Source: Candidatus Doudnabacteria bacterium (GTDB taxonomy: Bacteria; Patescibacteriota; Doudnabacteria; UBA920). Taken from it: a DNA stretch of 53,479 bases. Positions 1 through 53,479 of this stretch are shown in pieces; position 1 is the stretch's first letter; every line of letters begins with the position of its first letter. Position numbers and translations under genes: made by a program. The stretch is taken from NCBI GenBank assembly GCA_023245895.1, contig JAHFJJ010000005.1, positions 1 through 53,479 of the forward strand, in the 5' to 3' direction. The notes beneath the pieces are model-generated. The model did not search any database. It was given only the letters and a program-made list of their open reading frames with translations, and was not told where the DNA came from.

Positions 1-386
1 GCCTTCTTGATTTCCGGAGCTTTGCCCCGGAGAGACGCGGCGCGGTTTTTCAGAGTGCCCAAGGCGAGGCTAACGGCGTCCTTTGCCCTCGTCATGAGGG
101 GTTGGAGCGTAGTCGCCACGAAAGTGGGAACTTCTTCGGGGTTTGTAGTGTTCGCCGGGATCTGCTCAACGCAGTCGGCGTTGACAGAATCAAAATCCGC
201 CGCAAGCGGCAGGTCAACCGTAATCCAATCCGCCGAGCGAACTGTGACTCGGGGTGCTGCAGCGGCTGGAGCGGCTTGAGGTGCAGGTGCTTGTTCGGGT
301 TCGTCCAAGACAACCACTCGGTTGTCGGAACGCTCGGATAAAAACGGAATACGAACAGATGTACCGAACAGTGTAACTTTTCTCAT
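1..386 (-). CDS. hypothetical protein, 5' part only (ORF continues past the left edge)
   Basis: The minus-strand frame is open from ATG (complement of 384-386) to base 1: 128 codons with no stop. AGGAGG (complement of 399-404) lies 12 nt upstream. It is absent from the ORF track only because it is edge-truncated. It begins MRKVTLFGTSVRIPFLSERSDNRVVVLDEPEQ. No domain recognised. Confidence 0.55.
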   Translation of the reverse strand, partial: MRKVTLFGTSVRIPFLSERSDNRVVVLDEPEQAPAPQAAPAAAAPRVTVRSADWITVDLPLAADFDSVNADCVEQIPANTTNPEEVPTFVATTLQPLMTRAKDAVSLALGTLKNRAASLRGKAPEIKK

Positions 387-766
387 TGTTGTGTTGGTCC
401 TCCTGGACCTTTTCAAAGAACGTTGTTGTTTTGGGAGTGGTGCCTGTGGCCTACACCTTAATCCCGACAAAGAGTTGAAAACTAAAAACTGAAACTTTGT
501 GTTGCCACAGCACTGCAATTAAGACTTAGGGCTTAATAACAGGGGGTGACAGCAATTAATATAGTAGTGTAGTATTTAATTTTTAACCTATAATTATAAC
601 AAACTAATAGGATTTTGTCAATAATAATATTGTATCTAACCCTTATTTAAGGGTAAAATTATATAATTCCTTTTATTTTAGAGCTATATTCAAATATCTT
701 TATAAAATAACTTTAGTACGGATAGTATACAAAAAAATAATATTTTAGACTAGTTTAGTAATTTTA

Positions 767-795
767 TTGACATATAACCTAAAATATGGTATATA
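767..795 (+). promoter_or_regulatory. sigma70-type promoter for CDS 824-1627
   Basis: TTGACA at 767-772, a 17-nt spacer, and TG-extended TATATA at 790-795. It lies inside a ~430-bp very AT-rich divergent intergenic region (387-823). Confidence 0.45.
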
Positions 796-823
796 TTAGG
801 GTTAGGTTATAAGGAGGATATCA

Positions 824-1627
824 GTGCAATATAAAAGCGTTAGGCAAAGACGGCTTGAAAGACAGCGAGAAGATAGCGGCCGGCAAGTTTTAGGCATGAT
901 TGCGTGCTTTTTGGCGTTTGGCGCCATCTTTGTGGTTTGGCGGTTTGTACCACCAATAATCCCTCGGGTAATTGAGGTAAGGCAACCGGGAACGCCCACA
1001 AAGCCAGCCCCAGGGCCATCCGCTCCCGGCCGCGCCGGTTTTGGCGACTCGTCAGTTCCGGAAGGTTGGGTTAGGCTTAACCCCAACTGCCATCTGGAAA
1101 GGAAAATAGTTGCCAAGCAAATCCAAGGCGTCTTGGATGCCGCCGACAGTTCTGTTCCTTTTTTGCCGCCCTACGCGTCAACTCGCGTGCGGGGCATGCT
1201 CGCGGACATTAATTCCGGCAAGGTGTGTGTAGGTTCTGAACAGAACGTTAACTACATAGTGCCAAACGGAATTATGGAAGTCAGTCCCCAACGCAACCCG
1301 CCGCTACTGACGCTGTATTTAAACAGCCTTAATCCGGCGCAACCAAGTTTTGCCATAGAAGTAGGTTTCTCAATGGCCCACGAACGAACCCACCAGGATT
1401 TGAAGGGCCAGTATCCCAATACGCTGGAGGGTTTCCTTCAGGACGAATTGGAAACCAGGCGCAGGGTTTGCGAATATGGGGTGGAAGTTTTTGACTTTTC
1501 GCATGGACAAGGCTTGTCCGGATACCTGGTTGGGGAATGCAAAGAAAGGCGGACAAACCACGCGGATTGGGAGGCCGGCGTCCGCAAACGATACACAAGG
1601 ACATATTATGCGCAGCAGGGAAAATAG
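824..1627 (+). CDS. membrane-anchored hypothetical protein with an HExxH motif (possible zinc metallopeptidase)
   Basis: GTG start 6 nt after AGGAGG (812-817). One N-terminal TM helix (MIACFLAFGAIFVVW), a Pro-rich linker, and HERTH at residues 186-190 (nt 1379-1393). A strong terminator follows. No family recognised. Confidence 0.75.
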   Translation: MQYKSVRQRRLERQREDSGRQVLGMIACFLAFGAIFVVWRFVPPIIPRVIEVRQPGTPTKPAPGPSAPGRAGFGDSSVPEGWVRLNPNCHLERKIVAKQIQGVLDAADSSVPFLPPYASTRVRGMLADINSGKVCVGSEQNVNYIVPNGIMEVSPQRNPPLLTLYLNSLNPAQPSFAIEVGFSMAHERTHQDLKGQYPNTLEGFLQDELETRRRVCEYGVEVFDFSHGQGLSGYLVGECKERRTNHADWEAGVRKRYTRTYYAQQGK

Positions 1628-1645
1628 CCTACGCGCTCTTACACA

Positions 1646-1691
1646 CTACCGCAATAACCCCCCTTGTTATTGCGGTAGTATTTTATTTTTT
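1646..1691 (+). terminator. intrinsic terminator
   Basis: 13-bp perfect stem CTACCGCAATAAC / GTTATTGCGGTAG with a 7-nt loop, followed by TATTTTATTTTTT. Confidence 0.85.
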
Positions 1692-1715
1692 GGATAGTTA
1701 AGTGGTGCGTGAGTC

Positions 1716-1769
1716 GTAGTTGCTCGATTAATCGATCCGCCTAGGCGGACTGATAAATCAGGCAACTAC
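1716..1769. repeat. compound hairpin repeat, family F2 (GTAGTTGC...GATAAATC...GCAACTAC)
   Basis: Outer stem GTAGTTGC/GCAACTAC encloses the mini-palindromes TCGATTAATCGA, TCCGCCTAGGCGGA and CTGATAAATCAG. 52 of 54 nt are identical to 10196-10249. Confidence 0.85.
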
Positions 1770-1797
1770 AGGATAGGCAGGTTTGCATTTAACTTTT

Positions 1798-1858
1798 TTG
1801 GCTTTTTAACTTTTTTATGCTATAATCTAGACAAGTTTTAGGGAAAAATTGTCTAGAT
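1798..1858 (+). promoter_or_regulatory. promoter plus 5'-UTR hairpin of the giant-gene operon
   Basis: TTGGCT at 1798-1803, 17 nt, then TGC-TATAAT at 1818-1826. A perfect 10-bp hairpin ATCTAGACAA/TTGTCTAGAT (1825-1858) follows. Confidence 0.5.
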
Positions 1859-1930
1859 TTGTTTAGGGTTAAGCAAGATTTTTTAATTCAAAGATTCAAA
1901 GAAAAGCAATATTAAGTCCCAAATATTTAT

Positions 1931-4921
1931 ATGGGAAAATCTAAGGGAAAAAACGACCGAGGCGAAGACCGGCAAAATAAAGAAGATACCAGAAGCTTCC
2001 AGGAAAAAATGGCCGAAACCAAGGACAAGCTAAAACTAGATGCCACGCCCGTTGTAAAGCAAGAAAAGGCAGACCAGCTGGAAATTCCAAAAAATAGCAG
2101 GCTGTATGTTAACTGCGCTTTTGATTATATTTATGCTAGCCATGTAGATAAAGAAATGTTTCCAACTTTGGAATCCTATTTACACAGCTACGCCGAGACT
2201 TTACGCAAACAGAGCCCGGATGATAAAGGGGTACTGGACTATTTACGGCCATTAGGTTTAGCTACCGAAGCCGACTGCTACGCGCCAATGTCCGCGGCGG
2301 AAATAAGCGCCGCTGTGGCGTTAAAAGCAAAGCAATTCCCCCACGTTTATCCGGCAGATAAAGTAGCGCTTTATTTAAAAGATATTTTGCCTGAAAGTTC
2401 AGAACCCCCGGCGCCGTCAAAACAAGAAAGAAAGCCTTATTTGACCAGGGATATTTTAGCAAAGAAATTGGCTTCCCAACCTGTTGCGGCAGAGGTGGCA
2501 GAGACTGGAGGATTAAGCGGACAAAAAGAGACTGCCAATACAGCGGAAATTTCGGAGGCAGGGGACAGGGAACAAGAGTTAGCCGGCGAGCCTGGTTTTA
2601 GCTATGAAGATGGGGTTTTACGCGTAGACTATAAAGTTAAGGTTAAAGGCAATCCCAGTAGCACGGAAATTGCGAGAAAGGCCTCTGTTCGTGTACCGAA
2701 ATTAGCCACGGCCGATTTACAAAATCAAAGGTCAGCTTTAAAAGAAACTTTAGTTGAACTTTTAAAGTTTAATAATTTTAGAATCCGGCCTCACATCCGC
2801 GTTGTGGCGGGCAAAAAAGCGTCAGGCCCGGGCGTAATAGATTTTTATTATGGCGACTTAAGTAAACAGTTTAATGTGGTTTATAGCATGGATGCCGGCA
2901 AGGCCATGACCAGCGGCAAATTTAGGGAGGGTTCCATTGAAAGTTATAGCGAGGCCAAAGCTTTTAGGGACAAAAATGCAAGTGTGGATTTTAGTACAGC
3001 CCCTAGAGACTTGAAAGATAAAATAGACGCAGCTGCAAAAGTGGTGAAGGGTTTTGAAAATCAACTTTTTAATACGCAAACAGAGTTTACCGCCAAAGGT
3101 GACCGCAGAAGCGTTGATTGGTATGTACGCGACACCATGTTTGAAAATTTATGGAAAAAGCGGATTGGCCCGGAAAAAGTAAAAGAACTGGAAGAATTGG
3201 CCGCGCCTAAAAAAACGGCGGCACAGGCAGAAGCCGTTCCTATTGCTCCTGCGGACGCCAAGCTCGAAGTTAAAGTTGAAAAGGCCGCGGAACCAGTTAA
3301 AGAGAAAACTCCCAAAAAGGCCGAAGAAAAAGACAAATGGAAAATGCCCCTGCCTTATGATGATGCGGATTTTAGGAAAGCCGCGGCAGAGTTTGTAAAA
3401 ACCCTCCACGATACTTACAGAGACGATTGGGTGGACGTTTTTGACGATACTGAGGCATTTGCCAGATTATCCCAAAAAAAGAATAAATTTGATAAGAATG
3501 AATATCATATAGGCATTGGCAAAGGGGTAAGGATTGCCGCTGAAGCTTTTTTTGGCGCCAACCCTTACGCGGATAGAACAGATTTTGACAGGTTAGTTGC
3601 TATGCCTAAGGGCGAAGTCAAACGCGAACTTGCCAAGATGCGTATTTATACAAACAATAATACCAAATCCGAAATGCTGCTTAGGCTATTGAGTAACCTG
3701 GCCGTAGACAACCTGCCAGAGCCTGACGAGGATGAAAAAGAAGAATATTTCCAACAAGAAATAGAGCAAGACCAAAACGAAGAACCTAAGGTAGAAAAGC
3801 CTATGGACAGTACAACATCAAAAAAACAAAGTAAAGAAGCTGACAAAAAAGACGACGACGCAGAAGACCATAAAGGGCCGGAAGTGGATGATGGCGAACA
3901 GGAACAAGAACGAGAAGATGATAATACCGAAGAAGACTCTTCCGAAGATGTAGACAAAGAAGACATATTCAATAACGCCTTCAACATTGTGGGTGAGATT
4001 TTGGTTGAGCACAAAGAGCTTACAGAAGAAAACGTCAGCGAAAGGACAGGTCTGGAAGGCCAAGATTTAGAACAATTTTTGCAGCGCGCCCTGCTTCATA
4101 TGGGCAGGCTGGAAGACTTTTTTTCCATCCTTAAAGAGTACAGGAAATTGCACGGCTCGGGTGACGATGCCGAAACCGACTTGGAATTAATGCTTAGGAT
4201 GGTTAAGACTTGGCGCGAATTATATATAAAACGCGAACAGGCCAGACAGAGAATTCTGGGCGGTGAAGACTTTAGGCCGGGCACAAGGAAAGTGGAAACT
4301 CCAAAATTTGAAGACATTAAGCTTAAGGGTTTGCCGGAATATTTAAAACCGGTAAAAGCTTTTAAAGAACCGCCATGCTGGCTGTTGGCAGACCAGGTTT
4401 CGCTGCAGCAATACGTGGCCATTGCCAACACGGGAGGCCATACTTTTAGGGTGCTTTTGCCGCCTCCGGAACAGGTGAGTATGGAAAACGCGGAACAGCG
4501 CAAGGCCTTTGTGGCCAGCTTTGCCGACTTTGTGGATGCCAATAAGCAGAACTTGGCGCCGGAAATAGTTTTGCCAGAGCATTTTTCCGGCAAGCCCACA
4601 GACAGGCTTGACCAGGTATTAAAGTTGGGCAGCTTTAGCGTAGGCCTTAGCCAGGAAGAATTTTTAAACAGGAATTTGGTGCGCCGCGACTACAGGAGTA
4701 GTCCGGAGTATAACCCTTACTATAAATTATTGTTACTGGAGCGGCTCCATCAGTTAAGGGCTATGGGCACAAAAATAAACGATGACGCGCAGGAAAAACA
4801 GCAGCTTGCGCTGACCCTTAAGGCTTTGCAATCGCTTTTAGACACGCCTATGCAACAAGGGCCATCTTTTTCGGACATAGCCGTCAGCCGCGCTTTTGAG
4901 GCTTTTAGGAAAAGTAGATAG
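1931..4921 (+). CDS. large orphan protein (996 aa), no TM, Lys/Glu/Asp-rich low-complexity segments
   Basis: A single long ORF with an ATG start and no SD. It has an acidic stretch (EDEKEEYFQQEIEQDQNEE...DDGEQEQEREDDNTEEDSSED). No domain recognised. Confidence 0.85.
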   Translation: MGKSKGKNDRGEDRQNKEDTRSFQEKMAETKDKLKLDATPVVKQEKADQLEIPKNSRLYVNCAFDYIYASHVDKEMFPTLESYLHSYAETLRKQSPDDKGVLDYLRPLGLATEADCYAPMSAAEISAAVALKAKQFPHVYPADKVALYLKDILPESSEPPAPSKQERKPYLTRDILAKKLASQPVAAEVAETGGLSGQKETANTAEISEAGDREQELAGEPGFSYEDGVLRVDYKVKVKGNPSSTEIARKASVRVPKLATADLQNQRSALKETLVELLKFNNFRIRPHIRVVAGKKASGPGVIDFYYGDLSKQFNVVYSMDAGKAMTSGKFREGSIESYSEAKAFRDKNASVDFSTAPRDLKDKIDAAAKVVKGFENQLFNTQTEFTAKGDRRSVDWYVRDTMFENLWKKRIGPEKVKELEELAAPKKTAAQAEAVPIAPADAKLEVKVEKAAEPVKEKTPKKAEEKDKWKMPLPYDDADFRKAAAEFVKTLHDTYRDDWVDVFDDTEAFARLSQKKNKFDKNEYHIGIGKGVRIAAEAFFGANPYADRTDFDRLVAMPKGEVKRELAKMRIYTNNNTKSEMLLRLLSNLAVDNLPEPDEDEKEEYFQQEIEQDQNEEPKVEKPMDSTTSKKQSKEADKKDDDAEDHKGPEVDDGEQEQEREDDNTEEDSSEDVDKEDIFNNAFNIVGEILVEHKELTEENVSERTGLEGQDLEQFLQRALLHMGRLEDFFSILKEYRKLHGSGDDAETDLELMLRMVKTWRELYIKREQARQRILGGEDFRPGTRKVETPKFEDIKLKGLPEYLKPVKAFKEPPCWLLADQVSLQQYVAIANTGGHTFRVLLPPPEQVSMENAEQRKAFVASFADFVDANKQNLAPEIVLPEHFSGKPTDRLDQVLKLGSFSVGLSQEEFLNRNLVRRDYRSSPEYNPYYKLLLLERLHQLRAMGTKINDDAQEKQQLALTLKALQSLLDTPMQQGPSFSDIAVSRAFEAFRKSR

Positions 4922-4984
4922 CAAAGATTTTAAAGATTCAATTGACAAAAAATAAAAATTAACCCATAATCTAAAGTTAAATTT

Positions 4985-5296
4985 ATGAATAGACTCGACA
5001 TCCCAATTCCGGTGGAAATAAGGACCTTTTTAACAGATTTGTTAAAAGAGGCGAAAATTGAAAATCCCGACCCGGCGTTAAAGGAAATGATGATAGACGA
5101 CTTGTACGAACGGCTACAGGTGCGTCTTATACAGGTTTTGGCCGAGCATATGGAAGCCAAGGATTTAGAAAAATACGAAGAATTAGCCGGAGTCGACCAG
5201 CTAAAAGCCATGGAATTTTTACAATCCAAAAACAATAAAATGCCCGAATATTTTTTGCAGGCAATGCAGGAATTCAGGCAGACGTTTTTAAGCTAA
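4985..5296 (+). CDS. small hypothetical protein (103 aa)
   Basis: Same-strand ORF lying between the two giant genes (63-nt and 21-nt gaps). Helical and acidic. No family recognised with confidence. Confidence 0.7.
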   Translation: MNRLDIPIPVEIRTFLTDLLKEAKIENPDPALKEMMIDDLYERLQVRLIQVLAEHMEAKDLEKYEELAGVDQLKAMEFLQSKNNKMPEYFLQAMQEFRQTFLS

Positions 5297-5317
5297 ATAT
5301 TTTTAATTTAAATTCAT

Positions 5318-8300
5318 ATGTTAGAAGGTCTGAAAAATTTTGGGAAAAAAGTTAGGGGAATGTTCGGGGAGGACAAAAGTCATACCCGCCAGGAGAGAGG
5401 CAACCCGAGCGGCGCTGAGCAAACGCGTGACAACAGGAATACCGAAATAATCCACATGACGCCGGGGTTTGATGAAGTCTCCGGCCTGCCGGTTTTGGTG
5501 GAACAGCCTAAGACGCAAACCGAAACTCGGCTTCAACGGATTAATCCGAATGACAAAGCTATAGCGCTTAAAGGCCACAATCTTCCTGCCAAACGGGACC
5601 CAAATGCCCTGCAAGAACATCGCCAGGTGCTTTACGCGCGCCCTATTAACGGCTCCCAGCGGCAAATTGAAGGGGGCGGGCGAAAATTAATCGGTCCGGG
5701 AGAACCAGGTGCTGATTTGCCGGCGGTTGAACAATTTAAAAAACAAGACCACAGGGTCGTGATTGCTGACATTACTTCGATTGTAGACCGCTACGCCCGG
5801 ACTTTGGCAGAAAAAAAAGTCAGTGAGCGCATAAATAATTCCGGCTTGCTTAAAAAGTCCTGGGTTCGCTTGTCCGAGGCCGGCTATGTGGAAAAATATT
5901 ACCAGGAAGCCAAAGCGGAAATTTTAAAAAACAGGAATTTGCTTTCCGACATCCAGACCCGCTTAATGCATAAGAGCGAAGGCAAGGCTTTGCGCGCGGA
6001 CGCGGATGATGTTCATAATGAAATTTTAGACAAAGTCATTAGTACTTTTGTAGACGCTGACTTATTGGACAAGAAAACTCGAGGCCAGGAAGTTAAGGCC
6101 GAGCATGTGGACTTGGGAGCCGCCCAAAACGCCCGTTTGGACAGCGAGGCCGCCAGGTTAATTACAGACTACGCATTAGGCAACATTACCGACCAAAAAA
6201 CTTTTGACACGCAAGTGGAGCAAAGGCTGGTGCCAATCTTAGAAGGGGCCGGAGCCAAGCAAGGCAAAGATAGAATGTATACTTCCAGTCTTTTTGAAAT
6301 GGCCAAAGGCTATAAGCACCAAATGCAGGAAAAATTAAACTGTGTTGGCAAAGAATTTGGCCCGGAGCAAAAAGCTTATGTGGAAAGGTTTATTAAAGGC
6401 ACTTTACATTTGGACGTAAAATTGGGAGAAAAGGCTGCGGATTTGTACCAAGCACGTCCGGAAGGCGTTATGAAGTGGTATGAAAAGAGCGTGGACTGGC
6501 TACAGAAAGGGGCAATACTTAGCCCTGACAACGCGATAGGAGCTTTAATGTCCAGGATTACAGGAGGCAAGGATAACCAGGCCGCTGTTGGGCGTGTGGC
6601 AGGCAAGTTTTTTGCTAACCCAGTATTATATGCCGCCATAGGTAATGTGGCGGGTCGTGGCGCAGCCAAGGCTTTGGGAGGAGCGGCCGCAGTTGGGCTC
6701 GGGGTACTGGGAGGAGTTGCGTTAATGCCCGCGACTTTGGCTATTATAGGGTCCGGCATAGGCGCGGGGTTATACTTGGGGGCCAGAGCGGCCAGGGAAA
6801 AACGCAGGGATATTGCCAGAAGAGAACAGGAAGTTGTAATGGGATTGCGTAATAAAGAAACCCGCGATGTAGAAATGCACGACGTTGTACAGGCGGAAAA
6901 ACTTATTGAAGAATTAAAAAAATTACAGGTCGCGGACAAGCTTTTATCCAATGAAGAGAAAAAAATGGTGGGACAAATTCAGGCTCGTTTAGACCTGCAA
7001 GCCCAGCATGGAGTTGACTTAATAGGCGTTTCCAAAGAAACAAGCGAGCGTTACGGCGGAAAACTTCCTGCCGAGGTGGATTTGCGCCAGACCTTAAAAG
7101 ATTTTTGGCGTTCCAAAGGCAGTCAGTATGGCAATACTCCGGCAGAACAACTGGCCGCTTACAACCGTTTCCTAGGAGATGCTGAAAGGGAGCTTATTCC
7201 CCAAATAGAAAAGGTAGACAAAGAAAAAGCTGAAACTATCCGCAAATACAGGAACAGCGTTGCTCTTAAGGGCGCGTGTATTTCCATGGCGGCGGCGGCT
7301 TTGGGTCCGTTAGCGTATAAGGGCTTAAAACTCGGGTCTAATTTTGCTTTAGGCACGCATTTTGATGTATCTAAAGTAAGCTATCCGGAACAAGCTTTTA
7401 ACTGGTATAAAGAAAAATTTCTGGGCTTTCCTCATGAGGGGGCTTACGCCGGAATACTAAATAAGTTACCCATACCCGGCAGTAACGTAGCCTTAAATTT
7501 AGCTCCCGGATACGGCTGGGCCAACCATATAGTGGATGCGCACGGCAACCATGTGGTGGATTTGGTAGACCCCCACGGGCATCTTATCCCGGGCGGCAAC
7601 CACATTACTTTTGACTCGGCCGGCAATCTTACCAACCCCCATGGTTTAGATGCTTTAAAAGCCGCGGGCTACCAAATTACAGAAACCCACGGTTCGCTTG
7701 GGCATGGCGGTACAGGGGCTTATTCAGAAGCGGAACTTAGGGCTGACGGGTTTGATCATAATCCTAGAGCTGACTGGCATCATATTAAAGATTTCGACAG
7801 CCCAAGTAAAATTATATTCAATGGAAAAGAACTTCAGGCTTACAAGCATGTGCTGGCTAATGGCAACGAAAATTGGGATGTAAAAAAAATGTTAAATAAT
7901 TTGAGCGATAACGCCGAAATGGAGCACATAAGGGGCAGTGACTTTGGTATTGATACGGAAGGCAATGTAGACACCCAGTTGCAGGAATTAAGGGACCAAA
8001 TGGCCCGTTGGTTTTCAGATGCTCACGATGGTATTATTGCCAAAGGCGGGACAGAAGCGGACGCGCTTTTAGCCGGCAAAGCGGAAATTGCCAAGCACAT
8101 GGTTTTGCGAGTGGTTGATTCTTCGGGTTTAAGCAAGGTTGTTGGGAATTTTGATTCAAACGGCCATTTGGATTTACTGGAAAAGTATGCAAACGCCCCT
8201 TTTAAAGAAGTAGCTTTGGTTGACGACTCCGGCGCGCATCATATTTTAGCCACGGAAGTGACCGGTAAGGAACTGCTTAAAACTATTCCAACCGGCGGCA

Positions 8301-9487
8301 AGCTTGGTATGGTAGATATGCGTCCGCCGTTGGAGAACGGCGCGCCGTTTATTCTTGCCGGTGCCAGGCGTGAAACCGACGCAATGGCAGATAAAGCCAA
8401 AAAAGACGAAGAAGAAAAGAAGAAAGCAAAAGATGAGAAGGATAAAAAGAAGCACGGCGGGAAAGACCACGGCGGGCATGATCATAGCCATGGCGGGGAC
8501 CATGGACACGACCATGGCGATGAAAAAGAACGCATGGCGCATGCCTTTGAGGAAATTCAGGGCAAGTTGGATAAAAACGAAATTACCCAGGACGAAATTG
8601 TGGCTACGGCCAAAAAGTACAACCTTAACCCCATATATTTATTTACTAAGGCTTTGGAGTACAAGTCTGTTGACCACAAAAAACACGAAGCGGACATTAA
8701 GGCGGCTTCCAAAAAACACGGGGTCAAATTTACAGAAAACCAAGTGTCCGGTTCTATGCTAAGGGCGGCCCAGGGTGAAATTGTAAAACCTAATTCAGAC
8801 GATGAAATAATAGACGAGAATGTCCAACAGTTAATTAGGATGGAACAGGAAGAGTTGGGCCAAATGGCTGATGAAAAAATTAAGGCCGAAGCTTTGACTA
8901 ATAAAAAGGCCAAGAAGGGCGGGGTGAAAAAGAAGCCCGGGACAAAAGACGGCAATAAACCGGCAGGAGAAAAACCCGTGACGGATAAAAGTAAAGCAAA
9001 GGCCGGAGGCGAGGGTAAGAGAAACATACGGGAGAACGAAGCTTCTAAAAAATCGGAAAAGCAGGCTTTTATGAATATAAAGGACAGGGTGGAAGAGTTC
9101 AGCCGCCATAAAGTCCATTTTACCTATTCCGCCAATGAAAGTTTTGACCGCGAAAAGGTTACAACAGCCGTCGCTTTTGCTAAGGCGTTAGAAGAGTTGC
9201 CGAATTCCGTCCGCCAAAACGCTTTAAATAAAGTGAACAGAAGCAGAAGCGGTAAGCTGGAAAAAGGGTTGATTTTGTCTTTTGACGGTGTTGGCGGCCA
9301 GCCCCGGTTTGGCAAAGAAGATAAAATAGTCATTCCGCTTGGCACTAGCAAGGAAGATATTAAAAGATTTTTGGTAGATAAATTTGAAAGGGACAAAAAC
9401 GCCGGGCCTATTAGGAAAAAAGGCAATAGTAAACAACAAAACAACCGGCCTGAAAGAAGGAATAGTTCCCAAGCTAAAGTCGCATAG
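5318..9487 (+). CDS. giant orphan membrane protein (1389 aa)
   Basis: A single long ORF. Gly/Ala-rich TM hairpin around residues 410-490 (AAIGNVAGRGAAKALGGAAAVGLGVLGGVALMPATLAIIGSGIGAGLYLG). His-rich cluster HGGKDHGGHDHSHGGDHGHDHGD (nt 8453-8521). Lys-rich C-terminal third. A strong terminator follows. Confidence 0.85.
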   Translation: MLEGLKNFGKKVRGMFGEDKSHTRQERGNPSGAEQTRDNRNTEIIHMTPGFDEVSGLPVLVEQPKTQTETRLQRINPNDKAIALKGHNLPAKRDPNALQEHRQVLYARPINGSQRQIEGGGRKLIGPGEPGADLPAVEQFKKQDHRVVIADITSIVDRYARTLAEKKVSERINNSGLLKKSWVRLSEAGYVEKYYQEAKAEILKNRNLLSDIQTRLMHKSEGKALRADADDVHNEILDKVISTFVDADLLDKKTRGQEVKAEHVDLGAAQNARLDSEAARLITDYALGNITDQKTFDTQVEQRLVPILEGAGAKQGKDRMYTSSLFEMAKGYKHQMQEKLNCVGKEFGPEQKAYVERFIKGTLHLDVKLGEKAADLYQARPEGVMKWYEKSVDWLQKGAILSPDNAIGALMSRITGGKDNQAAVGRVAGKFFANPVLYAAIGNVAGRGAAKALGGAAAVGLGVLGGVALMPATLAIIGSGIGAGLYLGARAAREKRRDIARREQEVVMGLRNKETRDVEMHDVVQAEKLIEELKKLQVADKLLSNEEKKMVGQIQARLDLQAQHGVDLIGVSKETSERYGGKLPAEVDLRQTLKDFWRSKGSQYGNTPAEQLAAYNRFLGDAERELIPQIEKVDKEKAETIRKYRNSVALKGACISMAAAALGPLAYKGLKLGSNFALGTHFDVSKVSYPEQAFNWYKEKFLGFPHEGAYAGILNKLPIPGSNVALNLAPGYGWANHIVDAHGNHVVDLVDPHGHLIPGGNHITFDSAGNLTNPHGLDALKAAGYQITETHGSLGHGGTGAYSEAELRADGFDHNPRADWHHIKDFDSPSKIIFNGKELQAYKHVLANGNENWDVKKMLNNLSDNAEMEHIRGSDFGIDTEGNVDTQLQELRDQMARWFSDAHDGIIAKGGTEADALLAGKAEIAKHMVLRVVDSSGLSKVVGNFDSNGHLDLLEKYANAPFKEVALVDDSGAHHILATEVTGKELLKTIPTGGKLGMVDMRPPLENGAPFILAGARRETDAMADKAKKDEEEKKKAKDEKDKKKHGGKDHGGHDHSHGGDHGHDHGDEKERMAHAFEEIQGKLDKNEITQDEIVATAKKYNLNPIYLFTKALEYKSVDHKKHEADIKAASKKHGVKFTENQVSGSMLRAAQGEIVKPNSDDEIIDENVQQLIRMEQEELGQMADEKIKAEALTNKKAKKGGVKKKPGTKDGNKPAGEKPVTDKSKAKAGGEGKRNIRENEASKKSEKQAFMNIKDRVEEFSRHKVHFTYSANESFDREKVTTAVAFAKALEELPNSVRQNALNKVNRSRSGKLEKGLILSFDGVGGQPRFGKEDKIVIPLGTSKEDIKRFLVDKFERDKNAGPIRKKGNSKQQNNRPERRNSSQAKVA

Positions 9488-9492
9488 AAAAA

Positions 9493-9521
9493 AGCCCCTC
9501 CTTTCACAGGAGGGGCTTTTG
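9493..9521 (+). terminator. intrinsic terminator of the giant-gene operon
   Basis: Stem AGCCCCTCC / GGAGGGGCT with a 7-nt loop, followed by TTTT. Confidence 0.8.
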
Positions 9522-9526
9522 TAATT

Positions 9527-9646
9527 GTGTCATCCCGACCGGAGTGCATCCGAAGTGGAGGGATCCCTTAAAGCTGATGTATATCGGACGTAAGGGATTT
9601 TCTCTCTTCCGCCTGCCTAAGGCAGGCGGATCGCTCGGGATGACGC
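9527..9646. repeat. MITE-like inverted-repeat element, family F1 (gene-less copy)
   Basis: Left arm GTGTCATCCCGACC...GGAGGGATCCCTTA, a 20-nt loop, and right arm TAAGGGATTT...TCGCTCGGGATGACGC. It contains an inner CTGCCTAAGGCAG mini-hairpin. The termini match 11653-11839 and the arms around the GIY-YIG gene. Confidence 0.8.
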
Positions 9647-9707
9647 ATTTATTGCAGACGGTACCTCTTAGCTCTGTTGCGGGGAGTGTTCATTTAAAAG
9701 TGGAAGA

Positions 9708-10118
9708 CTACCTTATCTGCAGTATATTTTGGACAATGGCAACTATGCTAAAGGACATTAGGGCAAAGACCAGGCCTAAAATTGCCCAGGTTATGGTTTT
9801 TTTAGCCTTGACTATGGTTTCTTCACTGCCCGCGGCCATAACCATTTGGAAGCCGCCCACTATAATAAATATCACAGACCAAATCCCCACAATGCCCAGA
9901 AGGGATTTTATAATTAGTAAAAAGGTCTGGGTCAGCTCTTGTGATGGTATGGGGTTAATAAGGCATTGTTTGGGGTCGGTGCAGGGGGCGGGTGGGGTGG
10001 GAGTCGCGTCCGCGTAAGTTTTATAAGCCCCAAAGGCAAAAGTTCCTACCAGGAACAAACTTAGTATAAAGCCTGTTTTTAGTGATTTTGCTATTTTGCC
10101 AAAGGTTTTTTGTTTCAT
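9708..10118 (-). CDS. TrbC/VirB2-like (type IV secretion-type) pilin family small membrane protein
   Basis: 136 aa. Signal/anchor helix, Pro/Thr-rich segment with a Cys pair (PTPPAPCTDPKQC), then two TM helices around a GGFQMVMAAGSEE loop. This architecture is typical of the small T4SS-pilin-like proteins abundant in CPR genomes. Assigned by eye only. Confidence 0.65.
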   Translation of the reverse strand: MKQKTFGKIAKSLKTGFILSLFLVGTFAFGAYKTYADATPTPPAPCTDPKQCLINPIPSQELTQTFLLIIKSLLGIVGIWSVIFIIVGGFQMVMAAGSEETIVKAKKTITWAILGLVFALMSFSIVAIVQNILQIR

Positions 10119-10195
10119 TTGGGTTGGTTATTTGAGTTTATTATACAACAAATGCGGAAAATAGGGAATTGTTGACGCAATACCAGTTCAGAAGT

Positions 10196-10249
10196 GTAGT
10201 TGCTCGATTCATCTATCCGCCTAGGCGGACTGATAAATCAGGCAACTAC
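10196..10249. repeat. compound hairpin repeat, family F2
   Basis: GTAGTTGCTCGATTCATCTATCCGCCTAGGCGGACTGATAAATCAGGCAACTAC, with 2 mismatches to 1716-1769. Confidence 0.85.
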
Positions 10250-10407
10250 GCAGGTGTCTTTTGTAGATTTGTCTATTAATACATTTATGTTATAATTCCT
10301 GTAACAAAAAATCAAAATCAAAATCAGGCAAAAACTCCTCTTTAAGGAACTTCCTTGCTTGATTTTATTTTTTTAATAAGTTATCCTCTATATATAATAA
10401 AAGACAA

Positions 10408-11604
10408 ATGAAAGCAAAGAAAATGGAAGTTAAGCCCAAAATTGAAACTTTTGCACGGATTAAAGTCTTGGGGATTGGCGGCTCCGGCACCAATGCCGTC
10501 AACCGCATGACCCAGCTGGGCATTCGCGGGGTGGAATTTATTGCCATTAACACCGACGCCCAGGCTTTGCATAATAACCAGGCCGACAAAAAAGTCCACA
10601 TTGGTAAAAGCGCGACCAAGGGCCTTGGCTCCGGCATGAACCCGGATTTGGGCAGGCAGGCGGCCGAAGAGAGCGTTGAAGAATTGGAAGAGGTAATTGA
10701 TAATGCCGACATGGTATTTATTACCTGCGGCCTTGGCGGCGGCACCGGCAGCGGCGCGGCTCCCATTGTGGCTGAGCTGGCAAAAAATAAAGGCATCTTA
10801 ACCGTTGGTGTAGTTACCAAGCCTTTTACTTTTGAAGGCAGCAAAAGAAAAGAAGTTGCGGAAACCGCTTATGATAATTTAAAAGATAAAGTAGATGCCA
10901 TAATTTCCATCCACAACGACCGCATTTTACAAATTATAGACAAGAAAACATCTTTAATAGATTCTTTTAAAACTGTAGATGAGGTTTTACGCCAGGGCAT
11001 TGCCGGCATATCCGATTTAATTACCACGCACGGGATTGTCAACGCGGATTTCGCCGACGTAAAATCCATTATGCAGGACGCGGGCACGGCCCTTATGGGC
11101 ATTGGACGGGCGAGCGGCGAAACCCGCGCGCAGGACGCGGCCAAAGCTGCCATTAATTCTCCTTTGCTGGAAATGACCATAGACGGCGCCAAGGGTGTGC
11201 TGTTCAACATTACCGGCGGCACCTCTTTGGGCATGTTTGAAATAGACGAGGCCGCCAAGGTTATTACCAGGAGCATTGATCCCGACGCCAAAGTTAAGTT
11301 TGGCGCGGTTATAGACGACAGCATGGGCGAAGAAATTCGCATTACGGTTATTGCCACGGGCTTTGACGAGTCCAGCAAGCGCTCCAGCCCGGTGTCCATG
11401 GTTTTAAACGACGAGCCCAAAAAGCCAAAAATCCAGGAATCCAAATTTGTAAGCCCGGCCCCGGCCATGGAAGTGCGTAAACCCATGTTCAACCCCAAGC
11501 CCGCCCCGCCAATTGAAACCAGCGAAGAGCCATCCTCGGCAGGGGACGCGGCGGGAGAAGATGAATTGGATATTCCGGCGTTTATACGGAAGAAGATGAA
11601 ATAA
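10408..11604 (+). CDS. ftsZ: cell division protein FtsZ
   Basis: GIGGSGTNAVNRM and the GGGTGSGAAP tubulin signature. C-terminal DIPAFIRKK peptide. No SD. TATAAT (10393-10398) lies only 9 nt from the ATG. Confidence 0.95.
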   Translation: MKAKKMEVKPKIETFARIKVLGIGGSGTNAVNRMTQLGIRGVEFIAINTDAQALHNNQADKKVHIGKSATKGLGSGMNPDLGRQAAEESVEELEEVIDNADMVFITCGLGGGTGSGAAPIVAELAKNKGILTVGVVTKPFTFEGSKRKEVAETAYDNLKDKVDAIISIHNDRILQIIDKKTSLIDSFKTVDEVLRQGIAGISDLITTHGIVNADFADVKSIMQDAGTALMGIGRASGETRAQDAAKAAINSPLLEMTIDGAKGVLFNITGGTSLGMFEIDEAAKVITRSIDPDAKVKFGAVIDDSMGEEIRITVIATGFDESSKRSSPVSMVLNDEPKKPKIQESKFVSPAPAMEVRKPMFNPKPAPPIETSEEPSSAGDAAGEDELDIPAFIRKKMK

Positions 11605-11612
11605 ATTACAGA

Positions 11613-11650
11613 AACTCTTTTCCAATTTGGGAAGGAGTTTTTTTATTTTT
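11613..11650 (+). terminator. intrinsic terminator after ftsZ
   Basis: 11-bp stem AACTCTTTTCC / GGAAGGAGTT (including G-U pairs) with a 5-nt loop, followed by TTTTTTTATTTTT. Confidence 0.7.
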
Positions 11651-11652
11651 AT

Positions 11653-11839
11653 GTGTCATCCCGACCGACCGAATGTCGTGCCTAAGGCAGATCTACCGAA
11701 GGTACGACATCTGAGGGAGTGGAGGGATCCCTTAACTCTTATTAGTATCAAAACTAAGGGATTTCCTGCCTACCGCAGGCAGGCTCGACTCGAATGTCGT
11801 AAAGATCTCCCGTAGGGAGACACTCGCTCGGAATGACAT
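11653..11839. repeat. MITE-like inverted-repeat element, family F1 (longer gene-less copy)
   Basis: GTGTCATCCCGACCGACC...GGAGGGATCCCTTA, a 20-nt loop, then TAAGGGATTTCC...CGCTCGGAATGACAT. The arms carry extra nested hairpins (GTCGTGCCTAAGGCAGATCTACCGAAGGTACGAC; CTGCCTACCGCAGGCAG). Confidence 0.8.
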
Positions 11840-11849
11840 AAAAAATAAA

Positions 11850-11899
11850 CCGGAGATTTCTTGGAACATAAAACATTCCTTAAAATCTCCGGTTTTTTT
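11850..11899. terminator. bidirectional intrinsic terminator
   Basis: Stem CCGGAGATTT / AAATCTCCGG, flanked by an A-run (11840-11846) and a T7 run (11893-11899). It serves the minus-strand CDS ending at 11922 and any plus-strand read-through. Confidence 0.7.
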
Positions 11900-11921
11900 G
11901 CCGGCTGATGTTGTTCGGCAG

Positions 11922-12371
11922 TTATCGCAAACGGATGGATATGCCGGAAATGGTTGTTCTGCCGCCTGATTGGAAGCGGACGGTAATGGCCAGTTCAACT
12001 TTTGCTCTTTGGGTAAGAGGCGTAATGCCCGAAAGGCTGGAAGACATATCTGCAAGCTTGATTTGCCGTTGAAGTTTTTGAGCAGTAATACCGTTTCCGG
12101 CAAGGACTCCCGGTCCCTTTGTCCGTATAGTATGCGCTTCCAAGTCGGCAATTTCTAATTCACTGACCGGATCCGAAACACGGATTTCAACCACAGCTTC
12201 TTGCGGCGCGCTTTCCGCTGTATAGCAGATTTCAACCTTAGGTTGCGGCGGTTGGGAAGTTTTGCAAGTCAGCGCTTGTTTTTGCTTTTCGTTTTGGGCA
12301 GCCGCCTGCGATAAAAAAAATCCATATCCCAGCGCCAGGGCTACCGTTGAAATAAGTAACCTACGTTTCAT
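11922..12371 (-). CDS. secreted hypothetical protein (149 aa)
   Basis: GAGGAGG (complement of 12379-12385) lies 7 nt before the ATG. It has a signal peptide (MKRRLLISTVALALGYGFFLSQAAAQ). No family recognised. Confidence 0.75.
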   Translation of the reverse strand: MKRRLLISTVALALGYGFFLSQAAAQNEKQKQALTCKTSQPPQPKVEICYTAESAPQEAVVEIRVSDPVSELEIADLEAHTIRTKGPGVLAGNGITAQKLQRQIKLADMSSSLSGITPLTQRAKVELAITVRFQSGGRTTISGISIRLR

Positions 12372-12674
12372 TCGATTTCCTCCTCTGCATTTTTGAACAG
12401 CAACTCGCCGCTTTCGGCTAATTTTATTTTACAGTAAGGGGCAGGAAAACGAAAGAAGCAAAAATCGCTTGCATTTTTTCTTTAGGTATGCTATAATGTA
12501 TTTAGTACAGTATTTTATTGGTCGATCTTTCCTCTAGAGGGAAGGGAAATACTAACGAAAAGAAACAAAAAGTTTCTCAAAATCAAAAAACAATTAAACA
12601 ACAGAGGAAATTCCATTTAACATCGGCTCTTACAATTGAGGAGCGGATTTCGTAAATTTTGGAATTTAATTATT

Positions 12675-13115
12675 ATGTTCTTAACACAAGAAACGCCGGC
12701 AAAGGTTTTAAGCCTTGTTGGCGCCAGCCTGTTTTCCATGTTTTTCCTGTTCGCGGTTTCAAATACCAACGCCAGTTTTACAGGAACGGAGAGTTCGCTT
12801 CCGGACATAGCCAGCCCGGCAAGAGTAATGTCAGTACTGGATAATGCCGCAAACAGCTACAGCAATTTTGTGGATGCTTATTTAGTTAAGCCCGGAGTGG
12901 AAAGCTACGCTTTCGGCAAAGACAACCTGGACTACATTATAGACGAAGCCGGCCCGCAAATTTTAGCCATTAGTGGTTTTGACAGCCTGGTTGACCAGCC
13001 GTCATCACAAGCTTCATCAGCCCCACGAGTCGCCGGAGCTTATACCGAAGTCAGTTATTTCAAACCTTCACAAGGCTTTAGCGTGGACACTTTGTACTCC
13101 ATATTGATAAGGTAG
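12675..13115 (+). CDS. membrane-anchored hypothetical protein (146 aa; alternative TTG start at 12636)
   Basis: ORF-track frame 12636-13115, with the first ATG at 12675. It has an N-terminal hydrophobic anchor (VLSLVGASLFSMFFLFAV). TGC-TATAAT promoter at 12489-12497. A terminator follows. Start choice is uncertain. Confidence 0.65.
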   Translation: MFLTQETPAKVLSLVGASLFSMFFLFAVSNTNASFTGTESSLPDIASPARVMSVLDNAANSYSNFVDAYLVKPGVESYAFGKDNLDYIIDEAGPQILAISGFDSLVDQPSSQASSAPRVAGAYTEVSYFKPSQGFSVDTLYSILIR

Positions 13116-13145
13116 TTTCCAACTACATATCTAAAAATAAATTTA

Positions 13146-13179
13146 AACTCCCGGCTGTGCCCCCGGGAGTTTTTGTTTT
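13146..13179 (+). terminator. intrinsic terminator
   Basis: Stem ACTCCCGG / CCGGGAGT followed by TTTTGTTTT. Confidence 0.8.
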
Positions 13180-13187
13180 AAAAAATG

Positions 13188-13225
13188 AATCCCGATCCTT
13201 CGTGCCCGCGTGAAGGATCGGGATT
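13188..13225 (-). terminator. intrinsic terminator of the convergent minus-strand gene
   Basis: Stem AATCCCGATCCTTC / GAAGGATCGGGATT. The T-run on the minus strand is the A6 run at 13180-13185. Confidence 0.75.
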
Positions 13226-13235
13226 TTAGATTGTG

Positions 13236-13964
13236 CTAGTCGTCGAGTTGTGCTATTGCTTCTTTCAAGTTAACTGAGGAGTCGAGTTTGCCTTGCCTGG
13301 CTAAAAGCTCTAGCAGGTATTTGCTGCAGTGCCTTGCGAATTCGGAATTCTCGGGCCCATCCCCGTAGTTGAAAAAATCTTGGAAACGGGTTTCGGGCCG
13401 GGACTTTACGAGACAGGCCATGTGGTAGAGCAAGCGTTCTTTAATTACCGCCGCGTGGATTTCAGATATGAGCAGGGAACCAACGTCGAAGACGGTATAA
13501 CAGTTCATGCTCAAGATGGCCGCGTCAAACCAGCTTCTGCCTGTAATGAACTGGTGTCGGCTGTCCATCAGAAAGTTTCCAATTGCCGATCTCCATTTTT
13601 CCTTTTCACGTTCTATAACGTTTTCGTATAGTTCTGGCTTTGCCAGCAAGGTTAAGGTTTTGTGCGGGACTTTTTCTTCTTGCATCCGCCTTGCCTCAAT
13701 ATTGGTGCTGGCCGGGTTGAGTTTGACGAGTGCTAAAAGGGTCGTTTGAGCCAGGGCGATTGTATCCGTGTCTTTTTCTCCGCCGGAGGTTGCATCCCGG
13801 CAGGCTGCCTCTGTTGCTTCAATAAGAAAGACAATTTTGTTAGAACGGCCAAATCCAACGAGGTGCTCTTCTTTCATCATTGAGTTAATCCAACCGATCC
13901 TGGGGGCGGCGTCTAAAACCCTCCAGTATTCGGACTCGAACTGCAGAAAGTTCTTCTGTTGCAC
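13236..13964 (-). CDS. hypothetical protein (242 aa), cytoplasmic
   Basis: GTG start with GGAGG (complement of 13974-13978) 9 nt upstream. It has its own terminator. No family recognised. Confidence 0.75.
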   Translation of the reverse strand: MQQKNFLQFESEYWRVLDAAPRIGWINSMMKEEHLVGFGRSNKIVFLIEATEAACRDATSGGEKDTDTIALAQTTLLALVKLNPASTNIEARRMQEEKVPHKTLTLLAKPELYENVIEREKEKWRSAIGNFLMDSRHQFITGRSWFDAAILSMNCYTVFDVGSLLISEIHAAVIKERLLYHMACLVKSRPETRFQDFFNYGDGPENSEFARHCSKYLLELLARQGKLDSSVNLKEAIAQLDD

Positions 13965-14173
13965 TTGTTTGTGCCTCCTTTAAAGTATATTGCCCACGCT
14001 TTAGTGGCGCCGGCTACGTGTGGGTAGGATAGGGCATTTGGGCTTGATTGTAAATAGATGTTTGGCTCCGTTTAGGAAGACAAAAAATTTAAATTTTTTG
14101 TCGTTTTTTGTGGATATCTGTGTTTAAAAATAACTAAAAATTAAAAACCTTAATATTTTAGGGGGCTTGAAAA

Positions 14174-14222
14174 AAACTATATATAGTATTACAATAATTA
14201 GGTAAGATACTAGATATGGTAG
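14174..14222 (+). promoter_or_regulatory. pair of NrdR boxes upstream of nrdR-nrdJ
   Basis: Box 1 AAACTATATATAGTAT (14174-14189; inner 12 nt a perfect palindrome). Box 2 ATACTAGATATGGTAG (14207-14222; 11 of 16 matches to consensus acaCwAtATaTwGtgt). The centres are ~33 bp apart. Confidence 0.6.
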
Positions 14223-14394
14223 TCTCGCTAAACGGGACGAAATACAAACCAAAATATAAAAGGGATAAGAGAAAGCCAATAGAGATTAAGAAAATACCCA
14301 CCTTGTTTGTAAGGGTTGTTAAAGATTCTCTAAAAACTTATATTTTGCCAGTTTTAATACCTGTAATTAACCATCATCGTTCAATATAAAAAGT

Positions 14395-14841
14395 ATGCGT
14401 TGCCCCAATTGTCAGAACGAAGACACCAAAGTGCTGGATAGCAGGCCAATAGACGAAGGCACGGCTATTAGGCGAAGAAGGGAATGCGAAAAGTGCGACT
14501 TTCGTTTTAGCACGTACGAAGAAATAGAAATCCTGGATTTGACGGTTATTAAGAAAGACGGCAAGCGGGAAATGTTTTCTAAGGAAAAGCTGGAGCGGGC
14601 TATTAGGCTGCCCATGGAAAAAAGGCCGCATACGGACGACACCCTAAGGAAACTGCTTTCTGCCATAGAAATAGAAATCCAGAAGAAGGCCAAGGACAGC
14701 CAAATTACCAGCGCGGAAATAGGGGATATAGTCATGAAGAAAATCAAGAAGGTAGACAAGGTAGCTTACGTCCGCTTCGCCGCTGTGTACAGGGAGTTTG
14801 AGGATGTGGACGAGTTTAAGGAAGAATTAAAGAAATTATAG
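14395..14841 (+). CDS. nrdR: transcriptional repressor NrdR
   Basis: Zinc ribbon MRCPNCQ...CEKC followed by an ATP-cone. 148 aa, typical length and sequence. Confidence 0.95.
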   Translation: MRCPNCQNEDTKVLDSRPIDEGTAIRRRRECEKCDFRFSTYEEIEILDLTVIKKDGKREMFSKEKLERAIRLPMEKRPHTDDTLRKLLSAIEIEIQKKAKDSQITSAEIGDIVMKKIKKVDKVAYVRFAAVYREFEDVDEFKEELKKL

Positions 14842-14919
14842 TGAATAGAGAATAGTGCTTAGAGAATAGGAGAAGATACATATTTTATCCTAACGCACTA
14901 TTCACTAAGCACTAATTAC
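14841..14919. repeat. word-like inverted repeat, family F7 (GTGAATAG / AGTGCTTAG words)
   Basis: GTGAATAGAGAATAGTGCTTAGAGAATAGG pairs with CCTAACGCACTATTCACTAAGCACTAATTAC. A single arm recurs after groEL (32851-32883). Confidence 0.65.
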
Positions 14920-14945
14920 TAAAATAGAATTAACTAAGAACTTAT

Positions 14946-17657
14946 ATGCAATCCAAACCCAACCTACAAACCAGAACAACTAACAGCTTGTCCGAGCTGG
15001 GAGAAAAAATATTCCTGGACCGCTACGCGGTTAAGGACATTAAAAGGGAAACTTTAGCCGTGGGCGACACGGTTGTGGTTTTGGTTAACCCAAAAACCGG
15101 ACAGCGCGAGATTGGGGTAGTAGACAATATAAATTTTGAAACCCGAGAGGTTACGGTTAAAATGAGAGACGGCCAGTTGGAGTATAGGACCATTGAACAC
15201 GTGGACAAGCCGCTTGAGCTCGCGCCCGAGCAAATGTTTGACCGGATTGCCAAACATATTGCCAGCGTGGAAAAGACAGCCGAAAAGAAAACCGAATGGG
15301 AGGACAAGTTCAGGAAATTAATGGACGACTGGAAGTATGTTCCGGCCGGCAGAATTTTTACCGGCGCCGGCACCGGCCAAAACCTAACTTTTTACAATTG
15401 CTACGTTATTCCGCATCCTAAAGATTCGCGCGCGGGAATTTTTGAAACCCTTTCGCAAATGGCGGAAATTATGAGCCGCGGCGGCGGAGTGGGGATTAAC
15501 GTTTCTTCTTTGCGTCCAAGGTACGCGTATGTTAAAGGCGTTAATGGACGTTCATCGGGCGCGGTATCTTGGGCATCGTTATATTCATTCGTTACCGGAC
15601 TTATTGAACAAGGCGGTTCGCGCAGGGGAGCTTTGATGCTTATTTTAAACTGCTGGCACCCGGATGTCTTGGATTTTATTAACGCAAAAAAAGAAGCGGG
15701 TAAAATTACCAACGCCAACATCTCTGTCGGCATTACCGACGATTTTATGCAGGCGGTTAAGGAAGACAAGCCGTGGGATTTGGTTTTCCCGGACACTTCT
15801 GACCCTCTATATAAAGACAAGTGGGACGGCAATATAAAGCGCTGGCAGGAGATTGGCGGCAAGGTAATTAAGCATAAGACTGTGCGCGCGGCTGATATTT
15901 GGGATAACATAATCACCTCCGCTTGGTCTTCTGCTGAGCCCGGAATGTATTTTATAGACCGCTCCAATTACTATTCCAACTCCTGGTATTTTGCCGATTT
16001 GCCCTGCACCAACCCGTGCGGAGAGCAGCCATTGCCAGCTTGGGGCGTTTGCAACTTAGGCCATGTTAATTTGGCCAAACACATTAACCGCGACACCGGG
16101 GAAGTTATGTGGAATGAGTTAAAGACTACAGTACAGTACGCTGTGCGCTTCCAGGACAATGTTATAGACGCCACGCCTTACTTTTTTGACGAAAATAAAA
16201 AACAGCAGTTGGGCGAACGCCGCGTGGGCATGGGCACCATTGGCCTGGCGGAAATGATGATTTATAAAGGCGTGCGCTACGGCAGCCCCGCGGCCGTGGA
16301 ATTTATAGATAAGCTTTACCAGTTTATTGCCGTTACCGCTTACGAAACGTCGGTTGAACTCGCCCGCGAAAAAGGCGCGTTTGAAATGTTTGAAGCTGAC
16401 AAGTTCTTGCAGTCCGGCTTTATGAAAAATATGCCGGAGTACATACGCAATTTGGTAAAGGAGTATGGCATCCGCAATGTAACAATTATGACTCAGGCCC
16501 CGACCGGCACGGTTGGGACTATGGTAGGGACATCTACAGGTATTGAACCGTTTTTTTCCTGGACATATTTTAGGAAGTCGCGTTTGGGAGTGCACGAGGA
16601 AAAAATTAAGCTGGCGCAGGACTGGCTGGACAAGCACCCGGGAGAAGATCTGCCCGACTATTTTGCCACAGCCATGGAACTCGCGCCGGAAGAACACGTC
16701 CAGGTGCAGGCCGCGGTCCAGCGCTGGACCGACTCGGCCATTTCCAAGACTTGCAACGCGCCGCAAAATTACACTATTGAACAGACCAAAAAACTTTACG
16801 AGTTAATGTATGACCTGGGCTGTAAGGGCGGAACTATTTATAGGGACGGTTCAAGAGATGAGCAGATATTGGCGACTGACCACAAAAAATTGGGCAAGGA
16901 TGCTTCGGACCAGGTGCAGGCAAAACAGGATTCCGACTTGGCTAAAGCTTCCAACTTCGCCAAGGCTACGTCGGACGAGGCGTCGGATAAGGTAATGGTA
17001 ATAGAAAATCATCCCAAAGAAGTAATGTCTATCATCGGTGACAATATGCAAATCAAACTCGCGCCGCGCACAAGGCCGGACATAATGAACGGCATCACTT
17101 ACAAAATGAACACGGCTTACGGCAATTTGTACGTAACCATTAACGAAGACGGACAGGGGCCCTTTGAAGTTTTTGCCCAACTAGGCAAGGCCGGCGGTTT
17201 CTTTAGCGCTCAGACCGAAGCCATTACCCGTTTAATTTCTTTGGCTCTACGCTCCAGTGTGGCGGTGGAAGAAATTATAGACCAGCTAAAAGGCATAAGA
17301 GGGCCGGATGTAAGCTTCTCCCAGGAAGGCATGGTTTTCTCTCTGCCCGACGCGGTTGCCAAAGTTTTGGAAAAGCACATTAGGAGAGGGGACAAACAGC
17401 TTACTCTGGAGCTGCCAGTCAGCGGTAAGTTGCCCGAAGTAAAAACACAAACAGATGTGGTTTTGGAAGAAAGGGTTGTGGAAACCATAAGCGAAGACAA
17501 AATTAAAACTAACGGCCACTTAACCTACAAAAAGACCCAGAAAATATCCATTGCCAACTTAGGCAACGCCCCGGTCTGCCCCTCCTGCGCTAATATGATG
17601 CTAATGGCCGAAGGGTGTATGAAGTGTGAGATGTGTGGGTATAGCAAATGCGGATAG
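14946..17657 (+). CDS. nrdJ: adenosylcobalamin-dependent ribonucleoside-diphosphate/triphosphate reductase (class II RNR)
   Basis: 903 aa. Class II RNR core including TNPCGEQPL, and C-terminal Cys cluster CPSC...CMKCEMCGYSKC. It lies directly downstream of nrdR. It carries a repeat-derived low-complexity insert (16947-16991). Confidence 0.9.
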   Translation: MQSKPNLQTRTTNSLSELGEKIFLDRYAVKDIKRETLAVGDTVVVLVNPKTGQREIGVVDNINFETREVTVKMRDGQLEYRTIEHVDKPLELAPEQMFDRIAKHIASVEKTAEKKTEWEDKFRKLMDDWKYVPAGRIFTGAGTGQNLTFYNCYVIPHPKDSRAGIFETLSQMAEIMSRGGGVGINVSSLRPRYAYVKGVNGRSSGAVSWASLYSFVTGLIEQGGSRRGALMLILNCWHPDVLDFINAKKEAGKITNANISVGITDDFMQAVKEDKPWDLVFPDTSDPLYKDKWDGNIKRWQEIGGKVIKHKTVRAADIWDNIITSAWSSAEPGMYFIDRSNYYSNSWYFADLPCTNPCGEQPLPAWGVCNLGHVNLAKHINRDTGEVMWNELKTTVQYAVRFQDNVIDATPYFFDENKKQQLGERRVGMGTIGLAEMMIYKGVRYGSPAAVEFIDKLYQFIAVTAYETSVELAREKGAFEMFEADKFLQSGFMKNMPEYIRNLVKEYGIRNVTIMTQAPTGTVGTMVGTSTGIEPFFSWTYFRKSRLGVHEEKIKLAQDWLDKHPGEDLPDYFATAMELAPEEHVQVQAAVQRWTDSAISKTCNAPQNYTIEQTKKLYELMYDLGCKGGTIYRDGSRDEQILATDHKKLGKDASDQVQAKQDSDLAKASNFAKATSDEASDKVMVIENHPKEVMSIIGDNMQIKLAPRTRPDIMNGITYKMNTAYGNLYVTINEDGQGPFEVFAQLGKAGGFFSAQTEAITRLISLALRSSVAVEEIIDQLKGIRGPDVSFSQEGMVFSLPDAVAKVLEKHIRRGDKQLTLELPVSGKLPEVKTQTDVVLEERVVETISEDKIKTNGHLTYKKTQKISIANLGNAPVCPSCANMMLMAEGCMKCEMCGYSKCG

Positions 17658-17699
17658 GGGAGCGGTTAGCGTATAGCGGTTAGTGATTAGTAAAACAAA

Positions 17700-17730
17700 G
17701 GCGGCGGCTTAACAGCCGCCGTCTATTAGT
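17700..17730 (+). terminator. probable terminator after nrdJ
   Basis: 10-bp stem GGCGGCGGCT / AGCCGCCGTC with a 4-nt loop. The T-tract is weak (TATTAGTT). Confidence 0.5.
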
Positions 17731-17740
17731 TAACATGTAA

Positions 17741-18151
17741 CCATCCCGAGTGCAGCCGAGGGATCCCTTATCCATGGAAGAGACCACATACGCAGTCTAC
17801 ATAATGGCAAGTGAGAGCGGGACTTTGTATACTGGCTTTACAAAAAATTTAGTTAAGCGGGTTTGGGAACATAAGAATAATCTTGTGCCAGGGTTCACAA
17901 AGAAATACCAATGCCATAAGTTAGTATATTACGAAGTTGGTGATAGCTTTGACGGGGCATTGGCTTTTGAAAAGCAAATTAAAGGATGGAGCAGGAAGAA
18001 AAAAGAAGATTTAATAAAAACTATAAACCCGACTTGGAAAGATTTGTATAACAGTATTTTATGAAACCATTCCGAGCGAATGCACCTGAGAGAGGAATCC
18101 CTTTGTGTATACTTATGGATTTAAGGGATTCCTCGGCTGCACTCGGAATGG
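17741..18151 (+). mobile_element. F1 hairpin element carrying a GIY-YIG nuclease gene (candidate autonomous copy)
   Basis: Arm A CCATCCCGAGTGCAGCCGAGGGATCCCTTA (17741-17770), then the GIY-YIG ORF. Arm A2 CCATTCCGAGCGAATGCACCTGAGAGAGGAATCCCTT (18067-18103) follows, then a 16-nt loop. Arm A' TTAAGGGATTCCTCGGCTGCACTCGGAATGG (18121-18151) is the reverse complement of A with 2 mismatches. Confidence 0.6.
17774..18064 (+). CDS. GIY-YIG nuclease family protein (short, UPF0213/YhbQ-like)
   Basis: YAVYIMASESGTLYTGFTKNLVKRVWEHKN carries the GIY...YIG motifs plus a conserved Arg/Glu. 96 aa from ATG 17774. The ORF-track GTG at 17750 lies inside the repeat arm. Confidence 0.85.
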   Translation: MEETTYAVYIMASESGTLYTGFTKNLVKRVWEHKNNLVPGFTKKYQCHKLVYYEVGDSFDGALAFEKQIKGWSRKKKEDLIKTINPTWKDLYNSIL

Positions 18152-18223
18152 TATAATAATTTGTACGCAAAAGAAAAGCGCGATGTCCGTCGCGCGCGGT
18201 CCAAGGCCCAGTACGCCTTGAAG

Positions 18224-18394
18224 TTATGAGAGTAGCAGCATGGATAAACCTGAAAGACCTAAGCAGATAATTGATGCTATGCCCCAAGTTCCGTTTATGT
18301 TTTGAGTGCCTTTTCTTAGCACTTTGAAGCCCTGAATGCATCCTGCTGCCAATCCACCAGCCATCATAGAAACGGCGAACATCTGAAATCCCAT
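18224..18394 (-). CDS. small two-TM membrane protein (56 aa), below the ORF-track cut-off
   Basis: Hand translation gives MGFQMFAVSMMAGGLAAGCIQGFKVLRKGTQNINGTWGIASIICLGLSGLSMLLLS*. AGGAGG (complement of 18401-18406) lies 6 nt before the ATG. A downstream hairpin GCGCGA/TCGCGC (18178-18195) is followed by a T-run on the minus strand. Confidence 0.6.
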   Translation of the reverse strand: MGFQMFAVSMMAGGLAAGCIQGFKVLRKGTQNINGTWGIASIICLGLSGLSMLLLS

Positions 18395-18444
18395 CTACAT
18401 CCTCCTGTATTCAAGGAATCTATCATTTTTAATGTAATAAGTCA

Positions 18445-19071
18445 ATGCCCAAAAAGAAAAAAATAGTAATACCCACAGAATTTTCCGACAAGCCTAAGGG
18501 GTTGGTTATTTGTTATGTGGGGGCGGGCAAGGGGAAGACTACGGCGGCAATGGGCATGGCGGTGAGGGCGGCGGGGGATGGCAAGGATGTTTACATTTTG
18601 CAGTTTGTTAAGGCGGCGGGAAAATCGGCCGATGATATTAAAGAGGGCGAGTGGCCGGTAAGCAGTGAAATAACTTTTTTTGACAACGTAAGCTATGGAA
18701 GTAAAATTGGCCGTATAGAAAACGAGCAGGTTGGCCTTGGCTTTGTTGGCATACTTGGCGATAAAAAAGAAAAAGAAGCGCACATGCGCCAGGCGCTTAA
18801 AGGTGTGGAGCGGGCGCGGGAAGTTATATCATCCGGAGATTATGAATTGGTAATCCTCGATGAAATAATTTCAGCCCTGGAAGTCGGGCTGTTGGAAGAG
18901 CGGGACATTTTAGAGCTTATAAAAACAAAGCCCGAACTTACCCACCTTGTAATTACCGGACACAATAAATACCCCGCAATTTTAAAATACTGCGATTTAG
19001 TAACCGAAATGAAAATGATCCAGCACCCATATTACAAAGGTATTTTGGCGCAAAAGGGGATAGATTATTAG
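18445..19071 (+). CDS. cobO: cob(I)yrinic acid a,c-diamide / cob(I)alamin adenosyltransferase (CobO/BtuR family)
   Basis: P-loop VGAGKGKTTAAMGMAVRA and LDEI motif. 208 aa. The candidate leaderless promoter is TTCAAG (18410-18415), 17 nt, TGTAAT (18433-18438), then 6 nt to the ATG. Confidence 0.85.
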   Translation: MPKKKKIVIPTEFSDKPKGLVICYVGAGKGKTTAAMGMAVRAAGDGKDVYILQFVKAAGKSADDIKEGEWPVSSEITFFDNVSYGSKIGRIENEQVGLGFVGILGDKKEKEAHMRQALKGVERAREVISSGDYELVILDEIISALEVGLLEERDILELIKTKPELTHLVITGHNKYPAILKYCDLVTEMKMIQHPYYKGILAQKGIDY

Positions 19072-19087
19072 AGACCATTTTTAGGCT

Positions 19088-19139
19088 GTAGCGTGCCCAT
19101 TTATGGGCGGCTTGGATCGCCGATAAATCGGCACGCTAC
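19088..19139. repeat. compound hairpin repeat, family F2 variant
   Basis: Outer stem GTAGCGTGCC / GGCACGCTAC encloses GCCCATTTATGGGC and GCCGATAAATCGGC mini-hairpins. The 3' half recurs inside CDS 28078-29001 (28777-28800). Confidence 0.75.
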
Positions 19140-19157
19140 AAGGTGAAGCAAAAAGGT

Positions 19158-20594
19158 ATGTCTAAAAGTAAAATATTCACAGGCGTTGCAATAAGTTTCG
19201 CGGCCGGGATATTCACCGCGTCCAAGTTTAGCATTTCCGGACAGGCTGTTTATATATTCATTGGAGTTTGCGTTTTAGTGTTTGCTTTGGCTTTCGTAAG
19301 CCAATATAAAACTTCGGCGCTTGCGGCGCTGTTTTTATTTTGCGCAGGTTTGGGGGTTTTACGTTTGCAGGTTTCCCAAATCCCCAGCCAGTATGTAAAT
19401 TTATATGGCGAAAAGCAAAGTTTGGAAGGTTATATTGTGGAAGACGTGGATATGCGCACGGACAAGCAGTTAATTACTTTTAAGCCAAAAGGCTATAATC
19501 AAAACATTTTAATTACCACGACTTTAGGCCAAAAGTTTTTTTACGGCGACTGGATTGTGGCCGAAGGCAAGCTAAACGAGCCAAAGAATTTTGAAGACTT
19601 TGATTACCAAAAATATTTGGAGCGCTTTAATGTTTACGCGGTAATGAGCTACCCTAAAGCCCTGATTTTAAAAAACCACCGGTTAAATCCGGTTAATGAA
19701 TTTTTACTGCAAATTAAATCGGCTTTTGCCAAGCGCATCAGCCAATTTATTAAAGAGCCGCAGGCCAGTTTGCTTATGGGCATCCTTATTGGCGCGCGGA
19801 AAACTTTGCCGCAAAGCGTTATGGATAATTTTAACAACACGGGCGTGTCCCATGTGATTGCCATTTCCGGCTATAACATTAGCGTAATTATTAAAGCCCT
19901 GGAGTCTTTGGCCAAGCTGTTCGGCAGGCGGGTGAGCTTTTGGCTTTCGGTAATTTTTATTTTTGGTTTTGTAATTTTATCCGGCGCTTCGGCCTCGGTT
20001 ATCCGCGCCGCGGTTATGGGCGCGCTTTTGCTGGTTGCCTTTAACATTGGCCGCCAGTATTCCATAACCCCGGCCTTATTTTTTGCCGCTTTGGCAATGC
20101 TGGTTATTAACCCTAAAATTTTGTTTTGGGACATAGGCTTCCAGCTTTCTTTTGCCGCCACTTTCGGCATTGTTTATTTTTCGCCGCTCTTGGACAGCTT
20201 GACTTCGCGCTGGCCCAACCCAATCCAAATTAAAAGCATTTTATTAACCACCATGGCCGCGATTGTTTCCACGTTGCCTTTAATTTTATTTTATTTTGGG
20301 CGCCTTAGCGTGGTTGCCCCATTGGTGAATATTTTAATTTTACCTTTTGTGCCTTTAACCATGCTGTTAGGCTTTTTAACCGTCCTGCCTGTGGTGGGCG
20401 CGGGTTTTGCCTTTTTGGTTAATTTTTTATTGCTGTACATTTTGCATGTAACGGAAATTTTTTCCGCCTTTAAATTTTCCAGCCTGGAAGTTAAGATTTC
20501 CTCCTGGGTGTTTTTAGCCCTGGTTTTGGGCGTGTTTGGGCTGTATTTTGGGCTTAAGCGGCTGGCCGGGGCAAGACCATCACAGGGTAGTTAG
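19158..20594 (+). CDS. comEC: ComEC/Rec2 family competence channel protein (no beta-lactamase domain)
   Basis: Polytopic membrane protein with a DUF4131-like N-terminus and the competence domain (GVSHVIAISGYNISVI). ATG 19158 is preferred over GTG 19143, which lies in the F2 hairpin. Confidence 0.85.
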   Translation: MSKSKIFTGVAISFAAGIFTASKFSISGQAVYIFIGVCVLVFALAFVSQYKTSALAALFLFCAGLGVLRLQVSQIPSQYVNLYGEKQSLEGYIVEDVDMRTDKQLITFKPKGYNQNILITTTLGQKFFYGDWIVAEGKLNEPKNFEDFDYQKYLERFNVYAVMSYPKALILKNHRLNPVNEFLLQIKSAFAKRISQFIKEPQASLLMGILIGARKTLPQSVMDNFNNTGVSHVIAISGYNISVIIKALESLAKLFGRRVSFWLSVIFIFGFVILSGASASVIRAAVMGALLLVAFNIGRQYSITPALFFAALAMLVINPKILFWDIGFQLSFAATFGIVYFSPLLDSLTSRWPNPIQIKSILLTTMAAIVSTLPLILFYFGRLSVVAPLVNILILPFVPLTMLLGFLTVLPVVGAGFAFLVNFLLLYILHVTEIFSAFKFSSLEVKISSWVFLALVLGVFGLYFGLKRLAGARPSQGS

Positions 20595-20666
20595 CCCACC
20601 TGCCTGTCCGTAGGCAGGTTTATGGGCTGTTCAAAAACAATAACAGCTGATGAATCAGCTAACTAC
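20587..20666. repeat. compound hairpin repeat, family F2 variant overlapping the comEC stop codon
   Basis: Outer perfect 9-bp stem GTAGTTAGC / GCTAACTAC; the TAG stop at 20592-20594 lies inside it. Inner hairpins are ACCTGCCTGTCCGTAGGCAGGT, CTGTT..AACAG and AGCTGATGAATCAGCT. Confidence 0.75.
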
Positions 20667-20749
20667 ACAGGCTCACTAAAGCCATCTCCGGGTTGAACTA
20701 AATTCAGGCCTATGATAATATAGTTAAAGAATTTTAACCAAAGGAACCC

Positions 20750-21523
20750 ATGACCAACAAAGCATTAATCATCAGCATCTTCGCCATTGTAATAGTCTGC
20801 GCGGCCGCGGCCGGATATTTTTACTGGCAGCAAACCAAACCTTTAAAAGTAACAGATGAATATTTAGAGCAATCTAAAAAGAAAGAAGAAAATATGGACA
20901 GGCCTCCGCAAGAAGTTACTCCCACAACTACGCCTAAGACAGGCGAACAGGTGACAGAGGCCTTGGGAGAATGCAAAAGAAATTTTGATGAAAACAAGTT
21001 AAAGACAGACAAGGTAGCCATAGCCGGCAGGCAGGTAGAAATGGATGTAAAAGGTTTTGGGAAAATTAAACTTGAATTTTACGAAAAAGACGCGCCTAAG
21101 ACCGTAGAGAATTTTTTGCGCCTGGTTAATTCCGGCTACTACAACTGTTTGACTTTCCACCGCGTGGCAAAAGGCTTTGTAATCCAGGGCGGCGACCCGA
21201 GCGGCAACGGCACGGGCGGTTTTAGCGCTTTTGGGCCAAAGTTTGCCGACGAGTTAAATGCCCAAACGCCAAGCTATAAGGCGGGTTACGCAAAAGGCGT
21301 GCTGGCCATGGCCAACAGCGGCCCCAACACCAACGGCAGCCAGTTCTTTATTATGCTGGCGGACAACAACCTGCCCCATGCCTACACAATTTTTGGAAAA
21401 GTATTATCTGGGTTAGACGTAGTAGACAAAATTGGCCAGGTAACCATAACGCCCCAAATGGGCCCCACGGACGGCGCGCCGGTTACGCCGGTGGTTATGA
21501 GTTCAGTAAAAATAACAAAGTAA
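20750..21523 (+). CDS. peptidylprolyl isomerase, cyclophilin type, with an N-terminal membrane anchor
   Basis: FHRVAKGFVIQGGDPSGNGTGG and GVLAMANSGPNTNGSQFFI. TM helix ALIISIFAIVIVCAAAAGYFYW. Confidence 0.9.
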   Translation: MTNKALIISIFAIVIVCAAAAGYFYWQQTKPLKVTDEYLEQSKKKEENMDRPPQEVTPTTTPKTGEQVTEALGECKRNFDENKLKTDKVAIAGRQVEMDVKGFGKIKLEFYEKDAPKTVENFLRLVNSGYYNCLTFHRVAKGFVIQGGDPSGNGTGGFSAFGPKFADELNAQTPSYKAGYAKGVLAMANSGPNTNGSQFFIMLADNNLPHAYTIFGKVLSGLDVVDKIGQVTITPQMGPTDGAPVTPVVMSSVKITK

Positions 21524-21553
21524 CCATTTACGATTAACAATTAACGATTAACT

Positions 21554-22048
21554 ATGGAAAAATCTTTAGTTTTATTAAAACCTGACGCGGTTGACCGAGG
21601 GCTTATTGGTGAAATAATTACCCGTTTTGAACGCGCGGGATTAAAAATTGCCGGACTTAAAATGGTTTGGCCAAAAAAAGAACACGCGGCCAAGCATTAT
21701 ACAGAAGATTTGGCAGTCCGCCGCGGCCAGGCGGTAAGGGATTTAATGATAGAAATGTTAACGTCAGGCCCCATTGTCGCGGTCGCTTTGGAAGGGGTAG
21801 AGGCAGTTGACCAGGTCAGGAAAATGATTGGCGCTACCGAACCAAAATCCGCGGCGCCCGGAACTATCCGCGGCGACTTTGCCCACGTATCGTTCAAACA
21901 CGCCGACGCTAAAAAAATGGGAGTCTACAATTTAGTCCACGCCTCCGGCAGCCCGGAAGAAGCGGTGGAAGAAATTAAGGTCTGGTTTAGCGAAGATGAA
22001 CTCCATGGGCACACGCCCGGGTATACTAAGCATACGATTGCGTATTAA
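21554..22048 (+). CDS. ndk: nucleoside-diphosphate kinase
   Basis: LVLLKPDAVDRGLIGEIITRFERAGLKI, GTIRGDF, and NLVHASGS (active-site His). Confidence 0.9.
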   Translation: MEKSLVLLKPDAVDRGLIGEIITRFERAGLKIAGLKMVWPKKEHAAKHYTEDLAVRRGQAVRDLMIEMLTSGPIVAVALEGVEAVDQVRKMIGATEPKSAAPGTIRGDFAHVSFKHADAKKMGVYNLVHASGSPEEAVEEIKVWFSEDELHGHTPGYTKHTIAY

Positions 22049-22091
22049 ACGGATAAACACGGATTGATCACAAATTAACACAGATTCAAAA

Positions 22092-22117
22092 ACTCTCTTA
22101 AATAAGGGAGTTTTTTG
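22092..22117 (+). terminator. intrinsic terminator after ndk
   Basis: Stem ACTCTCTT / AAGGGAGT with a 4-nt loop, followed by T6. Confidence 0.7.
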
Positions 22118-22135
22118 ATATTTGGTAAGGTATTA

Positions 22136-22164
22136 TTGACAAAACATATTTTATATGCTATAAT
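22136..22164 (+). promoter_or_regulatory. sigma70-type promoter of an orphan island
   Basis: TTGACA at 22136-22141, 17 nt, and TGC-TATAAT at 22156-22164. Confidence 0.6.
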
Positions 22165-22224
22165 ATAAGGTCAATAATATGACCATCTGGTAAGTCGCCG
22201 GATGAACCTTGAGGAGGGTTGAAT

Positions 22225-22476
22225 ATGGGTGGAGTTGTTGCGCTTGTTGTGTTTATTGGTGCGGCGGCGACAAATCAGAGTTGGCCTAAAAAGCTGGCTC
22301 CCATCGGATACGGCGTCGTTTTGTTCTTCCTGGCTTTGGACATTCTGGGTTCCATCGGGGCAGGCAGGATGCCAATCCGATCGTTGGTCTTCAGTGCCGC
22401 GATTGAGATGATTCTTCTTGTCGTAGCGTATCCGGCCGGCCGCTGGATCAAGTCACAGTTTGACTCAGAGTTATGA
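22225..22476 (+). CDS. small membrane protein (83 aa)
   Basis: GAGGAGG (22211-22217) lies 7 nt before ATG 22225. The ORF-track TTG at 22219 is only 1 nt from the SD. Three hydrophobic helices. A terminator follows. Confidence 0.75.
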   Translation: MGGVVALVVFIGAAATNQSWPKKLAPIGYGVVLFFLALDILGSIGAGRMPIRSLVFSAAIEMILLVVAYPAGRWIKSQFDSEL

Positions 22477-22493
22477 GCGCGTCCTATCTCGCG

Positions 22494-22528
22494 AGAGGTG
22501 ATTTGCCGGAAATCACCTCTCTTTTTTT
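22494..22528 (+). terminator. intrinsic terminator
   Basis: 11-bp stem AGAGGTGATTT / AAATCACCTCT with a 5-nt loop, followed by T7. Confidence 0.85.
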
Positions 22529-22580
22529 ATTGATTAAATTCTTGGAATCTGTCTTAATATGGGGTAAGGAGGAATAGAGA

Positions 22581-22997
22581 ATGGTGGCAAGAGTCTTTAA
22601 AACTTTGGCTGACGTTGTTGGCTGGGCGGCTTTGAGCCTGTTTTTTGGAGCGACGATTGTCGGCTACGGTGGAACCATGGTTGTAGGCGTGGTTTGGGGG
22701 CTGTTTTATGGAGACATTGAACTCGGCTTTAAAAGCTTGGCGACTTGGGCTACCGTATGCCTTTTGACGGGCATTTTTGTGGGAAGATTCCATGAGCTCA
22801 ATGGGAGGGTGTGGTTAGGGCCGCTAATTGTAACCGGCATTACCCTGGGCGCTTATTCGTTTCATGTACACAGGGGCGAAGGCTTCCAGCCGTGGTTTAC
22901 CATGGGATTTTGGTGGTTTGTTTTTTATACCGTACCGTTTCTGGCTTTACCGGCATTGCTGTCCAGGCCAATCTTCCAACGCCGTCGGGCGGCGTAA
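22581..22997 (+). CDS. membrane protein (138 aa), four predicted TM helices
   Basis: AAGGAGG (22566-22572) lies 8 nt before the ATG. Hydrophobic throughout. No family recognised. Confidence 0.75.
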   Translation: MVARVFKTLADVVGWAALSLFFGATIVGYGGTMVVGVVWGLFYGDIELGFKSLATWATVCLLTGIFVGRFHELNGRVWLGPLIVTGITLGAYSFHVHRGEGFQPWFTMGFWWFVFYTVPFLALPALLSRPIFQRRRAA

Positions 22998-23155
22998 AGG
23001 CCGCGCGCTTAAAAGACATCGCACGAACCAAAAAGGGTTTGTACGGTGTCTTTATTTTTATTTTGGAGGATTGACTAACAGCTTGTTATGTTATAGAGTC
23101 TATCTACGCTTAACGGAGGAATATTTAAAATTCGTCTACCAATAGGGAGGTTGTT

Positions 23156-23962
23156 GTGGCATTAAGACCAAATCCGAAAGATATAGCAACTTTTGGCGCT
23201 TATGATGTTGGCCAGTTCGCCCGTTGGCTCCGGGCCGGTTTGGAAGGCTATCTGGTTAACAAAACCGGAGTTGGGAGTTTCAGGCCTTTGTGGTACTGCA
23301 TGCTTCAAGAGCATTCGCTCTTCGGAGATTTGGAAAATATTTACGACGATTTTTCCGCCCCGCAAAAAGCCATGATTCGGCAAGCAGTTGTGCTTTTGTT
23401 AAAAGAGCTGCCGGTGGAGCAAAAGTATGAGCCGGTTTTTGGAGTGCTGCTCGATTTTGCTGCCGCAATAAGCGCCGTTGATGTTCTGTCTTCAATTCCT
23501 GCGCGGGGAGAAGGATTTCTTATTTTGGAACCAGTAAATCAGGATACTCCTTCTCTGTATAGCAGAGCACTTCATCTGGTTGTCAACTTAGCTAACCCAA
23601 TAGCTGATGCGAGGCCATGTATTGAGAGGCTTATTGGGGCTTCCGACTCATTTTCCTGTGATGATGCCTGGTGGGCGCTCATTGGCCTTTGCAGGGTTGC
23701 TCCAGAAGAATTCGTAAAGCATGTTGGCCTTCTTCGAGGCCATCTGGTCCGGAACCTCAAGAAATGGCAGCCTACTGAACAGGGTCAGCTTAACCTAGCC
23801 GGCTATTTGGTATCCGCAGTTGGCCCGGACAGAATTAAAGCCGATTTGCCTGTGGCGGTTCAAGAGATGGGCCTGGGTCCGGCCGATGCTGGGCTTGAAG
23901 TGGATGATCCAGTTTCCGGTTTGGTAGATATGTTCAGCAGGCTTAAAAAAGTTGAGGCATGA
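23156..23962 (+). CDS. hypothetical protein (268 aa), soluble, helical-repeat-like
   Basis: GGGAGG (23145-23150) lies 5 nt before the GTG. A terminator follows. No family recognised. Confidence 0.7.
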   Translation: MALRPNPKDIATFGAYDVGQFARWLRAGLEGYLVNKTGVGSFRPLWYCMLQEHSLFGDLENIYDDFSAPQKAMIRQAVVLLLKELPVEQKYEPVFGVLLDFAAAISAVDVLSSIPARGEGFLILEPVNQDTPSLYSRALHLVVNLANPIADARPCIERLIGASDSFSCDDAWWALIGLCRVAPEEFVKHVGLLRGHLVRNLKKWQPTEQGQLNLAGYLVSAVGPDRIKADLPVAVQEMGLGPADAGLEVDDPVSGLVDMFSRLKKVEA

Positions 23963-23989
23963 TTACGCACGATTTTAAAAGAGCCAAAA

Positions 23990-24030
23990 AAGGCCATTGT
24001 ATCGCAACCGCGACGCAATGGCCTTTATTT
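23990..24030 (+). terminator. intrinsic terminator
   Basis: Stem AGGCCATTG / CAATGGCCT followed by TTTATTT. Confidence 0.7.
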
Positions 24031-24063
24031 CAAATGTGTACAAATGTGAACGTTTGAAACAAA

Positions 24064-25578
24064 TCACTTTTTGCGGAAGAAACGGGGCAAAGAAAAATCT
24101 TTGAGTTTTAATTCTTTTATCCTATCGTAAATGCCTTTGTTGTTTTCGGCCAGGTAGTGGCGGATGCGGTTTTTGGAGGTGTGGGCTTTGGCGGCTTTTA
24201 GCCAGGCATGGGAAATTTTTACCGGCTTTTTTGACTTTATAATTTCCACCACGTCTTCATTTTCCAGTTCGTCGTAAATGCTGCCCATTTTGCCGTTAAT
24301 TTTCGCGCCCATCATGTGGTAGCCCAAATCCGAGTGCACGGCAAAAGCAAAATCTATAACCGTGGCGCCCGCCGGCAAATCTTTAATGTCGCCTTTGGGG
24401 GTGAAGACGAAAATGCGGTCGCGGAAAAAATCTATTTTTAAACTTTCCAAAAATTCTTCGGGGCTGGAGGTTTCTTCCTGCCAGGATTGCAGTTCTTTTA
24501 TCCATTTGGCGGAAAGCCTGCCGGAAGTTTCCGGCTTGCCTTCTTCGGCGTAAAACCAGTGCGCCGCCACCCCGCGTTCGGCTTCCTCGTGCATTAGGTC
24601 GGTGCGGATTTGGATTTCAAAAGTCTTGCTTTCTTTGTTAAAGACCGTGGTGTGGATGCTCTGGTAGCCGTTGGGCTTGGGGGTGGCAATAAAGTCTTTA
24701 ATCCTGCCCGGCACCGGCTGGAAGTGCTTGTGGATGACGCCCAAAACCGCGTAGCAATCGGCCGTAGATTTAGCAATGACCCTTAGTGCCACAATGTCAT
24801 ATATTTTTTTTATATCCCCGTTGTACTTTTCCAGTTTCCTAAAAAGCGAATACAGGCGCTTAATGCGGCCGGAAATTTCCAAATATTTTATGCCCTCGGT
24901 CCTTAAGGTGTGGTTGAGCATTTTTTCCATTTGCTTAACGCCGTCATCGCGGTGGGTAAGCTCCTCTTGCAAAAGTTTTTGGGTTGCTTCGTACTGCTTG
25001 GGGTAGACAATTTTAAAAGATAAATCTTCCAATTCGTCTTTCCAACTTCCAATGCCCAAACGGGCGGCAATAGGCGCGTAAATTTCCAGGGTTTCCGATG
25101 CCACCTTAACCTGTTTTTCCGGCGGGATGAATTCGATGGTCCGCATATTGTGGATGCGGTCGGCCAGTTTTATCAGGATGACGCGGATGTCATGGCTGGT
25201 GGCAATAAAAAGTTTGCGCAAATTTTCCACGTAATATTTGTCTTTGCTGTTTTTCATGCGCACATGGCCCAGCTGGGTAACGCCGTCAATTAGCCGGGCG
25301 ATTTCTTCGCCGAATTGCCGGGTAATTTCTTCCAAGGTTACCTTGGTATCTTCCGGCACGTCGTGGAGCAGGGTGGCGGCCAAGGTGTTAGGGTCCGGGA
25401 AAATCCTGCCTAAAATTAGTGACGCTTCGTAAACATGGACAAAATAATCCTCGCCGCTTTTGCGCTTTTGGCCTTTATGGGCATTATAAGAAAACAGGTA
25501 GGCTTTATGGAGGGTTTTTTCCTCTTCAGGCTTGAATTTATGGGGGATGGAATGCAGAAAGTCGCTAAAGTTTTTCAT
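24064..25578 (-). CDS. relA: bifunctional (p)ppGpp synthetase/hydrolase, RelA/SpoT homologue
   Basis: HD hydrolase domain (LLHDVPEDT), synthetase domain (GYQSIHTTV) and TGS domain (FTPKGDIKDLPAGATVIDFAFAVH). 504 aa with no ACT domain. Confidence 0.9.
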   Translation of the reverse strand: MKNFSDFLHSIPHKFKPEEEKTLHKAYLFSYNAHKGQKRKSGEDYFVHVYEASLILGRIFPDPNTLAATLLHDVPEDTKVTLEEITRQFGEEIARLIDGVTQLGHVRMKNSKDKYYVENLRKLFIATSHDIRVILIKLADRIHNMRTIEFIPPEKQVKVASETLEIYAPIAARLGIGSWKDELEDLSFKIVYPKQYEATQKLLQEELTHRDDGVKQMEKMLNHTLRTEGIKYLEISGRIKRLYSLFRKLEKYNGDIKKIYDIVALRVIAKSTADCYAVLGVIHKHFQPVPGRIKDFIATPKPNGYQSIHTTVFNKESKTFEIQIRTDLMHEEAERGVAAHWFYAEEGKPETSGRLSAKWIKELQSWQEETSSPEEFLESLKIDFFRDRIFVFTPKGDIKDLPAGATVIDFAFAVHSDLGYHMMGAKINGKMGSIYDELENEDVVEIIKSKKPVKISHAWLKAAKAHTSKNRIRHYLAENNKGIYDRIKELKLKDFSLPRFFRKK

Positions 25579-25762
25579 TATACTGAATACTAATGTAAGA
25601 TGTAATTATTGTAGCATTTTAGGGTCTAAATTTCTAATTATACTAATTGGTCTAATTGACCTAAAAAATGTCCAAATACACAATTTCTAAAATTCCGGCA
25701 GTAGTCATTGGTGCTTGTTTGGAATAATTAGTACAATTAGGTTAATTAGAATAATTTTATCT

Positions 25763-26689
25763 ATGCCGGAGCTTCCCGAAGTCCAAACCATTGTTTCGGA
25801 ATTGAATATTAAGCTAAGGGGCCGACAAATAAAGTCGGTTAAGGTTTTGGCGCCTAAAATTGTGGGGCTCGGCGCGGCTACTTTATCGCCAAAGCGGGTG
25901 ACTGCTCCGTTAACGGTTAAAAATTTTGTAAAGATGCTGACAGGGCAAAAGTTTTTGTCGGTCAAGCGCAGGGCCAAACTGTTAATTTTTGATTTATCAG
26001 GCCCTTTAAGTATACTGGCGCATTTAAAAATGACCGGCCAGTTTATTTTTGAAGATAAAAAATTGCGAGCTAAGACAGACGGCAAGTATCGCATGCTAAA
26101 TAAGCTTAACGCGCCGTTTGTTAAACTGCCCGGCAAACACACCCACGTAATATTTTATTTTACGGACGGTTCCATTTTGTATTTTAATGACGTGCGCAAG
26201 TTCGGTTATTTAAAATTGGTGCACGATGATGAAATAGGCCAAGTGCGGGAATTAAATGAGTTCGGCCCGGAACCTTTAAGTAAAGAATTTACCCTACTAG
26301 CATTATGCGCGGCCGCGCATAATGCTAGTAGACTTAAAATTAAACAGTTTTTGATGGATTCAAATCGTATAGCGGGTATTGGAAACATTTACAGCGACGA
26401 GATTTTATTCCATGCTAAAGTGCGGCCGACAAGGACCGTTAAATCTTTATCGGCGGATGAATTAAAAGGCATCTATAAATGGATTAAGCCAGTATTGCTA
26501 AAGGGCATAGCGGCCAAAGGCTCGTCGGTCGGTGATTTTGTCCGCACAGACGGAAGCTGGGGGAAAATGGGTAAGTATCATTTTGTTTACGGCAGGAAAG
26601 GGCAGAAATGTAAAAAGTGCGGAACCACCATCGAGGCAACTAAAATAGGGGGCAGGACAGGAAGTTTTTGTCCTAAGTGCCAGAAATAG
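25763..26689 (+). CDS. mutM: formamidopyrimidine-DNA glycosylase (Fpg/MutM)
   Basis: Canonical N-terminus MPELPEV at ATG 25763; the ORF-track start at 25715 adds 16 non-homologous residues. H2TH motif IAGIGNIYSDEILF. C-terminal zinc finger CKKCG...CPKC. Confidence 0.9.
   Translation: MPELPEVQTIVSELNIKLRGRQIKSVKVLAPKIVGLGAATLSPKRVTAPLTVKNFVKMLTGQKFLSVKRRAKLLIFDLSGPLSILAHLKMTGQFIFEDKKLRAKTDGKYRMLNKLNAPFVKLPGKHTHVIFYFTDGSILYFNDVRKFGYLKLVHDDEIGQVRELNEFGPEPLSKEFTLLALCAAAHNASRLKIKQFLMDSNRIAGIGNIYSDEILFHAKVRPTRTVKSLSADELKGIYKWIKPVLLKGIAAKGSSVGDFVRTDGSWGKMGKYHFVYGRKGQKCKKCGTTIEATKIGGRTGSFCPKCQK
26294..26331. repeat. perfect 38-bp palindrome inside the mutM coding sequence
   Basis: CTACTAGCATTATGCGCGG|CCGCGCATAATGCTAGTAG, centred on GCGGCCGC. 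It encodes LLALCAAAHNAS on both strands. Confidence 0.95.
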
Positions 26690-26731
26690 AAACGCCCACC
26701 GCTGCCGTGCAACGGTGGGTCGTATTGATTG

Positions 26732-27223
26732 TTAGGAAAACTTTTTCAGGCTGCGAAGCGAGCTGGTAAGTTCATGGGTTTGTTGTTTTTCAAATCCCAT
26801 GAGTCGCGTGCCCAACATCTGCCATTCAGTGAACCCGAGTTTCACTCCTTCCCACTCCGGTCCGGCAACCAGGATACATGCGGCCAGTTGTGCAATTCGC
26901 AGTAATCCTTCTACTGAAACGCAATTATATCCAGATCCATCATTGAGGAGCGCTTGGTAAGGCGCCTTCCACCCAAGGATGAGTCTTTTGTCCTCGATCA
27001 TTTCAAGTACGGCTTTCTCCAAAGAATCGCCCTGGCCGTAAGTGAAGTAGGTCAGCTTATGGGTTGAAGAATCAAAAGCTGAAGAAAAACGTCCCCAGGC
27101 CAAGACTATCCGTCCTTCGTGAGCCGTTGCCCCAAAAATGGCACCTCCCAAGAGATCACCACGGATTATTGCGTGCTTTGGTAAAGTTTCTTCCAGCCAA
27201 CCCTGAAAATTACTTCCTTTCAT
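26732..27223 (-). CDS. hypothetical protein (163 aa)
   Basis: GGAGG (complement of 27228-27232) lies 4 nt before the ATG. It is convergent with mutM and shares the hairpin CCCACCG/CGGTGGG (26695-26719). No family recognised. Confidence 0.7.
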   Translation of the reverse strand: MKGSNFQGWLEETLPKHAIIRGDLLGGAIFGATAHEGRIVLAWGRFSSAFDSSTHKLTYFTYGQGDSLEKAVLEMIEDKRLILGWKAPYQALLNDGSGYNCVSVEGLLRIAQLAACILVAGPEWEGVKLGFTEWQMLGTRLMGFEKQQTHELTSSLRSLKKFS

Positions 27224-27348
27224 TGTTTCCTCCGTCGCCTAGATTGATAAATCGTCGGCTAGGTTTTTGCCCGTTATTGGGTAGGGGAATTGTAAGTTAT
27301 GGGCGGGGTTTAGTCAATGTGGTAGAATGGAAGTACAATTAACCAACT

Positions 27349-27385
27349 AACCCTCACCCCGCCCCTCTCCCAAGGGGAGAGGGGG
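27349..27385. repeat. hairpin repeat, family F3 (AACCCTCACCCC..CCCTCTCCC-N-GGGAGAGGG)
   Basis: AACCCTCACCCCGCCCCTCTCCCAAGGGGAGAGGGGG. The same element occurs at 40953-40987, 46155-46191 and 47077-47111. Confidence 0.85.
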
Positions 27386-27396
27386 ATGGAATTCTT

Positions 27397-27621
27397 ATGG
27401 AAAATAACCAAGCAGAACAAAATCAAAAGCCTGTAATGAACCAAGAACAGGTGTTAATGGAGATTTACGAAAACACGCGCAAGACCAAAAATTACATGAA
27501 GTGGCAGTTGTATATTACGGTTATTTTGGTTGTCCTGCCGCTTTTGGCTTCCATATTTATTGTGCCTTACGCTTTGAGCAGTTTGAGCAGCGCGTATGGG
27601 GCGGCGGGGCTATTGCAGTAG
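27397..27621 (+). CDS. small membrane protein (74 aa)
   Basis: ATG ORF with a polar N-terminus and one C-terminal TM helix (LYITVILVVLPLLASIFIVPYAL). Confidence 0.6.
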   Translation: MENNQAEQNQKPVMNQEQVLMEIYENTRKTKNYMKWQLYITVILVVLPLLASIFIVPYALSSLSSAYGAAGLLQ

Positions 27622-27730
27622 TAATCTCAAATATACAAATCAACACAAATATACAAATGGGGGCACCTGTATATTGCATGTTGTGAATATTTGTATATTT
27701 GTTAAAATTTGTTTATTTGGGAACACTACA

Positions 27731-28075
27731 ATGATTGACGAAAAATGGCAGCAATTAGTGGAGGCGGCGCAAAAACATTTTAAGAATGTGTTTTTAACAT
27801 TGGAAGATTTAATAATGGAATCATCGGACGGCCCTATTAAGCAGGGGACTCAGGATGTGTTGGTTTTTGAAAACCCTGCCGGAAAATTTAAACTGGTGAG
27901 GGAAAACCGCCCGGTGGTTTTAGAGAAAAAGGAATTGTACTCCCACCGGGCCGGGCAAACGGCTCAGACCCAATATAAATTTTCGGAAACTGAATTCAGC
28001 CATAAATTAAAGGTATTTAAAAAGATTGATTTCGATGAGTGGGAAGAGGTTACATTAGATAAATTAGGTATGTAA
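27731..28075 (+). CDS. hypothetical protein (114 aa)
   Basis: ATG at 27731. The upstream part of ORF-track frame 27596-28075 runs through a word-like inverted repeat (27630-27715). The stop lies 2 nt before the next start. Confidence 0.65.
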   Translation: MIDEKWQQLVEAAQKHFKNVFLTLEDLIMESSDGPIKQGTQDVLVFENPAGKFKLVRENRPVVLEKKELYSHRAGQTAQTQYKFSETEFSHKLKVFKKIDFDEWEEVTLDKLGM

Positions 28076-28077
28076 AA

Positions 28078-29001
28078 ATGCTCAAAGAAAGAATTTTGTC
28101 AACATTACGATTTTTTGACTTTCAGGATTACCCCCTCACGCTATTGGAGTTGCAGCGGTTTTTAGTTACCGATTTGGAAGTTTTAAAGAAGCTCATTGAT
28201 ATGCAAGGCGAGATTATAATCAGCAATTTTAAAAAAGAACAAGAGATCACAATAGATAAAATTTTGGAATGCCTGGATTCAGAATTACAAAATTTTGTAG
28301 AAAATACTTTGGGTTTTTATCATCTTGCGGGCAGAAAGCCAATTGTCCAATCCAGGTTGCAAAATTATTTTTTTGGCATTAAGCGTGAGAAGTTAATAAA
28401 AAAATACATTGGCGGCTTAAAATACATCCCCTTTGTAAGGGGCGCGGCTTTGGCCGGCAGTCAGGCCATGGGCCAGGAGAAAGAAGCTTCCGATATTGAT
28501 TTGCTTATAATCACCGACCCAAAATATATGTGGCTGGCCAGGACTTTGGTAACGGCCTATTTTCAAATATTAGGCAAACGCCGGCACGGCAGGAAAATCC
28601 AAAACCGTTTTTGCTTAAACCACTATTTGGCCGGGCCAAAGCTAGTATTGAGCTTGCGTAATTTGTACACGGCTTCGGAATATTTAAAGTTGAGGCCTTT
28701 GGTTTATACCAGTTGTGTTTCGGATTTCCAGTCACAAAACGCCAAGTGGCTAAAAATATTTTTTCCTAATGCGGTAATCGCCGATAAATCGGCACGCCAC
28801 ACTCACGCACAGCCTGATGTGCAAAGATTTTTTGAAAAAATTCTCAGCGGAAGTTTTGGACGTTGGCTGGAAAAGCTTTTAAAAAACTGGCAGCTGCCCA
28901 AAATCCGGCGGGAAAAGTTTATTGTGGTGGAAGAAGATGAGCTTTCTTTCCATCCCGAAAGCAAGCAACAAGAACTTCTCCAAAAGTTTTTATTTGAATA
29001 G
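28078..29001 (+). CDS. nucleotidyltransferase (Pol-beta superfamily) domain protein
   Basis: The GS...D.D motif is GSQAMGQEKEASDIDLLII. 307 aa. It contains half of an F2 repeat in frame (28777-28800, IADKSARH). Confidence 0.7.
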   Translation: MLKERILSTLRFFDFQDYPLTLLELQRFLVTDLEVLKKLIDMQGEIIISNFKKEQEITIDKILECLDSELQNFVENTLGFYHLAGRKPIVQSRLQNYFFGIKREKLIKKYIGGLKYIPFVRGAALAGSQAMGQEKEASDIDLLIITDPKYMWLARTLVTAYFQILGKRRHGRKIQNRFCLNHYLAGPKLVLSLRNLYTASEYLKLRPLVYTSCVSDFQSQNAKWLKIFFPNAVIADKSARHTHAQPDVQRFFEKILSGSFGRWLEKLLKNWQLPKIRREKFIVVEEDELSFHPESKQQELLQKFLFE

Positions 29002-29030
29002 CAGGAATTTGACGGCCGTCAAATTCCTGC
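29001..29030. terminator. perfect 30-bp palindrome between convergent genes (bidirectional terminator candidate)
   Basis: GCAGGAATTTGACGG|CCGTCAAATTCCTGC. Its first base is the last base of the TAG of the plus-strand gene. Its last base is the first base of the CTA (the TAG stop) of the minus-strand gene. Confidence 0.7.
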
Positions 29031-29779
29031 TATTTTATAAAATTAGATTTTTTGAATTCCAGCAATAAAATGTAGGGAAAACGGTAAAGCTGGTATTGCA
29101 GGTTAAAATTTGGGCTGTCGGTTTTGGCCTGGATTTCCCGCATTTGTGTTAAGGCAAAACCATTATCTACCGCCCAATTTATGTATTCGGCCAGGCTGTA
29201 AAAATGGGAAGTAATGTTATCGCCCCAGCCGAATTTCCTGTCGGTTTTATTTTTAAAATAAAAGTAAGGCCTAAGCAAAAGTTTGGGTTTTTTTAAAAGC
29301 AGGCGTCCTAAAATGCCGCGCTTCCAAACTCCGACAGGTAATGAGTAGTATGGGTTAGAAATAGTGATGACCAGTTTGCCCCCGGGTTTGGTTATCAGTT
29401 TAAAATTTTCCAAAGCTTGAGGCACATTGTCCATATCGTGAAGCGACATGTTGGCAACTATAGCATCAACCGAATTTTTTTCAAAAGGCAAGTTCGCGGT
29501 TAAGTCGCAAACCAAAAATTCCTGTTTTGGATATTTATTTTTGGCATAAGCAATAAGTTCAGCCGAGGCATCACAGCCGCAAACATCGGCAAACAGCCCG
29601 GCCAGGGCATGAGTAAGCCAACCTGAACCACAGCCGGCGTCCAGAATTTTTTGCTTGGGATTTCTATCCAGGGAAGCCAAAATGTAGTCCAGCAATATCT
29701 TTTGCTGGAATTGTCCGCTCTCGGAGTTAGTAAAGTCCTCGTACTGGCGGCTGCCCAGTTGGCTATTGTATGAGTCCAT
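29030..29779 (-). CDS. class I SAM-dependent methyltransferase
   Basis: Motif I ILDAGCGSGWLT and post-I ...GCDAS. 249 aa. Confidence 0.85.
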   Translation of the reverse strand: MDSYNSQLGSRQYEDFTNSESGQFQQKILLDYILASLDRNPKQKILDAGCGSGWLTHALAGLFADVCGCDASAELIAYAKNKYPKQEFLVCDLTANLPFEKNSVDAIVANMSLHDMDNVPQALENFKLITKPGGKLVITISNPYYSLPVGVWKRGILGRLLLKKPKLLLRPYFYFKNKTDRKFGWGDNITSHFYSLAEYINWAVDNGFALTQMREIQAKTDSPNFNLQYQLYRFPYILLLEFKKSNFIK

Positions 29780-29817
29780 AAAGATAGTATAACATAGCAG
29801 TAGGACATAAAAATTTT

Positions 29818-30552
29818 ATGCGCCAAACCGACCTTCATCAGCTCCACAAAACTTTTGACGCTTCTCAAACCTATGAAAAAGTCAGGCGGCTTTTGGATTT
29901 TGAAAGCGGGACTAAATTACAAATTTTAGATATTGGCTCCGGCGGCGGGGCGCTGGGTAAAAAACTTCTTTCCTTAGGACATCAGGTTGTGGGTTTGGAT
30001 ATAAATCTTGAAGCAACAAAAGAAGCGTGGGTAATACCATCGGATATCAGCAAGCAGTGGCCAGTACAAGAAGGCAGTTTTGATTTGGTGATATGCCTGG
30101 ACGTTGCCGAGCATCTTGAAGACCCCGAACATATTTTAAAGCAAGCTAAAAGGGTTTTAAAACCCGCGGGCAAATTAATTTTCGGCGTGCCTAACCATTT
30201 TGATTTGCGCCAGCGCCTGCGCGTTTTATTCGGCAAGGGGATAGTGCACTGGGACAACCTGCGCCACAACCAGAAGGCCTGGTCTTACGCGCATATCCGG
30301 TTTTTTTCTTTGCCGGAACTTAAGGTCATGTTTTCTCAAAACGGATGGAAAGTGGCGGCATCCCAGTATAATTTTATGGGCGGAGGGATTATTCCTTCGC
30401 GTTATACGCCGCGTTTTATAAAAACTTTTTTATTAAAGCAATGGCCTAATTTATTTTCCGGCAAGTTTATTTTTTTATTGTCGCCAAACTCCTTGGAAAC
30501 GGCCGGAAATGATGCAAAAATTATCATCCCGCATACTCCCAAGGGCCTGTAA
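29818..30552 (+). CDS. class I SAM-dependent methyltransferase
   Basis: Motif I ILDIGSGGGALG, then VVGLDIN and LKPAGKLIF. 244 aa. Divergent from the previous methyltransferase, with only 38 bp between the starts. Confidence 0.85.
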   Translation: MRQTDLHQLHKTFDASQTYEKVRRLLDFESGTKLQILDIGSGGGALGKKLLSLGHQVVGLDINLEATKEAWVIPSDISKQWPVQEGSFDLVICLDVAEHLEDPEHILKQAKRVLKPAGKLIFGVPNHFDLRQRLRVLFGKGIVHWDNLRHNQKAWSYAHIRFFSLPELKVMFSQNGWKVAASQYNFMGGGIIPSRYTPRFIKTFLLKQWPNLFSGKFIFLLSPNSLETAGNDAKIIIPHTPKGL

Positions 30553-30570
30553 ACAGGGTTTATAATGGCC

Positions 30571-30610
30571 TTATCACTCCCCTTGACAGAGTGATAAAAA
30601 ATACTATAAT
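30571..30610 (+). promoter_or_regulatory. CIRCE-like operator overlapping the groESL promoter
   Basis: TTATCACTC-N9-GAGTGATAA (30571-30597) versus CIRCE TTAGCACTC-N9-GAGTGCTAA, with one symmetric change per arm. The N9 spacer contains the -35 TTGACA (30583-30588). 16 nt further on is TATAAT (30605-30610). Confidence 0.7.
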
Positions 30611-30626
30611 ATCAAATAAGATAATT

Positions 30627-30722
30627 AAGAACCAAGAATCAAGACCGCAAGAACCAAGGAAGAGCCAAGTTTGAAATTTTAAAACTTGGAATTTGCTTGG
30701 ATCTTGGCATCTTGGATCTTGG
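30627..30722. repeat. ~100-nt periodic long hairpin, family F4 (CCAAGA/TCTTGG blocks)
   Basis: AAGAACCAAGAATCAAGACCGCAAGAACCAAGG...AAATTTTAAAA...CTTGGATCTTGGCATCTTGGATCTTGG lies in the groES leader. Paired 6-nt blocks are separated by 2-3-nt mismatches. Confidence 0.8.
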
Positions 30723-30744
30723 AATTTACGACGAAGGAGTAGCT

Positions 30745-31050
30745 ATGAAAGTTAAACCTTTAGGCAACCGCGTTCTGGTAAAACAGCTTTCCAGCGAGGA
30801 AGTCACCAAGAGCGGCATTGTTTTGCCGGACACGGCGGATAAAGAAAAAAAAGCCCAGGGCAAAATTGTGGAATTGGGCAACGGCAGTGAAATAGCAGGA
30901 CTCGGCTTAAAAGTAGGCGACACTGTTGTCTTCGGCAAATACGCCGGGGAGGAAGTGGAAATAGACGAGGACGGCAAAAAAGAAGAATACAAAATTTTAT
31001 ATGTCGGGAAAGAGAAGGATGATAGCGATATTTTAGCATTAATTGAATAA
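30745..31050 (+). CDS. groES: co-chaperonin GroES
   Basis: MKVKPLGNRVLVK. GAAGGAG (30733-30739) lies 5 nt upstream. The ORF-track TTG start at 30697 lies inside the F4 hairpin. Confidence 0.95.
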   Translation: MKVKPLGNRVLVKQLSSEEVTKSGIVLPDTADKEKKAQGKIVELGNGSEIAGLGLKVGDTVVFGKYAGEEVEIDEDGKKEEYKILYVGKEKDDSDILALIE

Positions 31051-31152
31051 GAACCAAGAATCAAGATCGCAAGAACCAAAAAAGAACCAAGTTTAAAATT
31101 TTAAAATTTAGACCTTGGAATTTATTTGGATCTTGGCATCTTGGGTCTTGGG
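31049..31152. repeat. family F4 long hairpin between groES and groEL
   Basis: It begins at the last two bases of the groES TAA: (TA)AGAACCAAGAATCAAGATCGCAAGAACCAA...TTGGATCTTGGCATCTTGGGTCTTGG. Confidence 0.8.
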
Positions 31153-31171
31153 GTTTACATAAAAGGAATTT

Positions 31172-32848
31172 ATGAGCAAAATTATCAAATATGGTTTAGA
31201 AGCCAAGCAGGCTATTAAAGCCGGCGTGGACAAAGCCGCGGACGTGGTTAAAGTTACTTTGGGCCCCACAGGGCGGACGGTTATTTTGGATAAAGGCTAC
31301 GGCTCTCCATCTATAACAGATGACGGTGTTACCGTGGCCAAGGACATTGAACTTGAAGACAAATTTGAAAACGTGGGCGCGTCTTTAATCCAGGAAGTGG
31401 CCAATAAAACTAATGACGCGGCTGGCGACGGGACCACCACGGCTACGGTTTTGGCGCAAAAAATGATAGAAGACGGTTTTGAAATGTTAAAGCGCAACCC
31501 TTACAAAGCCAATGACATGAAGCGCGGCATGGACAAGGCCGTAAAATTTGTTGTCGCGGAACTTAACAAAGTTAAAAAAGAAGTTAAAGGCAAAGAAGGC
31601 ATTGAGCAGGTTGCGACTATCTCATCGCTCGACCCGGAAGTCGGAAAACTGATTGCAGAAGCCATGGAAGAAGTCGGCCACGACGGCGTTATTACAGTAG
31701 AAGAAGGCCAGACCGTGGGCTTACAAAAAGAAGTCGTAAAAGGTATGCGCTTTGATAAAGGCTTTGTTTCGCCGTATATGGTAACTAACGCCGAAAGAAT
31801 GGAAGCAGTTTGGGAAGACCCGTATATCCTCATCACCGACAAAAAAGTTTCATCTGTCCAGGAAATTTTACCTTTGCTTGAAAAGGTGGCCCAAAGCGGC
31901 AAAAAAGAAATTGTCATTATTGCCGATGAAGTGGAAGGTGAAGCCTTAACTACATTTATTTTAAATAAACTGCGCGGCACCTTTAGCGTGCTGGCGGTTA
32001 AAGCCCCGGGTTTTGGCGACAGGCGCAAGGAAATGCTGCAGGATATTGCGGTCTTAACCGGCGGCACGGTAATTACGGAAGACTTGGGCTTGAAGCTGGA
32101 TAAAACCGAAGTTGAACATTTGGGCAAGGCGCGCAAAGTTATTGCCACCAAAGAAAATACCACTATTGTGGACGGCCATGGCGACAAAAAGAAAATTGAG
32201 GACAGAGTAAACCAAATTAAAGCCGAACACAAAGAATCTACATCGGATTTTGACAAAGAGAAACTCCAGGAACGCATGGCCCGTTTGGCCGGCGGCGTAG
32301 GCGTAATTAAGGTTGGCGCTTTTACGGAAACCGAAATGAAAGCCAAGAAGTTTAAGATTGAGGACGCTTTAAATGCCACGCGCGCGGCAGTTGAAGAAGG
32401 CATTGTAATTGGCGGCGGCGCGGCTTTGGCAAAAATTGCGCCTTTGCTTGAGCAGGCGGTTTCGCAGGGAAATCATTTTTCCGAAAACGAAAAATTAGGC
32501 GCCATGATAATCCGTAAAGCTTTAGAAGCTCCCTTAAGGCAGATTGCCGAGAATACCGGCGTTGAACCATCAGGAATCGTAAGTTATGTCCAGTCTTCCG
32601 GCGAGCATGAAGGCTATGACTTTATGGACTTTGACGAAATGAACTGGGCCAAGGGCAAAAAAGATTTAATGAAGGCTGGCATTGTAGACCCGGTTAAAGT
32701 TACCAGGCTTGCTTTGGAAAACGCGGTATCAATTGCCTCCACTTTAGTTACAAGTGAAGCCATAGTCGTAGACAAACCGGAACCGAAATCCGAAGCTCCT
32801 GCCGGCGGCATGCCCGGTGGAATGGGCGGCATGGGGGGGATGTATTAG
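31172..32848 (+). CDS. groEL: chaperonin GroEL
   Basis: 558 aa with [12 protein letters not shown] and a C-terminal [14 protein letters not shown] tail. Confidence 0.97.
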
Positions 32849-32892
32849 GACTAGTGAATAGTGCTTAGTGCATAGAGAATAGGAAAAGACAA

Positions 32893-32918
32893 AAGCCTCG
32901 TTTAAAGCGGGGCTTTTT
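32893..32918 (+). terminator. intrinsic terminator after groEL
   Basis: Stem AAGCCTCG / CGGGGCTT (one G-U pair) with a 7-nt loop, followed by TTTTT. Confidence 0.75.
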
Positions 32919-32982
32919 GATTAGCTGGTAAAATTTTTTGCTCATAAATAAGACAAAAATAGGACATATTGGCTAAATAGGC

Positions 32983-33011
32983 TTGACAAAAGGGTCATTT
33001 TAGAGTATACT
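32983..33011 (+). promoter_or_regulatory. near-consensus sigma70 promoter with no ORF behind it
   Basis: TTGACA at 32983-32988, exactly 17 nt, and TATACT at 33006-33011. The next CDS start is 930 nt downstream. Confidence 0.65.
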
Positions 33012-33017
33012 GTCTAG

Positions 33018-33506
33018 TTACGCTAAATCCTCCTCCGCTAAAGCTGCTGCGGACAAGAAAGGCGTACATCTTTAAAAATCCAATAATCTATATGTTTTTG
33101 CAGGAGAACATACGGATATCGCCCTTACATCAATCTTCACCAAGTTGATTGCAGAATAAAATTTTCACATCATACAGATATTTTAGAGAATCATTTATCC
33201 TAGGACTACTTTGATGGAGATTGATGTAAGGACGCTTATGCTCCTAATTTCGTTAACCCGGATTGGGGGCGCTAATGAGCCCGTTTCAAAAATTCATTTC
33301 GGCTGCAATTCTAAAATTTTGGCTGCAAAACCTTCATAGAAGCTCACCGATGCGCAAGGCATCGCCTCGCTTCTCTTCAGGTTTTTCGCTCAAAATTTTA
33401 GAATTTCGCTACGAAAGCAATTTATGAAACGGACTCTTAAAAAAGCCGTATACTCCACAAGAATATTTTTACTAACGTTCTTAAGTGTTTGAGTTTACGG
33501 TTTTTT
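33018..33506 (+). ncRNA. candidate orphan structured ncRNA (or first part of a very long leader)
   Basis: There is no ORF of 60 aa or more on either strand across 32849-33908, and no SD+ATG by eye. The predicted TSS is ~33018. Structures: a long-range stem 33123-33136/33218-33231 (14 bp perfect), a ~160-nt extended hairpin (33277-33436), and a terminator-like hairpin CCGTATACTC/GAGTTTACGG plus T6 (33446-33506). It matches no RNase P, tmRNA, SRP or 6S motifs known to me. Confidence 0.35.
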
Positions 33507-33942
33507 AATTCACATTAATTAAATTATTAATAGTGAATTAATCCGCCGAAGCTTTAGCGAAGGCGGATGTTAAATATATCGAATCTGCGAATGGGACGAA
33601 TCAACGAATGGCTACGAATGCAGACAGAAGATTGCTTATACAGTCGTGAGGCTTAGGAGGGTAAAACTTTATAGACATCTGATGATGTCGTGACCCGCAT
33701 CTCTAAGACTCACTATTGTGGAAGTAATTAGCTAGTAGTAGGTAGTATGTAGCAAGAATTAAGGCAAGGAGTATGGCGGCAAAATAGTTATCTAGGTTGT
33801 CGCCAAACTCCTTCTCTTAAAAAATTAATACTCTGAGGGCCTTAGGCCCTTTTTGTTTTGGGGACTTAAGGCCTTCAGAGTAGGCACGGGCACTTTGAAA
33901 AAAGTGCAGTGATTTATTTTGAGAGGAGGTTAAGGAGGGTAG

Positions 33943-34548
33943 ATGGAGGATTCGACGATAGACAATCAGAAAGAAAATACGAAAGAGCTTCGGCCTTTTT
34001 TTGTTTTGAGCGGCACGGGGCTAAGGTCTTTCCATGTCGACGTTACACGATTGATATCCAGGCAACTTCTTGTGGAAGTTGTATTGCCTGGGCTCATGGA
34101 TGAGGCGCAGGCGATGCTTGACAACGAACGGCGTGCAAGAGAGGCTGCGGAAGAAGAAGTCCGGGGTCTGGGCAGGTTTGTGAAACGTTTTGAGCTTATG
34201 GCGTCTCAGATGCTTTACTCTGGACGGGATTCCTCAAGGCGTGCAGACAGAGTCCGGGCAATTACACTTGTACAAGCTGGAGACCCCAAGGTTCCGGACG
34301 ACCAGATTGTGTTCTTTTTCCCTCGGGGGGAGAAGCCTCAGGTTGCCGCTCCGGTGCCCGCTAAAGCGGCGTCAAAACGGCGGGGAAGAAAGGGCAAGCG
34401 CAAGTGCGGCGTGTGCCAGAGCGCAGAACACGACGCGCGCAACTGCCCGACTAAGCCTTCACCGGCTCCGGAACCGCCAGCGGAAAAACGCGCGGTCAAG
34501 AAATCCGCGAACGCGAAGAAGAAACCGGGACGCAAAAAAAAGAAGTAG
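33943..34548 (+). CDS. CCHC zinc-knuckle protein with a Lys/Arg-rich tail (201 aa)
   Basis: AAGGAGG (33932-33938) lies 4 nt before the ATG. CGVCQSAEHDARNC matches C-x2-C-x4-H-x4-C (nt 34405-34446) and uses all three Cys of the protein. It is flanked by KRRGRKGKRK and KKKPGRKKKK. Confidence 0.8.
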   Translation: MEDSTIDNQKENTKELRPFFVLSGTGLRSFHVDVTRLISRQLLVEVVLPGLMDEAQAMLDNERRAREAAEEEVRGLGRFVKRFELMASQMLYSGRDSSRRADRVRAITLVQAGDPKVPDDQIVFFFPRGEKPQVAAPVPAKAASKRRGRKGKRKCGVCQSAEHDARNCPTKPSPAPEPPAEKRAVKKSANAKKKPGRKKKK

Positions 34549-34655
34549 TTCGGTAGTACGCCGACTGCGAATGGGGGAGTTTTTAAGTGAGTAATCATTT
34601 AGAAATTCCCCCAAAATTTTTAAACAAGTTATAATAGTAAGCGGGATTATTCCCG

Positions 34656-34735
34656 TCCCAAAATCTGCCAGCGAAACGCGTATCCGTCCTTTTAAGGATG
34701 GGTTCCTGCACGGGTTTCGTCGGCAGTTTTTGGGA
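34656..34735 (+). repeat. conserved intergenic hairpin, family H (copy A1)
   Basis: TCCCAAAATCTGCCAGCGAAACGCG...CACGGGTTTCGTCGGCAGTTTTTGGGA. It lies between a T-type hairpin (34572-34613) and the SD of the next gene. It contains the spurious ORF-track ATG at 34698. Confidence 0.7.
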
Positions 34736-34754
34736 AACACAACAGGGAGGAATT

Positions 34755-35030
34755 ATGGATATGCTTTACGTTTTACGTTTTGCTTTTATTTTAGGTTTAG
34801 CATCTGGCTTGTTTGCCAAGCTCGTGCTTAAGGAAAAGCAAAAAAAGTCGCTATGTCGGCTTTGTCTGTTAGCTGCAATTTTGTCAGTGATTGTGTGCTG
34901 CGAGCCTAAAGGAGCCGGGCAGTTATTATGGTGCATTGTTGCCGGTACGATAGCCCATTTTTGGGGCGCGGTTGGGTTTATAAATGTGCACCAATGGGTC
35001 GAGAAACGCAATAAGGGACAAACTATTTAA
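34755..35030 (+). CDS. small membrane protein (91 aa)
   Basis: GGGAGG (34745-34750) lies 4 nt before ATG 34755. Three hydrophobic segments, Cys-rich (CRLCLL, CCEPKG). Confidence 0.7.
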   Translation: MDMLYVLRFAFILGLASGLFAKLVLKEKQKKSLCRLCLLAAILSVIVCCEPKGAGQLLWCIVAGTIAHFWGAVGFINVHQWVEKRNKGQTI

Positions 35031-35044
35031 GTGGTTTGTCCCTT

Positions 35045-35099
35045 GTCAAAATTTGCCAGTGAAGATTACGCGGGGGGTTTCGTAGGCAATTTTTGGGAG
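35045..35099 (+). repeat. conserved intergenic hairpin, family H (copy A2)
   Basis: GTCAAAATTTGCCAGTGAAG...GGTTTCGTAGGCAATTTTTGGGAG. It shows a compensatory change relative to A1 (CTGCC/GGCAG versus TTGCC/GGCAA). A hairpin spanning the stop codon precedes it (35013-35044). Confidence 0.7.
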
Positions 35100-35124
35100 C
35101 GAATTTTTTGCAAAGGAGGTATAA

Positions 35125-35331
35125 ATGAGCAGGCAAGTTAAACTGCCGGTGGTTCTATTCGCGGTTTCTTCATTCATTTGTTTTTTAACGCTGGCAGTAT
35201 CGGAAATTGCCCTATGCAACCGCATTGAGCACGGATGGTATGAGCCCATACTGCTTTTGCTGGCATACTTTACCGCAGTTTCCGCATACACAATAGCGGA
35301 AAAAGATAAGCCTGAAAAAAGGCAACTTTAG
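35125..35331 (+). CDS. small membrane protein (68 aa)
   Basis: AAGGAGG (35113-35119) lies 5 nt before the ATG. Two TM helices. Confidence 0.7.
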   Translation: MSRQVKLPVVLFAVSSFICFLTLAVSEIALCNRIEHGWYEPILLLLAYFTAVSAYTIAEKDKPEKRQL

Positions 35332-35343
35332 GAGGAACAAAGA

Positions 35344-35622
35344 GTGTGGACTTTTGTTTTGTGTTTTGTCTTTGGCATGGCTTTTGTGTTTTTGCACTTG
35401 GATCGCAATGCATCGCCTTTCCTTAAGAAGTATGCCTTTGTGGCCTTTCCTGTTGTAGTCTTGGGCTCGGCCATGTTGGTTGAACCTAAGGCCGCAGATA
35501 GGTTGGCTATTCTTACGCTCTTTAATATGTTGTTTGTGTTCGTAGGCATAATTGTAGCAGTTGTGGTGGGCCTGATTTTTAACCGGCGGGGCAAGACGCC
35601 GCGAACCAATACTCCGCGGTAA
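35344..35622 (+). CDS. small membrane protein (92 aa)
   Basis: AGGAGG (35330-35335, overlapping the previous stop) lies 8 nt before the GTG. Three TM helices and a basic tail. Confidence 0.7.
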   Translation: MWTFVLCFVFGMAFVFLHLDRNASPFLKKYAFVAFPVVVLGSAMLVEPKAADRLAILTLFNMLFVFVGIIVAVVVGLIFNRRGKTPRTNTPR

Positions 35623-35642
35623 AGCCAAAAACGGCTACCCCT

Positions 35643-35683
35643 AACGAGGCATAAGCGCCGAGCGCTTAGCCTCGTTCTTTTTT
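35643..35683 (+). terminator. intrinsic terminator closing orphan array A
   Basis: Long stem AACGAGGCATAAGCGC / GCGCTTAGCCTCGTT followed by CTTTTTT. Confidence 0.85.
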
Positions 35684-35691
35684 ATCCGGGT

Positions 35692-35720
35692 TTGACTAAA
35701 ATATCTTTTTTAGCTATAAT
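35692..35720 (+). promoter_or_regulatory. sigma70-type promoter of rpmF-nusB
   Basis: TTGACT at 35692-35697, 17 nt, and TATAAT at 35715-20 (35715-35720). An F1-like leader hairpin TTCACCCCTCG...CTCGGGGTGAA follows (35750-35794). Confidence 0.6.
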
Positions 35721-35811
35721 TGTTTCACTTTATAATTTTTAAATTTAATTTCACCCCTCGACTATCCGCCAAAGGCGGATTCGCTCGGGGTGAATTTTCT
35801 GGAGAAAATTC

Positions 35812-35982
35812 ATGGGCGTCCCTAAAAAGCACAAAACCCGCAGCGGCCGCAACCAGCGCCGCAGCCACCACGCTTTAAAAGCAAAATCTTTCGCGGTTTG
35901 CAAAAATTGCGGGCAACCGGTTATGCCGCATTTGCCTTGCAAAAATTGCGGGTATTATAAAGGCAGGAAAGTTACTAAATAA
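35812..35982 (+). CDS. rpmF: 50S ribosomal protein L32
   Basis: Hand translation gives MGVPKKHKTRSGRNQRRSHHALKAKSFAVCKNCGQPVMPHLPCKNCGYYKGRKVTK* (56 aa, below the ORF-track cut-off). It has the typical L32 N-terminus and a CxxC...CxxC ribbon. GGAG lies 7 nt upstream. Confidence 0.9.
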   Translation: MGVPKKHKTRSGRNQRRSHHALKAKSFAVCKNCGQPVMPHLPCKNCGYYKGRKVTK

Positions 35983-36118
35983 GAACCAAGACCCAAGAAA
36001 ACAAGAATCAAAAAAGAACCAATTTTTTCCGCCGGAGGCGGATCCGCCACTGGCGGAAAATTTAAAATTTTAAACCTTGGAATTTAGTTGGGTCTTGGCA
36101 TCTTGATTCTTGGTTCTT
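35981..36118. repeat. family F4 long hairpin between rpmF and nusB, with a nested F5-type insertion
   Basis: It starts in the rpmF TAA: AAGAACCAAGACCCAAGAAAACAAGAATCAAAAAAGAACCAA...TTGGGTCTTGGCATCTTGATTCTTGGTTCTT. The loop holds CCGCCGGAGGCGG and CCGCCACTGGCGG mini-hairpins. Confidence 0.8.
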
Positions 36119-36125
36119 TAATTTT

Positions 36126-36551
36126 ATGGCTAACAGGCACCTATCACGCACAATAGCAATGCAATCCCTCTTTGAATGGGATTTTAACGGACGCGATGAA
36201 GACTTGGCAGGTATTGTAAAAAACCATATTAAGGAATTTTCGGGAGCCAACGAAGAGAGTAGTTTTATTTTTGAACTGGCGGACGGCGTTCAAAAAAATT
36301 TGCCTGCCATAGATGAAATTATTACCAAGCACGCGCCGGAGTGGCCCATAGACCAAATTCCGCCCGTTGACAGGAACGTCCTGCGCATTGGCGTTTACGA
36401 ACTAATGTTTTTAAAACAAGTGCCGCCCAAGGTAGCAATTAACGAGGCGGTGGAGCTGGGCAAAACATTCGGCGGAGAGTCATCCGGGAAATTTGTAAAT
36501 GGCGTGCTTGGCGCGCTATACAAAGAAGCGGGGATAGAAGAGAAGGCATAG
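36126..36551 (+). CDS. nusB: transcription antitermination factor NusB
   Basis: [13 protein letters not shown] and [12 protein letters not shown]. 141 aa. Confidence 0.9.
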
Positions 36552-36613
36552 CCCCTACTAAAATATCTGCCTACGGCAGGCAGGCGAAACTTAAACTAAA
36601 ATATTAAACTAAC

Positions 36614-36638
36614 AGACCTGCTATGGCGGGTCTTTTTA
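36614..36638 (+). terminator. intrinsic terminator after nusB
   Basis: Stem AGACCTGC / GCGGGTCT (one G-U pair) followed by TTTTT. Confidence 0.7.
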
Positions 36639-36854
36639 GTATTTAGTAGAAGTTTCCATAATATGAAAACCTTGTAACAAAAGCCAATTTTCGCCGTTAT
36701 AAAGTGTGAGGATAAAATTTTGGGCTCAAACTGGCAATCTTTTTTCAAATTTGCTATACTGATAATAGATTTTGCCAGATATATAAAAATAAATTAATAA
36801 GCCCCATAAAGGCGCCTGCCTGCCGGTAGGCAGGGGGAAAAAAGGATAAACATT

Positions 36855-37139
36855 ATGAATAAACTACAACTTACAGAACAATTAGCCGCAAAATTAAGCA
36901 TTACCCACAGCGAAGCCGAAAGGTTTGTAAATACTTTTGTCGGCATGATTTACGACAAACTCCGCGAAGGCGACAAGGTCAACATTTCCGGTTTTGGCCA
37001 GTTTAGCGTTTCCCACCGTGCTTCCAGGATTGGTGTAAACCCGCGCAATCCATCGCAAAAGATAACCATACCTGAACTCAACACCCCAAAGTTTAAAGCC
37101 GGCGAAGCGTTTAAGGAAGCGGTTAAGTTAAGACCATAA
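36855..37139 (+). CDS. hup: HU family DNA-binding protein
   Basis: GFGQFSVSHRASRIGVNPRNPSQKITIP beta-arm motif. 94 aa. TGC-TATACT promoter at about 36760-36768. Confidence 0.92.
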   Translation: MNKLQLTEQLAAKLSITHSEAERFVNTFVGMIYDKLREGDKVNISGFGQFSVSHRASRIGVNPRNPSQKITIPELNTPKFKAGEAFKEAVKLRP

Positions 37140-37186
37140 TTAGACAAATCAACACGAATCAGAAACGGATTAACACGGATACAAAA

Positions 37187-37211
37187 AGCCCTTTCTAGAG
37201 AGGGGCTTTTT
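37187..37211 (+). terminator. intrinsic terminator after hup
   Basis: Stem AGCCCCT... / ...AGGGGCT followed by TTTTT. Confidence 0.75.
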
Positions 37212-37263
37212 AAGTGCCGGCTATGCCCTTGACAAAACGTATGTTTTGTCATATTATGGGATT

Positions 37264-37536
37264 ATGAAGTATTTTGATTGGGATGAAGAGAAAAATAAGC
37301 GTTTAAAGGACGAAAGGGGGGTGGGCTTTGAAGATATTACCTTAGCTTTTGCTGAAGATCGTGTATTGGATGTTCTTGAGAGTCCTAATAAGCAAAAATA
37401 CCCAACGCAAAAAATGTATGCGGTAAATATTGGCCAGTATGTATATTTATGTCCTTTTGTGGAAGAAGATGAAAAAATTTTTTTAAAGACAATTTTTCCA
37501 AGTCGTAAAGCAACTAAAAAGTACTTAAAAATTTAA
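37264..37536 (+). CDS. brnT: BrnT family toxin (DUF497)
   Basis: MKYFDWDEEKNKRLKDERGVGFEDI matches the BrnT N-terminal signature (FEWDxxKNxxNxxKHGVSFEEA type). ATG 37264 lies 7 nt after the -10 (TTGACA 37229-37234, 17 nt, TATTAT 37252-37257), making it a leaderless candidate. Confidence 0.8.
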   Translation: MKYFDWDEEKNKRLKDERGVGFEDITLAFAEDRVLDVLESPNKQKYPTQKMYAVNIGQYVYLCPFVEEDEKIFLKTIFPSRKATKKYLKI

Positions 37537-37551
37537 TTTATTAATAATTTT

Positions 37552-37833
37552 ATGAAATATATTGAACTGGACCCGGAAGAAAAAGCATTACTTAAGGCCT
37601 ACGAACAGGGTAAGTTTAAGTCTGCCCCCAATCTTAAAAAGGAAATTAAACGTCTAGGAGATTATGCCCGCGCTTCTTTAGATAAGACTAAAAATATAAA
37701 TTTAAGGATTTCAGAGGCGGATTTGTTAAAAATTAAATCCCTAGCTGTGGGAAAAGGCATTCCTTACCAGACATTACTGGCGTCGCTTATTCACCAGTAT
37801 TCCGCCGGAAAAATAGAAACCCGGGTTTTATAA
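37552..37833 (+). CDS. brnA: BrnA-type antitoxin (ribbon-helix-helix)
   Basis: 93 aa, directly downstream of brnT. C-terminal RHH-like segment NINLRISEADLLKIKSLAVGKGIPYQTLLASLIHQY. Confidence 0.75.
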   Translation: MKYIELDPEEKALLKAYEQGKFKSAPNLKKEIKRLGDYARASLDKTKNINLRISEADLLKIKSLAVGKGIPYQTLLASLIHQYSAGKIETRVL

Positions 37834-37897
37834 ATTTTGCGGACATTGTATAATGCTTTAAAATCTGCAGCTTCCCCCGCCTGCCATCGCCTTTGAC

Positions 37898-37971
37898 GCG
37901 GAATTCGTATAATGGTAGTACGCTAGCCTTCCAAGCTGGTGGCACGGGTTCGATTCCCGTATTCCGCTCCA
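37898..37971 (+). tRNA. tRNA-Gly (anticodon UCC), CCA encoded
   Basis: Hand-folded cloverleaf. Acceptor GCGGAAT/ATTCCGC, D-stem GTAT/GTAC, and anticodon stem CTAGC/GCTGG with loop CTTCCAA. T-arm ACGGG-TTCGATT-CCCGT, then TCCA. A terminator hairpin follows. Confidence 0.9.
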
Positions 37972-37977
37972 CAAAAA

Positions 37978-38004
37978 ACACCTGTTAATGGCAGGTGTTT
38001 TTTG
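37978..38004 (+). terminator. intrinsic terminator after the tRNA
   Basis: Stem ACACCTG / CAGGTGT followed by TTTTTT. Confidence 0.8.
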
Positions 38005-38161
38005 TTATAATGTTAATAAGAATTAAGCTAATTAAATTATTTATAAATATATAGAAGCCAATTATCGGAAAAATCCCGGTAGCATGATAATTGTAAGGCG
38101 CACAGATGTGCCGCTTACTACTGAAGAAATTAAAAAATAAATAAATGACAAAAGTTATTTT

Positions 38162-39640
38162 ATGAAATTATCGTACAAACAACTTTTGTTGGTAGCGGTT
38201 GCTTCCCTGTTTTTGGGCGTGGTTTGGGATGTGCTTTTTTTTGGCAAGATGCCCGGGATTTCTTTTGTCATATATGTGGGCTTACTGCTGGCGGGGTTTT
38301 ATTTTTTTGCCGATTTTCTGGGTTTGTCTTTTTACAAAACCACCAGCCGCTCTTTAAAATTGCTGGCTTTGCCCATTGTGTTCTTCTCCCTTATGCTGGC
38401 CATAAGGGACAGTAACTTTTTAAGTTTTTGGAATGTGGTTGCCGCGCTGGGTTTACTGCTTATTTTTGCCGGCAGTGTAGTCGGGAGAAGCTTAAAGGAC
38501 TACAGGCTGTTTGATTTTTTAAAAACCGCGGTTGAATTGCCTTTGAGGTATTTGGCGGCGGGCCTTGGCAGTCTGGCCCAATTAATTTCCATAGGCAAGC
38601 GGGCCAAAGACCGGGAATCTACAGCCCAGATTTTAAAGGGGCTGGTTGTTACCCTGCCGATTGTTTTCTTTTTTATTATTTTGCTTTCTTCCGCGGATTT
38701 GGTTTTTGGCCGGCTGGTATCTGGTTTATTCAGCTGGCAAATGGATTTTAGCAATTTTGGCCATTATTTTTGGGTTATCTTTTTTGCTTTTATTTGGCTG
38801 GGAACTTATTCCTATCTTTTCCAAAACAGCAGTCCCGCGCCTGTTCCCCAGGTGGCTAAAGAAACAGGCTACCGTTTTGGGAAGATAGAAGCGGGCATAC
38901 TGCTGGGCGCGTTAAACTTTTTGTTCGCGGTTTTTGTATTCATCCAAATAAAATATTTGTTCGCCGGCCAGCAGGCAATAACCGGCCTGGGTTATACTTA
39001 CGCCGATTACGCCCACAAGGGTTTTGGAGAATTGGTTGCCGTGGCAATTTTGAGTTTCGCCCTTATTTTTGGCAGCGAAAAGTATATTGAAAAGAGGCCC
39101 GCGGGCCATTACGGATTTTTTAAAGTTTTAAGCGGCTGTTTGGTTGGTTTGCTTTTAATAATGATGGTTTCGGCTTTTACCCGGCTTTCCTTGTACGAGC
39201 ATGCTTACGGTTTTACCTTACTGCGTTTGCTGGTGCAGAGCTTTATAGTCTGGCTGTCGGTGATATTTTTATTGCTGTATTACAAGCTATGGAAGTTTTT
39301 GCCGGAAAGTTTTTTGGCTTTTTGGTCTTTAATGCTGGTAATTGGCTTTTTTGTTTTTTGGAACGCGCTTAACCCGGACGCTTTTATTGCCAAAAAGAAC
39401 ATAGAGCAGTTCGCCAAGGCCGGATTGCTGGACACCAAATACCTTTCTACCCTTTCAGCCGATGCCATTCCTGAAATTGCCAAGCTTTTGCAATACGAAG
39501 GCTACTTAAATAAATACGGCCGAAGCCTGCCGGAAGCGGCGCGGGAAATATTAAAAAGTAAAAAAGAACGATATTCCAAACAGCCGTGGCAGTCGTTTAA
39601 TCTTTCCAGGAATAAGGCAGAGGTCTTAGTGGTGGATTAA
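38162..39640 (+). CDS. polytopic membrane protein (DUF4153/DUF4173-like), 492 aa
   Basis: About 12 hydrophobic helices and a soluble C-terminal ~90 aa. The family assignment is from memory of the N-terminal pattern (LLLVAVASLFLGVVWDVLFFGK..GISF) and is not verified. Confidence 0.75.
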   Translation: MKLSYKQLLLVAVASLFLGVVWDVLFFGKMPGISFVIYVGLLLAGFYFFADFLGLSFYKTTSRSLKLLALPIVFFSLMLAIRDSNFLSFWNVVAALGLLLIFAGSVVGRSLKDYRLFDFLKTAVELPLRYLAAGLGSLAQLISIGKRAKDRESTAQILKGLVVTLPIVFFFIILLSSADLVFGRLVSGLFSWQMDFSNFGHYFWVIFFAFIWLGTYSYLFQNSSPAPVPQVAKETGYRFGKIEAGILLGALNFLFAVFVFIQIKYLFAGQQAITGLGYTYADYAHKGFGELVAVAILSFALIFGSEKYIEKRPAGHYGFFKVLSGCLVGLLLIMMVSAFTRLSLYEHAYGFTLLRLLVQSFIVWLSVIFLLLYYKLWKFLPESFLAFWSLMLVIGFFVFWNALNPDAFIAKKNIEQFAKAGLLDTKYLSTLSADAIPEIAKLLQYEGYLNKYGRSLPEAAREILKSKKERYSKQPWQSFNLSRNKAEVLVVD

Positions 39641-39646
39641 AATTTA

Positions 39647-39684
39647 TAAAAAACCGCCCTATAAGGTTAAGGGGCGGTTTTTTG
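39647..39684. terminator. bidirectional intrinsic terminator
   Basis: Stem ACCGCCCT / GGGGCGGT, flanked by an A-run and T6. It lies between convergent genes. Confidence 0.8.
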
Positions 39685-39701
39685 ATAATTTTGAAATGCG
39701 C

Positions 39702-40220
39702 TTAAAAGGCATTCACCAAATGCACGCTGACTATTTGGAAACTGTTAATTTCAACGCCCCAGTCGGAGAACTGGGTTTTTAGGTCTTCCCAGACGTCGTG
39801 GGTTATGGCTTCCTTTTTTTCCAGAACATCATCATAACTCCTGACGGCAATTGAAAGGCGAAGGGCGTTTTCTATGGTTGTGGCAATTGTCTTTTCTCGG
39901 TTGTGCAGGGTGTAGGTATATTTTTTAACCCCTTCCAGGGTGGGGATGACGGAAAAAATTATATTAGCGGAAACGTCTATAAGCATTTTATCCTGAGTAT
40001 GGTAGCGGTCAGTTAGGGTAAAGTTTTGCTGTTTTAAAGTAACGGCCTCCATTACTCGCTCCAAAAGAGGCACCCTAAAATTTAAGCCCGCGCGCATAAT
40101 GCGGCTGAATTTGCCGAAAAATTCAACCACATAAACGGTGTTCTCACTTACGGTTTCTACGCTGGCTACAACCAGGCAAATAAAAACGATTGTGAGTGTA
40201 ATAATTAGCCACATATACAT
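39702..40220 (-). CDS. SPFH/band-7 domain protein (short), N-terminal TM anchor
   Basis: TM helix WLIITLTIVFICLVVA, followed by VYVVEFFGKFSRIMRAGLNFRVPLLERV, typical of the start of stomatin/HflC-like SPFH domains. 172 aa. Confidence 0.7.
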   Translation of the reverse strand: MYMWLIITLTIVFICLVVASVETVSENTVYVVEFFGKFSRIMRAGLNFRVPLLERVMEAVTLKQQNFTLTDRYHTQDKMLIDVSANIIFSVIPTLEGVKKYTYTLHNREKTIATTIENALRLSIAVRSYDDVLEKKEAITHDVWEDLKTQFSDWGVEINSFQIVSVHLVNAF

Positions 40221-40412
40221 TAAGGTAAATTTAATTTTTTTATAAAGGATATCTGCTTAGGTATAACGCTTTTTTTATAAATAAGTTCGCTTTTGCCACC
40301 CACTTGATTATTTGCCCGCTAGGGGATAGACTTGGAACAATTAGGTTTGCATTCTGAAGGAGGAGTAAGCCCCTTGCCCCGAAACAGACCTAAACAATGA
40401 AAGGATGTGGAG

Positions 40413-40751
40413 ATGAAAAGGTTTTTGTTGATGGCTGTGATGATTGTGTTACTGTGCGGTGGATGTGGTGCTAAGGTTGGCGCTTGCAAGTTTGGGACGT
40501 GCATACAGGATACCAGGCCTTACATACGGGGCCTGCAGGAGATTAAGCCGCTTCCTGCTTCAAAGAAAAGGCCGCTGGGGCTTTTTAATGAATCCCCCTG
40601 CGGCGGGTATCCCAACGCGGGGTCTGTGCGGTGCCCTCTGCCTGGTAGCGAAATGCCGAAGCGTGGGCGGGGCGGATTTAAGCCCAGTAAGGATAAGGAG
40701 ACGCCTGTAGTGCCAAATATTTGGCCGGCATGGTTGGGTGTGCCTGTTTGA
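40413..40751 (+). CDS. secreted / possible lipoprotein, Cys- and Gly-rich (112 aa)
   Basis: ATG 40413 lies 7 nt after AAAGGA. Signal peptide MKRFLLMAVMIVLLCGGCG. A terminator follows. No family recognised. Confidence 0.6.
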   Translation: MKRFLLMAVMIVLLCGGCGAKVGACKFGTCIQDTRPYIRGLQEIKPLPASKKRPLGLFNESPCGGYPNAGSVRCPLPGSEMPKRGRGGFKPSKDKETPVVPNIWPAWLGVPV

Positions 40752-40766
40752 CTCTACAACAACCAG

Positions 40767-40815
40767 TCGGGGACTGCGCCGGGTTTTACGCCTGCCAGTC
40801 CCCGAAAATATTTTA
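40767..40815 (+). terminator. probable terminator
   Basis: 10-bp stem TCGGGGACTG / CAGTCCCCGA followed by AAAATATTTT. Confidence 0.55.
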
Positions 40816-40821
40816 GGGATG

Positions 40822-40850
40822 TTGAAAGAAGTTTTTAAAAAGATTATAAT
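40822..40850 (+). promoter_or_regulatory. sigma70-type promoter of the metK leader
   Basis: TTGAAA at 40822-40827, 17 nt, and TATAAT at 40845-40850. Confidence 0.6.
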
Positions 40851-40870
40851 ATTTAAAATTGTATAATTAG

Positions 40871-41006
40871 TTATCAAGAGTTCCCCGCCAAGGCGGGGGC
40901 GGCAACCTGCTTAAGAATTAAGTTCCTACCTTTTGCAAGGTGCTATCTTTGGAACCCTCACCCTAGCCCTCTCCCAGAGGGAGAGGGAACAAGGCACAGA
41001 GGATAA
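40871..41006 (+). promoter_or_regulatory. SAM riboswitch of the SAM-I clan (simplified P2, SAM-I/IV-like)
   Basis: S-box landmarks appear in order. They are TTATCAAGAG (40871-40880), P2 hairpin CCCCGCC-AAG-GCGGGGG, and GGCAACC. Next come P3 CCTGC...GCAAGG and AAGGTGCTA. The P4 hairpin is the F3 repeat (40953-40987), and the 3' P1 strand is CAGAGGATAA (GATAA pairs with TTATC). It lies directly upstream of metK. Confidence 0.65.
40953..40987. repeat. family F3 hairpin repeat lying in the P4 position of the SAM riboswitch
   Basis: AACCCTCACCCTAGCCCTCTCCCAGAGGGAGAGGG. Confidence 0.8.
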
Positions 41007-41023
41007 AAAAAGGGATTTTTTTA

Positions 41024-42199
41024 ATGAAAAATAATAATCAGGTAAAACTTTTTACTTCCGAATCCGTAACCGAAGGGCATCCGGACAAAGTTTGCGACCA
41101 AATTAGCGATGCCATTTACGACGAAATGTTAAGGCATGACAAAAAGGCGCACGCGGGCATTGAGTGCTTTGCCACCACGGGTTTGGTATTGGTGGGCGGG
41201 GAAGCGCGCACCAAAGCTTACGTTGATATCCAGGCCGTGGTTAGGCGCACGCTCAAAAAAATTGGCTACGACAAACCCGAGTATGGTTTTTGTTATAGTG
41301 ATGTCGGCGTAATATCCACCCTGCACGAACAGTCGCCCGACATTGCCCAGGGAGTGGATGAAGGAAAGGGCGAATTTAAGGAGATGGGCGCGGGCGACCA
41401 GGGTTTGATGTTTGGTTTTGCCTGCGATGAAACCAAAGAGCTTATGCCTTTGCCAATATCGCTGGCGCATAAATTAACCCGCAAGCTGGCGGAAGTCAGG
41501 AAGAATCAAAAATTGCCTTACCTTAGGCCGGATGGAAAATCTCAGGTGACTATAGAATACATCGGCGGGAAGCCAAAGCGCGTGGCGACGGTGGTTATCG
41601 CGGCGCACCACAGCGAAGACGTGACTACAGAAAAACTCCGCGCCGACATTACCAGCCAGGTCATAAAACCGGTCCTGGGAAAATGGTTTAATAAGAATAT
41701 ACAAATTTACATTAACTCCACCGGCAGGTTTGTGCTTGGCGGCCCGCCGGCGGATGCCGGGCTTACGGGCCGTAAAATAATTGTGGACACTTACGGCGGT
41801 TACGCTCCCCACGGCGGCGGCTCTTTTTCCGGCAAGTGCGTGACTAAGGTTGACAGGAGCGCGGCTTATGCCGCCCGCTACATCGCGAAGAATATAGTAG
41901 CATCAGGCCTTGCCAAAAAATGCCTGGTGCAGTTGGCTTACGCCATTGGCGTGGCCAAACCGGTTTCGATTTTTGTGGACACCTATGGTAGCGGAAAAAT
42001 TTTGGATTCAAAATTGGAAAAAATGGTTGAACAGATTTTCCCGCTAAAACCGTCGGACATTATCCGCAAACTAAATCTGGAAAGGCCCATTTACGAACAA
42101 ACCGCGGCCTATGGCCACTTTGGCAGGAGTGATATTAGCCTGCCTTGGGAACGCTTAGATAGAATTAAAGAGATAAAAAAATTAGCAAAATCAAAATAA
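41024..42199 (+). CDS. metK: S-adenosylmethionine synthetase
   Basis: [26 protein letters not shown] and [16 protein letters not shown]. 391 aa. Confidence 0.97.
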
Positions 42200-42203
42200 T
42201 TTT

Positions 42204-42887
42204 ATGGGCGGAGAATTTTTAAATACTGAACCAAAAAAAGAAACCCCTGGCTCAAAAAAAGTTTTGGAGTTGATGGAAATTTCCGGAGAAGAACTTGAGG
42301 AGTTAAAGGCGAGGATTGCCGCGCAGAACGGCAAGGTATCGCTTTTTGTCCACCCGCTTCACCATATTTACCACGTGCCCGAAGGCGAAGCGCTTTTGGC
42401 CGACCAGCACGATTATAAAAGGCTTGCTGAAGTAAGGGACGGCTTTGGGTTTGTTACCGCCAACACAGACCACAACTTCGCGGTTTTTGTAATGGAAGAA
42501 GAGACTAACCTGGAAGCGACTAAAAAGTTTTTGGCAGATGAAAACTCATCGGCAGGCGCCCGCCCGGTTTATGTTATTGCAACAAAGGCCGGTACCGCAG
42601 AGCCTGATAACGGTTATAAGGGATCAAAAGACAATTGGGACGCTTTAAGGCGCAAATTTAGTGATTTGGCTGTAAAGGAAGCGCAAGTTGGAGGCATGTT
42701 TTTTTGGCCGAAGGAAAATGACGCGGAACAAGACCCGCTGAATTTAGGCAGTGGCTGCGTGGGGGACGCAATTCAAGAGCTTCGCCCGGTATGCCATACC
42801 AGGATATCCCATTTTACAAACCCGGGTTCCAGGAAAGATGTAATACTAATGCCCGGCAAAGGAACAAAGTTTAAACAAGACATATAA
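42204..42887 (+). CDS. hypothetical protein (227 aa) co-transcribed with metK
   Basis: ATG lies 4 nt after the metK stop. No SD. No family recognised. Confidence 0.75.
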   Translation: MGGEFLNTEPKKETPGSKKVLELMEISGEELEELKARIAAQNGKVSLFVHPLHHIYHVPEGEALLADQHDYKRLAEVRDGFGFVTANTDHNFAVFVMEEETNLEATKKFLADENSSAGARPVYVIATKAGTAEPDNGYKGSKDNWDALRRKFSDLAVKEAQVGGMFFWPKENDAEQDPLNLGSGCVGDAIQELRPVCHTRISHFTNPGSRKDVILMPGKGTKFKQDI

Positions 42888-42948
42888 TGGCTTGGTTAAG
42901 AAGGAAATCTTAAAAGCGCATTCGACAAAAGGCCCTTAAAATTAACCC

Positions 42949-42998
42949 TTGACAATAAGGGGTTTTTATCTTATTATAAGCAGTTATTCTGCTATAAT
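42949..42998 (+). promoter_or_regulatory. tandem promoters heading orphan array B
   Basis: P1 is TTGACA (42949-42954), 17 nt, TATTAT (42972-42977). P2 is TGC-TATAAT (42990-42998). Confidence 0.55.
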
Positions 42999-43025
42999 CC
43001 TCATTAACAAATTGTAGGCTTTTGT

Positions 43026-43064
43026 AAGTCCCAAGTCTGGAATTTCATTGCAGATTTAGGAGTT
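43026..43064 (+). repeat. family H hairpin (copy B1, in the leader of the first DksA-like gene)
   Basis: AAGTCCCAAGTCTG...CAGATTTAGGAGTT, with 12 of 14 positions paired. Confidence 0.6.
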
Positions 43065-43130
43065 CCGAAAGCAAGGAACACAGACGCGCCTAGAAAACTG
43101 AAAGCCAACCATAACAGGAGGAAGTAGAAA

Positions 43131-43478
43131 TTGAAGAAGAGTGATATAGAAAAGTACCGGCAGGTTCTTGTTGCAAAGTTGGAACAACACCTTGGTTCTG
43201 CCAAGCGCAAGGTCAGGGCGGCCACAGCCAGGATTGACTCAAGGGCCATAGACGACATAGCTCAGGCAGAGAACGATAGGGAGCTGTTGAGTCGTGGGGC
43301 CGCAAGCGACAATAAGGTCGCGGCGGCAATCGCTCGGGCCATTGCCCGGATAGACCATGGCACCTACGGAATCTGTCTGGGTTGTGAGGAAGAAATGCCT
43401 AAAAAGAGGCTGGATGCGGTTCCATGGGCCGCGCTTTGCGTTCCCTGCAAGGACCAGGAAGGGAACGGGAAAAAGTAA
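43131..43478 (+). CDS. TraR/DksA family C4 zinc-finger protein (115 aa)
   Basis: TTG start 9 nt after AGGAGG (43116-43121). N-terminal coiled coil, then CLGCEEEMPKKRLDAVPWAALCVPC (C-x2-C-x17-C-x2-C). Confidence 0.85.
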   Translation: MKKSDIEKYRQVLVAKLEQHLGSAKRKVRAATARIDSRAIDDIAQAENDRELLSRGAASDNKVAAAIARAIARIDHGTYGICLGCEEEMPKKRLDAVPWAALCVPCKDQEGNGKK

Positions 43479-43524
43479 TTTCATCAACCGGGATACACAT
43501 CAACTAAGCTGGCGTGTATCCCGA

Positions 43525-43582
43525 AACTCCTAAGTTCGTAAATCTGCCAGCCATTAAGCGGCGGATTGTGGGTTTAGGAGTT
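43525..43582 (+). repeat. family H hairpin (copy B2)
   Basis: AACTCCTAAGTTCGTAAATCTGCC-loop-GGCGGATTGTGGGTTTAGGAGTT. About a 23-bp helix with one bulge and 7 G-U pairs. The unit-specific hairpin CGGGATACAC/GTGTATCCCG (43489-43523) precedes it. Confidence 0.75.
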
Positions 43583-43669
43583 CCCAAAAGGAGGAGCTAG
43601 TTTTTTGTCTCGTTTCGCGCGCGTTAACGTTAGCAACTCAACTGATCGGATCTGAAAGGCAGGAAAAAC

Positions 43670-44077
43670 ATGCAGGACAAGAAAGTGCAGAAGTTCAAAC
43701 AGCGGCTGACTGAGGAGTATCAGAAGTTAATTCGGTCCATCAACCGGAGCCGGCTGGCCGAAGAGGAAATCACCCTGGAGAACACCGAAGATGAGGGTGA
43801 ACTGGCCACGATTAGCCACAACAAGGAGCTACTTTACAACCTCCATGAGAGCGACTTTCAAAGATTGAAGTCAATCCAGGAGGCGCTCAAACGGATGGAC
43901 CGCGGCGAGTACGGAGAGTGCCTGCGATGTTCCGAGTACATAAACGAAAAGCGTCTGCTGGCGGTGCCGTGGGCGACGCTGTGCATTACTTGCCAGGAAG
44001 AAGCGGAAAGCAAACAATCTTCCGGGCGGCCGGTTCGGGTAATAGTCGGCAAGCATGACGACGAAGACGACGACTAG
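43670..44077 (+). CDS. TraR/DksA family C4 zinc-finger protein (135 aa), paralogue of 43131-43478
   Basis: Coiled coil with the acidic tip EDEGELA, then CLRCSEYINEKRLLAVPWATLCITC. Acidic tail DDEDDD. Confidence 0.85.
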   Translation: MQDKKVQKFKQRLTEEYQKLIRSINRSRLAEEEITLENTEDEGELATISHNKELLYNLHESDFQRLKSIQEALKRMDRGEYGECLRCSEYINEKRLLAVPWATLCITCQEEAESKQSSGRPVRVIVGKHDDEDDD

Positions 44078-44125
44078 CCAATGATTCTTAGGAGCGGGAA
44101 GTGAATAAATACCACTTTCCGCTCC

Positions 44126-44167
44126 GACTCCCAAGTTTGTAAATAGTTTTTTGTAGATTTGGGAGTC
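44126..44167 (+). repeat. family H hairpin (copy B3)
   Basis: GACTCCCAAGTTTGTAAA-loop-TTTGTAGATTTGGGAGTC, an 18-bp helix including G-U pairs. The unit-specific hairpin GGAGCGGGAAGTG/CACTTTCCGCTCC (44091-44125) precedes it. Confidence 0.75.
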
Positions 44168-44188
44168 TACTACATGCAGGAGGACCTC

Positions 44189-44698
44189 ATGAGAAAAGAT
44201 GTTTTTTTGTTTTTGTGCCTATTTACGGGCCTTTGTTTCGCTGGCGCGAACCAAGTATACCAGACTCAGGCGGCGAACAATGAAAGGGAATCCGAGCGCC
44301 AAGTATACATTTATTGGAGCAACCCTAAAATCTTGCGGGCTAAGTTTCTTCTGGTAAGTGAAACCCTTTCGCGGGACAAGGAGGCTATGCTGGAAGGCAA
44401 CATTAGTACCGGAGAGGTTCGCTATACCGGCAAGTCGGGCAGTTTTACAGTTTTCTATTTTGACCGAACCACCCGGGGCGGCTGGCAGGAGCTGGGGCGG
44501 GCAATTCCAGAAAAAGGCTTGAAAGTTAACAAAGCACGGAGACCCAACTGCCCGGTTATGTTCTGGTTGGAAGAGAAGTCCTACAACCTTTTTACGCTAT
44601 TTGAGAGTACCACCCGAGAGGTGTGCGTAGGTTGGAGCACGAACGACCTGGTTTTAAGGAAAGAAAAGGAAGGGAAAAATAATGGCAGGCAAAATTAA
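44189..44698 (+). CDS. secreted hypothetical protein (169 aa)
   Basis: AGGAGG (44178-44183) lies 5 nt before ATG 44189. Signal peptide MRKDVFLFLCLFTGLCFAGANQ. No family recognised. Confidence 0.75.
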   Translation: MRKDVFLFLCLFTGLCFAGANQVYQTQAANNERESERQVYIYWSNPKILRAKFLLVSETLSRDKEAMLEGNISTGEVRYTGKSGSFTVFYFDRTTRGGWQELGRAIPEKGLKVNKARRPNCPVMFWLEEKSYNLFTLFESTTREVCVGWSTNDLVLRKEKEGKNNGRQN

Positions 44699-44963
44699 CA
44701 GAGACTTGGAAAGAAACCAGCTTCTGCAAAGCCTAAAGCGGCTGGAAGATGTTCCCAAGGACTCTGGGGCGTTCCGCCAGGTCGCGCGAAGGCTGGCGGA
44801 GAGTTTTAACCTCTGCCTAAGTTTAGCCCAGGGCTTCAGCCGGGACCACGCAAGCGACGTGTTTTTGGAAGTCCAGCCATTGCCTAATAATTTGGCCGAC
44901 ATGAAAGAGGCCGGTTACCTGCAGGCAATCCAGCTGGTAAAAAGGCAGCTGGAAAAGAAATAA
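44682..44963 (+). CDS. hypothetical protein (93 aa)
   Basis: The ATG overlaps the previous gene by 17 nt. A purine-rich AAGGAAGGGA lies upstream. Helical. No family recognised. Confidence 0.6.
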   Translation: MAGKINRDLERNQLLQSLKRLEDVPKDSGAFRQVARRLAESFNLCLSLAQGFSRDHASDVFLEVQPLPNNLADMKEAGYLQAIQLVKRQLEKK

Positions 44964-45019
44964 CAACAACAGCGGGATAGTGAGTATAACTATTAATTTA
45001 TTTATACTCACTATCCCTG

Positions 45020-45065
45020 AACTCCCAAGTTCGGATCCGCTTAGGCGGATGCAGGTTTGGGAGTT
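45020..45065 (+). repeat. family H hairpin (copy B4)
   Basis: AACTCCCAAGTTCGGATCCGC-TTAG-GCGGATGCAGGTTTGGGAGTT. The 15-bp unit-specific hairpin GGGATAGTGAGTATA/TATACTCACTATCCC (44974-45017) precedes it. Confidence 0.75.
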
Positions 45066-45085
45066 AGGAAATAAGGAGGAGTCTA

Positions 45086-45352
45086 GTGGCTAAAAAGAGT
45101 AAAGCGGTTTCCGCTTCGGAGATTGCGAAAGCAAAAGACAAGCTGCTTAAATGCGAGCAGACTATGAGTCGGGTAGGCCGCATTAAGGAGCTTAGCGATT
45201 TGTTGGAAGCTTACAGCGGAAAAATTGTCCCGGTCGACGCCAGGGGGGCACTGTATGTCAGATTGACCAATGAACAAAGCGAAGAGAAGCGCATGGCCGC
45301 TCTCGCAGAGTTCGTGGACAAGTATCTTACCAGTTCACCCGAGGCTGAGTAA
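45086..45352 (+). CDS. hypothetical protein (88 aa)
   Basis: AAGGAGG (45073-45079) lies 6 nt before the GTG. Lys-rich N-terminus, helical. Confidence 0.7.
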   Translation: MAKKSKAVSASEIAKAKDKLLKCEQTMSRVGRIKELSDLLEAYSGKIVPVDARGALYVRLTNEQSEEKRMAALAEFVDKYLTSSPEAE

Positions 45353-45385
45353 TAATTGTATTTTTCGACTAACCTGGAGGAACGG

Positions 45386-45658
45386 ATGAAGCACTTGCCG
45401 CGAATGGTTTTGGCGGTTTTTTTGATTTTGGGTTGGGGATTGTATTTCCAAGGCCGTAGCGATGCCCGCAAGGTGGAGCAGGCCGAGATTTACCTGAAAG
45501 ACCTAAAAAATTTGGATGATTTTTTGCAACGGGCAGTAATGCCCACCATCCAATACTATAGTTGCAAAGACTCCAGGCCGGTTGGTTTGGAATTCTGCCC
45601 GGCCGCGACCATTACCGACGCAGGAGGAAAAGGCGTCCAAATTAAGCTACAACAATGA
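45386..45658 (+). CDS. membrane-anchored / secreted small protein (90 aa)
   Basis: GGAGG (45376-45380) lies 5 nt before ATG 45386. N-terminal helix MVLAVFLILGWGLYF. Two Cys. Confidence 0.7.
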   Translation: MKHLPRMVLAVFLILGWGLYFQGRSDARKVEQAEIYLKDLKNLDDFLQRAVMPTIQYYSCKDSRPVGLEFCPAATITDAGGKGVQIKLQQ

Positions 45659-45791
45659 CATTGGCAGAAAGTTGCGAATTTTATTCCCAACTTTCTGCCC
45701 ACCACTTTGGGTGTAACCAATATAGGTTATACTTAGGGTGGTGGGAACGCACAGTTGTCTGAGGCGGTCTCATTTACAGGAGGATACCCTT

Positions 45792-46061
45792 ATGAGGGAA
45801 TCCGAGAGCTTGTTAGTCGGCAGTCTGGCGGTAACGATGATTCTCGCGTTTATTACGCTCATCGTTCTGCTGGCCCAGCCGGGGCATCATTTGCCCTTGC
45901 TTGTGATTCTGAACACGCTTGCTCTAATGCGGCTCGCGGCGAGGTTTTATGTTTATCTTAACGACTCGCCCAGCGCGAAAGCGGCACGCCGCGAAAAAGA
46001 AATAACAACACTAATAGTACTACCAAGGTTTTACTGGCTGCCTTCCGGCAGCTGTTCGTAG
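45792..46061 (+). CDS. small membrane protein (89 aa)
   Basis: AGGAGG (45778-45783) lies 8 nt before ATG 45792. Two TM helices. Upstream hairpins lie at 45663-45699 and 45698-45746. Confidence 0.7.
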   Translation: MRESESLLVGSLAVTMILAFITLIVLLAQPGHHLPLLVILNTLALMRLAARFYVYLNDSPSAKAARREKEITTLIVLPRFYWLPSGSCS

Positions 46062-46066
46062 CCTTA

Positions 46067-46145
46067 GTCAGGGAATTTGTGGGAAAGCCAACCCACAAAT
46101 TCCCTGACGCCATCCTAATTCTCGCCCACAGATGGGCGTTTTTTT
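46067..46145 (+). terminator. double hairpin closing orphan array B
   Basis: A 17-bp perfect stem GTCAGGGAATTTGTGGG / CCCACAAATTCCCTGAC (46067-46108) is followed by CGCCC-CAGAT-GGGCG plus T7 (46123-46145). Confidence 0.8.
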
Positions 46146-46154
46146 GTTGCTATT

Positions 46155-46191
46155 AACCCTCACCCCGGCCCTCTCCCAGGGGGAGAGGGGG
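46155..46191. repeat. family F3 hairpin repeat flanked by a 16-bp direct duplication
   Basis: AACCCTCACCCCGGCCCTCTCCCAGGGGGAGAGGGGG. Its first 35 nt are identical to the in-frame copy at 47077-47111. It is flanked by GGGCGTTTTTTTGTTG at 46134-46149 and 46201-46216. Confidence 0.9.
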
Positions 46192-46228
46192 AGGAGGTAC
46201 GGGCGTTTTTTTGTTGGGTTTTTTGGTT

Positions 46229-46257
46229 TTGGAAGATTTTAAAATTTAGGCTACAAT
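46229..46257 (+). promoter_or_regulatory. sigma70-type promoter of the tkt operon
   Basis: TTGGAA at 46229-46234, 17 nt, and TACAAT at 46252-46257. Confidence 0.5.
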
Positions 46258-46293
46258 AGAAAGACCCTAAAATTAGACGATTTATTGAGCCTT

Positions 46294-48306
46294 ATGGATA
46301 ATAATATTGAACAGCTGGCCAAGCTTATCCGCTACTATATACTAACCTCCACAACCGCGGCCGGGAGCGGACATCCGTCTTCTTCTTTGTCGGCAACCGA
46401 CTTAATGGCGGTTTTAATGTTTGGTAGAAAACAGAAGAACACGGAAACGGGCGCAACGGATGAACACGGAAAGGAAGCATTTTTTCGGACGGATTTGGAG
46501 AATCACGATAATTTGAATAACGACCGTTTGATTTTTAGCAAAGGCCATGCTTCGCCTTTGTTTTATGCTTTGTACGCGGCGTCTGGTCAGCGGCCCTCCT
46601 TCGCCAAGGCTGCGGCGGGCGAGTCGGCTGAATCATCGGCGGAATTAAAACGCGCACTCGAGCCAGAAGAACTATTAACTTTACGAAAGTTTGATAGCCG
46701 ACTGGAAGGCCATCCGACTTTGGAGTTTCCTTTTACGGAAGTGCCGACCGGGTCTTTGGGTCAGGGTTTGTCCGTGGGTTTGGGTATGGCTTTAAATGCC
46801 AGGCTGGATGGGTTGTTATATCGCACTTTTGTATTGCTGGGCGATTCTGAAATGGCCGAGGGTAGCGTGTGGGAAGCTATGGCTTGTGCGTCATTTTACA
46901 AATTGAATAATTTATTCGCGATTTTAGACTGTAACCGTTTGGGTCAAAGAGGGGAGACTATGTACGGCCACCATACGGAAGTTTATGAAGCCAGGGCTAA
47001 GGCGTTTGGATGGGAGACGGTGGTGGTGGATGGACATGATTTGGGGCAAATACAATCAGCATTTGAAGCTGTCACTAACCCTCACCCCGGCCCTCTCCCA
47101 GGGGGAGAGGGAGGAAAACCCACGATGATTATTGCCAAAACTTTAAAGGGCAAGGGTGTTTCGTTTATGGAAGACAAGGATGGCTGGCATGGCAAGGCCA
47201 TGAACCAGGAAGAGTTAAAAAAGGCTTTGGAAGAGTTGGGGGAGGTTGATAAGAGTATCATCGGGGAAGTTGCAAAACCCTCACCTGTCTCGACAGCCCT
47301 CGAGACATCCTCTCCCAAAGGGAGAGGATGGGAGCCAAATTTCACCGATTATTCATCCGGCAAGCCAGTTTCCACGCGCAAGGCGTATGGTAACGCTTTA
47401 GCTAATTTGGTGGATGCTAATAATCAAGTTGTAGTTTTGGACGCGGAAACCAGTAATTCAACTTTTGCCGATAGTGTTAAGAAAACCCATCCCGAGAGGT
47501 TTTTTGAAATGTATATCGCGGAGCAGAATATGGTGGGAGCGGCTTTGGGTTTTTCACGGAGGGGAAAAGTGTCTTTTGTTTCCACTTTTGCCGCATTCTT
47601 TTCACGGGCGTTCGATCAAATCCGTATGTCCCAATACGCCAAGGCCAACATTAAATTCGTCGGCTCCCATGCCGGCGTTTCCATTGGCGAAGACGGGGCT
47701 TCGCAAATGGGCCTTGAAGAAATAGCCATGTTTAGGACGCTTTTGGATTCTGTTGTGCTATATCCCTCCGATGCCATCTCCACGGAAAAATTAGTGGCCG
47801 AAGCGGCTAAACATTTTGGAAATGTTTATATTCAGACTACGCGGAAGGACACCGCGATTCTATATACATCAACTGACGAATTTTCCATCGGCGGCTCCAA
47901 AACTTTAAAATCATCTGCAAACGATGTCGCGACCGTCATTGGCGCAGGCATAACCGTCCACGAAGCTTTGGCGGCTTACGAAGAATTGCAAAAAGAGGGA
48001 GTTAACATCCGCGTAGTAGATTTATACAGTGTAAAGCCGCTTGATGTTGAAACTTTATTAAAGGCCGCAAGAGAGACTAAAGCCATTATCACGGTTGAAG
48101 ATGCTTATCCTGAAGGCGGAATTGGCGAAGCAGTTAAAGGAGCGCTAAGTGCTTCCACCTTCGCTGAAGCTTCGGCGGACAAGAAGTGCCTAGTGCTAAG
48201 CCTTGCTGTTAAAAAAATGCCCAAGAGCGGCAAGCCGGAGGAACTTTTAGCTTTTGAGGAAATAGATAAAAATGCTATTATAAAGCAAATTAAACAATTA
48301 GCTTAA
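46294..48306 (+). CDS. tkt: transketolase (fused N- and C-terminal halves) with several repeat-derived in-frame inserts
   Basis: GSGHPSSSLS, GDSEMAEGSVWEA, the GHD...KPTMIIAKTLKGKG region, and C-terminal pyrimidine-binding and TKC domains. ATG 46294 is preferred over TTG 46285. Confidence 0.92.
   Translation: MDNNIEQLAKLIRYYILTSTTAAGSGHPSSSLSATDLMAVLMFGRKQKNTETGATDEHGKEAFFRTDLENHDNLNNDRLIFSKGHASPLFYALYAASGQRPSFAKAAAGESAESSAELKRALEPEELLTLRKFDSRLEGHPTLEFPFTEVPTGSLGQGLSVGLGMALNARLDGLLYRTFVLLGDSEMAEGSVWEAMACASFYKLNNLFAILDCNRLGQRGETMYGHHTEVYEARAKAFGWETVVVDGHDLGQIQSAFEAVTNPHPGPLPGGEGGKPTMIIAKTLKGKGVSFMEDKDGWHGKAMNQEELKKALEELGEVDKSIIGEVAKPSPVSTALETSSPKGRGWEPNFTDYSSGKPVSTRKAYGNALANLVDANNQVVVLDAETSNSTFADSVKKTHPERFFEMYIAEQNMVGAALGFSRRGKVSFVSTFAAFFSRAFDQIRMSQYAKANIKFVGSHAGVSIGEDGASQMGLEEIAMFRTLLDSVVLYPSDAISTEKLVAEAAKHFGNVYIQTTRKDTAILYTSTDEFSIGGSKTLKSSANDVATVIGAGITVHEALAAYEELQKEGVNIRVVDLYSVKPLDVETLLKAARETKAIITVEDAYPEGGIGEAVKGALSASTFAEASADKKCLVLSLAVKKMPKSGKPEELLAFEEIDKNAIIKQIKQLA
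47077..47111. repeat. family F3 repeat inserted in frame in tkt
   Basis: It starts on a codon boundary (783 nt from the ATG) and encodes NPHPGPLPGGEG. A variant double hairpin at 47286-47330 encodes part of the inter-domain linker (STALETSSPKGRGW). Confidence 0.9.
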
Positions 48307-48315
48307 ATTATAATA

Positions 48316-49080
48316 ATGTCAAAAGCCCCATCTGAAATAGGAAGATTCCTTCCCCACGATTCATTTTTAGGTGAAGACGAAGCCAGTCACGCCAGGCTTA
48401 ACCCCAGCAGCCGTTATTTATCCGGAAGAACCAAGCGCAATTTGCGCACGGGGAAAGGATTTTTGGGAAAAGAAGTCCGGGGAGAGATAAGCGACGAACA
48501 ATCTTCGGAAGCCAGCAGGGAGCTAAGAGAGGCAGAAGCTAGATATTTAAACATTGTTGACGAGGATCGCGCGGGAATAAGCGGTTATGACCATCATCAA
48601 CTGGAGCTCTTGTTGGGCGTATTTGCCGAGCTGGACGCGCAGACCAGAGACGAAATTTTAGAACAAGTACATGCCGCTTCCGGAAATACCCAGGAAGAAA
48701 TTTTAAAATCCCGGCTTAAAGTAGTAAAAGCTTGGTTGCCTAAGCTTGAAGACCAAGGCATAGAATTTCATAATTATGGAGTTCCCAAATGGGAACAAGG
48801 AGTGGCAGAGAAGGATTATATTGGCTACCCAAAGGAAGACGACGAAGACGAAATCCCAGAGCATGATTTTCCGGAAAGGTCAGAATCTGAAGATTTGGAA
48901 AAAGGCAGTGAGCAAAAACCTACAAGACTTGGTTACTTGGACGAAACTGAAAGCCGCAGGTTAAATAGGGGAATGAAGTTAATGCATGACAGCCATGGCC
49001 GCAGGGGTAGAAAACCAAGTTATGAAAAAGGCGGAAAGAGCCTTAGGGACTTATTAATTCATGAAATGTTTGAAATATAA
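48316..49080 (+). CDS. hypothetical acidic protein (254 aa) within the tkt-glpX operon
   Basis: ATG lies 9 nt after the tkt stop. No SD. Rich in Glu/Asp/Arg. No family recognised. Confidence 0.75.
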   Translation: MSKAPSEIGRFLPHDSFLGEDEASHARLNPSSRYLSGRTKRNLRTGKGFLGKEVRGEISDEQSSEASRELREAEARYLNIVDEDRAGISGYDHHQLELLLGVFAELDAQTRDEILEQVHAASGNTQEEILKSRLKVVKAWLPKLEDQGIEFHNYGVPKWEQGVAEKDYIGYPKEDDEDEIPEHDFPERSESEDLEKGSEQKPTRLGYLDETESRRLNRGMKLMHDSHGRRGRKPSYEKGGKSLRDLLIHEMFEI

Positions 49081-49092
49081 CCAACTCTGTTT

Positions 49093-50031
49093 ATGGACAG
49101 GAATTTAGCTTTAGAATTCGTTCGAGTTACAGAGGCCGCTGCTATTGCGGCTTCTAAATGGATTGGCAAGGGCGACGTCAAAAAGGCCGATGGCGCGGCA
49201 GTGGATGAAATGCGGGATAGGTTTAACCAGATTGATTTTGCGGGCAAAGTGGTTATTGGCGAGGGCAGCAAGGACGAAGCGCCGGAATTGTACACGGGCG
49301 AAAAAGTCGGCACAGGCAAGGGCCCGGCCCTGGATTTGGCTGTAGACCCCTTAGAATGCACGGATAGCGTTGCCTACGGGCGTTATAACGCTATTGCGGT
49401 CATTGCGGCGGGAGCACGCGGTTCTTTGCTTAGCGCGCCTGATACTTATATGGAAAAGTTGGCGGTGGGGCCTAAAGCGGTTAAGGTAATAAAAATGGGC
49501 GCGCCGGTTAAAGTTAACATAGAACACGTGGCAAAAGCATTAGGCAAGAAAGTTCCTGATGTTACCGTTTGCGTAATGGACAGGGAGCGCCATAAGCAAC
49601 TCATCAGCCAAATTAGAAAAACAGGCGCCCGCGTTCGCCTTATTACAGACGGTGACGTAGCCGGGGCCATTGCACCCAGCATGCCGGATTCGGGCATTGA
49701 CCTTCTAATGGGCATTGGCGCATCCGCAGAAGCAGTTTTAGCCGCGACAGCTATTAAAATATTGGGCGGACAAATATTCGCGCGTTTTGCCCCGCAAAAA
49801 GAATCGCATTATCAGTTGCTTAAAAAGGCAGGACTTAATGACAACAGAGTTTATAGTGCTAACGATTTAGCCAAGGGCAAAACTTTAACTTTTACTGCTA
49901 CGGGCATAATCGACGGTCCGCTTTTAGACGGTATAAGGGTTTATGGCGACACAATTATCACTCATTCCATAGTCATACGCGGACTCAGCGGTACTATCCG
50001 TTACATTACTACGCATCATAAAGAGAAATAA
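49093..50031 (+). CDS. glpX: fructose-1,6-bisphosphatase class II (GlpX)
   Basis: [37 protein letters not shown]-type N-terminus, followed by ...DPLECT... and [14 protein letters not shown]. 312 aa. Confidence 0.9.
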   Translation: [312 protein letters not shown]

Positions 50032-50086
50032 TTAAGCAAACACTATCATACACAGTAGTATGATAGTAAATGTCGTAAATAAAAAT

Positions 50087-51085
50087 ATGCCATTAGTTAC
50101 TTTAAGGCAGGTGTTAGATGAAGCAGGCAAAGGAGGTTATGGGGTAGGGGCTTTTAATGTAAATAATATGGAGCAGATACAGGCTATTATGGAAGCCGCT
50201 AGGGCAACCAAATCGCCTGCTATAGTTCAGGCCAGCCGCGGCGCGCGTAAATATACAAATGATAGGTTCTTGTACCATTTAATGCTTGCGGCGACTGAAC
50301 TTTACCCGGAAATTCCAATAGTTTTACATCAGGACCACGGCAACAGCGCGCAAACCTGTCTATCGGCCATAGACATGGGTTTTACCAGCGCCATGATGGA
50401 CGGCTCGCTTTTGGAAGACGGTAAAACACCTTCGGATTTTGAATATAATGTTAAGGTTACTAAGGAAGTTGTTGACTATGCCCACAAAAAAGGCGCCAGC
50501 GTGGAAGGGGAGCTGGGCTGTATTGGCGGCATTGAAGACGGCCACGGCAGCGGCCAGTCAAGGTTGACTGACCCTGACCAGGCAGTAGAATTTGTTAAGC
50601 GCACGGGAGTTGATGCTTTGGCAGTAGCTATTGGCACCAGCCATGGCGCTTACAAATTTACCCGCAAGCCGGACGCGGCGATTTTAGCCATGAACCTAAT
50701 AATTGAAATCCATAAGCGCCTGCCGGATACGCATTTGGTTATGCACGGTTCCTCCAGCGTGCCGCAGGAGCTTCAGGATATTGTGAATAAATACGGCGGC
50801 CAGCTTAAACAGACATGGGGAGTGCCTATTGAAGAAATCCAGTTAGGAATTAAAAACGGCGTCCGCAAAGTAAATGTGGATACCGACAGTCGATTGGCCA
50901 TAACCGGCGCAATCCGCAAACATTTTGTTGAGCATCCGGGAGACTTTGATCCGAGAGACTATATGAAGCCGGCGCGTGAAGCCATGCAAAAAATGGTAGA
51001 GAAGCGCATGGTAGATTTTGGACAGGCAGGCCATGCCGGAGATTATCAACCCATTCCGCTTTCCGAAATGGCGAAGAGATATTAA
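50087..51085 (+). CDS. fba: class II fructose-bisphosphate aldolase
   Basis: Canonical N-terminus [29 protein letters not shown] at ATG 50087; the ORF-track start at 50060 adds 9 residues. HQDHG and LVMHGSSS motifs. Confidence 0.9.
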
Positions 51086-51204
51086 TTAAAGAAGTAATAA
51101 GTTATTAGTTATAGCGTCCGGTATCTAATTGGTAAGAAGGGGTAAGCAACTAATAACCATCTACTTATAACTATACTGGCCGCTATAACCTATAACCTGA
51201 AACT

Positions 51205-51909
51205 ATGGCACAAGAAGAAAAACCCAAATTTAAGCCTTTAGAACACCTGGAAAAGGTGCGCAAGGGGAGCGTAAAAAAAATCCCGGAGTGGATGATAAAA
51301 AAGATTAACGACGAGTTCGTTAGGGGTTTTAAATTTTTAAGCAAATACAAAAAGGCCGTGAGTATTATGGGCAGCGCGCGTCTGGGACTGCAAAACGGCG
51401 TTTACGAAGAAGCCACCAAATTGGCTTATAAGTTGTCTAAGGCTGGTTTTGCCATTATGACCGGCGGCGGGCCGGGCATTATGGAGGCGGCCAATAAGGG
51501 CGCTTATGAGGCCAAAGGCCAATCTGTAGGCATTAATATACTTTTGCCTTTTGAACAGCGCACCAACGACTATGTTAAGGATTCCGAAGACTTTTCCTAT
51601 TTTTTTACCAGGAAAGTCATGCTGGAATACGCTTCCCACATTTATGTTTTTTTCCCCGGCGGTTTTGGCACTTTGGATGAATTTTTTGAAATGGTTACGC
51701 TGACCCAGACCGGGAAAATTAACCCCGTGGCCATTGTTTTGGTGAACAAAGAGTTCTGGCAGCCTTTGCTGGATTGGATAAAAACCACGGTCTATGAAAA
51801 AGAACACGCCATAGACGAAAAAGATATGGATATATATAAGTTGGTGGATAACGCCGAGGAAGCTTACGAGCAGATTGAAATTTATTCTAAGATTACGGAC
51901 TTTTTCTAA
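51205..51909 (+). CDS. LOG family (TIGR00730) nucleotide phosphoribohydrolase
   Basis: GGGPGIMEAANKGA and PGGFGTLDEFFE motifs. 234 aa. Confidence 0.88.
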   Translation: MAQEEKPKFKPLEHLEKVRKGSVKKIPEWMIKKINDEFVRGFKFLSKYKKAVSIMGSARLGLQNGVYEEATKLAYKLSKAGFAIMTGGGPGIMEAANKGAYEAKGQSVGINILLPFEQRTNDYVKDSEDFSYFFTRKVMLEYASHIYVFFPGGFGTLDEFFEMVTLTQTGKINPVAIVLVNKEFWQPLLDWIKTTVYEKEHAIDEKDMDIYKLVDNAEEAYEQIEIYSKITDFF

Positions 51910-51985
51910 ATTAAAGCGGCCCGGAAAAGCATAATCCGGACCGCGTTGGGTAGTCGCGCAATGGCTTCCGTCGCCGCAGAGTAGC

Positions 51986-52513
51986 TTAGAAACCAGCGGC
52001 CAGACGAGCTTTTACAGAGGCGTCGTTGGTTGCCGGCAACCCTACCGGTCGGAGATGGTTTGGTTTCGGCATAGGCGCGGGAGTGCCTTGGTCCAAGTCG
52101 GCATTACCCAGAGTCGCTACAAATAGCATGTAGCCCAACAGATCGCCTTTTACGCCGCCGGCGATTAATGGTTCGGTTGCTAACCAGATTCCTCCGAAGA
52201 AAAGGCCTGGTGATGTATCTATAGTCCCCACATTTTTCTCGGCTAACGGCGAGATGCCGCCAGCGTCGAAGTCCAAGCCGCCATCACCTAGTATAGGGAC
52301 GTCGAAAGTAATTAGCATAGACACATATGGTTGCTTTGGCACAGGCTCCAAGGCGGCGGCTTCGCTTGTTTGCAGGGCATCACCGGTTACAGCTCCGAGA
52401 GCTTCGTCGTCGGCGTTAGTATTATCTTGGGCAAAACCGTTCGGCGGGAGCGCCAACATCAGCACAACCGCGGCCAGCCCAAGCATCAACCAACTGCTGT
52501 TTGTCTGTCGCAT
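51986..52513 (-). CDS. secreted hypothetical protein (175 aa)
   Basis: AAGGAGG (complement of 52522-52528) lies 8 nt before ATG (complement of 52511-52513). Signal peptide MRQTNSSWLMLGLAAVVLMLALPPNGFAQ. The longer ORF-track version (to 52729) would overlap the tal start. Confidence 0.7.
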   Translation of the reverse strand: MRQTNSSWLMLGLAAVVLMLALPPNGFAQDNTNADDEALGAVTGDALQTSEAAALEPVPKQPYVSMLITFDVPILGDGGLDFDAGGISPLAEKNVGTIDTSPGLFFGGIWLATEPLIAGGVKGDLLGYMLFVATLGNADLDQGTPAPMPKPNHLRPVGLPATNDASVKARLAAGF

Positions 52514-52571
52514 TGAGTTTTCCTCCTTACTTAAAAATTCTAGCATGTTTGTTACTATTAAGCCATAAAAT

Positions 52572-53423
52572 ATGAAGCCATCAAGTCTTACAACCAAAAT
52601 ATTTTTAGACAGCGGCGACCCGGCGGAAACTAAGCAAGCGCTATCAATTTTAGGTTTTTTGGACGGCCAAACAACTAACCCATCCCTAATTGCTAAAAAT
52701 CCCCAAACCGCGGGCAAAAAGTTTTCCAAACAGGAACTTTTGGATTTTTATAAAGGCATAGTAGGCCAAGTATCAGTTTTAATTCCACAAGGTTCGGTAT
52801 CTGTCGAAGTTTATGCCGACGCCAGTACAAAAGCTGAAGAAATGCTCGTACAGGGCAGGGAATTTAATAAATGGATTCCTAATGCCCATATTAAGTATCC
52901 AACCACCTCTGAAGGCTTAAAAGCCGCTGAAATAAGCGTTAAAGAGGGTATGAGAGTGAATATGACCCTAGTTTTTAGCCAAGAGCAGGCGGCGGCAGTT
53001 TACGCGGCAACAAAGGGGGCTAAAAAGGGCCAGGTTTTCCTTTCGCCTTTCATTGGCCGGCTGGATGACAGGGGGGAGAACGGCATGGATTTAATATCAA
53101 ACATAATAAAAATGTACAAAGCAGGGGACGGTCATGTGGAAGTTTTGACTGCTTCTGTGAGGTCTGTTGAACATCAGGTAAGAGCAATTGAGGTGGGTAC
53201 TGACATTATTACCTCGCCTTTGAGGGTTTTGAAAGAATGGAAGGAAGAAATTTCAAATGACAAATTTCAAATATCAAATGAAATCAAAAATCCAAATTTA
53301 AAACCGATCCAGTATCAGGAAATTGGCTTAGATAAGCCCTGGCAGGAGTACAATTTGGCCCATGAACTTACAGATAAAGGTTTAGAACGGTTTGCCGCGG
53401 ATTGGAACGGTTTGATTGGGTAA
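52572..53423 (+). CDS. tal: transaldolase family protein (short Fsa/TalC type with a C-terminal extension)
   Basis: IFLDSGDP, HIKYPTTSEGLKA (Schiff-base Lys region) and NMTLVFS. It carries a word-like low-complexity insert at 53248-53305 (ISNDKFQISNEIKNPNLK). Confidence 0.85.
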   Translation: MKPSSLTTKIFLDSGDPAETKQALSILGFLDGQTTNPSLIAKNPQTAGKKFSKQELLDFYKGIVGQVSVLIPQGSVSVEVYADASTKAEEMLVQGREFNKWIPNAHIKYPTTSEGLKAAEISVKEGMRVNMTLVFSQEQAAAVYAATKGAKKGQVFLSPFIGRLDDRGENGMDLISNIIKMYKAGDGHVEVLTASVRSVEHQVRAIEVGTDIITSPLRVLKEWKEEISNDKFQISNEIKNPNLKPIQYQEIGLDKPWQEYNLAHELTDKGLERFAADWNGLIG

Positions 53424-53435
53424 AAATAATACTAA

Positions 53436-53477
53436 CAAGGGGAATCCTTGCGTTGCGCAAGGATTCCCCTTGTTTTG
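53436..53477 (+). terminator. intrinsic terminator after tal
   Basis: 17-bp stem CAAGGGGAATCCTTGCG / CGCAAGGATTCCCCTTG with a 3-nt loop, followed by TTTT. Confidence 0.85.
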
Positions 53478-53479
53478 AG

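What the first reader, a model, noticed from the sequence alone, without database searches (positions are those of the whole stretch)
42949..46145. Orphan array B: hairpin-punctuated, cassette-like series of small genes led by two DksA/TraR zinc-finger paralogues
One promoter region (42949-42998) and one strong terminal double hairpin (46067-46145) enclose five same-strand units:
- 43131 (DksA/TraR-like);
- 43670 (DksA/TraR-like);
- 44189 (secreted) plus the overlapping 44682;
- 45086 plus 45386;
- 45792 (membrane).

Each boundary shows the same grammar. After the stop codon comes a strong, unit-specific GC hairpin without a U-tract (43489-43523, 44091-44125, 44974-45017). The conserved hairpin H follows (43026-43064, 43525-43582, 44126-44167, 45020-45065), and then AGGAGG and the start.

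The H consensus is 5' RACTCCYAAGTYYG ... YRRRTTTRGGAGTY 3', with helices of 14-23 bp. Compensatory changes between copies support a selected structure. The outermost pair is A-T in B2 and B4 but G-C in B3. The seventh pair is T-A in B2 but C-G in B3 and B4.

The helices contain many G-T pairs that would be C-A mismatches on the other strand, so the sense strand (mRNA or top-strand ssDNA) is the folded one. A degenerate relative (TCCCAACTTTCTGCC, 45663-45699) precedes the last unit. H-type sequences occur only here and in array A (34656-35099).

The layout recalls integron cassette arrays or CALINs. However, the RYYYAAC/GTTRRRY core sites are missing and no integrase is in the window. Alternatives are a dedicated RNA processing, stability or translation-control element for a family of accessory genes. 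In B3, the 3' arm GGGAG lies 8 nt before an in-frame ATG at 44174, so the hairpin could mask an SD.

I regard this, together with array A, as the best candidate for an undescribed system in the window.
Basis: partly seen in the sequence, partly recalled or inferred. Interest (0 to 1): 0.75.

Follow-up and report, generated by a model that had tools for sequence, protein, structure and literature searches.

The report
Conserved hairpins punctuating accessory gene modules
In a small group of Candidatus Doudnabacteria (tiny, probably symbiotic bacteria), each module in fast-changing clusters of small accessory genes starts with one conserved hairpin and ends with a module-specific hairpin, a layout that resembles integron gene cassettes but fails the integron tests and most likely acts on the messenger RNA.

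Summary
Window 42949-46145 is one transcription unit with a single strong promoter and a single canonical terminator. It holds five modules that parse as [H-position hairpin – SD – gene(s) – unit-specific hairpin].

- **Where H occurs.** A covariance model finds H four times in the window, all in this array and all on the sense strand. In about 594 kb of related CPR DNA it hits only nine loci: eight gene arrays with the same grammar and one lone heptad-type hairpin (L046).
- **Arrays as hot spots.** The arrays lie at conserved sites: downstream of metK, and upstream of a LOG gene. Gene content differs completely between relatives. Indels and replacements end exactly at H edges.
- **Gene origins.** One gene (dksA2) is 78-85% identical at protein level to a core gene of Acidobacteriota. 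Two others are ORFans.
- **Conservation of H.** The lower stem ACUCC/GGAGU and one G·U pair are invariant. One position is usually a C·A mismatch. The upper stem covaries. A long subtype is 90% identical between genomes whose dksA2 genes are 71% identical.
- **Integron tests.** Integron membership fails.

Best reading: an RNA-level 5' module cap, for stability, processing or insulation, that also serves as a recombination anchor. A new DNA-level cassette system is not excluded.

The parts
42949..42977 (+). Array B promoter (TTGACA-17-TATTAT)
   Evidence: 11 of 12 matches. It is the only strong promoter-like site between 42000 and 46400.
43026..43064 (+). H1, in the 5' leader of module 1, with no unit-specific hairpin before it
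   Evidence: R1 49.5 bits on +, 18.7 on -; fold. The lower stem has a G·G and a C·A.
43131..43478 (+). dksA1, DksA/TraR-type zinc-finger protein (115 aa)
   Evidence: Pfam PF01258, E = 2e-9. Its closest relatives are at most 45% identical and lie in non-CPR-like gene contexts.
43489..43523 (+). Unit-specific 3' hairpin of module 1 (13 bp); ends 1 nt before H2
43525..43582 (+). H2
   Evidence: R1 45.7 bits on +, 23.9 on -; -27.0 kcal/mol sense against -19.9 antisense.
43670..44077 (+). dksA2 (135 aa), a captured acidobacterial-type dksA
   Evidence: It is 78-85% identical at protein level to Solibacteraceae, Terriglobia and Sulfopaludibacter genes, where examined a core gene beside ychF (with mraZ in two of three contexts), and 88% identical to a copy in another Doudnabacteria H array. 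The homology stops at the ends of the coding sequence.
44091..44125 (+). Unit-specific 3' hairpin of module 2 (13 bp); 0 nt gap to H3
44126..44167 (+). H3
   Evidence: R1 52.5 bits on +, 27.3 on -; -20.9 kcal/mol sense against -11.8 antisense.
44189..44698 (+). Predicted secreted protein (169 aa), an ORFan
   Evidence: Its only match among 5.8 billion proteins is itself; no Pfam family.
44682..44963 (+). Overlapping 93-aa gene in the same module
44974..45017 (+). Unit-specific 3' hairpin of module 3 (18 bp); 2 nt gap to H4
45020..45065 (+). H4
   Evidence: R1 44.0 bits on +, 29.6 on -.
45086..45352 (+). 88-aa gene of module 4
   Evidence: The same array order is found on contigs from five samples.
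45386..45658 (+). 90-aa gene with an N-terminal hydrophobic segment, module 4
45663..45699 (+).
   Evidence: no R1 hit; no sense bias (-20.4 against -23.1).
45698..45745 (+). Hairpin in the H position of module 5. It is not H by sequence but is rich in G·U pairs and specific to the sense strand.
   Evidence: -33.7 kcal/mol sense against -20.7 antisense; fold.
45792..46061 (+). Membrane protein (89 aa), module 5
46067..46108 (+). Unit-specific 3' hairpin of module 5 (17 bp, perfect)
46123..46145 (+). Canonical intrinsic terminator that ends the array
   Evidence: stem at 46123-46138 followed by TTTTTTT.
33943..35676 (+). Array A, a related array. It holds a CCHC-knuckle ORFan (33943-34548), a hairpin at 34572-34613, the A-type hairpin 34655-34738, a membrane gene (34755-35030), a hairpin at 35011-35046, the degenerate A-type hairpin 35040-35101, two membrane genes (35125-35331 and 35344-35622) and a terminator (35643-35676).
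   Evidence: An A-type counterpart occurs in L241 at 4918-4991 and an intermediate in L051 at 4031-4076 (R1 21.8 bits). The CCHC protein has no real homologue.

Best explanation
H is a sense-strand RNA hairpin that forms the 5' end-cap of each expression module in operons of accessory genes. The unit-specific hairpin is the 3' end-cap of the same module.

The array is transcribed from one promoter through all the hairpins, none of which has a U-tract. The back-to-back pair [3' cap of module n][0-2 nt][H of module n+1] acts as RNA punctuation. It either blocks exonucleases coming from both sides or directs an endonucleolytic cut (RNase III-like, or a dedicated H-binding factor). Either way, each cistron gets its own protected 5' and 3' ends and decays or is translated independently of its neighbours.

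The invariant lower stem (ACUCC/GGAGU), the invariant G·U pair and the usual C·A mismatch suggest that a trans-acting factor reads H. A bare hairpin would not need them.

Because the same roughly 40-70 nt element flanks every module, it also supplies portable homology. Through that homology, modules are deleted, inserted and swapped at a few chromosomal hot spots.

Shown: anatomy, conservation, strand bias, restriction to the arrays, and module turnover with breakpoints at H edges. Inferred: that the folded molecule is RNA, that the effect is on stability or processing, and that a specific factor exists.
For: 1. There is a single promoter and a single canonical terminator, and the spacers from H to the start codon are too short for promoters (20-21 nt after H3 and H4). 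The hairpins must therefore be transcribed through.
2. All five window units parse as [H-position hairpin – genes – unit-specific hairpin]. This includes the first unit, where H1 has no preceding hairpin, and the last, where the 3' hairpin is followed by a terminator and not by H.
3. In 18 of 19 internal H copies from 7 genomes or contigs, a 10-18 bp unit-specific hairpin ends 0-2 nt before H.
4. Sense-strand specificity. R1 scores exceed antisense scores by 14-31 bits. H-position hairpins are more stable in sense in 19 of 23 copies, by 5.2 kcal/mol on average (p = 4e-4), whereas the unit-specific hairpins show no bias. One G·U pair is invariant in 19 of 19 copies.
5. At the fifth boundary the H position is held by an unrelated hairpin that is G·U-rich and stable only in sense. 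This suggests selection for a sense-strand fold at that position and not only for the H sequence.
6. The upper stem covaries: 25 cells with changes on both sides against 9.9 expected, reached by 0 of 500 shuffles, and the register controls collapse.
7. H-L is 90% identical between L241 and L265, while dksA2 in the same arrays is 71% identical.
8. The same genome carries other families of long hairpins in the leaders of core genes and between them (groES, groEL, nusB), so hairpins of this kind are not confined to the accessory arrays.
9. No recombinase was found among the scanned window ORFs, and no integrase-type ORF is evident in the flanks I read.
Against: - There is no transcript data, so cleavage, stabilisation and even co-transcription are inferred.
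- A plain stabilising hairpin does not need an invariant lower-stem sequence or a conserved mismatch.
- The 90-97% identity of some copies between genomes fits a recognised site or a recently mobile element as well as it fits RNA.
- In the commonest form of H each strand carries one wobble and one mismatch, so the lower stem alone does not choose a strand.
- A 0-2 nt linker between two helices is a poor substrate for single-strand endonucleases such as RNase E.
- In L004 two H copies lie before convergent genes, so there they are not 5' caps of a co-directional gene.
- The copies are related to one another, so the statistics overstate independence.
Confidence: 0.45

Rival explanations
1. H is a DNA-level recombination site, folded as top-strand ssDNA or as a cruciform. 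An unidentified recombinase encoded elsewhere in these genomes acts on it. The arrays would then be a cassette-capture system that works like an integron but is not one, with the cassette being everything between two H sites.
For: - Arrays sit at conserved hot spots with unrelated content: downstream of metK in the window, L051, L140, L169 and L241, and upstream of LOG in L019, L137 and L212.
- Between L241 and L265 one unit is replaced exactly between the 3' edge of one H and the 5' edge of the next. That interval is 55% identical against 50.5% for shuffled sequence, while the flanking H-L is 90% identical.
- The unit-wise indel between L212 and L019 has its junction at the 3' edge of H.
- The arrays hold a foreign dksA and ORFans.
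- All copies share one orientation. The stem base is conserved, with a fixed mismatch and wobble, and the distal part is variable, which is the logic of attC.
Against: - There are no RYYYAAC/GTTRRRY boxes and no bulged bases.
- No tyrosine, serine or HUH recombinase was found among the scanned window ORFs or in the flanks I read.
- The array order is identical in all five samples of the same species.
- One junction (L137 6294) lies inside the H arm or loop, which looks like an ordinary deletion.
- The fifth boundary uses a non-H hairpin.
- Every breakpoint seen is equally explained by homologous recombination or slippage between H repeats.
Confidence: 0.25
2. H is a selfish or neutral miniature palindromic repeat, REP-like or MITE-like, that inserts immediately 3' of existing hairpins and has spread within recently acquired DNA. 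Any RNA effect would be incidental.
For: - Distinct subfamilies (short S1 and S2, long L, A-type) are conserved over their whole length across genomes, while the flanks are unrelated. L004 against L212 is 95% over 42 nt, and L004 against L019 is 82% over 84 nt.
- The tight 0-2 nt adjacency to a hairpin looks like target-site choice.
- The same genomes clearly carry at least one other small mobile element, the D2 family, with a 16-nt duplication at 46134-46149 and 46201-46216 and presence or absence in the loop of the terminal hairpin.
Against: - No target-site duplication is apparent around H from reading the flanks.
- All copies have one orientation relative to transcription.
- No copy was found outside the arrays in the 53 kb window or in about 594 kb of related DNA.
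- Within-genome copies (L019 H-L 1 against 3, 85.5%) are less alike than copies in different genomes (94-97%). That argues for conservation of each copy in place and against recent bursts.
- H-L keeps its position relative to the downstream gene in L241 and L265.
Confidence: 0.12
3. H is an RNA operator. A specific RNA-binding protein, or an RNA polymerase-modifying complex of the nut/boxB type, binds every H. It either co-regulates translation of all accessory modules or allows read-through of the many hairpins.
For: - The lower stem is invariant, with a fixed G·U pair and a recurrent C·A mismatch.
- Arrays often begin with small very basic or zinc-finger proteins: a 36-aa Arg/Lys-rich peptide in L169, basic peptides in L241 and L265, DksA/TraR in window array B and a CCHC knuckle in array A.
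- DksA/TraR proteins bind the secondary channel of RNA polymerase (established knowledge).
Against: - The L019, L137 and L212 arrays have no such first gene.
- No candidate binding protein is conserved across the arrays.
- The true SD sequences are not inside H.
Confidence: 0.15

Closest known systems
Integron cassette arrays / CALIN (attC sites)
   Same: - Same-strand arrays of small, mostly promoterless ORFan genes behind one promoter.
- Each unit is bounded by an imperfect hairpin with a conserved base and a variable distal part.
- Content varies between relatives, and foreign genes are captured.
   Different: - No R-box core sites, no extrahelical bases and no IntI found.
- H parses as the 5' element of a unit and sits next to a second, unit-specific hairpin.
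- The sense (top) strand folds best.
- The host is a very small CPR genome, a size class in which complete integrons were not found (PMC4889954).
REP/BIME repetitive extragenic palindromes of enterobacteria
   Same: Families of 35-70 nt imperfect palindromes lie in transcribed intergenic regions of operons. They can stabilise upstream mRNA and act as recombination substrates (established knowledge).
   Different: - H is confined to accessory arrays in the DNA examined and is not dispersed.
- H has a single orientation.
- H has no GTAG motif.
- H is always paired with a unit-specific hairpin.
Phage T7 RNase III processing sites between early and late genes
   Same: A family of related hairpins with an internal mismatch or loop lies between the cistrons of a long transcript. 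Cleavage leaves each mRNA with a protective hairpin end (established knowledge).
   Different: Cleavage is untested here, the H sequence is unrelated, and the host is a bacterial chromosome and not a phage. No H was found in IMG/VR contigs.
Neisseria 'minimal mobile elements' and other flexible islands exchanged by homologous recombination
   Same: Different gene cassettes occupy the same slot between conserved flanking genes in related strains. A ComEC competence gene is present in the window.
   Different: Here the slots are subdivided by a dedicated conserved hairpin, and the modules are single small genes.
Heptanucleotide-repeat hairpins (cyanobacterial STRR; similar hairpins seen here in Acidobacteriota)
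   Same: The H lower stem reads as two heptads, AACTCCC|AAGTTCG. Hairpins built from (AACTCCC)n...(TTGGGAG)n are common in Acidobacteriota MAGs and soil contigs.
   Different: Those are long tandem-heptad hairpins at the 3' ends of genes in high-GC genomes, without the two-hairpin grammar. No link to the dksA donor loci was found. The identification with STRR rests on my own knowledge and was not tested.

Membership tests
Integron / CALIN | attC sites with R''/R' core boxes RYYYAAC ... GTTRRRY | tested here: not met
   A regex search on both strands of arrays A and B gave 0 pairs, against 0.57 expected by chance.
Integron / CALIN | Match to the IntegronFinder attC covariance model | not testable with these tools
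   The model is not available here. An Rfam search at E up to 10 over 42900-46300 returned only chance-level miRNA, sRNA and cis-regulatory matches far below their gathering scores.
Integron / CALIN | Integron integrase (IntI) next to the array (complete integron only; not required for CALIN) | tested here: not met
   No recombinase domain was found among 30 window ORFs scanned, and none is evident in the ORFs read in the L137 and L019 flanks. The rest of the genome was not seen.
Integron / CALIN | The site lies 3' of each ORF, so that cassette = ORF + attC and the last cassette ends in a site | tested here: not met
   The first unit is preceded by H and the last is not followed by H. H-L stays with the downstream gene when the upstream gene is replaced.
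Integron / CALIN | Cassette content varies between related genomes | tested here: met
REP / BIME | Copies dispersed genome-wide, including in core operons and in both orientations | tested here: not met
   R1 hits lie only in the arrays, in the 53 kb window and in 594 kb of related loci, and all are in sense orientation. Whole genomes were not scanned.
REP / BIME | Conserved 5' GTAG and an associated RAYT transposase | tested here: not met
   H has no GTAG and no RAYT was found among the scanned window ORFs. A different window repeat (1716-1769 and 10196-10249) does begin with GTAG.
Intrinsic (Rho-independent) terminator | GC-rich hairpin followed directly by a U-tract | tested here: not met
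   Within the array only 46123-46138 qualifies. H and the unit-specific hairpins lack T-runs. H-like stems with T-runs after tRNA genes do occur in unrelated contigs (L178, L196).
RNase III processing site (T7-type) | Intercistronic hairpin of about two helical turns with an internal mismatch or loop | tested here: met
   Stems of 13-23 bp with a recurrent C·A mismatch at pair 7.
RNase III processing site (T7-type) | Cleavage by RNase III in vivo or in vitro | not testable with these tools
   No transcript data or enzymology is available.
Any Rfam family | Score at or above the gathering threshold | tested here: not met
   Only tRNA-Gly reaches threshold in the whole window. Nothing meaningful appears at E up to 10.
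MITE | Target-site duplication flanking each copy | tested here: inconclusive
   I saw no consistent duplication when reading the flanks of H2-H4 and the copies in other loci. No formal test was run.

The most novel reading that the evidence does not exclude
H is the recombination site of a previously unknown gene-cassette capture system in CPR bacteria that does not use an integron integrase. Modules bounded by H hairpins would be excised, inserted and exchanged at dedicated chromosomal hot spots (downstream of metK, upstream of LOG). Genes taken from other phyla, such as an acidobacterial dksA and possibly genes from the host organism, would be captured in this way.
Probability: 0.2. Interest if true: 0.85.

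Novelty: new variant of a known kind. Interest (0 to 1): 0.62.

Why it matters
CPR bacteria have tiny genomes, few known mobile elements and almost no described regulatory RNA. This finding shows a lineage-specific, strongly conserved structured element that marks the boundaries of the genome's fastest-changing genes.

If H acts on RNA, it is a compact way of making any newly acquired gene expressible and separately stable inside an existing operon. It would also be a candidate first cis-acting RNA family specific to Doudnabacteria.

If H acts on DNA, it is a new cassette system outside the integron paradigm.

In either case, the arrays mark where these symbionts store acquired genes. The acidobacterial-type dksA inside them gives a testable hint about which organisms they exchange DNA with, and perhaps which they live on.

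Tried and rejected
- **Rfam.** Searches at the gathering threshold and at E up to 10 matched no known family.
- **attC core boxes.** None found.
- **Phage origin.** A scan of IMG/VR for H found only unrelated terminators.
- **Strain-level shuffling.** Contigs with identical proteins from five samples all keep the same order.
- **Homologous cassettes in other arrays.** An all-against-all BLASTP of array ORFs found none apart from the two dksA genes and two L004 paralogues. The secreted protein and the CCHC protein are ORFans.
- **H as a generic genome repeat.** The covariance model found no copy outside the arrays.
- **Punctuating hairpins as a general feature of metK-tkt inserts.** The inserts in L052, L056, L058 and L062 have no repeated hairpin family.
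- **Acidobacterial heptad hairpins arriving together with dksA.** The dksA donor-type loci lack such hairpins.
- **More arrays via the terminal-hairpin motif.** The last genome scan returned only L004 and L019 again.
- **Literature.** Searches for CPR hairpin repeats and for attC in Patescibacteria gave nothing relevant.
- **SD masking by H.** Rejected as a general role, because the real SD sequences lie downstream of H.
- **Internal promoters.** None convincing, and two spacers are only 20-21 nt long.

Full report
**1. The observation**

Four H hairpins lie at 43026-43064, 43525-43582, 44126-44167 and 45020-45065.
- The intergenic segments fold much better than dinucleotide shuffles: z = -4.6, -6.9, -8.0 and -6.9 for boundaries 2 to 5, and -2.1 for the leader that holds H1.
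- The consensus scan finds one strong promoter (TTGACA-17-TATTAT, 42949-42977, 11 of 12 matches) and one canonical terminator (46123-46138 plus T7). It finds no convincing internal promoter.
- The two leading genes carry the DksA/TraR zinc finger. The other five genes match no Pfam family.
- Rfam recognises nothing here.

**2. A cleaner parse**

Every unit reads as [H-position hairpin – spacer with AGGAGG – gene(s) – unit-specific hairpin].
- H1 follows the promoter with no hairpin before it.
- The last gene ends with its own hairpin (46067-46108) and then the terminator, with no H after it.
- The H position at that boundary is filled by 45698-45745. This hairpin is not H by sequence, but it is G·U-rich and stable only on the sense strand (-33.7 against -20.7 kcal/mol).

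**3. H is a real family outside the window**

A pattern scan of 185,579 species genomes gave mostly chance hits. It also picked up Candidatus Doudnabacteria MAGs with the same element and the same grammar (L004, L019).

More copies came from the metK neighbourhoods of relatives (L051), from JGI metagenome contigs (L137, L140, L169, L212) and from dksA2 relatives (L241, L265/L266).

I built a covariance model from 15 short copies (R1).
- In the window it finds only the four known copies, at 44-52 bits on the + strand and 19-30 bits on the - strand. The next best hit scores 13.6 bits.
- In 594,087 bases of CPR loci it finds copies in only nine loci: eight arrays and the lone heptad-type hairpin in L046. 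These include long-type copies that were not used for training.
- In contigs fetched later, it finds two more copies in each of L265 and L266 (55 and 27 bits) and none in the acidobacterial loci.
- About 35 other Doudnabacteria or Patescibacteria metK regions have no H. The inserts they carry show no punctuating hairpin family.

H is therefore lineage-restricted and, in all the DNA I could see, array-restricted. Whole genomes were not available, so this is not yet a genome-wide statement.

**4. Anatomy of H**

On 19 distinct copies (alignment A1):
- Pairs 2-6 (ACUCC/GGAGU) are nearly invariant.
- Pair 7 is unpaired in 12 of 19 copies, mostly C·A. The rest are CG 3, UA 2 and UG 2.
- Pairs 8-9 are invariant A-U, and pair 10 is an invariant G·U (19 of 19).
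- Pairs 13, 14, 16 and 17 change on both sides.
- Overall, 86.4% of cells pair, against 78.6% in shuffles (0 of 500 shuffles reach this). There are 25 cells with double changes against 9.9 expected (0 of 500). Sliding the register by one column collapses pairing to 54-56%.

The helix is therefore selected.

Subfamilies exist and are shared between genomes:
- two short types;
- a long type (…GGTTGTACCAC…GCGATCGC…GTGGTACAA…) in L004, L019, L241, L265 and, truncated, L137;
- an A-type (CCCAAA.CTGCCAGCGA…TCGTCGGCAG.TTTGGG) in window array A and L241, with an intermediate form in L051.

**5. The two-hairpin rule and the strand**

In 18 of 19 internal H copies, a unit-specific hairpin of 10-18 bp (-11 to -24 kcal/mol) ends 0-2 nt before H.

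H-position hairpins are more stable on the sense strand in 19 of 23 cases. The mean difference is -5.2 kcal/mol (Wilcoxon p = 4e-4). The unit-specific hairpins show no bias (mean -0.3, p = 0.62). The copies are related to one another, so these p-values are only indicative.

In the commonest form of H, each strand carries one wobble and one mismatch in the lower stem. The strand preference therefore comes mainly from the upper stem and from the invariant G·U.

**6. The arrays are hypervariable modules at conserved sites**

metK and tkt are neighbours in relatives, but the interval between them varies:
- about 70 bp (L055), 0.2 kb (L053) or 0.4 kb (L054, L067);
- a band-7 gene only (L065);
- a band-7 gene plus two H units (L051);
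- in the window, a 227-aa gene plus five units.

H arrays also follow metK in L140, L169 and L241. In L169 and L241 they run on to rpmF-nusB, the genes that follow window array A.

A second hot spot lies upstream of a LOG gene. There a conserved left leader (92% identical between L019 and L137) and a conserved terminal hairpin enclose six genes in L019, three in L137 and four in L212. None of these genes is homologous to any other.

Breakpoints fall at the edges of H:
- Relative to L212, L019 lacks one whole unit, and the junction is at the 3' edge of H.
- Between L241 and L265, dksA2, the long H and the next small membrane gene are retained. The gene plus its unit-specific hairpin between the two H elements is replaced. 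That interval is 54.9% identical against 50.5% for shuffled sequence, while H-L is 90.3% identical and the dksA2 coding sequence only 70.6%.
- One junction, at L137 6294, lies inside an H arm and looks like a plain deletion.

Within the window's own species, contigs from five samples keep the same order.

**7. Where the genes come from**

- dksA2 (43670-44077) has more than 500 close relatives. The closest in genomes are Acidobacteriota (Solibacteraceae, Terriglobia, Ca. Sulfopaludibacter) at 78-85% protein identity. In the acidobacterial contexts examined the gene lies beside ychF, and beside mraZ in two of three. The only CPR hits are other H arrays.
- The homology stops at the ends of the coding sequence.
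- dksA1 has only relatives at 45% identity or less, in non-CPR-like gene contexts.
- The secreted protein and the CCHC protein are ORFans.

The arrays thus collect foreign and novel genes.

**8. What it is not**

- It is not an integron or CALIN by the features I could test. There are no R-box pairs and no recombinase among 30 scanned window ORFs or in the flanks I read. H lies on the 5' side of its unit.
- It is not a terminator, because it has no U-tract.
- It is not phage-borne in IMG/VR.
- It is not a dispersed REP in the DNA available.

**9. Mechanism**

I favour an RNA-level role. H would be the 5' cap and the unit-specific hairpin the 3' cap of each module in a long transcript. This would give each cistron protected ends, either by blocking exonucleases or through a cut at the hairpin pair. 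A factor that reads the invariant lower stem probably exists.

The same genome uses other long hairpin families in the leaders of core genes and between them (groES, groEL, nusB). That makes a general habit of mRNA punctuation plausible.

Because H flanks every module, it also gives recombination a handle. That explains the turnover without invoking a dedicated enzyme.

I put this reading at about 0.45. A DNA-level cassette system (0.25), an RNA operator or antitermination site (0.15) and a selfish palindromic repeat (0.12) remain open. The first two are not mutually exclusive with the favoured reading. No transcript or enzymatic evidence exists for any of them.

**10. Verdict**

The integron reading fails the membership tests, but 'works like a cassette array' survives. 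The element appears to be undescribed. I rate it a new variant of the repetitive intercistronic palindrome and cassette-boundary theme, of moderate to high interest.

Noticed in passing
window 43670-44077; loci L222-L240, L241, L265: dksA2 is 78-85% identical at protein level, and about 74% at nucleotide level, to the core dksA of Acidobacteriota (Solibacteraceae, Terriglobia, Ca. Sulfopaludibacter). Among CPR it occurs only inside H arrays. This implies gene transfer between the phyla and may hint at the partner or host of these Doudnabacteria.
   Followed up: partly
window 46150-46200 (also 27348-27386, 40952-40990, 47076-47114); L019 ~3660-3715, L137, L004: A roughly 50-nt element, TAACCCTCACCCCGGCCCTCTCCCAGGGGGAGAGGG, sits in the array terminator between 16-nt direct repeats GGGCGTTTTTTTGTTG (46134-46149 and 46201-46216). 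One copy lies in frame inside the transketolase gene, where it encodes ...NPHPGPLPGGEGG.... A related element is present in the loop of the terminal hairpin in L019, L137 and L004 but absent in L212. It looks like a small mobile insertion element.
   Followed up: partly
window 30624-30738, 31046-31167, 35978-36129: A second family of long hairpins (z = -5 to -7) is built from heptads (AAGAACC AAGAATC ... / CTTGGAT CTTGGCAT ...). It lies upstream of groES, between groES and groEL, and between rpmF and nusB. The third copy carries an extra hairpin inserted in its loop.
   Followed up: partly
loci L001, L005, L010, L017, L021, L023, L030, L031, L036, L038, L043, L048, L049; many of L132-L218: Acidobacteriota MAGs and soil contigs carry intergenic hairpins made of tandem heptads, (AACTCCC)n ... 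(TTGGGAG)n, up to -150 kcal/mol. The unit has the same sequence as the H lower stem. Several Nostoc genomes were also hit by the pattern scan, which recalls the heptanucleotide STRR repeats of cyanobacteria (from my own knowledge). The relationship to H is unknown.
   Followed up: partly
window 32983-33940: A strong promoter (TTGACA-17-TATACT, 32983-33011) is followed by about 900 nt with no convincing ORF and a terminator-like hairpin at 33835-33851, just upstream of array A. This may be a long leader or a non-coding RNA. Rfam finds nothing there.
   Followed up: no
window 43587-43655: Directly after H2, a strong SD (AAAGGAGGAG) is followed 10 nt later by TTG, which opens a 16-codon ORF (43605-43655) that ends 14 nt before the dksA2 start. 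It could be a leader peptide or a translational coupling device.
   Followed up: no
window 1716-1769 and 10196-10249; 19087-19140: Two nearly identical 54-nt palindromes begin with GTAG (GTAGTTGCTCGATT...CAGGCAACTAC), and there is a similar TGTAGCG...CGCTACA hairpin. The GTAG recalls the REP elements recognised by RAYT transposases.
   Followed up: no
L019 155-244, L137 6204-6293, L212 (rc) ~40-130, L004 (two copies): The arrays upstream of LOG start with a conserved promoter-leader that holds an inverted repeat, ACAATTTTGGGCGC...GGTGCCCAAAATTGT, with arm polarity opposite to H. In L004 this leader is duplicated together with a divergently transcribed gene of about 105 aa that could be a regulator.
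   Followed up: partly
L169 (rc) ~5300-5650, L241 2280-2520, L265 1-110: The arrays downstream of metK in three genomes share a structured leader (…GACCCGCAGAGTATTT…CCTGCGGGTCTTT…), followed by a very basic peptide of 36-39 aa.
   Followed up: no
L196 and L178: Stems with the H lower-stem sequence, followed by a T-run, lie directly after tRNA genes in unrelated contigs. There they look like ordinary terminators.
   Followed up: no
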